A DNA stretch of 46,827 bases, taken from assembly GCA_913042105.1 (NCBI GenBank), contig CAJWIK010000001.1, positions 1 to 46,827 of the forward strand. Direction: 5' to 3'. This stretch comes from an uncultured Gammaproteobacteria bacterium. GTDB taxonomy: Bacteria; Pseudomonadota; Gammaproteobacteria; Magnimaribacterales; Magnimaribacteraceae. Every line of letters starts with the position of its first letter. Position 1 is the stretch's first letter. Below the pieces are notes generated by a model. That model saw only the letters and a list, made by a program, of their open reading frames with translations, ran no database searches and was not told the origin of the DNA. Both the position numbers and the translations under genes were made by a program. Shown here one piece after another: positions 1 through 46,827 of this stretch.

Positions 1-16
1 GTTTTTTAAAGGCAGT

Positions 17-2296
17 TTATAAAAATTCCCAAGTTGAATGTTCATCCAATTCTTCTCGTTTTAAGTTCAGGGTGTAATAACTTCCTTCTAGCCAGGACTT
101 GTATTGGTTCATTGAAAAATTACTATCTGGTCGCCCCCCATTACCGCCAGCAATTACAAACTTTGAATGATACGGATCTGCCAGATCGACAACCAGTCGA
201 TACGCTGGACCGTGAAAAACTCTGCAAGGAATTTCACCATTAGCTGCTTTTCCTGGGCCCTTTCCAGTGTGCATTGCCATTGCTAGAGTAGTTGGACTCC
301 CTCCTATTTGGTCGGGTCCTAATTTTAAATTTTCCCATGGTTTGTGTTTGTTAAGCCTGTGTTTAAAGGCAATCTGATGTAAATCTCCCCATCGCCATTT
401 TAAATGGTCATTTCCAAGCTCTTGCTTAACTCGGTTCATAACCGTTTTCATTTGTTCTTGCACCGAGGTTTTTAATAATTCTTCATGCTTTATCCAAGGC
501 TCGCCTTCTGTTAAAAAAGAACCGATATCAAAACGATTTAATCCAGGTGCAGCCATTGGTAATAAATTAATTAAATCATCTTGAAGGACTGTGTGCATAT
601 ATTTGCGTTGCCAAAATCTGTCCAAGAAAGGATAGTACAAACAGGCTCCTATGGAATCCACACTGGTATTGCTGTCCCATTCTCCCAGGATTTTTGCTGC
701 TAATTTGATGTCTTGGTCATCACTTTCTTTTAGCACTTTGATTAGGTCGGGTAAAACCTCAATGCTACGTAAGTCATGTAAATCCAATTGCATTTCACAA
801 AAATCTTCAACTGAGAATTTTTTCTTTTGGTTTAATAATTCGCTAATGCGATCCGCTCTCGCGCTGTGTGTCGGGAAATTATGAATATAAAAATCACCTT
901 CGTCTCCCATAGTGTCGTTATTTGCAGTAAAAGAAAAACCACTTTTAGGATTTTTTTCCACCAATAACTGATCTTTTGTGGAAAGACTGAAATCATATTT
1001 ATCTATCCAACCGGCTAGAGGAACCGACCCAGTGACTCCTTTTCTAACTGGAGTGGTTGTTGCTATGTACCTTTCGATCTGACTGTCTTTATCTACACAT
1101 ATAATATTATTGACCAAAGGACAGACGTCATTCTCAAACAAAACTTCACCAAACTCTTTTGCTGATTTAGCCGTTGGTAAAAGAGCCAATGCCCCTGCTG
1201 ATGTAGGTACGTTTTGCAAAGACCAGTAAAGACTTGTCTGGTATTTATTATTTTTTGAATCAGACATTCCTAATTCATTCATGAATGGCTCTAGGAGCAC
1301 TCCATGGTGAGTCTTTTTAATATTTATAGATCTGCTGGGTTGGTCCTTTATTTCAATAACCTCTTGTTGAATCTCCACCGGTCTCCAGCCTGACTCGGTT
1401 CGATACTGATCATCATTTACTTCCTCAATGAATAAATCATAGCAATCAATAAATCCCGTTGTTAATCCCCAAGCCACATCAGGGGTGTATCCCATCATAA
1501 AATAAGGGACTCCTGGGAAAGCGGCACCAAAAGCATCCCACGATCCAGCATTAAGATGGATGTAAAAAAAGGTATTTGGTAAAGAGTGAGGTTGATGGGG
1601 ATCTGTGGCTAAAATGGGTTTTCCTGAAGCAGATAACTCTCCTGTAATTGCCCAATTATTACTTCCGGAGAAAGTTGGAACCTCAACTTCAGGATAAGCC
1701 AACTTAATTATTTGCGGGTCTAAGTTTCGTAAAGGCTCATTAAGATCATTAATCAAATCTCTATCTTCATTCGAAAGATGCAGTACATGATTAGAAAAAT
1801 AATCGATACCGTGGGTTGCCATTAACCTACCTAACATCATTTTTTCCGTCCAACTTTTATGCTGAAACCAGGAAGTAAACCTGTATCTTGCTGCTATATC
1901 CATGCGGGTGAACAAGCGAGGTTCTGCTCCTGCATGCAGAAACTCTGGAGGTATTTCATCAAGGGATAGTACGTAAGCGTTTAATCCTTCTAAATAGGCA
2001 TCAGCTATCCAATCCCCTTTACTTTCACTAAGACCTATCTGGCCGCAGTGCACATTGAAACCCCTTTGAAAGGCATCTTGCTGAACAAACCGCTCTCCCA
2101 GTAAAGCCGCAGCCTCTCCATTTGCATAAGCACAACTCAGGTGCGTCTGCCATAATCTCTCATAACCTGCGGCATAACCCATGCCTCTGTAGGAGTCAGC
2201 CACACTGGTTGCGTACACGTGCGGGATTCCTAATTTATCCCAAACAATCTCAAAAGGTCCATCGGCACCTTTAATTCTATTTACTTTTATTTTCAT
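17..2296 (-). CDS. Penicillin acylase / acyl-homoserine-lactone acylase family Ntn-hydrolase (peptidase S45)
   Basis: N-terminal EIVWDKLGIPHVYA; catalytic G|SNNW (Ser212); ILATDPH; FTANN; WRWGDLH; GGNGG near C-terminus. No signal peptide visible. Confidence 0.9.
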   Translation of the reverse strand: MKIKVNRIKGADGPFEIVWDKLGIPHVYATSVADSYRGMGYAAGYERLWQTHLSCAYANGEAAALLGERFVQQDAFQRGFNVHCGQIGLSESKGDWIADAYLEGLNAYVLSLDEIPPEFLHAGAEPRLFTRMDIAARYRFTSWFQHKSWTEKMMLGRLMATHGIDYFSNHVLHLSNEDRDLINDLNEPLRNLDPQIIKLAYPEVEVPTFSGSNNWAITGELSASGKPILATDPHQPHSLPNTFFYIHLNAGSWDAFGAAFPGVPYFMMGYTPDVAWGLTTGFIDCYDLFIEEVNDDQYRTESGWRPVEIQQEVIEIKDQPSRSINIKKTHHGVLLEPFMNELGMSDSKNNKYQTSLYWSLQNVPTSAGALALLPTAKSAKEFGEVLFENDVCPLVNNIICVDKDSQIERYIATTTPVRKGVTGSVPLAGWIDKYDFSLSTKDQLLVEKNPKSGFSFTANNDTMGDEGDFYIHNFPTHSARADRISELLNQKKKFSVEDFCEMQLDLHDLRSIEVLPDLIKVLKESDDQDIKLAAKILGEWDSNTSVDSIGACLYYPFLDRFWQRKYMHTVLQDDLINLLPMAAPGLNRFDIGSFLTEGEPWIKHEELLKTSVQEQMKTVMNRVKQELGNDHLKWRWGDLHQIAFKHRLNKHKPWENLKLGPDQIGGSPTTLAMAMHTGKGPGKAANGEIPCRVFHGPAYRLVVDLADPYHSKFVIAGGNGGRPDSNFSMNQYKSWLEGSYYTLNLKREELDEHSTWEFL

Positions 2297-2526
2297 TATT
2301 GATTACCACTAAGTACCACAAAAGGTTTGATAAGGCTCGCGTTTGCCAGCCAATTGACTTGCTCATGTTTTTTTAAATCTTTGGATACCTTAGCACTATT
2401 TCTTTCGAGAGTGTCTTATGGTCTTTGCTTTCGTAGACTAATGGTTCAGGATTGATCGTTGCGGGTTAGTTTATTTTCCCAAATATACTTCTGCCCTTTT
2501 GCAACAAACTTTCCACTTTCACCAAC

Positions 2527-2604
<78 letters not shown>

Positions 2605-2671
2605 ACGTAAGTGGGAACGGGCATATTACAATAAAATGAGAATTCCATATAATAAAAAAAGTTTAAATATT

Positions 2672-2698
2672 AAAAAAGGGCCACTAAGGCCCTTTTTT
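2672..2698. terminator. Intrinsic (bidirectional) terminator downstream of the TonB-dependent receptor
   Basis: aaaaaagggcc-actaa-ggcccttttt: GC stem flanked by A6/T6 tracts, 12 bp after the receptor stop. Confidence 0.88.
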
Positions 2699-2710
2699 AA
2701 TTGATTGGAA

Positions 2711-4885
2711 CTAAAACTCGTATTTAAGGCCTACACTAGAATTTCTTCCTGGTTCCATAAACAAATCTAGATTGGCATCTGATGCGCTTTTACCCTGAAC
2801 AGAAGACCAATTCCAGTAACTCTCATCAGTTAAATTTTTAAGAGCAAATCTTAATTTCATGTTTGCAGTAATCTGATAACTTCCGTAAACATCAAAAGTA
2901 GTTAGACCTGATAATGCCAATAGAGGGGTACAACCACTTCTTCCGCATGAAGGGGCAAAATTATCATAACTTCCCGCTGTAAAATTAGCATATCCACTTA
3001 ATCTAAGTTTTCCTGTATCCCAAAGTAATCCTAGAATTGCCTCTTCAGGCTCAATGGAAGCGAGTCGTTCTCCGTTCATATTTCCATTTGGAATACTAAA
3101 TCCGAAGGATGCTTGAAGGTTATCCGAAATGTCAGCGCTCATCTCAAACTCAACACCTGTGATATCAACTTCGTCTAGGTTTCCATATTCATACAGGGTA
3201 ATGCCTTGTTGACTTCTTCCTTTGATATAAGTGTCAATAAAGTCTGTATATTCATTATCATAAAATGAAAGGGTCCAGGATACGTTATCTGTAGCACCCT
3301 TGAATCCAAATTCAATTCCTTCGCTCTCTTCAGGTTTCAATCCGGGGCTTGTTCCTACTGCGTAACGAAATGCTAGGTTTGTAAAACTTAAATTAGCACT
3401 TTGAAAATCTGGGGCCCTAAAGCCTTCAGCATACTGTGCGTAAAAAGAGACTTCATCTGATAAAACTCTTAAAAATCCAAACTTCATTGAAACCGCACTA
3501 TCATCGATGAAATAAAGCTGATTAGTTGCTTGTGAATTTGCATAAAAAAGTTCATCGGCTATTGGTGTTAACTCATATCCGTCATACCTGGCACCAAAAA
3601 CAATAGTTGTCTTCTCATTTACCTCAAATCTATCGTTAAAGAAAAAGCTTTGTCTTTCAATCTCAGTATCTGGAATTGTTTTATTTGGATAATATTCTCC
3701 ACCCAAGAAAGTATTTACAGCTCCAGTCATGAGATTAGTCTCATACCTTATTCTAGGCCTTTCAATTTCAATATTTTCGACTTCTACGCCGTATACGATA
3801 TTATGAATTCTTCCATTGTTATTAATGGATTTGAAAAAATCTGCAGAAATTCCGTCTATATCCTGATTAAATTGATAATCTCTGTAAGCATTGATCATCG
3901 AAGGCGGGCCTGCTCCAAATATTTGTTTTGATCTAGTCGTAACTTGTTTTTGATCTGTCTGTTGGACAAAAAACCTAATAGAACCATTATCAAAAAATGT
4001 ATTTTCATTCGCGAAATCTAAAGCAAGTGTTCCTCTATCTCTGCTTCCATCATCCATTCCTATAACGTTTGTAGTACTTGAAACTTCAGGAAAGTAACTC
4101 ATTCCTGCTTGAGAATTGAAGATGTAATCTCCTTCAAATTCTTGAGAATCTAGTGTCAGAGTTATGTCAAAAGCGTCACTCAAGCTAACTTTAAATTTTG
4201 CTAGGACACTTAACTGTTTCCCATCAAAGGGGTCCAGCTCTAGTGTGGCATCGTCATGCAATTCCATTTGGCTCAATTCTCTTGAAGTCAATTGCACTAA
4301 ACTTTCAATAGTTTGTCCTACTCTTGCAGCGAGAAGACTGACTTTAGTGTGTTCATTATCCTCGTCGTAAGCAGTATTAATGGAAAGATAATTTTTTCCA
4401 AAATCTGCTAAGTCGCTTGGATCTTTTGTTATATAAGAAACGGCTCCTGCAAGTCCATCAGATCCGTAAAGAGCCGAACTTGGCCCTTTAAGAATTTCTA
4501 CTCTTTTTAATAGATCTACATCTACAACATCTCTTCCATACCCAGTGTAAGCATCTGCAACTCTTATTCCATCAACAAGGATATTTACTCTCTTTCCTCC
4601 AAGTCCTCTAATGGAGATACCATCGTTATATGCCCTTCCAGAAACATTCCTCTTTGATACCGATACTCCTATAGTTTTGTCGAGGATATCGGATAAGTCG
4701 CTTACCATTCTTGTCTCCATATCTTCAAGAGAAATAGAATCAACACTCCCCACAACTTCTTGAAGCGGGACCGGATATTTTGAAGATATGACAACCACTT
4801 CTTGAACTTCATCTTCGGAAGCAGATATGTTTAATGATAAAAGAATGCCGACAAAAGAAAATTTAAATAACTTATATAAATCCAT
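2711..4885 (-). CDS. TonB-dependent heme/hemoglobin receptor (HutA/PhuR/HmuR-like)
   Basis: Signal peptide, TonB box EVVVIS, plug motifs IRGLGG and RVEILKGPSSALYGSDGLAG, FRAP (EGFRAPD) and NPNL-like (SPGLKPEES) motifs, C-terminal KYEF; divergent from hmuTUV. Confidence 0.9.
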   Translation of the reverse strand: MDLYKLFKFSFVGILLSLNISASEDEVQEVVVISSKYPVPLQEVVGSVDSISLEDMETRMVSDLSDILDKTIGVSVSKRNVSGRAYNDGISIRGLGGKRVNILVDGIRVADAYTGYGRDVVDVDLLKRVEILKGPSSALYGSDGLAGAVSYITKDPSDLADFGKNYLSINTAYDEDNEHTKVSLLAARVGQTIESLVQLTSRELSQMELHDDATLELDPFDGKQLSVLAKFKVSLSDAFDITLTLDSQEFEGDYIFNSQAGMSYFPEVSSTTNVIGMDDGSRDRGTLALDFANENTFFDNGSIRFFVQQTDQKQVTTRSKQIFGAGPPSMINAYRDYQFNQDIDGISADFFKSINNNGRIHNIVYGVEVENIEIERPRIRYETNLMTGAVNTFLGGEYYPNKTIPDTEIERQSFFFNDRFEVNEKTTIVFGARYDGYELTPIADELFYANSQATNQLYFIDDSAVSMKFGFLRVLSDEVSFYAQYAEGFRAPDFQSANLSFTNLAFRYAVGTSPGLKPEESEGIEFGFKGATDNVSWTLSFYDNEYTDFIDTYIKGRSQQGITLYEYGNLDEVDITGVEFEMSADISDNLQASFGFSIPNGNMNGERLASIEPEEAILGLLWDTGKLRLSGYANFTAGSYDNFAPSCGRSGCTPLLALSGLTTFDVYGSYQITANMKLRFALKNLTDESYWNWSSVQGKSASDANLDLFMEPGRNSSVGLKYEF

Positions 4886-4901
4886 TTTTATACCTATTTT
4901 A

Positions 4902-4929
4902 AATGAGAATGGGAATGATTATCATTTAC
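4902..4929. promoter_or_regulatory. Extended Fur box in the divergent receptor/hmuT promoter
   Basis: AATGAG-AATGGG-AATGAT-TATCATT hexamer array; 4908-4926 AATGGGAATGATTATCATT matches AATGATAATnATTATCATT at 16 of 18 defined positions; lies between divergent iron-uptake genes. Confidence 0.85.
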
Positions 4930-4953
4930 TTTAAAGATTAAATCAATACAATC

Positions 4954-5811
4954 ATGACTATGCGATTTTCTTCATTCTTTCTTTTAATGCTCTATGCTCC
5001 TATAGCTTGGTCAGATTGTTCAGCTGCTAAAGATGCTTCTAAAACTGTAATAGCTGGCGGTTCCTTAACTGAAATAGTTTATTTTCTTGAAGAAGAGGAA
5101 AAAATTATTGGTGTGGATGTTACTTCGAATTTTCCTAAAGCAACTTCTGACTTTCCCTCTATAGGCTATGTAAGAGCATTGTCTACTGAAGGGATATTAT
5201 CTTTAAAACCCACACTCATATTAGGCGAAGATGATATGGGCCCTCCCCTTGTAATAGAGCAATTATCTCTGACAGGTCTAGATGTTAGGATATTGGAAGA
5301 GGATCATTCGTCATCAGGTATTCTAAAAAAAATCGAATGTCTTTCAAAAGTCCTTGATACAAAAGCAAACGATACTTTGGCTAAAATAGATTTAGTTAAA
5401 GAAGATATAAATTACTTAAATAAGATATCTCAAATAAATAAAGTTTCAGGGATTAAAGTAATGCTAATTCTTAATATGCAAGGAACTTCACCTATTGTTG
5501 CTGGCCTTGGCACTTCAGGTGACGGCTTTATTAATATGACCGGGGCGAGTAATGCAGCAAATCAATTTGAAGGATGGAAGCCAATCAGTAGCGAAGCAAT
5601 TATTTCTTATAATCCTGATTATATTATTATTACCAACAGAGGTATGAGTTCTTTTCCAGACGTTCAAAGTTTAGCAAACACAACATCATTGAGGCTAACA
5701 AGTGCAGCCCAAAATGGAAGAATCTTACAAGAAGATGGAATGGCTATGCTTGGCTTCGGAACTAGAACAATTTCAACAGCAATACAATTTGCCAAAGTAT
5801 TTAGTGAATAA
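4954..5811 (+). CDS. hmuT: Heme ABC transporter periplasmic binding protein (HmuT/HutB/PhuT)
   Basis: Signal peptide; GGSLTEIVY, GVDVTS, and GYVRALSTEGILSLKP containing the heme-ligating Tyr of this family. Confidence 0.9.
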   Translation: MTMRFSSFFLLMLYAPIAWSDCSAAKDASKTVIAGGSLTEIVYFLEEEEKIIGVDVTSNFPKATSDFPSIGYVRALSTEGILSLKPTLILGEDDMGPPLVIEQLSLTGLDVRILEEDHSSSGILKKIECLSKVLDTKANDTLAKIDLVKEDINYLNKISQINKVSGIKVMLILNMQGTSPIVAGLGTSGDGFINMTGASNAANQFEGWKPISSEAIISYNPDYIIITNRGMSSFPDVQSLANTTSLRLTSAAQNGRILQEDGMAMLGFGTRTISTAIQFAKVFSE

Positions 5812-6848
5812 TGTCTTCTATTCTTTTTAAAAAATTTAGTGCCTTAAGATTTATTAATCCCTTCCAAACTGGAGTTCTAGCACTCTTATTTACTTCTCTC
5901 ATAGTCATATTTTTTGCTTCAATCTTTCTTGGAAGTTTTGATTTTTCTTTTGAAGAATTATTCAATGATTCAAATTCATTGGATAATATTGTTCTTTTAG
6001 AAATAAGAATTCCTAGGGTATTTTTAGCAGCCTTCGTAGGTGCCAGTCTTGGACTTTCTGGTGCATCTCTTCAAGGTCTATTCAGAAATCCTTTAGCAGA
6101 TCCGGGATTAATAGGTGTATCGGCCGGTGCTGCACTGGGTGCATCTTTAGTTATAGTCCTGGGTTCTGGTGTCCTTCCTGACTTCATATTTGGTACCCTA
6201 ATATTACCCATCTCAGCAATCATAGGAGCTTCATTGGTAATAAGCCTCTTGTATTTATTTACTCAAGGTTTTGGTTATCAAGGCATAACCTATATGCTTT
6301 TGGTTGGAATCGCAGTAAATGCTTTTGCTTCAGTTGGGATAGGCATACTGACTTATATCAGTACCGATTCAGAACTTAGAGGTTTGACCTTTTGGACAAT
6401 GGGAAGTTTTGGTGGAGCGTCGTGGCAACTAATAATGCCTGCTTTGATAATTATCTCCTTGACCATGCTGTGGATGATACCTTCATCGAGGAAATTAGAC
6501 CTCTTACAACTTGGCGAGCCCGAAGCATACAGACTAGGGGTCAATGTAAAAACACTTAAGTTCAAAGTGATTATTTCCTCAGCTATAACAGTGGGCATAA
6601 GCGTTTCATTGTCTGGAATGATTGGATTTGTAGGTCTAGTTGTTCCTCATTTAGTTAGGTTGATAGGTGGTGTAAACCATAATTATTTACTACCGGGTTC
6701 GGCTTTGCTTGGAGCGTCTCTGATGATGACAGCAGATTTGCTCTCAAGGACTTTGATACAACCCGCGGAATTGCCGGTCGGTTTAATAACCAGTGCAATT
6801 GGAGCGCCTTTCTTTTTATGGTTAATATTTAGAATAAGAAAGTCATGA
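5811..6848 (+). CDS. hmuU: Heme ABC transporter permease (FecCD family)
   Basis: IRIPRV, LQGLFRNPLADPGLIGVSAGA, GMIGFVGLVVPH, ELPVGLITSAIGAPFF; multiple TM segments. Confidence 0.92.
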   Translation: MSSILFKKFSALRFINPFQTGVLALLFTSLIVIFFASIFLGSFDFSFEELFNDSNSLDNIVLLEIRIPRVFLAAFVGASLGLSGASLQGLFRNPLADPGLIGVSAGAALGASLVIVLGSGVLPDFIFGTLILPISAIIGASLVISLLYLFTQGFGYQGITYMLLVGIAVNAFASVGIGILTYISTDSELRGLTFWTMGSFGGASWQLIMPALIIISLTMLWMIPSSRKLDLLQLGEPEAYRLGVNVKTLKFKVIISSAITVGISVSLSGMIGFVGLVVPHLVRLIGGVNHNYLLPGSALLGASLMMTADLLSRTLIQPAELPVGLITSAIGAPFFLWLIFRIRKS

Positions 6849-7618
6849 GTGTAGAAACCAAAAAATTAACGTGGGAAATAAAGTCTAAAAGAATTGTTGA
6901 TGAAATTTCCCTAAGTATTAATCAGGGAGAAATTCTAACTATTCTAGGTCCTAATGGAGCCGGTAAATCTTCTTTTCTAAAGTTAATATCGGGTGATTCT
7001 TCGGAAACAAGCGGAGAAGTTTTATACGATGACATCCAACTTTGTGAAATCTCTATTCAAGAAAGATCTTTTATGAGAAGTGTAATGTCTCAGTCCCAAG
7101 AGATAGCCTATGACTTTTCTGTAAAAGAAATCATAGAGATGGGCTGGATAGATAGGGGCATCTCAGATTACTCCAAAGATTTTGAAAATGCGGTTATTCA
7201 GATCTCAATTGAATGCTCGGTTAAGGAACTACTGGAGCAAAATTTTAATACCTTATCTGGGGGAGAAAAAAGAAGAGTTCATTTTGCTAGGACACTTATC
7301 CAATTATGGAGACCTTCGGGGTCATATGATCCGAGATATATGCTCTTAGATGAGCCCACAGCCAATTTAGATATACTGCATGAGCAGAGAATGATGAAAC
7401 TAATACAAAAGAAAAGAGATGAAGGTATTGGAGTTCTTCTTATACTTCATGATCTTAATCTTGCAGCTCAATATTCTGACCGTATTGCTATATTTAAAGA
7501 TGGAAAATTAGTAGAAATAGGAGTGCCTGAGAAAGTCATGAACGAAGAGACTTTGTCATCTGTTTATGAATTACAAATGACAATAGATAAAGATCCGTTC
7601 AGGATAAACTATTATTAA
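6845..7618 (+). CDS. hmuV: Heme ABC transporter ATP-binding protein
   Basis: Walker A GPNGAGKS, LSGGEKRRVHFARTLIQLW, Walker B LLDEPTANLD, LHDLNLAAQYSDR. Confidence 0.92.
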   Translation: MSVETKKLTWEIKSKRIVDEISLSINQGEILTILGPNGAGKSSFLKLISGDSSETSGEVLYDDIQLCEISIQERSFMRSVMSQSQEIAYDFSVKEIIEMGWIDRGISDYSKDFENAVIQISIECSVKELLEQNFNTLSGGEKRRVHFARTLIQLWRPSGSYDPRYMLLDEPTANLDILHEQRMMKLIQKKRDEGIGVLLILHDLNLAAQYSDRIAIFKDGKLVEIGVPEKVMNEETLSSVYELQMTIDKDPFRINYY

Positions 7619-7621
7619 ATT

Positions 7622-8353
7622 ATGAATACAAAGCGTGAAGAATATGAGAAAGATGCTGTAAGTCTTCTAAGAAGTACCAGCGAAGGAGTGCTTTCAACAA
7701 TTTCGGTAAGAAATGAGGGTTACCCTTTTGGAAGCTTTGTTACTTTCGTATCAGATGCAGACCGCAGCGTTGTTATCTATGCAAGTAATATTGCACAACA
7801 CACAATTAACTTAAAAGAGAATTCTAAGTCCTGTCTTACTCTTTTTAAGATAGAGGATGATCTCGATAAGCAGAATTCTTCAAGAATGACCCTCTTGGGT
7901 GATCTGAAAGCCTTACCTGAAGGAGAAATAGAAAATACCAGGAAAAGGTTTGAGAATTTTTTACCTGAAAGTAAAAAATATGCAGCCATGCATGATTTTA
8001 ATTTTTATCGCCTTTATATTTCTCAAGTTAGATGGATAGGAGGGTTTGGAAAAATTGCTTGGTTAGATAATAAAAAATGGAACTATCATCAGCCAAAATG
8101 GTTGAAAAATGAGGCTTCAATAATTGGGCATATGAACAATGATCATCAAAAGAATCTTTCTTCGTCTCTCAATGCCCAGCATGGTATAAAAGATAAAAAA
8201 GCGAAAATGTTCTCTATGTCTATTGATGGATACTACGTAAAATCTAAAGAAGAAATTTATTTCATCTACTTCGAAAATACCTGCGGTAATGTGAAAGATT
8301 ATAAGGATATGCTTGTTCAGCAGGCCGAGGAATATAGATCCTTCGAATTCTAA
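7622..8353 (+). CDS. HugZ/HOZ-like heme-utilisation protein: PNPOx-like split barrel plus C-terminal DUF2470
   Basis: GVLSTIS..GYPFGS, SNIAQHTINL, RMTLLG, HDFNFYRL, RWIGGFGKI, then IIGHMNNDH (DUF2470 signature); located in the heme operon. Confidence 0.82.
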   Translation: MNTKREEYEKDAVSLLRSTSEGVLSTISVRNEGYPFGSFVTFVSDADRSVVIYASNIAQHTINLKENSKSCLTLFKIEDDLDKQNSSRMTLLGDLKALPEGEIENTRKRFENFLPESKKYAAMHDFNFYRLYISQVRWIGGFGKIAWLDNKKWNYHQPKWLKNEASIIGHMNNDHQKNLSSSLNAQHGIKDKKAKMFSMSIDGYYVKSKEEIYFIYFENTCGNVKDYKDMLVQQAEEYRSFEF

Positions 8354-8356
8354 AAG

Positions 8357-9433
8357 ATGTTCGATAAAGACAATCTAGAAGCTCTTGAGTTGTTGATTGA
8401 TACTTATAATGACACTGATCAAGATACCTTAGTACTGATTGGTAAATATTATCTCAAACTAGATAAGGTAATACGAACAAGGATTGATAAGATTTCTGAG
8501 AAAGAAATCTCACTGATTATAAGTTTAGAAGATAAAGAAATTCATAAGAAAATTAAATTTCCTAAAACAGTCGATGGTGCGAGTGCTGTAAGCACTTTCT
8601 TATACTCATATCTATCTGAAGCAAGAATTAACGCTCCCAAAGATTATCCTAAAACCCGTCTAGAGAAACTTATAGAAAATACACTCAATTTAGAAACCTA
8701 CATAACTAATGTAAAAACTAAAAAAATAATATCTTCAAATATTATAGAAATTACTTTCGAAGGTGGTCTGGAAAATTTACCGGATCTTAAGAATGATGCC
8801 TTTATGTATTTTATGGTTCATAAAGAGATAGATCATAAATTTCCGAAAAATTTTACAATACAGAATTTTAGATCATTAAGTTCACAAGAGAATAATCCCT
8901 ATTCAGCAGCCTATTACACTATAAAATCTTATAGAGAAAATGAAATTGATGTCTGGTTTGTCCTTCATGATCATCCTGGGCCATTAGCAATTTGGGCAGA
9001 TCAGGTTAAAGAAGGATCTTCAGTAGCAATTTGGGGGCCCCGAACAGTCTTCTCTCCGCCAAAGGAGACAAATAATTATCTTTTTATCGCCGATGAGACT
9101 GCACAACCAGCAGTACTTTCTGCAATAGAGAATCTACATAAAAATCATAGCTATACCTGCTTATTTGAAACACAAAATAAGTCCAGTAGGTTTAAAATAA
9201 ATGATCCCAATAATCAAATTTCATGGATTTACAGGGATCAAGAATTAGCAGGCGAAGGTACTGAATTAATAAAATGTATAGAGAGGCTAAACCTAAATTC
9301 AAAAAACTTATATGTGTTCGGCGCAGGTGAAGCTAAGCAAATATCTTCCATCAGAAAAATACTTAAGAGACAATTTAATCTTGGGACTAAACAGATGAGC
9401 TTTACCGGATACTGGAGAAAACTAGCTAATTAA
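8357..9433 (+). CDS. Siderophore-interacting protein (FAD-dependent ferric reductase, ViuB/YqjH-like) with ~100-aa N-terminal DUF2470-like extension
   Basis: YYTIK, FVLHDHPGPLAIWA, GPR, ADETAQPA, GAGEA, terminal GYWRK. The extra N-terminal domain follows the DUF2470 pattern. Confidence 0.8.
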   Translation: MFDKDNLEALELLIDTYNDTDQDTLVLIGKYYLKLDKVIRTRIDKISEKEISLIISLEDKEIHKKIKFPKTVDGASAVSTFLYSYLSEARINAPKDYPKTRLEKLIENTLNLETYITNVKTKKIISSNIIEITFEGGLENLPDLKNDAFMYFMVHKEIDHKFPKNFTIQNFRSLSSQENNPYSAAYYTIKSYRENEIDVWFVLHDHPGPLAIWADQVKEGSSVAIWGPRTVFSPPKETNNYLFIADETAQPAVLSAIENLHKNHSYTCLFETQNKSSRFKINDPNNQISWIYRDQELAGEGTELIKCIERLNLNSKNLYVFGAGEAKQISSIRKILKRQFNLGTKQMSFTGYWRKLAN

Positions 9434-10215
9434 TTTTTGAACCTTTTCATTGCCCACATTAAAGGGCCAGACAGAATGTAAGCAAATGCAAGACTTGCAA
9501 GGACTATTGGCGGATCAATAGAAATTAAAGCAAAAATAAAGACTACAAATAACATCGAGAAGAAAGGCACCCTTTTCTTTAATTCGATTTCTTTAAAACT
9601 ATAGTATGGAACATTGACAACCATCAATAGAGAAACCAATCCCGTCAGGATAGCTGTAAATATAGCCAGAATCCTTCCTACTTCTTCTCCTTGAATACCA
9701 TACGAACTCATCGCCCAAACAAAGTAAACCACCATTGCACTTGCAACAGGGCTTGGAAGACCTTTGAAATATGAATCTTCTGACCCTATATGAGTATTAA
9801 ATCTTGCAAGTCGAAGTGCGGCTGCAGCCACATAGAAAAAAGAAAAAACCCAACCAATTTGGCCCATAGAGTCTAAACCCCAGAGAAATACTATAATTGC
9901 AGGAGCCAAACCAAAGGAAATCACATCGCACAAGCTGTCATATTGGGCACCAAATAGACTCTGAGAATTAGTTAGTCTTGCTACCCTTCCATCTAAACCA
10001 TCAAGCATTTGGGCAGCAAAGAGAGCCATCCCAGAAGCTATAAAGTTTCCATTAATTGCCGAAATTATAGAAAAGAATCCAGAAAACAATGAGGCCGTAG
10101 TTAACAGATTTGGGAGTAAATAAATCCCTCTTCTTGTTACCTTCTTACCATCCTCAGAAACCACCTCTTCGTGGTCATCAAAGAGATCTAGACTTTCTTG
10201 AGGATCTTCAGACAT
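9430..10215 (-). CDS. pssA: CDP-diacylglycerol--serine O-phosphatidyltransferase
   Basis: RRGIYLLPNLLT; CDP-alcohol phosphotransferase motif DGLDGRVAR...GAQYDSLCD; RLARFN; follows ilvC. Confidence 0.93.
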   Translation of the reverse strand: MSEDPQESLDLFDDHEEVVSEDGKKVTRRGIYLLPNLLTTASLFSGFFSIISAINGNFIASGMALFAAQMLDGLDGRVARLTNSQSLFGAQYDSLCDVISFGLAPAIIVFLWGLDSMGQIGWVFSFFYVAAAALRLARFNTHIGSEDSYFKGLPSPVASAMVVYFVWAMSSYGIQGEEVGRILAIFTAILTGLVSLLMVVNVPYYSFKEIELKKRVPFFSMLFVVFIFALISIDPPIVLASLAFAYILSGPLMWAMKRFKN

Positions 10216-10218
10216 AAA

Positions 10219-11259
<1,041 letters not shown>

Positions 11260-11263
11260 CTAT

Positions 11264-11743
11264 TTAATTATCTATACTTAAAGTGTTTTTATCTGAAGAG
11301 ATTCCCAAAGGACCTGATCTTACAATCTCAATAGGATTACTGTGTGCAGTATCTAGGATTAATTGATCAAGCTCTGAAGATGTTCCAATAATTTGAACAT
11401 TAACAATCTCTTCGTTATTAGAAACTATATTAGTCTCATCAAAAGAATCTTCGGGAAAGGAATCTTTTTTAAATTTGATTAACATCAGTTCTCTTTCTAC
11501 AAAGTCAGAACTACCAAGATCAGAAACCATTACAACATCAATAAGTTTATCTAATTGTTTGGTAATCTGCTCTACGACTTTCTCATCTCCTTCAGTGGAC
11601 ATAGTTAATCTCGATAAAGTAGGATCACTAGTTGGAGCTACCACTAAGGTTTCAATGTTATAACCCCTCTGAGAGAAGAGACCAACAACCCTAGATAAGG
11701 CTCCAGGCTGATTTTCCATTAATAAAGCTATAACCCTTTTCAT
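11264..11743 (-). CDS. ilvH: Acetolactate synthase small (regulatory) subunit
   Basis: ENQPGALSRVVGLFSQRGYNIETL ACT domain. Start placed at ATG 11743, which overlaps the ilvI stop (TGATG). Confidence 0.95.
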   Translation of the reverse strand: MKRVIALLMENQPGALSRVVGLFSQRGYNIETLVVAPTSDPTLSRLTMSTEGDEKVVEQITKQLDKLIDVVMVSDLGSSDFVERELMLIKFKKDSFPEDSFDETNIVSNNEEIVNVQIIGTSSELDQLILDTAHSNPIEIVRSGPLGISSDKNTLSIDN

Positions 11744-13488
11744 CACCAAGTTTTCTTATCTTTACCTAGCCACATGTAATCCATGGAGTTACCCGCCTCA
11801 AGCATAGGATAAACATGTTCATTCGGGTCTACATCTACATCCAAAAATACTAATCTATCTTTGAGAGAAATACATTCTTTCATCGCGGATTCTAAATCCT
11901 CAAACTTTGCTACCTTGATACCAATATGACCATAAGATTCAGCTAAAGCCTTAAAATCAGGCAAAGAATTCTCATAGGTACTTGAAGAATATCTCCCTCC
12001 ATATTGCATATCTTGCCATTGTCTGACCATTCCAAGTGCGGCATTATTTAAATTTATTATCTTTATAGGAAGTCCATATTGAAGGCATGTAGAAAGTTCT
12101 TGGATGCACATCTGAATACTTCCTTCCCCAGTGACACAAGCTACAGTTGCATCAGGATATGCAAGTTGAACTCCCATGGCGGAAGGAAGACCAAATCCCA
12201 TAGTTCCTAAACCTCCAGAATTGATCCACTGTCTTGGTTTATCAAAATGATAATACTGAGCGGCAAACATTTGATGCTGCCCTACATCTGAAGTAACGAA
12301 TGCCTCTCCTTCAGTCTCTTTATAGAGAGATTGGACAACTTGCTGAGGTAAGATTTTTCCGTTCTGAGGTCCAAGCTCAAGCAAAGAATGATTTAATCCA
12401 TGCGCATCTCTCCAGTCAGAAACTTGCTTATTCCAAGTTGATAACTCTGCATGGTTTATTTTGAGATCTCTTCCTTTAATCTCTTGAATTAGCATTGATA
12501 GACATTCTTTTGCTGAACCCACAATCGGGACATCGGCATGTATTATTTTAGAAACTGAAGCTGGGTCTACATCAATATGTATTTTCTTAGCTTGCAGAGA
12601 AAATTTCTTGGGATCATTTGTGATCCTATCATCAAACCTTGCTCCTACAGCTATAATTAGATCAGCATTATGCATCGCCATATTAGCCTGATAAGTTCCA
12701 TGCATCCCTAACATTCCCATGAATTGAGGATCTGACCCTGGAAAGGCACCCAAGCCCATCAAAGTATTAGTAATAGGAAAGTCTAAGAGCTTAGCAAACT
12801 CGATGAGTTCATCTGAGGCATCATCTTGTATGACCCCGCCTCCGGAATATATAACTGGTCTTTTGGAGTTCTCAATTAAATCTACTGCTTCTTTTATTCT
12901 TGATGAATCACCAGCTTGTGCCGGCTTGTAAGAACGCATATTTATCTCTGAAGGATAGTTAAATTCAAATTTAAATTCAGGATCAGTGAAATCCTTAGGT
13001 ACATCTATAACAACCGGTCCTGGTCTTCCCGTAGTTGCAATATGAAAAGCTTTTTTTACAATTTCTGGAATATCTTCTGCTTTTTGAACGAGGAAACTGT
13101 GTTTTACTATAGGACGGGAGACTCCAATCATGTCTGTTTCTTGGAAAGAATCTGTACCTATTAACATTGACTTTACTTGACCTGAAATGACTACGATAGG
13201 TGTGGAATCCATATAAGCAGTGGCCAGTCCGGTAATAGCATTAGTGGCACCCGGTCCTGAAGTAACCAACGCAACCCCTGGCTTACCAGTTGCCCTTGCA
13301 TAACCATCAGCAGCATGGACTGCGCCTTGCTCATGTCTAACCAATATATGCTCGACATGATCTTGATTAAAGATGGCATCGTATATGTGCAGAGCTGCTC
13401 CACCCGGATAACCGAACATAAGCTCGACACCCTCTAGATGAAGTGAATGCAGTAATGCTTCAGCACCAGATTTATAACTATTGTCCAT
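11743..13488 (-). CDS. ilvI: Acetolactate synthase large subunit
   Basis: FGYPGG, RHEQGA, TSGPGATN, DVGQHQM, SGGLGTMGFGLP, ThDP motif GEGSIQM...NN, GMVRQWQ. Confidence 0.97.
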   Translation of the reverse strand: MDNSYKSGAEALLHSLHLEGVELMFGYPGGAALHIYDAIFNQDHVEHILVRHEQGAVHAADGYARATGKPGVALVTSGPGATNAITGLATAYMDSTPIVVISGQVKSMLIGTDSFQETDMIGVSRPIVKHSFLVQKAEDIPEIVKKAFHIATTGRPGPVVIDVPKDFTDPEFKFEFNYPSEINMRSYKPAQAGDSSRIKEAVDLIENSKRPVIYSGGGVIQDDASDELIEFAKLLDFPITNTLMGLGAFPGSDPQFMGMLGMHGTYQANMAMHNADLIIAVGARFDDRITNDPKKFSLQAKKIHIDVDPASVSKIIHADVPIVGSAKECLSMLIQEIKGRDLKINHAELSTWNKQVSDWRDAHGLNHSLLELGPQNGKILPQQVVQSLYKETEGEAFVTSDVGQHQMFAAQYYHFDKPRQWINSGGLGTMGFGLPSAMGVQLAYPDATVACVTGEGSIQMCIQELSTCLQYGLPIKIINLNNAALGMVRQWQDMQYGGRYSSSTYENSLPDFKALAESYGHIGIKVAKFEDLESAMKECISLKDRLVFLDVDVDPNEHVYPMLEAGNSMDYMWLGKDKKTW

Positions 13489-13529
13489 TAATTTTATTTA
13501 AAATTTATCCTTGCTTTAAGAGGTTGAGC

Positions 13530-13557
13530 ATTTTGACACTACAGGGCTCTAAGTCAA
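13530..13557 (-). promoter_or_regulatory. Putative sigma70 promoter of ilvIHC-pssA
   Basis: Minus strand TTGACT-16 nt-CAAAAT with TGn extended -10, about 40 nt upstream of the ilvI ATG. Confidence 0.45.
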
Positions 13558-13579
13558 GAAAACCTTATGTTTTCAAGAT

Positions 13580-14524
13580 TTAGTTAGCTTTAGAAATTGA
13601 GAACTTAAAATCTCCATCTCTAGATAAAACTATATCTGAAAAGCCTGGAACTTTATCTAAAATATAGTGAGTTAATCTTTCATAATGCATCACAAAGCGA
13701 TACACCTCTTCCTTGCTCATGATCTTTTCTTTTAAAGCAGGATCAGTAATAGTTTTAGACAGAGTCTGTTCTTGAATCCACCTGCTTTCATAAACAAATT
13801 CCATACTTGGTACTTGAATCATTAAAAGAAGGTCAAATCTAGAGAATAAAGTTTGATAATCTTTAGCCAGTTCATTATTACTCCACTTGGACCAAACACC
13901 ATCAGGATCTTCTTCCCTCTCAAGTTTATTTAAAGGAGGAAGCCAATTCTCTTCAGGTACAGGTTTTGCTCCTCCACACCAAGCATCAAAAAATATGAAA
14001 TCTGGTTTTCCTAAATACAGGGACCAGTCTTCTTCGGGATAGTGTTTATCTTCAGGTTTACAAAAGGAAGGTATCTTAGTTTCTGTATCATGCTCAGCAT
14101 TCGATAGCTGCTCAATTAAATCTAAACCCATAGTTATATCATGTGTGCCTGGAACACCTCTTACATAACAAAGGGGATGAACTTCTTCTGATAAAAGACG
14201 TCTCTCTTCTTGAGATTTATAAATGTCATCAATTGAAAAACCCATAGAAGACCGGTCACAGTAATCATTTAGTACCTTTTGTATAAAGAAAGATAAAGAA
14301 GTCTTGCCTGACCCTTGTCCTCCCGTAAAACAAATTAGATAAGGTTTATTTTGTTTTGAAAATTTACTATGTAAATGATAGGCAATGGGGATGACGATTT
14401 TTTCTAAAAAATCCTCACTTAAATTATCTATTTTCATCTGCTCAGCGAGTTCAAGTAGACCTTCCTTTGAGGCATTTAGTAATTCTTGGCAATTGACATC
14501 AGATGATTCAGGAAATTTAATCAT
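13580..14524 (-). CDS. P-loop kinase, GLYK-type D-glycerate 3-kinase-like
   Basis: Walker A GGQGSGKT, SIDDIY, RGVPGTHD, FDAWCGGA (EGWC-like), FVMHYERLT: the motif series of the plant/cyanobacterial GLYK family. Confidence 0.75.
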   Translation of the reverse strand: MIKFPESSDVNCQELLNASKEGLLELAEQMKIDNLSEDFLEKIVIPIAYHLHSKFSKQNKPYLICFTGGQGSGKTSLSFFIQKVLNDYCDRSSMGFSIDDIYKSQEERRLLSEEVHPLCYVRGVPGTHDITMGLDLIEQLSNAEHDTETKIPSFCKPEDKHYPEEDWSLYLGKPDFIFFDAWCGGAKPVPEENWLPPLNKLEREEDPDGVWSKWSNNELAKDYQTLFSRFDLLLMIQVPSMEFVYESRWIQEQTLSKTITDPALKEKIMSKEEVYRFVMHYERLTHYILDKVPGFSDIVLSRDGDFKFSISKAN

Positions 14525-15386
14525 TTTTTTTCAATCTCCTTAACAGGCTTGAGGTGTCCCATCTATTACCGCCCATATCTTGTATATCTTGATAGAACTT
14601 ATCTACCAGCTCTGTCACCTCTAGAGAGAGACTATTTTTTTTTGCTTCTTCGATGGCAATGCCTAGATCTTTTCTCATATGGTCAACGGCAAATCCATGA
14701 TCATATTGATCTGAAGACATGGTCTCCCAGCGATTAACCATTTGCCAAGATTGTGCAGCGCCTTGTGAAATGACATCAATCACTTCTTTTGTCTCTAGTC
14801 CAACTTCTTTAGAAAAATTTATTCCCTCAGCAAGACCTTGCAATAATCCTGCAATGCAGATTTGATTAACCATTTTAGTTAACTGTCCAGAACCTGAAGG
14901 TCCCATTAAGTTTGAAAATTTTGAGTAACAAGACATAGTCAAAACAGCTGTTTCATAAGCCTTTTTATTACCTCCGACCATAATAGTAAGTGTTCCATTT
15001 TCAGCCCCTGCTTGTCCACCTGAAACAGGTGCGTCTATATAAGCAATTTCCTTTTGCAGGCAAAGCTCGCTCATTTCTTTTGAAAGAGTAGAAGAAGTCG
15101 TTGTGTGGTCAACAATAATACTGCCAGAAGCCATTGTATTTAAAATACCCTTTTCTCCAGAAATAACTTCTCTGACATCTTTATCAGCTCCAACACAAAT
15201 ATAGACTTCACTGCACAAACGACCAAGATCTTCAGGACTGCTGACAGATTTTCCCTCATACACTTCAAGCCATTCTTCTGCTTTTGACTGTGTCCTATTA
15301 TAAACAGCCATAGAATGGCTCTTTGATAAATGCCCGGCCATGGGGAAACCCATCACACCCAATCCAATAAAACCTTTTAAGCTCAT
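14517..15386 (-). CDS. NAD(P)-dependent beta-hydroxyacid dehydrogenase (3-hydroxyisobutyrate dehydrogenase / tartronate semialdehyde reductase family)
   Basis: FIGLGVMGFPMA, DAPVSGGQAGA, catalytic KMVNQ, GFAVDHMRKDL. Confidence 0.9.
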   Translation of the reverse strand: MSLKGFIGLGVMGFPMAGHLSKSHSMAVYNRTQSKAEEWLEVYEGKSVSSPEDLGRLCSEVYICVGADKDVREVISGEKGILNTMASGSIIVDHTTTSSTLSKEMSELCLQKEIAYIDAPVSGGQAGAENGTLTIMVGGNKKAYETAVLTMSCYSKFSNLMGPSGSGQLTKMVNQICIAGLLQGLAEGINFSKEVGLETKEVIDVISQGAAQSWQMVNRWETMSSDQYDHGFAVDHMRKDLGIAIEEAKKNSLSLEVTELVDKFYQDIQDMGGNRWDTSSLLRRLKKND

Positions 15387-16069
15387 TCATTCCTCCAGAT
15401 AATTGTAAGTAACCTGTTATTTGTTTGATTTCTTCTATAAGAATAAAATAAATCCTGATTTTCGAATGTACATTGATTCGAATCCTGAACTTCTACATCA
15501 TACTTTTTTAATATCCTATGCGCTTCTCCTTGAAGACTAAATAACCATTTATCTGATCTAATTTTATTAAAATTTGATAGAGATGCTTCGTCCGAAGATA
15601 AGAAGGCATCGTAAAATTCTTTATCCACTTCATAATGCTTACTAGAAATAGAAGGCCCTATCCATGCCGAAAGATGGACTTCATCTTTCATAAATGAAGA
15701 AATACACGACTGAATTACTCCGGAAATCAAACCTTTCCATCCCGCATGGATTATCGCAAATGCACTTCCGTCTTGTTTAGATATTGTAATAGGAAGACAG
15801 TCTGCTGAAACTGCACTCAAAATAATGTCATCTGAAGTAGAGATAAGAGCATCAGTAGTTTTTAATGGAGGAGATACAGAGGAGATAGCTTGAACATAAT
15901 GCTTGTGGACTTGATCCATATATTGGATAGGTTTATTTTGATAATTTAAAAAACTTGAAAATAACTTCTCTTTCTTTGGATCTATAGCATTTTGATCAAA
16001 GAATTTTTTAGTAAGTGTTAAGCACTCTATATTTCTTCCAAGGGGCTCGGTTGGTTTGATGAATAGCAT
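15383..16069 (-). CDS. pgeF: Peptidoglycan editing factor / YfiH laccase-domain protein
   Basis: QVH, ADCLP, HAGWKG, WIGPSI, YEV, FYSYRR; downstream of rluD as is usual. Confidence 0.9.
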   Translation of the reverse strand: MLFIKPTEPLGRNIECLTLTKKFFDQNAIDPKKEKLFSSFLNYQNKPIQYMDQVHKHYVQAISSVSPPLKTTDALISTSDDIILSAVSADCLPITISKQDGSAFAIIHAGWKGLISGVIQSCISSFMKDEVHLSAWIGPSISSKHYEVDKEFYDAFLSSDEASLSNFNKIRSDKWLFSLQGEAHRILKKYDVEVQDSNQCTFENQDLFYSYRRNQTNNRLLTIIWRNE

Positions 16070-16072
16070 AAA

Positions 16073-17020
16073 TTAAGCCTTTAGTGTTTCTAAAAGCCTA
16101 GCTATATCAGAAGGGATTTTTGCTTCAAAAGAAATTGAATTTTGAGTCCCAGGATGTATGAGCTCAAGCTCTTCTGCATGGAGTGCTTGGCGCTTGAACT
16201 CAGAAATAGTGGTTTTTATCTCATCGGTAGAACCAGGAGCAAATTGTTTTCTAGCACCATAGACTGAATCTCCTATTATTGGATAACCAATATGAGAGAG
16301 ATGAACACGTATTTGATGTGTTCTGCCAGTTTCTAAATTTACCTTCAATAGAGCGTATCCTTTAAAAGATTCACTGACACTTATTCTGGTGATGGCCTCT
16401 TTACCGTTTTGATTTATAGCTTGTTTGGTTCTTATTTTTGGATGCCTGCCTATAGGTGCATTAATAGTTTTATTAGAAATTGGAACCCCAACCACGATTG
16501 CTAAATAGGTTCTTCTTACAGATCTTGCCTTCAGCTGCTCTATAAGATTTAAATATGAAGATTCTTTTTTAGCTATAACCATAAGACCAGAGGTATCCTT
16601 GTCTAAACGATGAACAATGCCTGCCCTTGGAAGAAAACCAAGGCTGCTATCATGAGCTAAAAGAGCATTTACTAAAGTACCATCTGGATTTCCTGAACCT
16701 GGATGCACTACAAGTCCTGTTGATTTATTAATTACAATAATCTCTTCATCTTCAAAAATAATTTCAAGAGGTATATCTTCTGCCTGGTCAACGAGCTGAG
16801 GTTCTTCCCAAAAATTAACTGAGACTATGTCTTCAAGCATCAGTGCCTGCTTGGGCTTGACTTCCTTACCGTTAACGAGCAAATCGCCTTCTTTTATCCA
16901 TTTTTGAATATGTCCTCTTGAGTATTCAGTGAATTGCCTGGCAACAACTTGATCTACTCTATATCCCTCATCAGATTCGAGTACAGTGTAATTGAGTGAT
17001 ATCTTTTTTTTCTTTTCCAT
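16073..17020 (-). CDS. rluD: 23S rRNA pseudouridine(1911/1915/1917) synthase
   Basis: S4 domain, GLVVHPGSG, GIVHRLDKDTSG, LETGRTHQIRVH, RQALHA. Start trimmed to ATG 17020. Confidence 0.96.
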   Translation of the reverse strand: MEKKKKISLNYTVLESDEGYRVDQVVARQFTEYSRGHIQKWIKEGDLLVNGKEVKPKQALMLEDIVSVNFWEEPQLVDQAEDIPLEIIFEDEEIIVINKSTGLVVHPGSGNPDGTLVNALLAHDSSLGFLPRAGIVHRLDKDTSGLMVIAKKESSYLNLIEQLKARSVRRTYLAIVVGVPISNKTINAPIGRHPKIRTKQAINQNGKEAITRISVSESFKGYALLKVNLETGRTHQIRVHLSHIGYPIIGDSVYGARKQFAPGSTDEIKTTISEFKRQALHAEELELIHPGTQNSISFEAKIPSDIARLLETLKA

Positions 17021-17092
17021 TTTAGAAAAATTGAACCCAACAAACCTTTTTCTGTCCAAGTACTAGTCTGATCTGTAGAATTCGTAGCTTAA

Positions 17093-17965
17093 ATGACAAT
17101 CGTTCACAATTTTTCTAAATCTAGCAAGAGAAATCTCAGTATTTTGAGTATTTTTATTTTACTGATTACCCTTGCTTCGTGTTCTTCTAATGAAGAAATG
17201 CCGGATGAAAGGCTCATAGAGAAAGAGCTTTATGATCAAGCCCAGACAAGACTGAAGAATGGAAGTTACTCAACAGCAATATATAGTTTGGAGGCTCTTG
17301 AATCGAGATTTCCATTTGGTAGATATGCTGAACAAGCCCAAGCAGAACTGATCTATGCCTATTATATGAATGCCCAATTTGAAGCTAGTCAATCTGCATC
17401 CGAACGTTTCATTAATCTTCATCCTAGACACTCACATACGGGATATGCCTTTTACATGAAGGGCTTAGCTGCTTTTACAGATGATTCGGGTTTATTCTCA
17501 AGATATTTCCAATCTGATCTGGCCAAAAGAGAAATCGTAATGGCCCAAACTTCCTTTGACGAACTGTCGGATTTCATTTCTAGATATCCAGGCAGCACAT
17601 ATGTTTCTCATGCTCAACAAAGGATGATTTATCTAAAAAACCTGTTAGCGAATCATGAAATTTATGTAGCTGACTTTTATATGAAAAGAGGTGCTTACTT
17701 AGCAGCTATCGGTAGAGCTAAGTATGTAATAGAGCACCTGCCTAATACGCCACAAACTCCTTTTGCTCTTTCTATTTTAGTAGAGGCTTATGAAATTCTT
17801 GGCTACGACGAATTAAGAACTACCAGCTTAGAAATACTTAATGCAAATTATCCTAACTTCGATTTAGAAAAGAACGAATCAGTCAAAGAACGTTCATGGA
17901 CTAATCTACTTACTCTCGGTCTATTGGGAAAAGAAGACGTCAAAAGACCAGAAGCATCTGAATAA
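17093..17965 (+). CDS. bamD: Outer membrane protein assembly factor BamD
   Basis: Lipobox LASC, RFPFGRYAEQAQ, RFINLHPRH, YMKRGAYLAA; divergent from rluD. Confidence 0.95.
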   Translation: MTIVHNFSKSSKRNLSILSIFILLITLASCSSNEEMPDERLIEKELYDQAQTRLKNGSYSTAIYSLEALESRFPFGRYAEQAQAELIYAYYMNAQFEASQSASERFINLHPRHSHTGYAFYMKGLAAFTDDSGLFSRYFQSDLAKREIVMAQTSFDELSDFISRYPGSTYVSHAQQRMIYLKNLLANHEIYVADFYMKRGAYLAAIGRAKYVIEHLPNTPQTPFALSILVEAYEILGYDELRTTSLEILNANYPNFDLEKNESVKERSWTNLLTLGLLGKEDVKRPEASE

Positions 17966-17967
17966 AA

Positions 17968-18171
17968 ATGTGGCAGTTTCTGATACTAGTTTCAGTAATA
18001 ATATCAGTTTATATACTCACTAAAATAAACAGCCAATCGCGCAAGGCTTTAAAAAATAATCGAACAAAAACTGAAATAGTGAAATGTAAGGTATGTAATT
18101 TAAATATACCTCAAACAGAAGCCATTAGAGTGGATGGAACATGGTGTTGCGCAAAAAAACATATTCATTAA
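17968..18171 (+). CDS. Small membrane-anchored Cys/His protein, PP0621-family-like
   Basis: N-terminal TM helix then VKCKVC..IP..EA.....WCC...H putative metal-binding motif; directly after bamD. Confidence 0.65.
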   Translation: MWQFLILVSVIISVYILTKINSQSRKALKNNRTKTEIVKCKVCNLNIPQTEAIRVDGTWCCAKKHIH

Positions 18172-20465
18172 AACCGATATCTTAGTTTAATTGTAAAATT
18201 ATCAGCCTGGGGATTGTCCCAAGGTCTTTGATAGAGTTCGCTTAAGCTATCCTCTTCATCAGTGGCAACTATTCTTCCGCCTTTAGAATACACAACGTAC
18301 AAATATGCCAATGGAAGAATCTCATATCTATATCTTATCTGAAAAGCTAAGTCACTTAGAGTAATTGGGTCCAGAGATATTTCCGATGTAGCATTTAAAT
18401 TTCCATCAAAACTTCCCAGGTATGCAATAGGATTTCTAGCAGTGAAAGCTACCATCTGAGCTTTTATCCTTAATTCATGCTTGTCGTTTTTGAACCATTG
18501 CAATCCTGCTACGGTAGTTCTTTGTTTCTTATCATAGGTGCCTAATAAGTTTCCTTGTAACCAATTTAACCACTTATCTTCTTTATTATGCTGATGATAA
18601 ATAGAAAAATTTAGGTTTCCACTGGGAGAAAAATCTATTTTCCCAGAATAGGTTGTTGCCCATCCTAATGTTGGGGCAAATTGATTACCTTGATCACGTT
18701 TCACCTCTAAGAAATAATTGAAAAAATCTGCAGAGGGTCCTAAATATTGCAGTCTCGCACCGTAGCCAGCTGGCATATTTATAAAGGGTGCAGCTTCATC
18801 TCTTCTGGTTATCCAAAAGTCTTTTCCGGAGGTTCTAAAACTTGATTCAATTTCTATTCTTGAAGTGTTTTGGAAGGTATTAGTTACCTTTAAAGATAGC
18901 CCATCATTTGCCCGATCTCCAGATGCGTTTGTTTGAGTGGAATAACCAAACTCATATTCTCTGGACATGTTTATTGAATCAGTTTGAAAATCATTAACTT
19001 TGTATTTACTTTGACCGGCAAGAATAGCCCAGTTATTGGTTACCAAATAACCCATGTCTCCCAAGTCTAAATCCTCATCGAAATAAAAGAACCCAATATC
19101 ATGAGACAATTTTTTTGTCGGGGCAGCCACCAGTCTAAACCTGAAACCATTTCCCGTATCTCCGTCTATATTAGAATTAAGTAAAATGGTGGCTATTCTT
19201 GTCTTGTCATTTGGTCTATATGCCAAATCAAAGGAATGAACGCTTGCGTCCCTTCCAAGCACAGGTCGCTCGACATAAGTCCCTAAATAACCAAGCGAAT
19301 AATCAGTGCTAGTTTTTCGTCCCCTTATAGCAAAGAAATCTCTCCCTTGACTAAAATCTTGATCTGCTTCCGAAGCTGCAAGGACACCGAAATCAAAAGA
19401 CTCTCCTTGTTGCGTATATCTCGCTGCTAAATCAATATCTGATGTCCCAAGTTTTGAGGAAGAGCAGATAGCTTGTAAGTTTTCTGCAAATTTAGAGCAA
19501 TCATAATCCGGAGCAGCTCCAATTCTTCTTGTATTAATGACGTAAAAAAATTCGTATCCTTTGACGTTAAATAAAGAATGGTTTTCTGAAAAGAAAGGTC
19601 TTTTATCTGAGTAGAAAGTTTCATTTGCTGTGAAATTAACGACGAGTTCATCACTTTCAACTTGTCCAAAGTCAGGGTTAATGGCTATATTCAATTGCTT
19701 ACCTGAATCTATTTTCCAGAATATCTCTGCTCCTGTTTTTGTATCGACTTCTTCTGAAATCCTATCTTCGGTCACATTTATATAAGGAAAGAAATCTATT
19801 TTTGAGATGCTAGAATTCTTGAATTTCATCTCATTAAATGTAGACATGAACTCATCAGTGTAGGGATTACCTTTTATCGTGGCATTCACCTTGTATGCTC
19901 CGACAACCATTCTGTAAAACCCGAGCCTAACAGTCCTGTAATCTCCACTTTGCACTTTCATGGGTGCTATCGACCAAGGAATAAACATTTCTGCATACCA
20001 AACATCTTCGCCTATTGATGTTGCAGATCCCCAATCGGCATCCCAGTCTGGATTACTTTCATTCTCATTTTTGTATGTACCATCACCTTTAGATCCACTC
20101 ACTGAAAGAGAAAAAGAATAAGCTGAAATATTATCTCCATCGAAATCTATATTCACACCGACTCGATCTGCATTTGGTCTCTCAAGATCCCTCTCATGCT
20201 TATTGGATCTAATGCTTTCAGTAGATTGGTAATTTATAAAACCAAAATAAATACCTTTCTCATCTTCCAGAACTAATACTTTTTGGTCGTATTTAGGCTC
20301 TTCCAAAGTGAATGGATAAACCTCATAAAATTTAGTTACTTCTCTGGCCTCAGCCCATTCAGCCTCATTGATCTTTCCATCTATAAGTATTGCAGAAAAG
20401 AAAAATGGACTTAAAAGAAGAAGGCAAAAGGAAGTTAGTAATTGGAGAGATGACTTTATAGACAA
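18168..20465 (-). CDS. DUF5916-type predicted outer-membrane beta-barrel with N-terminal CBM9/DOMON-like domain (paralog C)
   Basis: TTG start with GAGGA RBS, signal peptide, IDGKINEAEW, WYAEMFIPW, NPDFGQVESD, DKRPFFSE, TRRIG, C-terminal KLRYRF. Confidence 0.82.
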   Translation of the reverse strand: MSIKSSLQLLTSFCLLLLSPFFFSAILIDGKINEAEWAEAREVTKFYEVYPFTLEEPKYDQKVLVLEDEKGIYFGFINYQSTESIRSNKHERDLERPNADRVGVNIDFDGDNISAYSFSLSVSGSKGDGTYKNENESNPDWDADWGSATSIGEDVWYAEMFIPWSIAPMKVQSGDYRTVRLGFYRMVVGAYKVNATIKGNPYTDEFMSTFNEMKFKNSSISKIDFFPYINVTEDRISEEVDTKTGAEIFWKIDSGKQLNIAINPDFGQVESDELVVNFTANETFYSDKRPFFSENHSLFNVKGYEFFYVINTRRIGAAPDYDCSKFAENLQAICSSSKLGTSDIDLAARYTQQGESFDFGVLAASEADQDFSQGRDFFAIRGRKTSTDYSLGYLGTYVERPVLGRDASVHSFDLAYRPNDKTRIATILLNSNIDGDTGNGFRFRLVAAPTKKLSHDIGFFYFDEDLDLGDMGYLVTNNWAILAGQSKYKVNDFQTDSINMSREYEFGYSTQTNASGDRANDGLSLKVTNTFQNTSRIEIESSFRTSGKDFWITRRDEAAPFINMPAGYGARLQYLGPSADFFNYFLEVKRDQGNQFAPTLGWATTYSGKIDFSPSGNLNFSIYHQHNKEDKWLNWLQGNLLGTYDKKQRTTVAGLQWFKNDKHELRIKAQMVAFTARNPIAYLGSFDGNLNATSEISLDPITLSDLAFQIRYRYEILPLAYLYVVYSKGGRIVATDEEDSLSELYQRPWDNPQADNFTIKLRYRF

Positions 20466-20554
20466 GCGGTTTCCTCGATTTTAAGGTGAGCATTCTAAAG
20501 ATATAGGAAAAGAATAGCTATCTGAATTAGCACTTAAAGGGCTTACAAAAGTAA

Positions 20555-22864
20555 TCAGAATCTATATCTAACCTTAAGAGTGAAATTGTCTGCTTGAGGA
20601 TCGTTCCAAGGTCGCTGATATAGCTTACCCAAGTCATCTTCCTCATCAGTCTCTACGATTCTCCCTCCTTTGGAATACACCGCATACAAATAAGCTAAGG
20701 GCATAATTTCATATCTATATCTTATTTGAAAGGCTAAGTCGCTTAAGTTGATTGGAGTCAGTGCAATATCACTTGCATTAAGGTCTCCATAAGAATCTCC
20801 TAAAACAGCCTGTGGATTTGTAGCTAAGAATGAAACCATTTGAGCTTTGATTCTTAACTCATGCTTATCACCAACAAACCAGTTAAACCCTGCAACTGTT
20901 GTTCTTTGTTTTTTGGCATAAACCCCCAAGAGATTATCTTGAATCCAATTTACCCAACCATCTTCGTTTAGGTGCTGATAATAAAGTGAAAAGTTAATGT
21001 TATCGCTTGGAGCAAACTCAAGCTGTGTCGCATAAGAAGTAGCAAAGCCAGAAGCTGAAGCCCATTGCGAGCCCTTTTCTCTCTTAGCCTCTAAAAAGTA
21101 ATTAAAAAAGTCTTGAGAAGGTCCTTTAAAATTTAAAAGCGATCCGTAATTTTCGGGTCTTTTAATGTAAGGAGCTTCTATATTATTTCTTGTAATCCAG
21201 AAATCTTTTCCTGAAGTTCTGTAGAAGTTAGTGAATTCAAAAAAAGAAGTATTTTTGAAAGTAGATTTGTAAGTAAGGTAAGTAAAATTCCAAGATTTAT
21301 CTAAATCAGCGTTACTTTCCACACCTAAACCAAACTCAAACTCATTTGACTGAATTATTGAAGATGCATCGAAGTCTGTGAACTTAAATCCATTCTGAGC
21401 TCCTAAGAACATCCAGTTATTCAACATCTGATAACCCATATCATTGATATCAATATTTTCATCAAAGTAAAAAAGACCTACATCATGCCATCTTCCTTTT
21501 TTCGGAGAAGAGGTAAACCTCAATCTAAATGCCTCGCCTGAGGTGCTATGGGGATTTACCAAACCTTGATCTATGCTAGAAGTCATGAAAACAGCATTTG
21601 TTCTAATTTTATCGGTTGGATTGTAAATCACATCAACGGCATGGACTTCTGCCTCTCGATCCAGAACAGGTCTTTCGGTATAAGTCCCTATATATCCTAC
21701 TGATAAATTATCAGTATTTTTTCGAGCTCTTACGGAATAAAAGTCCCTGCCTTGACTGAATTGCTCGTCAGCCTCCGAAGCTCCTAAAAAACCAAAGTCG
21801 ATGGACTCATTTTGCTGGGTATATCTTACGGCATAATCTATATCAGAAATTCCAACTTGGCTGGATTCACACAAATCTTTAAGAGAATCAGCATAACTGG
21901 AGCAGTTATAATCTGGCGAAGCGCCTATTCTTCTAGTATTTATAAGATAAAAAAACGTGTAGCCTTTGACATCAAATAGAGAATGATTTTCTGAAAAGAA
22001 AGGTCTTTTATCAGAATAAAATGTTTCGCTAGAAGTAAAATTTACTACCAGCTCATCACTTTCTACTTGTCCAAAATCAGGGTTGAGAGCTACATTAAGT
22101 TGTTTACCAGCATCTATCTTCCAGAATATTTCTGCACCAGCTTTTTTATTTGTTTCAGCCAAAACTCTGTCTTCAGTTAGGTTAATATAAGGAAAGAAAT
22201 CTAGCTTTGAAACACTGTAATTATTAAACTCGTATTCATTAAATAAGGATAAGAACTTTTCGGTCCTTGGATTTCCTTTAATGGTTGTATTAACTTTAAA
22301 TTCTCCTCTTAACCACCTATAAAAAGAAAGCTTAACCTTCCTTTTATCGCCTTGTTGAGATTTCATGGGAGCTATACTCCAAGGTATAAATATTTCTGCA
22401 TACCAAACACCTTCATCTATACTTGTGCCATAACCCCAATCAGAATCCCAGTCGTAGTTAACTTCATTTTCATTTCTAACGACATTATCAAGAATTGATC
22501 CGCCCGCAGAAACAGAAAAACCATAAGACAAGAGACCATCTCCATCAAAATCAATTGATACACCGACCATATCGGCATTAGCCATTTCGTCATCTCTTTG
22601 ATGCTTTTGAGTTCTAATACTTTCGTTGGATTGATAGGTTATAAAACCAAAGTAAATGCCCTTTTCATCTTCAAGTACTAAGACTTTTTGAGCACCAGAA
22701 GCATCATCTAGAGTAAAGGGCATACTTTCATAATATTTGGTTATCTCATCTGCTTGAGACCATTCTTTTTCATCGAGCTTTCCATCGATAATGAGATCGA
22801 AAGAAAAAATGTGTAAAGAACAAAATACTAAAAGTAATAATGAAAAAGTAAGCTTCCTATGCAA
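20555..22864 (-). CDS. DUF5916-type predicted outer-membrane beta-barrel with CBM9/DOMON-like domain (paralog B)
   Basis: TTG start with AGGGG RBS, IDGKLDEKEW, WYAEIFIPW, NPDFGQVESD, DKRPFFSE, TRRIG, C-terminal KVRYRF. Confidence 0.82.
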   Translation of the reverse strand: MHRKLTFSLLLLVFCSLHIFSFDLIIDGKLDEKEWSQADEITKYYESMPFTLDDASGAQKVLVLEDEKGIYFGFITYQSNESIRTQKHQRDDEMANADMVGVSIDFDGDGLLSYGFSVSAGGSILDNVVRNENEVNYDWDSDWGYGTSIDEGVWYAEIFIPWSIAPMKSQQGDKRKVKLSFYRWLRGEFKVNTTIKGNPRTEKFLSLFNEYEFNNYSVSKLDFFPYINLTEDRVLAETNKKAGAEIFWKIDAGKQLNVALNPDFGQVESDELVVNFTSSETFYSDKRPFFSENHSLFDVKGYTFFYLINTRRIGASPDYNCSSYADSLKDLCESSQVGISDIDYAVRYTQQNESIDFGFLGASEADEQFSQGRDFYSVRARKNTDNLSVGYIGTYTERPVLDREAEVHAVDVIYNPTDKIRTNAVFMTSSIDQGLVNPHSTSGEAFRLRFTSSPKKGRWHDVGLFYFDENIDINDMGYQMLNNWMFLGAQNGFKFTDFDASSIIQSNEFEFGLGVESNADLDKSWNFTYLTYKSTFKNTSFFEFTNFYRTSGKDFWITRNNIEAPYIKRPENYGSLLNFKGPSQDFFNYFLEAKREKGSQWASASGFATSYATQLEFAPSDNINFSLYYQHLNEDGWVNWIQDNLLGVYAKKQRTTVAGFNWFVGDKHELRIKAQMVSFLATNPQAVLGDSYGDLNASDIALTPINLSDLAFQIRYRYEIMPLAYLYAVYSKGGRIVETDEEDDLGKLYQRPWNDPQADNFTLKVRYRF

Positions 22865-22906
22865 TATATATCCCCTGATGGGAAATTAGTTTATAGATTA
22901 AAGGGG

Positions 22907-25186
22907 CTAAAATCTATATCTTAGCTTAATGGTAAAATTTTCATCGGAAGGATCATTCCAAGGTCTTCTGTAGAGGTTTGACAGATCATCCTCTTCATCA
23001 TTAAGAGAAACTCGACCGCCCTTAGAATAGACCAAGTAAAGATAAGAAAGAGGCATGATCTCATATCTATACCTAACCTGAAATGCTAACTCGCTTATTG
23101 TAATAGGTGATATAGAGATATTTATTGGTGTTAAATTTCCTTTTTGATCTCCTAGATAAGGAGTAGGATTTCTTCCGGTGAATGCTACAAGTTGAGCTTT
23201 TATTCTTAACTCGTGTTTATTGTTTTTAAACCACTCAAGCTCAAAAACGCTTGTTCTCTGTTTTCTTTCATAAGTGGCTAAAAGATTATCATCTAGCCAA
23301 TTTAGCCAATTTTTCTCATCGGAGAGATTATAGGACATGTTGAATGACAAGTTATCGCGAGGCATAAACTTGATAAAAGCTCTAGAAGAGTTTTTCCAAC
23401 TTATCCCCGGAGAGTGCTCACTACCCTTACCTCTTTCAAACCTCAGACTGTAAATATACTTTGGCTTTCGTGGACCAGTAAATTCTATATAACCTCCAAT
23501 CCCTTTGGGCATGTCGATATAAGGAGCCAAAGGAGACCCTCTGGTGATTCTTGTATTTCTACCGGTACTTCTATAAAAAATTTCAGTTTTTACTTCAGAC
23601 AAATCGATGAAATTTGTCTGAACTTTTAAAGCAAAGTTTGAAGATTCCCGAACTGTATCGGCATTAAATTTAGATCCATAACCAATCTCAAATAATCTAG
23701 ATCTAAGAATAGAACCCTCTGAAAATCTTGTCTTTTTAAATTGGGTCCTACCATTGAACATTAAACGGTCATTTAATATGAGGTACCCCATATCATTAAG
23801 ATCGAGCTGATCATCATAAAAAATTATGCCTACACCAGACGAAAAGTCTTGATCAGGGTTATATGAATAACCCATTGTTAAACCGAAGCCGTCTTGATTG
23901 TTCACGTTTGAATGCATCAAATTACCATTCATTCTATGGACTGCAGATGGAAGATACATAAAGTCCACTGAATTAACTTGGGCATTCTTACCTAAAACAG
24001 GCTTATCAACATATGTCCCTAAATACCCATATTTAAAGTCATTAGCTTTTGTATTGAGCCTTAGTGCATAAAAATCTCTACCTTGCGAAAATTTTTCATC
24101 CCTTTCAGATGCACTCATAAAACCAAAATCTACTTTACCTTTTTGTGTATATTTCAAAGCAAAATCTATCTCACTTGTTTCTGCCTGAGTTTCTTGGCAG
24201 TAATCTTCTAGATCACCGTATACTTCACAATCATAATCAGGTCTTCCACCTATCCTTCTCGTGTTAATGATTCTATGCATACGATCACTTACATCGAACA
24301 TACTATTATTTTCAGCAAAGAATGGTCTCTTATCCGAATAGAAGGTTTCAAAAGCAGAGAAATTCACAACAACCTCATCGCTCTCAACTTGTCCGAAGTC
24401 TGGATTCAATGCGAGGTTGAGCTGTTTACTTGAATTAATTTTCCAAAAAATTTCAGCTCCTGCTTTTGAGATTTGATCTGAATTAGCAATGTCTTCAGTT
24501 AGGGTTGTATAGGGGAAAAAATCTAGTTTAGCTACTGAATAGTTATTAAACTGATATTCGTCAAAGACAGATAAATAGACATTCTCATAGACGCTTCCTT
24601 TGATAGTTGAAAGGCCTCTTCCAACCCCCATAAGCATTCTGTAAAAAGCCATTTTTATCTTTCTTTTTTCACCTGTTTGCGTTTTCATTGAGGCAATCGA
24701 CCAAGGTATAAAAGTCTCTGAATACCAAACTCCGTCCTTAACCGTAGCGGCAGATTGCCAATCTGCATCCCAATCCCAATTTCTCTCTTTTTCGTCTGTT
24801 ACGGTTGCATCACCGACTGAACCGCTAGAAGAGATAAAAAAGTTATAACCTTCAATGCCATCACCATCAAAATCGATTACTATTCCATTTTTATCGGATA
24901 TTGATCGCTCTTGGTCGCGCAAGTGATTATTTATTCTCATCGTTTCATTGGTCTGGTAGTTTTTAAAACCAAAATACAGGCCATTCTCAGATTCAATAAT
25001 CAATATTTGCGTTTTGTATTCGTTTACTTCTCTTAGAGAATATGGATAAACTTCATAAAACTTGTCTACCACTTGAGCTTTCTGCCATTCTGCTTCATCG
25101 AGCAATCCATCAATTTTAATTTCAGATTTAAGAGAAAATGACAATACGACACTCAGGATAAGACCTGTAATCTGAAAATAGCCCAT
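22907..25186 (-). CDS. DUF5916-type predicted outer-membrane beta-barrel with CBM9/DOMON-like domain (paralog A)
   Basis: ATG start abutting the upstream gene, IDGLLDEAEW, WYSETFIPW, NPDFGQVESD, DKRPFFAE, TRRIG, C-terminal KLRYRF. Confidence 0.82.
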   Translation of the reverse strand: MGYFQITGLILSVVLSFSLKSEIKIDGLLDEAEWQKAQVVDKFYEVYPYSLREVNEYKTQILIIESENGLYFGFKNYQTNETMRINNHLRDQERSISDKNGIVIDFDGDGIEGYNFFISSSGSVGDATVTDEKERNWDWDADWQSAATVKDGVWYSETFIPWSIASMKTQTGEKRKIKMAFYRMLMGVGRGLSTIKGSVYENVYLSVFDEYQFNNYSVAKLDFFPYTTLTEDIANSDQISKAGAEIFWKINSSKQLNLALNPDFGQVESDEVVVNFSAFETFYSDKRPFFAENNSMFDVSDRMHRIINTRRIGGRPDYDCEVYGDLEDYCQETQAETSEIDFALKYTQKGKVDFGFMSASERDEKFSQGRDFYALRLNTKANDFKYGYLGTYVDKPVLGKNAQVNSVDFMYLPSAVHRMNGNLMHSNVNNQDGFGLTMGYSYNPDQDFSSGVGIIFYDDQLDLNDMGYLILNDRLMFNGRTQFKKTRFSEGSILRSRLFEIGYGSKFNADTVRESSNFALKVQTNFIDLSEVKTEIFYRSTGRNTRITRGSPLAPYIDMPKGIGGYIEFTGPRKPKYIYSLRFERGKGSEHSPGISWKNSSRAFIKFMPRDNLSFNMSYNLSDEKNWLNWLDDNLLATYERKQRTSVFELEWFKNNKHELRIKAQLVAFTGRNPTPYLGDQKGNLTPINISISPITISELAFQVRYRYEIMPLSYLYLVYSKGGRVSLNDEEDDLSNLYRRPWNDPSDENFTIKLRYRF

Positions 25187-25579
25187 TTAATCTATAACAG
25201 TGATATTTATTTTTTGTGAGATTACCGGAGGATCATGTGGTGTATGAGTCATATTTCCAAGAACAAGTTGCATAGAATAGCTACCAGGCAATAACTCAAC
25301 AAGTGATTCGGTTTGCCCTCCTCCAAAATGAATATGATTTGAAGAGGAAGGTATAGGTTTAGATAAATCAATATCATTTACGTTGATAAGCAAATGATGA
25401 TGACCTGTATTGTTCCTATCCGTACCTGCAGGTGCTATGCCCATATCTGATAATCCAAATTGGATAAGAAAGGGTGATTGCACTTGGTCTCCATCATTGA
25501 GATTAATAAAGTAGACCTTTGCTTCAGAAGAAATAAAAGAAGATAAAAAAAGAAATGAGGAGAATATAAAATATTTCAT
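25187..25579 (-). CDS. DUF4399 family exported His-rich protein
   Basis: Signal peptide; VYFINLNDG, FGL..MGIAPAG, TGHHHLLI, HIHFGGGQTE, LVLGNMTHTPHDPPV. Confidence 0.82.
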   Translation of the reverse strand: MKYFIFSSFLFLSSFISSEAKVYFINLNDGDQVQSPFLIQFGLSDMGIAPAGTDRNNTGHHHLLINVNDIDLSKPIPSSSNHIHFGGGQTESLVELLPGSYSMQLVLGNMTHTPHDPPVISQKINITVID

Positions 25580-25580
25580 A

Positions 25581-26057
25581 TTAATTTAAGTACTTACCGG
25601 ATCCGTAGAGGAGCGGTTGAAGATCATCATTATTTAATACCTTTGAAACTCTGCCAATGACAATCGTATGACTAGAATGATCTATTAAATCTGTACATTC
25701 ACAAAATAAAGTAGATAAAGATTCTTGATTATAAATATAACTGCCGTCATCTTTCCAGGCATTGTTCAGAAACCTTGTTTCGCCCTCTTCACTATTACTG
25801 CATATTTCTGCTATATCTTTCTGTTCACTGGATAACGTGTTGATACAAAAAGAAGAATCAACTGCAATAATGCCGTGAATCGAAGCTTCTTTATTGATGC
25901 ATACAAGCATAGAAGGAGGGTCTACAGATAATGATGTAACAGATATTGCGGTCATGGCATGTCTTAAGGTATCTGATTTAGCAGAGATAACACACACAGT
26001 TGATGTTGAACTACGCATGGAGGTTAAGAAGTTTTTCTTGAGATCTGATTTTTTCAT
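25581..26057 (-). CDS. Flavin reductase family protein (HpaC/RutF-like split barrel)
   Basis: AMTAISVTSLSVDPPSMLVCIN, FCINTL, SHTIVIGRV, PLLYGSGKY. Confidence 0.92.
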   Translation of the reverse strand: MKKSDLKKNFLTSMRSSTSTVCVISAKSDTLRHAMTAISVTSLSVDPPSMLVCINKEASIHGIIAVDSSFCINTLSSEQKDIAEICSNSEEGETRFLNNAWKDDGSYIYNQESLSTLFCECTDLIDHSSHTIVIGRVSKVLNNDDLQPLLYGSGKYLN

Positions 26058-26120
26058 TTAGAATAAAACCATTGGTCAAACATTGTTACTAACGGCTTCA
26101 AAAAGCATAATATTGTCCAT

Positions 26121-26684
26121 ATGGTGAAAAGACAAGCAGCAACAAGAATTATTGGTGGAAAATATAAAGGAACTAAACTTGTATTTAAGCCAAACAAGAT
26201 GCTACGACCAACTGAAAGCAAGACTAAAGAAACTCTTTTTAATTGGCTTCTCAATGATTTAGATAAAAAAAAATGCTTAGATATGTTTGCCGGAACAGGT
26301 TCACTTGGACTAGAGGCTATTTCAAGAGGAGCTAGTAATGTTGTATTCATTGAAAAACAATTAAAACTTTCTCAGTCAATTATTGATATCGCTAAAAAAC
26401 TTAAAATAGAAAAAATCTCTAGAGTAATAAATACAAACTCAATTTCGTTTGATTATAAAACTTTGAAACAGAAGTTTGATATCATTTTTCTAGATCCCCC
26501 ATTTCATGAGAATCTTATTCCAAAGTCTTTAGAAGTAATCTGTAACCAAAATCTTTTAAATGAAGGAGGGTTAATCTACGTTGAATGTGAGAAGGATTTA
26601 AAATTAGATCTTTCTAAATTCGATCTAAATGAATTGAAGGAATCCAAAGGCGGGGAAACCAAATACTATTTATATGAAGGCTAG
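26121..26684 (+). CDS. rsmD: 16S rRNA (guanine(966)-N2)-methyltransferase
   Basis: RIIGGKYKG, LRPT, ETLFNWL, LDMFAGTGSLGLEAISRGA, FLDPPF. Confidence 0.96.
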   Translation: MVKRQAATRIIGGKYKGTKLVFKPNKMLRPTESKTKETLFNWLLNDLDKKKCLDMFAGTGSLGLEAISRGASNVVFIEKQLKLSQSIIDIAKKLKIEKISRVINTNSISFDYKTLKQKFDIIFLDPPFHENLIPKSLEVICNQNLLNEGGLIYVECEKDLKLDLSKFDLNELKESKGGETKYYLYEG

Positions 26685-26919
26685 GTTAATACTAATTCTA
26701 ATATTCTTTTCAACACTCACAGTAGTATTAACTAATGGGAAATCAACTCTCTTTGCATCTCAAAGTCTTATCATATTAAACAAAACAATCACCTTAAATT
26801 CAGAAATGATAATAAGCCTAATTGTTTTATCAACATTAATTAGTGTATTAATTCTAGGGATAATTGATAAAGTATTTTTTTCACGAAAGGAAAAGAAGGA
26901 TATCGAGAAAAGCGAGTAA
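26674..26919 (+). CDS. Small two-TM membrane protein of unknown function (LapA-like topology)
   Basis: 81-aa ORF that exactly fills the rsmD-rho gap; two hydrophobic segments and a charged C-tail. Confidence 0.6.
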   Translation: MKARLILILIFFSTLTVVLTNGKSTLFASQSLIILNKTITLNSEMIISLIVLSTLISVLILGIIDKVFFSRKEKKDIEKSE

Positions 26920-26921
26920 AA

Positions 26922-28181
26922 CTATTTCCTTTTCATTGACTCAAAGAATTCGGCATTAGTTTTATAATCTTTAAGCTTATCTAATATCCACTCCATAGCA
27001 GCGGTGTCATCCATTTCGTTGAGAAGCTTTCTCAATACAGTGATATTCCTTAGTTCGGTATCAGAGGTAAGGAGATCTTCCCTTCTGGTTCCAGTCTTTC
27101 TTACATTGATAGCGGGGAATACTCTCTTTTCTGCAATCTTTCTATCAAGATTTATCTCTGAGTTACCAGTTCCTTTAAACTCTTCGAATATCACTTCGTC
27201 CATTCTTGAACCTGTATCAATTAAAGCAGTTGCGATAATGGACAAACTTCCACCACCTTCAATATTTCTAGCAGCACCAAAGAACCTTTTCGGTTTTTGC
27301 AATGCATTGGCATCTACACCACCGGTCAAGATTTTTCCTGAGGCAGCTTGAGTTGAGTTGTAAGCTCTTGCAAGACGAGTAATAGAATCAAGAAGGATAA
27401 CTACATCATGCTTGTGTTCAACTAATCTTCTGGCTTTATTGATTGCCATCTCAGCAACCTGAACATGACGAGTAGGAGCTTCATCAAAAGTACTTGCGAT
27501 TACCTCTCCCTTAACTGAACGTTTCATTTCTGTAACTTCTTCAGGCCTTTCATCTACAAGCAGGACCATAATTTTACATTCTGGATTATTGCGCTCAATA
27601 GAGTGGGCTATACTTTGAAGTAGTAACGTTTTTCCTGCCTTTGGTGGCGATACTATTAAAGATCTCTGCCCTTTACCTGTTGGTGCGGTAAGATCAATGA
27701 CTCTGGAAGATAGGTCTTCGGTGCTACCAGTGCCTAATTCAAAAAGCATTCTCTCATCAGGAAAAAGAGGCGTTAGATTTTCAAAGGATGGTTTGTTTTT
27801 AGTTTTGTCCGGTTCTTCGTAGTTAATTTCTTCAATTTTTAAAATTGCAAAGTATCTCTCACCATCTTTGGGTGATCTAATTTTTCCTTTGATAGTATCT
27901 CCCGTTCTGAGACCAAAACGTCTGATTTGACTCGGAGAAACATATATATCATCAGGGCCTGCCAAGTAAGAAGCATCCGGTGATCTTAGGAAACCAAAAC
28001 CATCTTGAAGAATTTCGAGGACTCCTTCGCCTTCGATATCTTCACCACTCTTGGCTTTGCTTTTAAGTATTCCAAATATTATATCTTGTCTTTTTGCTCG
28101 AGAAGCATTTTCTACTTCACAGTCTTCGCCCAGAGCAATAAGCTCTTCAACGGGCATTCTTTTTAGTTCTATTAGTTGCAT
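26922..28181 (-). CDS. rho: Transcription termination factor Rho
   Basis: [63 protein letters not shown]. Confidence 0.99.
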
Positions 28182-28236
28182 GAATAAGGATTAGTGGGTG
28201 AATGAAGGGGTTGACCGAAGAAACTTCGATGTATCA

Positions 28237-28265
28237 ATACTAACCTCGTTAGAAATTAGAGTCTA
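28237..28265 (-). promoter_or_regulatory. Putative sigma70 promoter of rho
   Basis: Minus strand TAGACT-17 nt-TAGTAT, followed by a hairpin and a C-rich leader. Confidence 0.6.
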
Positions 28266-28272
28266 GTGTTTT

Positions 28273-28593
28273 CTATATGTTAGATTCAATAAAATCCGTC
28301 AATTGAGTTTTACTTAGAGCTCCGACTTGTTGTGCTATTAGCTCACCACCTTTAAAAATTGCCAAAGTGGGAATACTCATGACATTCTGTTGAGCTGCTG
28401 AATTCTGATTTGCATCCACATCCAATTTGCCAACCTTTAATTTATCTGAAAATTCTATAGCCAATTCTTCAACAATTGGTCCAACCATCTTGCAAGGCCC
28501 ACACCATGTAGCCCAATAATCTACTAATACAGGTTTATCGGATGCATTAACTTCTGTCTCGAAATTATCATCTGTCAATGTGACGACATTCAT
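28273..28593 (-). CDS. trxA: Thioredoxin
   Basis: WATWCGPCK, cis-Pro SIPTL, AAGGAG RBS; canonical trxA-rho order. Confidence 0.98.
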   Translation of the reverse strand: MNVVTLTDDNFETEVNASDKPVLVDYWATWCGPCKMVGPIVEELAIEFSDKLKVGKLDVDANQNSAAQQNVMSIPTLAIFKGGELIAQQVGALSKTQLTDFIESNI

Positions 28594-28688
28594 AGGTACT
28601 CCTTGGAATTTGTAAATGGGAATTTAGTTAGAATCATTATCTGAATACATTATTAGGTCTAAACTAAAAATTTTCAACACCCAAAAGA

Positions 28689-30362
28689 TTATTTTTTAGT
28701 TGTAACAGCGCCTTCAGATGCAGAGGTAACCAAAGATCTATACTTGTCTAACACCCCGCCTTCCTCATCAGCAACCGGACAAACCCAAATATCTTTTCTT
28801 TTTTTGATTTCCTCCTCAGATAAATCAAGGTTTATTAAATTTGTTTCAGCATCAATAGAGATAAAATCACCATCTTTTATAAAAGCTATTGGCCCTCCAT
28901 CGAATGCTTCTGGTGTGATGTGACCCACCACAAAACCATGAGTACCTCCTGAAAATCTACCATCAGTCAGAAATGCGACTTTGTCTCCCAACCCTTTGCC
29001 CATAATTGCAGAAGTAGGACTGAGCATCTCTCTCATTCCAGGAGCTCCTCTAGGCCCTTCATATCTGATCACGAGAACATCACCTTCGGTCACTTGATTA
29101 GATAAAATACCTTGCATCGCAGATTCCTCAGAGTCATAGACTTTTGCTTTCCCTTCGAACCTTAAACCTTCTTTACCTGATATCTTAGCGACTGCACCTT
29201 GCGGTGCTAAATTTCCGTAAAGTATTCTCAAATGGCTATCAGGTTTTATAGGATTTCCTACTTCTCTAATAATTTCTTGATTGGTAGGATAAGTGTCGCA
29301 GGTCGATAGATTTTCTTCTAAAGACTTTCCTGTAACAGTCATTTGACTGCCATCAATTAATCCCTCTTCCAGCATGCCTTTCATCAAAGGTACAATGCCT
29401 CCAATTTCAATCAGTTCAGACATAAGAAAATTTCCACTAGGCCTCAAATCAGCCAAAACAGGAGTTCTTTTTCCTATTCTTTCAAAATCATTTAAATTCA
29501 AATTAACTTTTGCCTCATGAGCTATTGCAAGTAAATGTAAGACGGCATTAGTAGATCCACCCAATGCTATAACTACCGCAATTGCATTTTCAAAAGCAGC
29601 TTTAGTCATAATATCTCTGGGCTTTATATCCTCTGTTATCAAATGCATCATCGCCTCACCTGCGCTCAATGAGTCATCTAATTTACTGGATGAAATAGCT
29701 TCCTGTGCTGAACTATTAGGTAAGCTCATTCCCAACGCTTCAATGGCTGAAGCCATAGTATTTGCGGTGTACATTCCTCCGCAAGATCCCGGTCCAGGAA
29801 TAGCAGAAGATTCAATGTCCAAAAGTTCAATGTCTGACAATGAACCTTCAGAATGTTTCCCAACAGCCTCGAATACAGATACTACGTCAGTTCTATTCAA
29901 TCCTGGTTTGATACTTCCACCATAAACAAAGATTGAAGGTCTATTTAGCCTCGCCATTGCCATCAAACAAGCTGGCATATTCTTATCACAACCGCCTATA
30001 GTGATGAGGCCATCAAATCCCTGACCACCAACAACTGTTTCAATTGAGTCCGCAATAACTTCCCTTGATACAAGAGAATATCTCATCCCTTTTGTGCCCA
30101 TTGATATTCCATCTGAGACAGTAATAGTATTAAATATTACTGCTTTAGATCCTACTGAATCTGCTCCACGAGCAGCAGATTCGGCAAGCTTATCTATATG
30201 CATATTACATGGCGTCACCATACTCCATGTAGAAGCTATCCCAACCTGGGGCTTCTTAAAGTCTTCCGATTCAAAGCCTACTGCCCGCAACATGGCCCTA
30301 GAAGGTGCCTGTTCTGGACCATCAACTATCTCAGATGAATATTTTCTTTTATCTTTTGACAT
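28689..30362 (-). CDS. ilvD: Dihydroxy-acid dehydratase
   Basis: [50 protein letters not shown]. Confidence 0.97.
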
Positions 30363-30399
30363 ACATTAATTATAAGTTACAAACCTATCAACTTATAGC

Positions 30400-31992
30400 T
30401 TAGGCTATCGAAGCGGCTAATAGTTCTTTTGTATATTCGTGCTTTGGAGACTCAAATAATTCTTCTGTTGAACCTTCTTCAACTATATTTCCGTCTTTCA
30501 TTACATAAACGCGGTCAGATAAAAATCTGATCACTTTTAGGTCATGACTAATGCAAAGGTAGGCTAGTCCAAGTCTAGACTGTAGATCCTTCAAGAGATC
30601 TAGTATCTGCATTTGAATAGAAACATCTAAAGCAGATGTTGGTTCGTCTAATAAGATCAATTTAGGTTCCAATATTATTGCTCTTGCTATAGCCACTCTT
30701 TGCCTTTGTCCTCCAGAAAGCTCATGAGGAAATCGCGAGAAAGATGAAGGATCTAATTCAACATCTTTCAGGGCTTTTAGTATTTTTTCATTCCTTTTAG
30801 ATTTACTGAGAGATGGTTCATGGACTTTAAGGCCCTCGCCAATAATCTCTCCAATTGTCATCCTAGGAGATAGAGATCCAAAAGGATCTTGAAAGACTAT
30901 TTGGAAATCCTTTTTATATTTCCTTGTTTCACTAGTACTTAATTTATTGATATCTTTGTTATCAAAAACTATTAACCCATCGGATTCTTCAATTCCAAGC
31001 AGCGCTCTTGCTAAAGAAGATTTACCAGACCCAGACTCTCCCACTAATCCAGTCGTAGTTCCTGAAAATATATTGATATCAACTTTTTTGACTGCATTCA
31101 AATATTCGGTAATTTGGCCAAGAAAATTTTTCTTAATCGGATAATTAATGTCAACGTTTTTAGCTTCAAGAAGGATAACTTCTTGTTTATTTACAGCTTC
31201 TTTTTTTCCAGGAATAGAATTCAAAAGCTTGATGGTATAGGGGTGCTTAGGATTATCAAATAAAGCTTTTACTTCTCCGGATTCAACTATTTTGCCATCT
31301 TTCATAACGCAAACTTCGTCAGAAAACCTTTTAACTATATTGAGATCATGAGTGATAAAGAGTATCGACATACCAAATTCTGATTGAAGCTCAGATAATA
31401 ATTCAAGTAATGCTTTCTCAACAGTTACATCTAGAGCTGTGGTGGGTTCATCGGCAATTAAGAGTTCTGGTTCATTCGCTAAAGCCATCGCAATCATAAT
31501 TCTCTGCCTCTGGCCCCCAGATAATTGATGTGGATATGAGTCAACTTTTTTTTCTGGATCATAGATCTTAACCTTTTTGAGAAGATCTAAGGTCCTTTCT
31601 CTGGCTTTATTTTTACTCAGTTTTCTGTGGATTATCAGCGTCTCGTCTATTTGAAAACCAACTTTCTGATAAGGATTCAAAGATGTCATAGGCTCTTGAA
31701 AGATCATTGAAACTTTATTTCCCCTTAAAGAAGTTAAAAACTTCTTAGGAGATTCGAGGATTTCTTTATCTTCAAATTTTATCGAAGCATCTGCAGAATA
31801 CCTCACAGTTCCTTCAGGCAGGAGTTGAAGTATTGATAAAGCAGTAACTGATTTTCCAGAACCTGATTCGCCAACAATGGATAAGGTTTTTCCTTTTTCA
31901 ATAGCGAAAGAAATATTATCTACCGCCCTAAAGATTTTATCTTTAGATTCAAAGTCTACAATGAGATTATTTACTTCTAATATATTACCCAC
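30400..31992 (-). CDS. Fused double-NBD peptide ABC transporter ATPase (YejF-like)
   Basis: Two GESGSGKS Walker A motifs, FQEPMTSLNP, two LSGGQRQR signatures, DEPTTALD/DEPTSALD, HPYT motif; GTG start. Confidence 0.92.
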   Translation of the reverse strand: MGNILEVNNLIVDFESKDKIFRAVDNISFAIEKGKTLSIVGESGSGKSVTALSILQLLPEGTVRYSADASIKFEDKEILESPKKFLTSLRGNKVSMIFQEPMTSLNPYQKVGFQIDETLIIHRKLSKNKARERTLDLLKKVKIYDPEKKVDSYPHQLSGGQRQRIMIAMALANEPELLIADEPTTALDVTVEKALLELLSELQSEFGMSILFITHDLNIVKRFSDEVCVMKDGKIVESGEVKALFDNPKHPYTIKLLNSIPGKKEAVNKQEVILLEAKNVDINYPIKKNFLGQITEYLNAVKKVDINIFSGTTTGLVGESGSGKSSLARALLGIEESDGLIVFDNKDINKLSTSETRKYKKDFQIVFQDPFGSLSPRMTIGEIIGEGLKVHEPSLSKSKRNEKILKALKDVELDPSSFSRFPHELSGGQRQRVAIARAIILEPKLILLDEPTSALDVSIQMQILDLLKDLQSRLGLAYLCISHDLKVIRFLSDRVYVMKDGNIVEEGSTEELFESPKHEYTKELLAASIA

Positions 31993-32422
31993 GAGTCTGT
32001 ACTAAAAAATTAAAATTAATTGAGTCTCCATCAACAAATGAGAATGAACAAGGGAGATATTTGGAGTCAAATTCATTTAATCCCCAAAACATTATATGTT
32101 TTCCCCCAGGCACAAAAATGGTACTAGATTGAGACTCTAAAACAACAGAATTAGGCTTTGTCATCTTCATCAAACCCTTAGCATTGATTGTAGTTTCATG
32201 AATCTCTGCCCTTATTGGAGAGCAATCTATTGAGAGTATCTCAATATTTTCATTTGATTTATTGACGATACTTAAATATCCGCTTGTCATCATGGATCCT
32301 TTTAAGGGTACATATAAATGAGCATCCTTTATAATGACTTTAACTGGCGATGTTTCGGCGCAACTTATCACAATGAAAGAAAAGATAATTACAAAAAAAA
32401 CTTTAAAAAATTTATTATTCAT
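31985..32422 (-). CDS. Copper chaperone PCu(A)C family lipoprotein
   Basis: Lipobox VISC; SGYLSIVN; EIHET...GLMKM...PGGKHIM copper-binding H-M-H-M pattern. Confidence 0.85.
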   Translation of the reverse strand: MNNKFFKVFFVIIFSFIVISCAETSPVKVIIKDAHLYVPLKGSMMTSGYLSIVNKSNENIEILSIDCSPIRAEIHETTINAKGLMKMTKPNSVVLESQSSTIFVPGGKHIMFWGLNEFDSKYLPCSFSFVDGDSINFNFLVQTRG

Positions 32423-32843
32423 TAGTTATTGTTTATTCCACATTTCAAATATTTCTGCTGAACAAGGCTTTTTGAGTGAATTATCAAAAGAAAAAATTCC
32501 TTCAGCCGATGAAGCATTTATTTTTGAGGCCTACGGGCAGCAACATTCAGGCATCATACTTTCATGGATCATGAAAGAAAACTGCTTTCTTTACAAAGAT
32601 AAATTTGAGATTTCCGTAACGCCTTCATCTAATTTATCAATTAAGACTTTGGGTGAAGCTAAAAGAATAGACGATATTTATTTTGGAGAGGTAGACGTTT
32701 ACTTCAATTCAGTTAAGAAAGAATTAAATTTTGAACTTGAAAGTGAATTTATAGATATCTCCTATCAGGGATGTAATGCTCAAGGGTTCTGCTATCCAGT
32801 CATTACTAAAAGAATTGATATTAAAGAAGTAGATTATTTATAA
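32373..32843 (+). CDS. Stand-alone DsbD N-terminal (alpha, Ig-like) domain protein
   Basis: ADEAF, LSW....FLYKDK, DIYFGEVDVY, YQGCNAQGFCYP (nDsbD Cys pair). The ORF ends without TM or thioredoxin domains and lies upstream of aroQ-accBC. The start codon is uncertain. Confidence 0.8.
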   Translation: MKEKIITKKTLKNLLFISYCLFHISNISAEQGFLSELSKEKIPSADEAFIFEAYGQQHSGIILSWIMKENCFLYKDKFEISVTPSSNLSIKTLGEAKRIDDIYFGEVDVYFNSVKKELNFELESEFIDISYQGCNAQGFCYPVITKRIDIKEVDYL

Positions 32844-32903
32844 TTTTAATTTTTTTTTTATAATTTCATTTAAAATCGCCTAAAATCTACAAATTTCATT
32901 CAT

Positions 32904-33341
32904 ATGACTAAATACATGCTTCTTAATGGACCAAACTTAAATCTTTTAGGTACAAGAGAGCCTGAGATTTATGGCTCAGAAACATTACAAGACATAGAAA
33001 CAAACCTACTTGCTATAGCTAAAGAAGTGAATTGTGATCTCATTTGTCATCAAAGTAATGCTGAACATGAGCTTGTGGATTTAGTTCATTCAGCAAGAGA
33101 CAAAGAAGTTAAATGTATAATTATAAATCCAGGTGCGCTTACTCATAGTAGTATCGCCCTTAGGGATGCCTTATCTGGGGTAGGCATACCATTTATAGAG
33201 ATACACATCTCTAATATCTATGCTAGAGAAGATTTCAGACAAGTGTCATATTTATCTGACATTGCTCAAGGTGTTATTTCTGGTTTGGGTATTGAAGGAT
33301 ATGAGCTAGCTTTAAGAACTGCTTTCAAAAAGTTTAAATAA
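32904..33341 (+). CDS. aroQ: Type II 3-dehydroquinate dehydratase
   Basis: [45 protein letters not shown]. Confidence 0.98.
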
Positions 33342-33352
33342 GGAGAGGGAAA

Positions 33353-33799
33353 ATGGATATAAGAAAAGTAAAAAAACTAATAGAAATGTTGGAGAATTCA
33401 AATTTAGAGGAAATTGAAATCCAAGAAGGAGAAGAATCTGTAAGACTTGTTAAAAGCCACGGGGCGACTCCCGCTGCTGCTCAATCATTTATTTTACCGC
33501 AAGAGGCTTCGGTTCAAGTTAGCGAAGATAGCAATCAAGAAGATGAGGAAATTGTTCAGGAAGGAAATTTAATTAATTCTCCTATGGTTGGAACTTTTTA
33601 TGCGTCGGCATCTCCAGGAACAAAACCATTTATTTCAGTTGGAGATCTAGTAGCTGAGGGAGATGTAGTTTGCATAGTAGAAGCCATGAAAATGATGAAT
33701 GAGATCAAATCTGAATTTTCAGGAACGGTACTTTCTGTCAATGTAGAAAATTCAGAACCAGTAGAATATGGCCAATCCCTTTTTGAAATTTCTAAATAA
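33353..33799 (+). CDS. accB: Acetyl-CoA carboxylase biotin carboxyl carrier protein
   Basis: [26 protein letters not shown] biotinylation site. Confidence 0.98.
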
Positions 33800-35133
33800 T
33801 GATTAATAAACTTTTAATCGCCAATAGAGGCGAAATAGCTTTGCGTATTTTGAGGGCAGCTAAAGAGCTAAAAATACCAACAGTTGCAGCATACTCCGAA
33901 GCTGATAAAGATCTGATGCATGTGAAGATGGCAGATGAATCTATTTGCATTGGTCCAGCTGACTCTGCTCAGAGTTATTTAAATATTCCAGCAATAATTA
34001 GTGCTATGGAGCTTTCGGGTGCCGATGGTGTTCATCCAGGATATGGTTTTCTATCTGAAAATCCTGACTTTGCAGAAAAAGTTGCGAAGAGTGGCTTTGA
34101 TTTTGTTGGCCCCCCAGCATCGGTAATAAGAATGATGGGTAATAAGATTTCAGCAAAGGAATTTGCGTTGAATTCTGGTCTACCTATAGTTCCAGGATCA
34201 AGTGGACCAATAGATCAAGATACACATAAAAAAGCTGAAGAAATTGGATACCCTGTAATAATAAAAGCAGCCTCAGGCGGCGGTGGAAGAGGCATGAGGA
34301 TAGTTCATTCTGCAGATGAATTAGATAATGCAATTGAGCTCACTCAGCAAGAATCAGCAGTCGCTTTTGGCGATTCAACTGTTTATCTTGAGAAATTCCT
34401 TGAAAGTCCGAGACATATAGAAGTTCAAGTTTTAGCCGATAGGCACGGCAATGTCCTGCATTTGGGAGACAGGGACTGTTCGATGCAAAGAAGGCATCAG
34501 AAGGTTATCGAAGAAGCTCCTGCTATGGGAATCAAAGAAAATAAAAGACAGGAAATATATGCTCAATGCATAGAGGCTTGTCGTCAATTAAATTATACGA
34601 GTGCAGGAACTTTTGAATTTTTATATGAAAATGATAATTTTTACTTCATAGAGATGAATACAAGAATTCAAGTTGAACATCCTGTAACGGAAAGTGTTAC
34701 AGGACTTGATTTAGTTAAACTTCAATTAAGAATTGCCAGAGATGAAGAGTTAAAAATTAAACAAGATGACATTGTCCTTAAAGGCCATGCTATTGAATGC
34801 AGAATAAATGCTGAAAATTCAGAAACTTATTTGCCTTCACCAGGTAAAATCCTTGAATATCATGCACCAGGAGGTATCGGAGTAAGAATGGACTCGCATC
34901 TATATAAAGATTACACGGTTCCTCCTTACTATGATTCACTTATTGCTAAAGTGATATGCAGGGCAAATGATAGAGAGGATGCAAGAGCAAGACTAGAAAG
35001 AGCATTAGATGAAATGTACGTTTTAGGAATAGATACAAATTTAGACATGCATAGAAAGTTGATTAAAGATCCCAACTTCATAAATGGAACTTTCAATATA
35101 AATTATCTGGAAAACCTCAATAAGGATAAATAA
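33799..35133 (+). CDS. accC: Acetyl-CoA carboxylase biotin carboxylase subunit
   Basis: [50 protein letters not shown]. Confidence 0.98.
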
Positions 35134-35135
35134 AA

Positions 35136-37583
35136 ATGTCAGAACAAGATCTTCCCTATGAACCGGAAGACATTGAAGAAGAGGTTCAGCGATATTGGCT
35201 AGAAAATGAGACCTTTTCTGTTACAGAGGATCCTAGTAAAGAAAAATTCTTCTGTTTAAGTATGTTTCCATATCCAAGCGGATCTATTCACATGGGCCAC
35301 GTAAGGAACTATTCAATTGGAGACGCAATTAGTAGGTTCCATAGAATGCTCGGGAAAAATGTGCTTCAGCCTATGGGCTGGGATGCTTTTGGCCTTCCAG
35401 CTGAGAATGCAGCCATCAACAACGAAGTACAGCCTTCTGAATGGACTCTTGAAAACATCAAGAGCATGAAAAAACAACTCACCAGACTGGGCTTTGCCTA
35501 TGATTGGAAAAGAGAGTTTGCGACATCGGATGCTAATTATTATAAGTGGGAACAATGGTTCTTCCAGCAAATGCTTGAAAAAGGTCTTGCCTATCAAGAA
35601 GAGGCTGAAGTTAATTGGGATCCTGTTGACCAAACTGTTCTAGCAAATGAGCAAGTTATAGATGGAAAAGGATGGAGATCAGGGGCAGATGTTGAGAAGA
35701 AGAGACTAAAGCAATGGTTCCTGAAGATTACAGACTATGCAGAAGAACTTCTTGAAGGAACAGATAAATTAGAAGGCTGGCCTGAGCAAGTAAAGGTCCA
35801 ACAAAAAAATTGGATAGGTAAGTCTGAGGGGATGAATTTTAGTTTTCAAGTGAAAAACAGTAAAGAAGCAATAAGCGTTTTTACAACAAGACCAGATACT
35901 ATAATGGGTGTTTCATTTATAGCAATATCCACTTCTCATTCCTTGTGTACAGGTCTTGCATCTGAAAGAAGTGATATCAATATATTTATTGAAAAACAAA
36001 ATAAAGTTAAGCAATCTGAAGCCGATTTTGCAAAACAAGAAAAAGAAGGTCTATTTACAGGCTTATATGCAGTTCATCCTTTCACTAAAGAAGAAATCCC
36101 TATTTGGATAGCAAATTTTGTTCTGAGTGACTACGGATCTGGAGCCTTGATGGCAGTACCAGCTCATGATCAAAGAGATTTTGAATTTGCTACAAAATAT
36201 AACTTACCTATTTTAAGAGTAATTCAGAATGATCGTGATGCAGAAGACCCCGAAGAAGCGATCTCTGAAAAAAATGTACTCATCAATTCAGGCGAATTTG
36301 ATGGTTTAAGTTTTGATGAAGCTTTTCTGGCAATCGAAGATAAAGCTAAAGAACTCAATTGTGGTAATAGAGAGACAAACTTTAGACTTAGAGACTGGGG
36401 TGTATCAAGACAGAGGTATTGGGGAACTCCTATTCCTGTTGTGACTGACGGTGAAAGCAATTATATGGCTTATGATCTACCTGTAGAACTTCCTAGTAAA
36501 GTTGAATTTAAAGGGGTAAGTTCTCCGTTGAAAGATATGCCTGAATTTCTGGAAGTAACGCAAGATGGGAAAGATCTCTTCAGAGAAACTGATACATTTG
36601 ATACTTTTTTTGAATCTTCATGGTACTACGCTAGATTTGCAAGTTTCGATAGTAGTGAATCTATGCTGGATGAAAGAGCTAAATACTGGCTTCCTGTTGA
36701 TCAGTATATTGGGGGTATTGAACATGCCGTTCTTCATCTCCTTTATTCAAGATTCTTTTTTAGATGCATGAGAGATATGGGCTTGGTTGATGGAGATGAG
36801 CCTTTTGACAATCTTCTTTGCCAAGGGATGGTTTTAAAAGACGGAGCCAAGATGTCAAAATCAAAAGGCAATACCGTTGACCCTCAAGGTTTAATAGAAA
36901 AATATGGTGCAGATACAGTAAGACTCTTTGTAATGTTTGCAGCCCCTCCGGAACAATCTTTGGAGTGGTCAGATCAAGGAGTACAAGGTGCCCATAGATT
37001 CATCAACAGAATTTGGAGATTAGTTAATAAACATATTGACTCTGGAGTTCCTGAAAACAAAGAAATAATGTCTTCTGATGAGAAGATAAAAAAAGTACGA
37101 TCAAAGACTCATAAAACTCTCGCAAAAGTGAAAGACGACTATATGAGGAGACACAGCTTTAATACTGCTATTGCATCAGTAATGGAGCTCTCCAATGAGA
37201 TTCCTAAAGAATTTTTAGAGGTTCAGGCTGATCAAGAAATGCGTGCAACTGCTCATGAGGCAATTGAATCAATTCTTTTAATGCTCGCCCCTATAACACC
37301 TCATTTGTGTCAACATCTATGGTGGCAACTTCATCCTTCAGAATCAATTGTAGATAAGAAATGGCCAGAGGCTGAAAAGATCCTTTTAGAAGACGATACT
37401 CTTAATATTGCCATTCAAATTAATGGTAAGCTCAGATCTGAAATTGAGATCAATAAAAATACTTCTGAAGAAGAAGTGAAATCAACTGCACTTTTGGATG
37501 ATAAAGTAAAAAAATATTTAGAGGACAAAGAAGTCAGAAAGATAATCTATGTTCCTGGAAAAATTCTCAATATCGTTTTATGA
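35136..37583 (+). CDS. leuS: Leucine--tRNA ligase
   Basis: MFPYPSG, HMGH, FTTRPDT editing domain, GGIEHA, KMSKS. Confidence 0.99.
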   Translation: MSEQDLPYEPEDIEEEVQRYWLENETFSVTEDPSKEKFFCLSMFPYPSGSIHMGHVRNYSIGDAISRFHRMLGKNVLQPMGWDAFGLPAENAAINNEVQPSEWTLENIKSMKKQLTRLGFAYDWKREFATSDANYYKWEQWFFQQMLEKGLAYQEEAEVNWDPVDQTVLANEQVIDGKGWRSGADVEKKRLKQWFLKITDYAEELLEGTDKLEGWPEQVKVQQKNWIGKSEGMNFSFQVKNSKEAISVFTTRPDTIMGVSFIAISTSHSLCTGLASERSDINIFIEKQNKVKQSEADFAKQEKEGLFTGLYAVHPFTKEEIPIWIANFVLSDYGSGALMAVPAHDQRDFEFATKYNLPILRVIQNDRDAEDPEEAISEKNVLINSGEFDGLSFDEAFLAIEDKAKELNCGNRETNFRLRDWGVSRQRYWGTPIPVVTDGESNYMAYDLPVELPSKVEFKGVSSPLKDMPEFLEVTQDGKDLFRETDTFDTFFESSWYYARFASFDSSESMLDERAKYWLPVDQYIGGIEHAVLHLLYSRFFFRCMRDMGLVDGDEPFDNLLCQGMVLKDGAKMSKSKGNTVDPQGLIEKYGADTVRLFVMFAAPPEQSLEWSDQGVQGAHRFINRIWRLVNKHIDSGVPENKEIMSSDEKIKKVRSKTHKTLAKVKDDYMRRHSFNTAIASVMELSNEIPKEFLEVQADQEMRATAHEAIESILLMLAPITPHLCQHLWWQLHPSESIVDKKWPEAEKILLEDDTLNIAIQINGKLRSEIEINKNTSEEEVKSTALLDDKVKKYLEDKEVRKIIYVPGKILNIVL

Positions 37584-38077
37584 AGGTTTCATCTTTTATT
37601 TATTTAAAATCAATTTTTGCAATCACTTTTCTTTTAAGTTCTTGCGGATATGAATTAAGAACTTATTCTAATTCTCTTGATAACCAAGCCATTCAATTGG
37701 TTGCATCCGACACAACTCTTAATATTGAATTAGAAAATCAACTTAGACTGGGACGTAACTTAATTACATCTCAAGATTCTAAATCTGCCATCTCAATCAA
37801 AGTATTGCAACATGATATTAAACGCTTTGTTGGTTCCAGTGGCTCTGGAGCGAGAACAACACAAGTAAGACTAGATTATAAAATTATTTATACTGTAGAA
37901 ATAAATAGAAAAACTCAAAAAGAGTATTTGTTTGAAGACACTCGTTACATTGATTTTAATCAATCTGATTTACTTGCCTTTGAAGCCGAAGAAGAAATAT
38001 CAACCCAAGACTTCATCGGGAAGAGCATAAGAAACATGGAATTCATTCTTTCATCCTTACTAAATGAAACTAAGTAA
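37580..38077 (+). CDS. lptE: LPS assembly lipoprotein LptE
   Basis: Lipobox LSSCGYELR; position between leuS and holA. Confidence 0.85.
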   Translation: MKVSSFIYLKSIFAITFLLSSCGYELRTYSNSLDNQAIQLVASDTTLNIELENQLRLGRNLITSQDSKSAISIKVLQHDIKRFVGSSGSGARTTQVRLDYKIIYTVEINRKTQKEYLFEDTRYIDFNQSDLLAFEAEEEISTQDFIGKSIRNMEFILSSLLNETK

Positions 38078-39035
38078 GGCTCATTTCTATAAGGATACTG
38101 AAGAGAACTTTCAAAGCACATATTCGTTTTTTGCAGATGAGTCGATTCAAATTTCTGAGTTAACGGATCACGTCATTAAAATTAGTAAGTCCAAAGGATT
38201 TGAAGAGAAGCAAACACATATAATTACAAAAGACTCAGATTGGGCTTTCCTTAGTTCAGAAAATGAGAATCTTGATCTATTTGGATCAAAAAAAATTATA
38301 GAGATTAAACTCTTAGGAATCGGACCTGGAAATAAGGGATCAAAAGCAATCAAAGATTACTGTTTATCTCCAGATCAGAGCAAATTACTTATCGTGCATG
38401 CTGAAAGGTTAGATAAAAAACAGCAAACTAGTGCATGGGCAAAGGCCTTAGAATCTAGCGGGGTTCTTATCGTGGAGCCTCCAATAAATAAAAACTCTAT
38501 GCCAAGTTGGATAAAAGGAAAATCACAGGATCTCAACATAAATATTACTGAAGAAGCTATTCATCTTTTAGCAGAAAAAACGGAAGGTAATTTATTAGCG
38601 ACTTCTCAAGAGCTTATGAAGCTAGTATTACTTTTTCCCAGTCAAGACATCTCTATCGAGGATATGGAAGAATCAATTTCTAATGCTTCAAAATTTGGTA
38701 TTTTTGATCTCTCTAATTCTCTTTTGACAGGCAATAAACAAAGAACGGTCAGGATTATAGAGACGCTTAAAGCAGAAGGTACTCAGCCACCTCTGATTCT
38801 TTGGGCTTTATCAAAAGAAATAAATAATTTATACAAAGTTATTGAAGATGGTTCTTCTAAGAACATATGGGGTCCAAGATATTATCTAGATTTGTTATCT
38901 GATAAAGCAAATAAAATGCCTAGAGCCAAAATAACAAAATCTCTTAAAGATATTGCCGAGATCGATGCTGCTATAAAAGGTCTCTCTGATAAAAGTCCCT
39001 GGCAATCTATTAGGGATTTAGCTTTACATTTCTAG
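38064..39035 (+). CDS. holA: DNA polymerase III delta subunit
   Basis: LDLFGSKKIIEI, EGNLLATSQELMKL, KFGIFDL, IDAAIKG; leuS-lptE-holA synteny. Confidence 0.93.
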   Translation: MKLSKAHFYKDTEENFQSTYSFFADESIQISELTDHVIKISKSKGFEEKQTHIITKDSDWAFLSSENENLDLFGSKKIIEIKLLGIGPGNKGSKAIKDYCLSPDQSKLLIVHAERLDKKQQTSAWAKALESSGVLIVEPPINKNSMPSWIKGKSQDLNINITEEAIHLLAEKTEGNLLATSQELMKLVLLFPSQDISIEDMEESISNASKFGIFDLSNSLLTGNKQRTVRIIETLKAEGTQPPLILWALSKEINNLYKVIEDGSSKNIWGPRYYLDLLSDKANKMPRAKITKSLKDIAEIDAAIKGLSDKSPWQSIRDLALHF

Positions 39036-39037
39036 CT

Positions 39038-39868
39038 TCAAATAAATTTTAAAACTTTGTACCAAATTGAATCTTCAAGATTCTTGCTCGGTAAAGTATA
39101 TTCATTTATCTTTGAAACAGGCTGCACTTCCTTGGTAGAACTTGTAATCCATACCTCTTCTGCAGCCAGGAATTGCTCTATAGATATTTCTGTTTCGTGA
39201 ACGTCGATATCATTATTTCTCATTTCTTTAATGATGTGTCCGCGCGTAATTCCAGGGAGAATGTTCTGATCTAATGAAGGCGTTAAGACTTTACCTTTAT
39301 GAAAAATAAACACATTCGATTTTGAACCTTCATTAATAATTCCATCTTTATGAAAGATAATCTCATCGACCTTGGGCTTGTTCGGGTCATTAATCGGCAA
39401 AGTATTTCCTAGAAGAGCTATAGTCTTGATATCACATCTATGCCATCTAATATCTTCTTCTAGTCTTACTTTTATGCCTTCTTGGTTAGGATCTATCCTA
39501 TAAGGATTTTTTTGAAGCTCTTGGGAGGTGACGAAAACTGTTGGGTGCATTTTCTTCTCTACAGCGTGAGCTCTTACCTCATCGACACCTCTAGTAACCT
39601 GGATATAAAAAGATTGATTTAAGAATTTATTCTTCTTTTGAAGCTCGAGTAAAATCTTATCTAAATTTTTAATCTCATCTGTGAGAGGAATAAAAGTTAA
39701 TTCCAAAGAAGCCTTTAACCTTTTTAAATGTTCATCAAAAAGGAATAATTGATTGTCATAACAAGGAATCACCTCATAGACGCCATCACCGAAAGTAAAT
39801 CCTCTATCTAAGGGAGAAATTCTAGCCTCGTTTTCCTTTAGTATTTGACCGTTTAGATATACCCACAT
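39038..39868 (-). CDS. dat: D-amino-acid aminotransferase (PLP fold IV)
   Basis: DRGFTFGDGVYEV, QVTRG....RAH (RxH motif of D-AAT), RCDIKT, EGSKSN, ILPGITR. Confidence 0.85.
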   Translation of the reverse strand: MWVYLNGQILKENEARISPLDRGFTFGDGVYEVIPCYDNQLFLFDEHLKRLKASLELTFIPLTDEIKNLDKILLELQKKNKFLNQSFYIQVTRGVDEVRAHAVEKKMHPTVFVTSQELQKNPYRIDPNQEGIKVRLEEDIRWHRCDIKTIALLGNTLPINDPNKPKVDEIIFHKDGIINEGSKSNVFIFHKGKVLTPSLDQNILPGITRGHIIKEMRNNDIDVHETEISIEQFLAAEEVWITSSTKEVQPVSKINEYTLPSKNLEDSIWYKVLKFI

Positions 39869-39877
39869 CCGGTTTTA

Positions 39878-41044
39878 TTATTCTTCTATCAAGAATTGAT
39901 AAGTAAGTAGCTTGATATTAGACCAGGCTCTGCCAAAAAATCCCAAGGCAATGACGTCTTGCATTGCTATGAGATCTACAGAGGCTAGAGAATCGCCGTC
40001 CAGAATTAAATCAACTTTTCCGACTACTTGACCTTTCGCTATAGGGGCTTGAAGATAATCATTAAGTTCAATCCTTGGCTCTACTCTAGGAAAATCTCTA
40101 GGAGAAAGAGTTAGAAACAAATCTTCCGAAGAAGACAAATTGACTGCTTCATCTTCCCCTCCCCAGACTTGTTCATTGATAAGAACAGATTGAGTCTCAA
40201 GAACTCTCTTGGTTCTATAGTATCTAAAGCCATAGTCGAGGAGCCTTCTATTATCTGTCAACCTAGCCTTTTCAGTGGAACTTCTTAAAGTAACGGCTAT
40301 TAACCTTGTATCATTTCTTACCCCTGAAGATACTAAACAAAATCCAGCGCTTTCGGTATGTCCAGTTTTAACTCCATCAACAGTTTCGTCTTGCCATAGA
40401 AGACTATTTCTATTTCTTTGCTTAATTTCATTATAAGTAAAGTATTTTTCTTTATAGAGGCTGTAATGATCAGGAAATTTATCTATAAGAGTTTTGGTCA
40501 AAAGTGCCAAATCTCTTGCTGATGAAAAATGCTCGGGGTCTGGCCAACCACTTACATTTTTAAACTGTGTATTTTCCATACCTAACTCTTTTGCATATAA
40601 CTGCATTAGGTCTACAAAACCCTCTTCAGAAACTGCTACATGCTCTGCTATTGCACAACTAGCATCATTACCAGACTGAATAACCATGCCTTTTATTAGG
40701 TCAGACAGTAATACTCTTGTGCCTTCTCGTATAAACATTTTAGAGCCACCCTTTCTCCAGCATTCCTCACTTATAAATACTTCATCTTCAAGGCTAACAA
40801 AGCCTTTTGCTATCTGATCGGCTGCTACATAGCCTGTCATAACTTTAGTAATACTGGCAGGCTCTATCCTCTCATCAGCACCACTTTCTGCCAAAATCCT
40901 TCCAGAAACTGAATCTATTAGAATATAGTTTGTTGCATTAAGAGATGGTGGTTTGGGGATAAAACTTTCTTCTGCAACAATTAAGCCTACAAAACACATA
41001 AGAAATAACCACAGAATTGAAGTAAATTTAAAAAATATTTTCAT
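39878..41044 (-). CDS. dacA: D-alanyl-D-alanine carboxypeptidase (PBP5/6)
   Basis: SxxK PASITK, SGN, KTGHT. Start trimmed to ATG 41044, where the signal peptide begins. Confidence 0.94.
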   Translation of the reverse strand: MKIFFKFTSILWLFLMCFVGLIVAEESFIPKPPSLNATNYILIDSVSGRILAESGADERIEPASITKVMTGYVAADQIAKGFVSLEDEVFISEECWRKGGSKMFIREGTRVLLSDLIKGMVIQSGNDASCAIAEHVAVSEEGFVDLMQLYAKELGMENTQFKNVSGWPDPEHFSSARDLALLTKTLIDKFPDHYSLYKEKYFTYNEIKQRNRNSLLWQDETVDGVKTGHTESAGFCLVSSGVRNDTRLIAVTLRSSTEKARLTDNRRLLDYGFRYYRTKRVLETQSVLINEQVWGGEDEAVNLSSSEDLFLTLSPRDFPRVEPRIELNDYLQAPIAKGQVVGKVDLILDGDSLASVDLIAMQDVIALGFFGRAWSNIKLLTYQFLIEE

Positions 41045-41045
41045 T

Positions 41046-42020
41046 TTATAAGTATTGAGATAAAACATTGCTAAGTTCATAAACAGCCATGACATAAAGC
41101 TTACTGCGATTGTACCTTGATAAAGAGTTATAGTTATCGAAACCAAGCCAGTATTCATAACCTTCACCTAGCTCCAAGGAGATGGGTACAAACTTCAGAT
41201 TTCCAGGCACTGTCTCGCTGGCCTCCAATCCAAGCTTTCCTAACTCTATAGTTGTCATGTATGGTTTAAAAGATGATTTTAAGGACTCGTTTTGATTTAT
41301 GACTTTTGCTTTAATTGCAATAGGAGTATTGGGCTTCCATTTACCTTTTTTATTTAAAAAATTCGCCACACTTCCAATCGCATCGACAGGATTGTTTAAA
41401 ATATCTCTGACTCCATCTTGATCAAAATCTACGGCGTAGTCTCTATAGCTGTCTGGCATAAATTGACCATACCCCATAGCTCCAGCTATTGAACCTTTGA
41501 TTTCTTCTGGATTAAATTGTTCTTCTTTGCTGAGTAATAAAAACTCTTCTAACTGTATTTTAAAAAATTTTGATCTTCTGGGATAATCGAACGCTAGGGT
41601 AGATAGAGAATCTATAACTCTTATATTTCCTTTTATTCTGCCATATCTGGTTTCTATTCCAATAATTGATGCAATAATTTCAGCTGGAACACCATATATG
41701 CTTTCTGCTCTCTTTAGGTCCTCTTTGTGTGAGGATATGAATTCTTTACCTCCAGCAATTCTTGACTCAGTAACCATAATCTCTTTGTATCTAGACCATG
41801 TCATTGTGCCTTCGGGCTGTCTATCCATTATTCTTATAACTCTTTCTTGGAGAAGAGCGTTCGCAAAAATAGACTCCAGATAAGATGCTTCAAAATCATG
41901 TTTTTTTGACATGTACTTAATAAAGTCACCAACATCTTCCCGGGAAGAATAGTCAGCGTAAATTACTTGGAATGAAGAAAAGATTAGAGAAAATATTATG
42001 ACAACTTTTTTTAAATTCAT
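41046..42020 (-). CDS. mltB: Lytic murein transglycosylase B (MltB/SltB1)
   Basis: IIGIETRYG, GSIAGAMGYGQFMPDSY, EF-hand DFDQDG, RYNRSKLY. Start trimmed to ATG 42020. Confidence 0.93.
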   Translation of the reverse strand: MNLKKVVIIFSLIFSSFQVIYADYSSREDVGDFIKYMSKKHDFEASYLESIFANALLQERVIRIMDRQPEGTMTWSRYKEIMVTESRIAGGKEFISSHKEDLKRAESIYGVPAEIIASIIGIETRYGRIKGNIRVIDSLSTLAFDYPRRSKFFKIQLEEFLLLSKEEQFNPEEIKGSIAGAMGYGQFMPDSYRDYAVDFDQDGVRDILNNPVDAIGSVANFLNKKGKWKPNTPIAIKAKVINQNESLKSSFKPYMTTIELGKLGLEASETVPGNLKFVPISLELGEGYEYWLGFDNYNSLSRYNRSKLYVMAVYELSNVLSQYL

Positions 42021-42022
42021 AA

Positions 42023-43138
42023 CTATGTTTTCTTTGTAGAAAGAATAACTCCAAATGCCAATAAATGAACAACTATTGAAGTTCCTCCTTGGCTTATTAA
42101 GGGTAAAGGCACTCCAACGACTGGAATTATACCTATAACCATGAGGACATTGATTAAAATAAATAAAAGAAAAATGAAGCCTAAAGAGCAGCATGCCAAC
42201 CTTTCGAATCTTGATTCTGCGGAATAACCGATTTTGAAAATTCTCCATATAATTATTCCATAAATCATAAAAAGCAGGCTTATGCCGATTAAACCAAATT
42301 CTTCACCAATTACTGAAAAAATAAAATCTGAATGGCTTTCTGGAATAAAATCCAGTTGGCTTTGCGTACCCTCAAGATAGCCTTTTCCATATAAACCTCC
42401 AGAACCAATAGCCGTTTGAGACTGCGCTATGTTCCAGCCTGTACCTAAGGGATCAGCATCTGGATCTAGCAAGGTTAAAACCCTTTCTTGTTGATATGGT
42501 CGCAAACCAGACCATATAAATGGTGCAGAAACTATCAATAAACCAAAATAAGAAGCAATAATTTTGAAAGGCAAGCCTGCCAAATATATTGGTATGAGAC
42601 CTGAAGTAAGAACAATTATTGCCGTACCTAAATCAGGTTGTTTATAGACAAAGAATGCACAAATTAAAGAGGCCGCAGAAGTCACTAACCAGTCAGATAA
42701 TTGAGGCTTTATTTCTTTTCTGCATAAGTAAGCCACTAAAGATAAAGGTAGTATTAATCTTATAATTTCAGATGGTTGAAAAGAAAAGAAACCAAAATCT
42801 ATCCATCGACTTGTTTCATAACCTTTTGCAGGAATTATTAACACATAGACAAGGAGGAGTAACCCCAGCCAATAAGAATGCATTAATAGATTTTTATATG
42901 AATTTGGCCTTAATTGAGAAACAAAAACCATCAGAATTAAACCACCGCAGATATAAATCATTTGGCGGTAAACCATGGACATAGACTGTCCGCTGGCACT
43001 ATAGAGCATAAAAAGACCAAAAGATAAAACGCCGACTAATGAAAAGAAAAGAATTAAATCCTTAAAGATGAAAACCAAAGGGTTAAATCTACTTGATAAA
43101 GGTTTATTTATGGAATAATCAAGAGGACTTCTACTCAT
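42023..43138 (-). CDS. mrdB: Rod shape-determining SEDS glycosyltransferase RodA
   Basis: RWID...FQPSE, QPDLGT, YQQER, AIGSGG, PESHSDFIF, GVPLPLISQGG; follows mrdA. Confidence 0.95.
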   Translation of the reverse strand: MSRSPLDYSINKPLSSRFNPLVFIFKDLILFFSLVGVLSFGLFMLYSASGQSMSMVYRQMIYICGGLILMVFVSQLRPNSYKNLLMHSYWLGLLLLVYVLIIPAKGYETSRWIDFGFFSFQPSEIIRLILPLSLVAYLCRKEIKPQLSDWLVTSAASLICAFFVYKQPDLGTAIIVLTSGLIPIYLAGLPFKIIASYFGLLIVSAPFIWSGLRPYQQERVLTLLDPDADPLGTGWNIAQSQTAIGSGGLYGKGYLEGTQSQLDFIPESHSDFIFSVIGEEFGLIGISLLFMIYGIIIWRIFKIGYSAESRFERLACCSLGFIFLLFILINVLMVIGIIPVVGVPLPLISQGGTSIVVHLLAFGVILSTKKT

Positions 43139-44972
43139 TTGGTTTAAATTTCAGTTGATAGTTTTCTATAAGCTTTTGCGCTATTGGGGCAGCTACTGCG
43201 CTACCAGATTCCCCATTTTCAACAATAACTACAACGGCTAGATTAGGATTTGGAATTGGTCCATAACTGGCAAATAAAGCATGATCTCGATTTTTAATAT
43301 TTTCCCGAACATCTTGATATTCTTCTCTGACTGTCAACTCTTGATCGGTTAAACTTTTTATTTGTGCTGTTCCAGTTTTACCAGCAATCTTAATTCCATT
43401 ATCTCTAAAAAGATTATGGGCTGTTCCGTTCCAAGAGTTAATCACCGCAACCATCGAACTTTCAATGATCTCCCAGTGAATTTCTTTTTCTAATTCAACC
43501 TCCATCAACAGTTCTGGTTTGTATTCTTGTATATTCGAATTACTTATTAATCGGGGTTTAAATATTTTTCCTTTTGTAGCTATTGCTGAAATCGATGCCA
43601 CCAGCTGAAGAGGAGTAGATGTAATATAACCCTGACCAATACCAATGTTTATGGTATCGCCCACAAACCAGGCTTCTCCAATAGTACCTAATTTCCAATT
43701 TCTTGTAGGCAATATACTCTTTGTTTCGTTAAAAAGGTCTATTCCAGTAATGTCTCCAAATCCAAATTTATTTAAAAAATTTGAAATCCTATCAACGGTC
43801 AATTGAGAAGAGAGTTCATAAAAATATACATCTGAGGATTCTACGATAGCTTTTCTTAGATTTACTTTTCCATGCCCTTCTTCTTTCCAGCCTCTGTACT
43901 TTCTTCCGTCTTCTTTAATTTGAAAAAAACCTTTATCTTCAATGATTGTTTTGGGGGTAACTACCCCCTCCTCTAACCCTAATAGTCCTATGAAAGGCTT
44001 GATTGTTGATGCGGGCGGATACGATCCTGAAATTACTCTATTGAAAAAAGGAGCTTGATCCTTAAACACTTTATTGAAAGGCTTACCGTTCTCTGAACCA
44101 TTTAAAACATTTGGATTGTAGTCAGGTGAACTTACAAGAGCTTTTATGTATCCAGTATTTGGGTCAACTGCAATAATTGCCCCTCTCCGGTCAGCCAGCT
44201 CTTCTCTAGCAATCCTTTGTAACTGCAAATCCAGTGTTAAAGTTAAATTTGAAGGTCTTTTAGGAAGGATTCTTTCAAGTTCTCTTATCTTTTTTCCAAA
44301 GACATCAACTTCTATGGCACTTGCACCTGGAAACCCTCTGAGAGATTTCTCATAAACTCTTTCGAGACCTACCTTGCCAATCAGAGAATCAGATAAATAT
44401 TTTTCAGTTGAAAAATAAATCTCGTCGTCTCTAGTTATCCTCCCCATATGCCCAACTACATGTGAAAAAAGATTTTTATGAGGTAAGAATCTTCTCAGGC
44501 TAGTTTCAAGTTTAATATTTGGTAGAGAGTTTTTATAAAGCTCATATCTTGCTAGTTCTTTTTCATTTAAATTATCAACTAGCCATATTTTTTCTTTAAA
44601 TTCTCCTTTATTGGATAAATGGGAAAATTTGGGCCTGTCTTGAAGTACTTTTTTATATAGCAGTTCTATTTGAGCCCCAGAAGAATCAATAAATTTGCGA
44701 TTTATATAAATACCTTGAAAAACTATATTTTCTGCAATGATTGTTCCATCTTGCAGCTGGATTAATCCCCTTGCAGGAAACAAGGGCATATTGATAATTC
44801 TATTTTTATCAGACTCGGTTACATAATCATTATTATCTAAAATAGTTAATTGAATTATTTTAAATAGTCCAGCTAGAATCAAAAAAGAAATAACTACTAG
44901 TACTATGCGCGATCTAGACTTTAAAGATTGAATTTCTTTTTCATCTTTCTTTAAGTCTTGGATTATCTTCAT
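43131..44972 (-). CDS. mrdA: Penicillin-binding protein 2
   Basis: N-terminal TM, PARGLI, GKVGLE, SxxK ASTIK, SSDVYFY, KTGTAQ. Confidence 0.95.
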   Translation of the reverse strand: MKIIQDLKKDEKEIQSLKSRSRIVLVVISFLILAGLFKIIQLTILDNNDYVTESDKNRIINMPLFPARGLIQLQDGTIIAENIVFQGIYINRKFIDSSGAQIELLYKKVLQDRPKFSHLSNKGEFKEKIWLVDNLNEKELARYELYKNSLPNIKLETSLRRFLPHKNLFSHVVGHMGRITRDDEIYFSTEKYLSDSLIGKVGLERVYEKSLRGFPGASAIEVDVFGKKIRELERILPKRPSNLTLTLDLQLQRIAREELADRRGAIIAVDPNTGYIKALVSSPDYNPNVLNGSENGKPFNKVFKDQAPFFNRVISGSYPPASTIKPFIGLLGLEEGVVTPKTIIEDKGFFQIKEDGRKYRGWKEEGHGKVNLRKAIVESSDVYFYELSSQLTVDRISNFLNKFGFGDITGIDLFNETKSILPTRNWKLGTIGEAWFVGDTINIGIGQGYITSTPLQLVASISAIATKGKIFKPRLISNSNIQEYKPELLMEVELEKEIHWEIIESSMVAVINSWNGTAHNLFRDNGIKIAGKTGTAQIKSLTDQELTVREEYQDVRENIKNRDHALFASYGPIPNPNLAVVVIVENGESGSAVAAPIAQKLIENYQLKFKPNE

Positions 44973-44977
44973 CGTTT

Positions 44978-45445
44978 CTATCTATGATAAGGGTGATTTT
45001 GGGTTATGGACCACACTCTAAACATTTGTTCTATAACAACTACTGGAACAATGGAATGTGGAAAGGTTAGATTAGATAAAGACCAGCAGAAATCGCTCTG
45101 TTTAATTACATTCCTGCTCAAACCATCAGGACCGCCGATGATAAAAGCAATATCTCTGGAAGTTGCCACCCAATTATCAAAATTGACCCTTAATTTCTCA
45201 GAGCTTAGATTTGATCCTTCCTTGTCTAGAGAAATAATTAGGTCTCCTTTTTTAACTTTAGACAGAAGTAATATACTTTCTTCTTCAACGACACTAGGAA
45301 CATTATAGTTTTTTGACCTGAGAACTGGCTTACACCCAGTCCAAGTAATATTTATTGATTTATTAAATTTTGATTCGTAAGAATTAAAAGCTTTTTGAGT
45401 CCATTCAGGTCTGCTTGACTCTATTGAAATAAGATTTATTTTCAT
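44978..45445 (-). CDS. rlmH: 23S rRNA (pseudouridine(1915)-N3)-methyltransferase
   Basis: FIIGGPDG, SLSNLTFPH, EQMFR, HPYHR. Confidence 0.97.
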   Translation of the reverse strand: MKINLISIESSRPEWTQKAFNSYESKFNKSINITWTGCKPVLRSKNYNVPSVVEEESILLLSKVKKGDLIISLDKEGSNLSSEKLRVNFDNWVATSRDIAFIIGGPDGLSRNVIKQSDFCWSLSNLTFPHSIVPVVVIEQMFRVWSITQNHPYHR

Positions 45446-45768
45446 TAAAGATCTGGATCCCAGAGACTTTCTAAATCATAAAATTCTCTAGCATCTGAGG
45501 ACATCAAATGAACGATTACATCTCCTGCATCTACAAGCAGCCAATCACCTCCACCTTGACCCTCTATTTTCAATCCAGAAACTTTATCTCCCTTAAGGCC
45601 TTCTATGACCTTTTCACTCATTGAATTAATATGTCGATCAGATGTACCAGAGGCTATGACCATAAAGTCGGTGAGAGAGCTGATCTTTTTTACGTTTATG
45701 GCAATAGGATCAACTGCTTTGATATCTTCTAAAGTTGAGATAATTTTATTTTTTAGTTTTATAGTCAT
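45445..45768 (-). CDS. rsfS: Ribosome silencing factor
   Basis: LEDIKA, DFMVIASGTSDRH, WLLVDAGDVIVH, REFYDLESLW. Confidence 0.97.
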   Translation of the reverse strand: MTIKLKNKIISTLEDIKAVDPIAINVKKISSLTDFMVIASGTSDRHINSMSEKVIEGLKGDKVSGLKIEGQGGGDWLLVDAGDVIVHLMSSDAREFYDLESLWDPDL

Positions 45769-45773
45769 TAGTA

Positions 45774-46415
45774 TTATTGGTAAAGATTTTTTTCCTTTAT
45801 TAAATTATAAACATCGTGATTTAGGAACTTGGATACGTCCTTTTTAGTTGAAATCATATCTCTTATTTCTGTAGACGTAATCATTATAGGGTCAATGGAA
45901 AGAAGAAGGATCTTGCACGTTTGATCTTCTAATTCCTCTACACTATTAACCTGTCTTTCTTTGAGTAATTTTCCGGCTACAGAATCTCCTTCTATTGGGC
46001 AATCTGGTCTCATAAGAATAATAAGATTGACCTCTGCCAAGAATTCTTCATATTTATACCAAGTATCTATATTAGAAAAAGAATCGGAGCCCATTATCCA
46101 AATCAAATTATCATCAGGATTTTCTTTTTTTAGCTCTTTAAAAGTTGATAGACCATAAGAAGGACTTTCTTTTATTATCTCCCTTTTATCGATATGCACT
46201 AATTCAATGTGTTGAAGAGCCAACTCGGTCATAAGAAGTTTATTCTCTAAATTAATACCCTTTGCCTTATGGGGCGGATTACCATTAGGAATAACTATCA
46301 ACTCGTCTAACTGAATTAATTTCAAAAAGTTTTCTATAATAAGAGTGTGGCCATTATGAATAGGATCGAATGTTCCACCGAAGACACCAATCAGCTTTTT
46401 ATGAACTTTCTTCAA
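45774..46415 (-). CDS. nadD: Nicotinate-nucleotide adenylyltransferase
   Basis: [30 protein letters not shown]; TTG start. Confidence 0.96.
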
Positions 46416-46827
46416 ATTCCTCTTAATTGTGAATTCCCAATCACGATAAATTTCTGAGACGTTAACCCTTCAAGACCAACTGGACCTCTAGCATGAATTT
46501 TGTCAGTTGATATTCCAACTTCTGCCCCGAGACCATATTCAAAACCATCTGCCCAACAAGTTGGAAGATTATGCATGACGGAGCTAGAATCTACATTCTT
46601 AAAGAATACAGCTACGGCATCTTGATCCTCTGCAATAATAGAATCTGTATGATTAGATCCGTACATTTGAATGTGATCAACCGCTTCAATTAAATTTTCA
46701 ACAATTTTTATAGATAAAATTGGGCCGAGATACTCAGTAGACCAATCTTCTTCTGTAGCTTCTGTAGCATCTATTACTTCTAATGTTTTTTTACAGCCTC
46801 TTAGCTCTACACCTTTATTTAAAAATT
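46412..46827 (-). CDS. proA: Gamma-glutamyl phosphate reductase, 3' part (truncated by window edge)
   Basis: [38 protein letters not shown]; the frame is open to the window end. Confidence 0.96.

What the first reader, a model, noticed from the sequence alone, without database searches (positions are those of the whole stretch)
18168..26057. Uncharacterised five-gene envelope system: flavin reductase + DUF4399 + three tandem DUF5916-type outer-membrane barrels
Seen: five co-oriented genes. The flavin reductase, DUF4399 and first barrel gene are separated by only 1 and 0 nt. Three intact ~765-aa paralogs follow, occupying ~7 kb of an otherwise minimal genome. Each has a signal peptide, a CBM9/DOMON-like N-domain (IDGxxxExEW...WYxExFIPW), shared NPDFGQVESD / DKRPFF / INTRRIG blocks and a terminal RYRF beta-signal. 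I see no TonB box or TBDR plug motif. Knowledge: I know of no established function for DUF5916 or DUF4399. Inference: a TonB-independent uptake or sensing barrel family with a tethered binding domain, working with a His-rich periplasmic protein and a cytoplasmic reductant supplier. The paralogs may be heteromer subunits or have divided substrates. This is the best candidate for an undescribed system in the window.
Basis: partly seen in the sequence, partly recalled or inferred. Interest (0 to 1): 0.8.

Follow-up and report, generated by a model that had tools for sequence, protein, structure and literature searches.

The report
Plugged 24-strand outer-membrane barrel trio
Three neighbouring genes of a marine SAR86-type bacterium encode diverged copies of an unstudied protein predicted to be a plugged outer-membrane barrel with a sugar-binding-type domain on its inner side, likely selective uptake channels with different cargoes, whereas the two small genes in front stay with them only within this lineage.

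Summary
The five genes, their spacing and motifs are real. The five-gene system is not supported. The three DUF5916 paralogs are predicted (pLDDT 94, pTM 0.91) to be 24-stranded outer-membrane barrels with an 81-residue loop-2 plug and a periplasmic CBM9/DOMON-fold domain (Z 17.3 to CBM9-2). They are not TonB-dependent receptors by architecture, and no solved structure matches the whole protein. Each copy is under purifying selection. Paralog clades share the plug and the wall that holds it, but differ on the opposite lumen wall (89% identity within clade B, 27% between C and B) and in the CBM9-pocket segment. This favours separate channels with different cargoes over a fixed heteromer. The reductase and DUF4399 sit upstream in 20 of 20 genus relatives that have them, in 2 of 15 barrel-bearing genomes of other SAR86 families, and in 0 of 87 non-SAR86 loci; the reductase follows rsmD, not the barrel. 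Cargo, direction and TonB independence are untested. The scan reported this family before on other DNA, including a SAR86 triplet (e1-4090363). No paper names DUF5916 in the library searched.

The parts
22907..25186 (-). DUF5916 paralog C (759 aa); first in the array in every genus relative examined
20555..22864 (-). DUF5916 paralog B (769 aa); the copy that was modelled
18168..20465 (-). DUF5916 paralog A (765 aa); clade found in only 3 genomes, on the B side of the tree
22802..22864 (-). B: probable signal peptide (21 aa), followed directly by the CBM9-like IDG motif
   Evidence: sequence, by eye
22217..22801 (-). B: CBM9/DOMON-fold N-domain (mature residues 1-195), periplasmic by topology
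22568..22591 (-). B: residues 71-78, the segment aligned with the Trp71 sugar-clamp loop of CBM9-2; conserved within and different between paralog clades
20558..22207 (-). B: predicted 24-stranded beta-barrel (residues 199-748) ending in RYRF
21842..22084 (-). B: 81-residue loop between strands 3 and 4 (NPDFGQVESD, KRPFF, TRRIG, Cys300-Cys311 hairpin); inferred plug, the most conserved region of the family
20939..21550 (-). B: strands 10-19, whose inferred lumen-facing residues are paralog-specific
25187..25579 (-). DUF4399 protein: exported Ig/FnIII-like sandwich with five invariant His; lineage-specific neighbour
25581..26057 (-). HpaC/RutF-like flavin reductase, no signal peptide, the only PF01613 gene found in the assembly; travels with rsmD
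26121..26684 (+). rsmD-type methyltransferase, divergent flank (synteny marker)
17093..17965 (+). bamD (YfiO), convergent flank (synteny marker)

Best explanation
The three large genes are diverged, individually conserved copies of a DUF5916 protein predicted to be a plugged 24-stranded outer-membrane barrel with a CBM9-fold domain on its periplasmic side, and each likely works on its own as a selective uptake channel for a different organic solute. Inferred mechanism: loop 2 folds into the lumen and is held by invariant charged residues on strands 1-9 and 20-24, leaving a narrow path along strands 10-19; the paralog-specific residues of that wall select the solute, and the CBM9-like domain under the barrel would catch it, acting as a periplasmic sink or lid. 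The plug is an internal loop, not an N-terminal domain, so the TBDR pull-the-plug mechanism would not apply as such; whether any energy source is used is open. The reductase and DUF4399 are likely ordinary neighbours in a slowly rearranged SAR86 chromosome segment (rho-rsmD-...-bamD-rluD). Shown: genes, families, selection, divergence pattern, gene order. Predicted: fold. Inferred: sidedness, plug position, channel function, direction, cargo difference.
For: Fold: 748-residue model, mean pLDDT 94.3, pTM 0.91; 24 amphipathic strands with 2-8 residue turns on one side and the long loops on the other; 76 of 123 family rows end in Phe. N-domain matches CBM9-2 (1i82, Z 17.3, rmsd 2.9, 166 aligned) and 4jpq (Z 17.3); its profile finds only 1i82 in the PDB (E 0.0012). 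Periplasmic side: barrel topology, and 5 of 22 long homologues carry an N-terminal SPOR domain. Plug: 15 of 81 loop-2 positions are >=90% conserved against 3 of 155 lipid-facing ones, and 11 of 159 lumen-facing ones; covariation links loop 2 to lumen-facing strand residues and loop 8 (D297-R377, L275-D335, S258-W535) and strand 3 to strand 4 (K233-Y327). Specialisation: lumen-facing residues of strands 10-19 are 89% identical within clade B (14 rows) but 27% between C and B, against 90% and 65% on the plug-side wall; pocket segment 71-78 is 95% within B, 33% C/B, 12% B/remote. dN/dS 0.04-0.11 in 6 of 6 measurable orthologue pairs. Works singly: 13 of 15 barrel-bearing genomes of other SAR86 families show one match (one further genome shows two pieces of one gene). 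Near-universal in SAR86: 37 of 41 genomes, 19 of 20 at >=90% completeness, against 17 of 300 in the class. SAR86 is described as relying on outer-membrane uptake of lipids and carbohydrates (PMC3358033, passages).
Against: No cargo, catabolic gene cluster or inner-membrane transporter recurs next to the gene across lineages, which is unusual for a dedicated uptake system. The CBM9 aromatic clamp is not kept at the Trp71 position (aromatic in 5 of 100 at the aligned column), so sugar binding is not shown. I had no access to model coordinates: plug position and pore width are inferred from topology, conservation and alignment ranges. Clade C is itself only 66% identical on the variable wall, so part of the divergence may be relaxed constraint. 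N-domain-to-barrel covariation was noisy (Meff 194). SPOR fusions fit a structural tether equally well.
Confidence: 0.5

Rival explanations
1. The barrel is an envelope tether or sensor: the periplasmic CBM9-like domain binds peptidoglycan or its fragments and links the outer membrane to the wall, with the lumen sealed.
For: SPOR domains fused in front in 5 of 22 long homologues. A periplasmic CBM9-like domain is needed for sensing peptidoglycan damage in Shewanella PghK, ligand not identified (bioRxiv 10.1101/2023.05.05.539549, passages). Orphan gene kept in nearly all SAR86. bamD is the convergent neighbour also in non-SAR86 genome G093.
Against: A tether needs no paralog-specific lumen wall. 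The gene is found in only 17 of 300 class genomes.
Confidence: 0.17
2. The barrel is an export pore (polysaccharide, lipid or protein), with the CBM9-like domain feeding substrate from the periplasm, working like AlgE/PelB or an usher.
For: Same strand number as ushers (24, recalled); binding-type domain on the periplasmic side suits export; one homologue record is fused behind an AcrB-type domain (P0305) and one has an AcrB gene two genes upstream (L063).
Against: No recurring glycosyltransferase, pilin, chaperone or efflux neighbours in the loci scanned; usher match is generic (FimD Z 14.8, 307 aligned, below MtrB and TBDR rows).
Confidence: 0.15
3. The barrels are energised importers that use a TonB-family motor acting on the N-domain rather than on a classical TonB box.
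For: 35 of 36 barrel-bearing genomes encode TonB_C; 4 of 16 barrel-bearing class genomes have >=7 TonB_C matches against 7 of 284 others (Fisher p 0.0014, kin not independent). An 81-residue plug plus inward loops may need energy to open.
Against: TonB_C is present in 284 of 300 class genomes, so presence is uninformative; the mature chain starts 2-4 residues before the CBM9 IDG motif, leaving no free N-terminal arm; one 91% complete genome has the barrel and no TonB_C match (G331, 3 kb contig). Lifestyle can explain the enrichment.
Confidence: 0.1
4. One reading: a five-gene system in which the reductase supplies reduced flavin and DUF4399 is the periplasmic partner of the barrels, possibly as an A/B/C heteromer.
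For: Gaps of 1 and 0 nt; order kept in 20 of 20 genus relatives that have both small genes and in G035 and G038 of another family.
Against: The rsmD-bamD interval of family f3 shows every combination: reductase+DUF4399+barrel(s) (G035, G038), reductase+barrel with no DUF4399 found (G029), reductase+DUF4399 with the barrel 390 kb away (G026), reductase alone (G032). 0 of 87 non-SAR86 barrel loci hold either gene. 14 of 31 barrel-bearing genomes have no PF01613 match, and the nearest in the others is 43 kb away. DUF4399 co-occurs in 4 of 13 non-SAR86 barrel genomes against 50 of 284 others (p 0.26), never on the same contig. The third tandem copy belongs to different clades in different lineages.
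Confidence: 0.05
5. A porin-cytochrome electron conduit: a haem-binding DOMON domain inside an MtrB-like barrel.
For: Best barrel match is MtrB (6r2q_B, Z 17.1, rmsd 4.9); N-domain also matches the haem b subunit EbdC (2ivf_C, Z 14.2).
Against: No His reaches 40% and no Met exceeds 70% conservation in 100 N-domains; no recurring cytochrome c neighbours; lumen is occupied by the protein's own loop.
Confidence: 0.03

Closest known systems
Pfam DUF5916 (PF19313), often with CBM9_1 (PF06452)
   Same: All three proteins pass the cut-off; Atlas clusters at 0.99 are DUF5916 clusters with CBM9_1 on 10-12% of members.
   Different: Nothing sets these copies outside the family; the g1 copies carry a Cys hairpin insertion in the plug. 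The family has no function in the literature searched.
TonB-dependent transporters (BtuB, FhuA, Cir)
   Same: Large monomeric barrel with an occluded lumen, paralog expansion with divergent specificity, same hosts (12 PF00593 matches in this assembly). Works like: probably, as selective uptake.
   Different: 24 predicted strands against 22 (recalled); plug is an internal loop after strand 3, not an N-terminal domain; no PF00593/PF07715 or NCBIfam TBDR hit; Z 13-16 only.
CBM9-2 of Thermotoga maritima Xyn10A (1i82) and DOMON superfamily
   Same: Same fold, Z 17.3; only PDB hit of the N-domain profile; acidic IDG...D and D...ID motifs align.
   Different: Trp71 clamp position not conserved; family-specific insertion with invariant W118/D119; attached to a barrel, not to a glycoside hydrolase.
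Substrate-specific channels (OprD/Occ, LamB, chitoporin)
   Same: Likely facilitated diffusion through a lumen narrowed by inward-folded extracellular loops (knowledge; inference).
   Different: Those have 16-18 strands (recalled), no periplasmic binding domain; Z 11-13.
MtrB and FimD/PapC ushers
   Same: Barrels of similar size: MtrB Z 17.1, FimD Z 14.8.
   Different: No cytochrome or pilus partners near the gene; plug type and N-domain differ; rmsd 3.7-4.9 at 6-11% identity indicates size-driven similarity.

Membership tests
Pfam DUF5916 | Score above gathering cut-off | tested here: met
   95.2, 99.9, 96.2 bits against 22.6
Outer-membrane beta-barrel | Even number of amphipathic antiparallel strands, short turns on one side, C-terminal aromatic | tested here: met
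   24 strands in the model of B, turns 2-8 residues, RYRF end; prediction only
TonB-dependent transporter | 22-stranded barrel (recalled) | tested here: not met
   24 strands counted from the DSSP
TonB-dependent transporter | N-terminal plug domain / TBDR profile hit | tested here: not met
   No PF07715/PF00593 hit and no NCBIfam hit, while the control receptor at window 2711-4885 hits 31 families; N-domain is CBM9-fold
TonB-dependent transporter | TonB box | tested here: inconclusive
   Motif scan missed the control too; little room before the IDG motif
TonB-dependent transporter | Transport needs TonB-ExbBD | not testable with these tools
   Co-occurrence uninformative
CBM9 | CBM9/DOMON beta-sandwich fold | tested here: met
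   Z 17.3, rmsd 2.9, 166 aligned to 1i82
CBM9 | Aromatic clamp, Trp71 side (PMC8280721, passages) | tested here: not met
   Aligned column 74 aromatic in 5 of 100; column 72 in 23 of 100
CBM9 | Aromatic clamp, Trp175 side | tested here: inconclusive
   Outside the aligned stretch; F183 is aromatic in 91 of 100 and lies in the corresponding part of the domain
CBM9 | Binds carbohydrate | not testable with these tools
   Needs a binding assay
Fimbrial usher | Chaperone and pilin genes adjacent; usher profile hit | tested here: not met
   No such neighbour in the window or among neighbours scanned, no usher Pfam hit
MtrB/porin-cytochrome or haem DOMON | Conserved haem ligands or multihaem partner gene | tested here: not met
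   No conserved His, Met at most 70%; no recurring cytochrome c neighbour
   2 of 15 in other SAR86 families, 0 of 87 outside SAR86
   Only RNA-run contigs, which also bridge divergent and convergent borders
Pfam DUF4399 | Score above cut-off | tested here: met
   115.2 bits against 28
HpaC/RutF-like flavin reductase | PF01613 above cut-off | tested here: met
   100.9 bits against 27; below all 8 NCBIfam equivalog cut-offs, so no named subtype

The most novel reading that the evidence does not exclude
DUF5916 is an unrecognised class of outer-membrane transporter: a 24-stranded barrel plugged by its own extracellular loop 2, with a built-in periplasmic CBM9-type trap that replaces both the TonB motor and a separate binding protein, giving high-affinity uptake at no proton cost. 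SAR86 keeps it as a near-core gene and one genus has repeatedly duplicated it to widen its diet of dissolved organic matter.
Probability: 0.3. Interest if true: 0.8.

Novelty: new variant of a known kind. Interest (0 to 1): 0.48.

Why it matters
How oligotrophic marine bacteria move dilute organic matter across the outer membrane is mostly read from TonB-dependent receptors. A second, unannotated family of large plugged barrels, present in 19 of 20 near-complete SAR86 genomes and in thousands of protein clusters (9625 representatives at E<=0.001), would be a missing route and would be overlooked in metaproteomes as 'hypothetical' or 'carbohydrate-binding'. The predicted architecture has no whole-protein match among solved structures. 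It is testable now: cultured Lysobacter, Pseudoxanthomonas, Luteibacter and Colwellia relatives carry homologues, and the paralog-specific wall and pocket residues give targets for swaps. The five-gene redox story should not be pursued.

Tried and rejected
PDB sequence searches with B and with the full-length profile found nothing real; DUF4399 likewise. NCBIfam has no model for the barrels or DUF4399. Promoter and terminator scan: 18 promoter-like sites against 28.2 expected, 7 terminator-like against 4.0 +/- 2.4; no information. RNA: 20 runs on record as marine metatranscriptomes of one year (possibly one campaign) hold 64-80% of the words; in the 4 laid, contigs cover all 30 bins but also bridge the divergent rsmD/reductase and convergent bamD/A borders, and DNA carry-over was not excluded, so neither co-transcription nor level is shown. 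TonB-box motif scan failed its positive control. TonB presence test had no power (95% background). Covariation between N-domain and barrel was dominated by hub columns and is not used. DUF4399 model (pLDDT 92.5) is a generic Ig/FnIII sandwich, best Z 9.6; CopC appears only as a weak Foldseek row (E 0.0046, TM 0.39), so no family is assigned; its neighbours outside SAR86 do not recur (50 proteins scanned). N-domain and DUF4399 are unrelated (hhalign 0.4%). The maximum-likelihood tree did not finish; FastTree was used, deep branches are unreliable. The first neighbour screen used a non-overlap ORF filter that lost some genes; it was repeated on all six frames with profiles. Haem-DOMON and usher readings rejected as above.
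Full report
Observation. The five ORFs are intact on the minus strand at the stated coordinates, with gaps of 1, 0, 42 and 89 nt. Pfam gives Flavin_Reduct, DUF4399 and three DUF5916 hits well above cut-off. The assembly (1.32 Mb, 75% complete) holds no further DUF5916 or DUF4399 match. The closest named loci are SAR86 genomes (75% and 69% identity), so the host is taken to be SAR86.

Fold. AlphaFold2 on mature paralog B with a 123-row alignment gave mean pLDDT 94.3 and pTM 0.91. Reading its secondary structure, residues 1-195 form a beta-sandwich and residues 199-745 form 24 long strands. Hydrophobicity alternates along the strands, connections on one side are 2-8 residues and the long ones fall on the other, as in outer-membrane barrels with both termini in the periplasm. 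An 81-residue segment (240-320) sits between strands 3 and 4, on the extracellular side by this topology. It carries NPDFGQVESD, KRPFF and TRRIG and is the most conserved region (15 of 81 positions at >=90%). Conserved strand residues are mostly lumen-facing and lie on strands 1-10 and 19-24. Covariation in 394 sequences (Meff 194) pairs strand 3 with strand 4 and loop 2 with lumen-facing residues and loop 8. I infer that loop 2 folds in as a plug. I could not see coordinates, so pore width is unknown.

N-domain. It matches CBM9-2 of T. maritima (1i82, Z 17.3, rmsd 2.9) and a Bacteroides putative carbohydrate-binding protein (4jpq, Z 17.3), and more weakly the haem subunit EbdC (Z 14.2). A profile of 100 N-domains finds only 1i82 in the PDB (E 0.0012). 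CBM9-2 clamps sugar between Trp71 and Trp175 (PMC8280721, passages); the column aligned with Trp71 is aromatic in 5 of 100 homologues, and no His or Met is conserved enough for haem. The family has its own insertion with invariant W118/D119. Many TBDR alignments begin at model residues 66-73 or 111-117, which hints that these N-domain loops reach into the barrel mouth; this is indirect. SPOR domains precede the N-domain in 5 of 22 long homologues, which fits a periplasmic location.

Comparison of barrels. The best solved match is MtrB (Z 17.1, rmsd 4.9, 433 aligned), then TBDRs and FimD at Z 13-16 and 6-11% identity. No entry covers both domains. The proteins fail the TBDR tests of strand number and N-terminal plug; the TonB-box scan was inconclusive. 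TonB_C is present in 35 of 36 barrel-bearing genomes but also in 284 of 300 class genomes; barrel-bearing genomes are enriched among TonB-rich ones (4 of 16 against 7 of 284), so 'TonB-independent' remains an inference from architecture.

The three copies. All 4 near-complete genomes of the genus have three copies, either three in tandem or two plus one elsewhere. A FastTree tree of 68 full-length rows (fragments under 690 aa left out) splits the 52 genus rows into clades C (20), B (14), A (3), D (4), E (5) and remote (6). The window has C-B-A, four other genomes have C-D-E, and many have C-B with or without a remote copy. In other SAR86 families and other Gammaproteobacteria one copy is the rule. 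A fixed heterotrimer is therefore unlikely. dN/dS is 0.04-0.11 in 6 of 6 measurable orthologue pairs; two further pairs were saturated. Divergence is lopsided: lumen-facing residues of strands 10-19 are 89% identical within clade B and 27% between C and B, against 90% and 65% on the plug-side wall, and the segment aligned with the CBM9 clamp loop is 95% within B, 33% C/B and 12% B/remote. Clade C is looser (66% on the variable wall). This is the pattern expected of channels with a shared gate and different selectivity.

The two small genes. In the genus, reductase and DUF4399 lie directly upstream of copy C in 20 of 20 relatives that have them (24 searched), but so do rho, rsmD, bamD and rluD. 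In the other three SAR86 families 15 of 16 genomes have a barrel; 2 keep the full order. Family f3 shows all combinations between rsmD and bamD, including reductase+DUF4399 without barrel (G026) and reductase alone (G032); G028 and G034 have rsmD-reductase-DUF4399 with no barrel beside it. Family f4 has no PF01613 match in 5 of 5. Profiles of both genes find nothing in 87 of 87 non-SAR86 barrel loci (66 of them >=12 kb). DUF4399 co-occurrence in the class sample is at background (4 of 13 against 50 of 284). DUF4399 is an exported Ig/FnIII-like sandwich with five invariant His in 43 rows, a plausible metal site. The reductase is cytoplasmic by sequence and more likely serves flavin-dependent monooxygenases elsewhere, such as the luciferase-like gene on contig 2 (inference).

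Neighbours elsewhere. Recurring neighbours are lineage-bound (suf genes and a SET protein in Xanthomonadales-type loci, a peptidase and a glycerophosphodiesterase in Pseudohongiella-type loci). Twelve scattered class loci share none. No cargo can be read from context.

Literature. 'DUF5916' returns 0 papers. PF19313, 'DUF 5916' and three recalled identifiers (IPR045670, cd09618, CBM9_like_2) have 0 occurrences in the 26 listed of 28 hits; one search returns 0; some searches were seen as listings only and show no title on this family. DUF4399 appears once each in 3 listed papers, not read. Read as passages: PMC3358033, PMC8280721, bioRxiv 10.1101/2023.05.05.539549. Supplements were not opened; proteomics tables could hold these proteins under other names, and subscription journals are not covered. 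Strand numbers of TBDRs, ushers, MtrB and porins are recalled.

Earlier notes of this scan report the same family on other DNA: a SAR86 triplet behind a reductase, seven-copy arrays in Acidobacteriota, SPOR and BlaI fusions, and a 24-strand plugged model. I saw them before folding; the fold, gene-order and divergence results above are my own tests.

Verdict. A real, catalogued but unstudied family with a predicted architecture not matched by solved structures. Most likely three independent selective outer-membrane channels (0.5). The five-gene system is not supported (0.05). Class tallies include one genome marked unpublished (G077) as a single count and omit G256.

Noticed in passing
window 2711-9433: A haem/iron uptake block: haemoglobin/haem-type TonB-dependent receptor, divergent periplasmic binding protein, FecCD permease, ABC ATPase, CREG/PNPOx+DUF2470 protein and siderophore-interacting protein.
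   Followed up: partly
L057:8253-11873 (G093): The closest non-SAR86 homologue among the class loci (438 bits) is also convergent with bamD, as in the window, so the barrel-bamD arrangement may be old.
   Followed up: partly
P0334, P0353, P0354, P0355, P0362: Homologues with an N-terminal SPOR domain on a long linker, 5 of 22 long homologues scanned.
   Followed up: partly
P0305: A 1836-aa record joining an AcrB-type domain, a signal-peptide-like stretch and a full DUF5916 protein; single record, may be a read-through or assembly artefact.
   Followed up: no
window 25187-25579: DUF4399 has five invariant His (GHHH, HFG, H..PH) on an Ig-like fold and occurs in 58 of 300 class genomes as an orphan; a candidate periplasmic metal-binding protein in its own right.
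   Followed up: partly
L189:4924-9762 (G004) and L185, L193, L201, L074: The remote fourth-type copy in the genus sits in a separate conserved run of co-oriented genes (YdjM-type protein, a 453-aa probable oxidoreductase in most, then a tyrosine-phosphatase-family gene).
   Followed up: no
L140: A record titled Klebsiella pneumoniae carries two DUF5916 copies with neighbours shared with Pseudohongiella-type loci; the label looks doubtful.
   Followed up: no
L224 (G331:C10): The only barrel-bearing genome of 36 with no TonB_C match; 91% complete and the gene is on a 3.2 kb contig, so weak evidence.
   Followed up: partly
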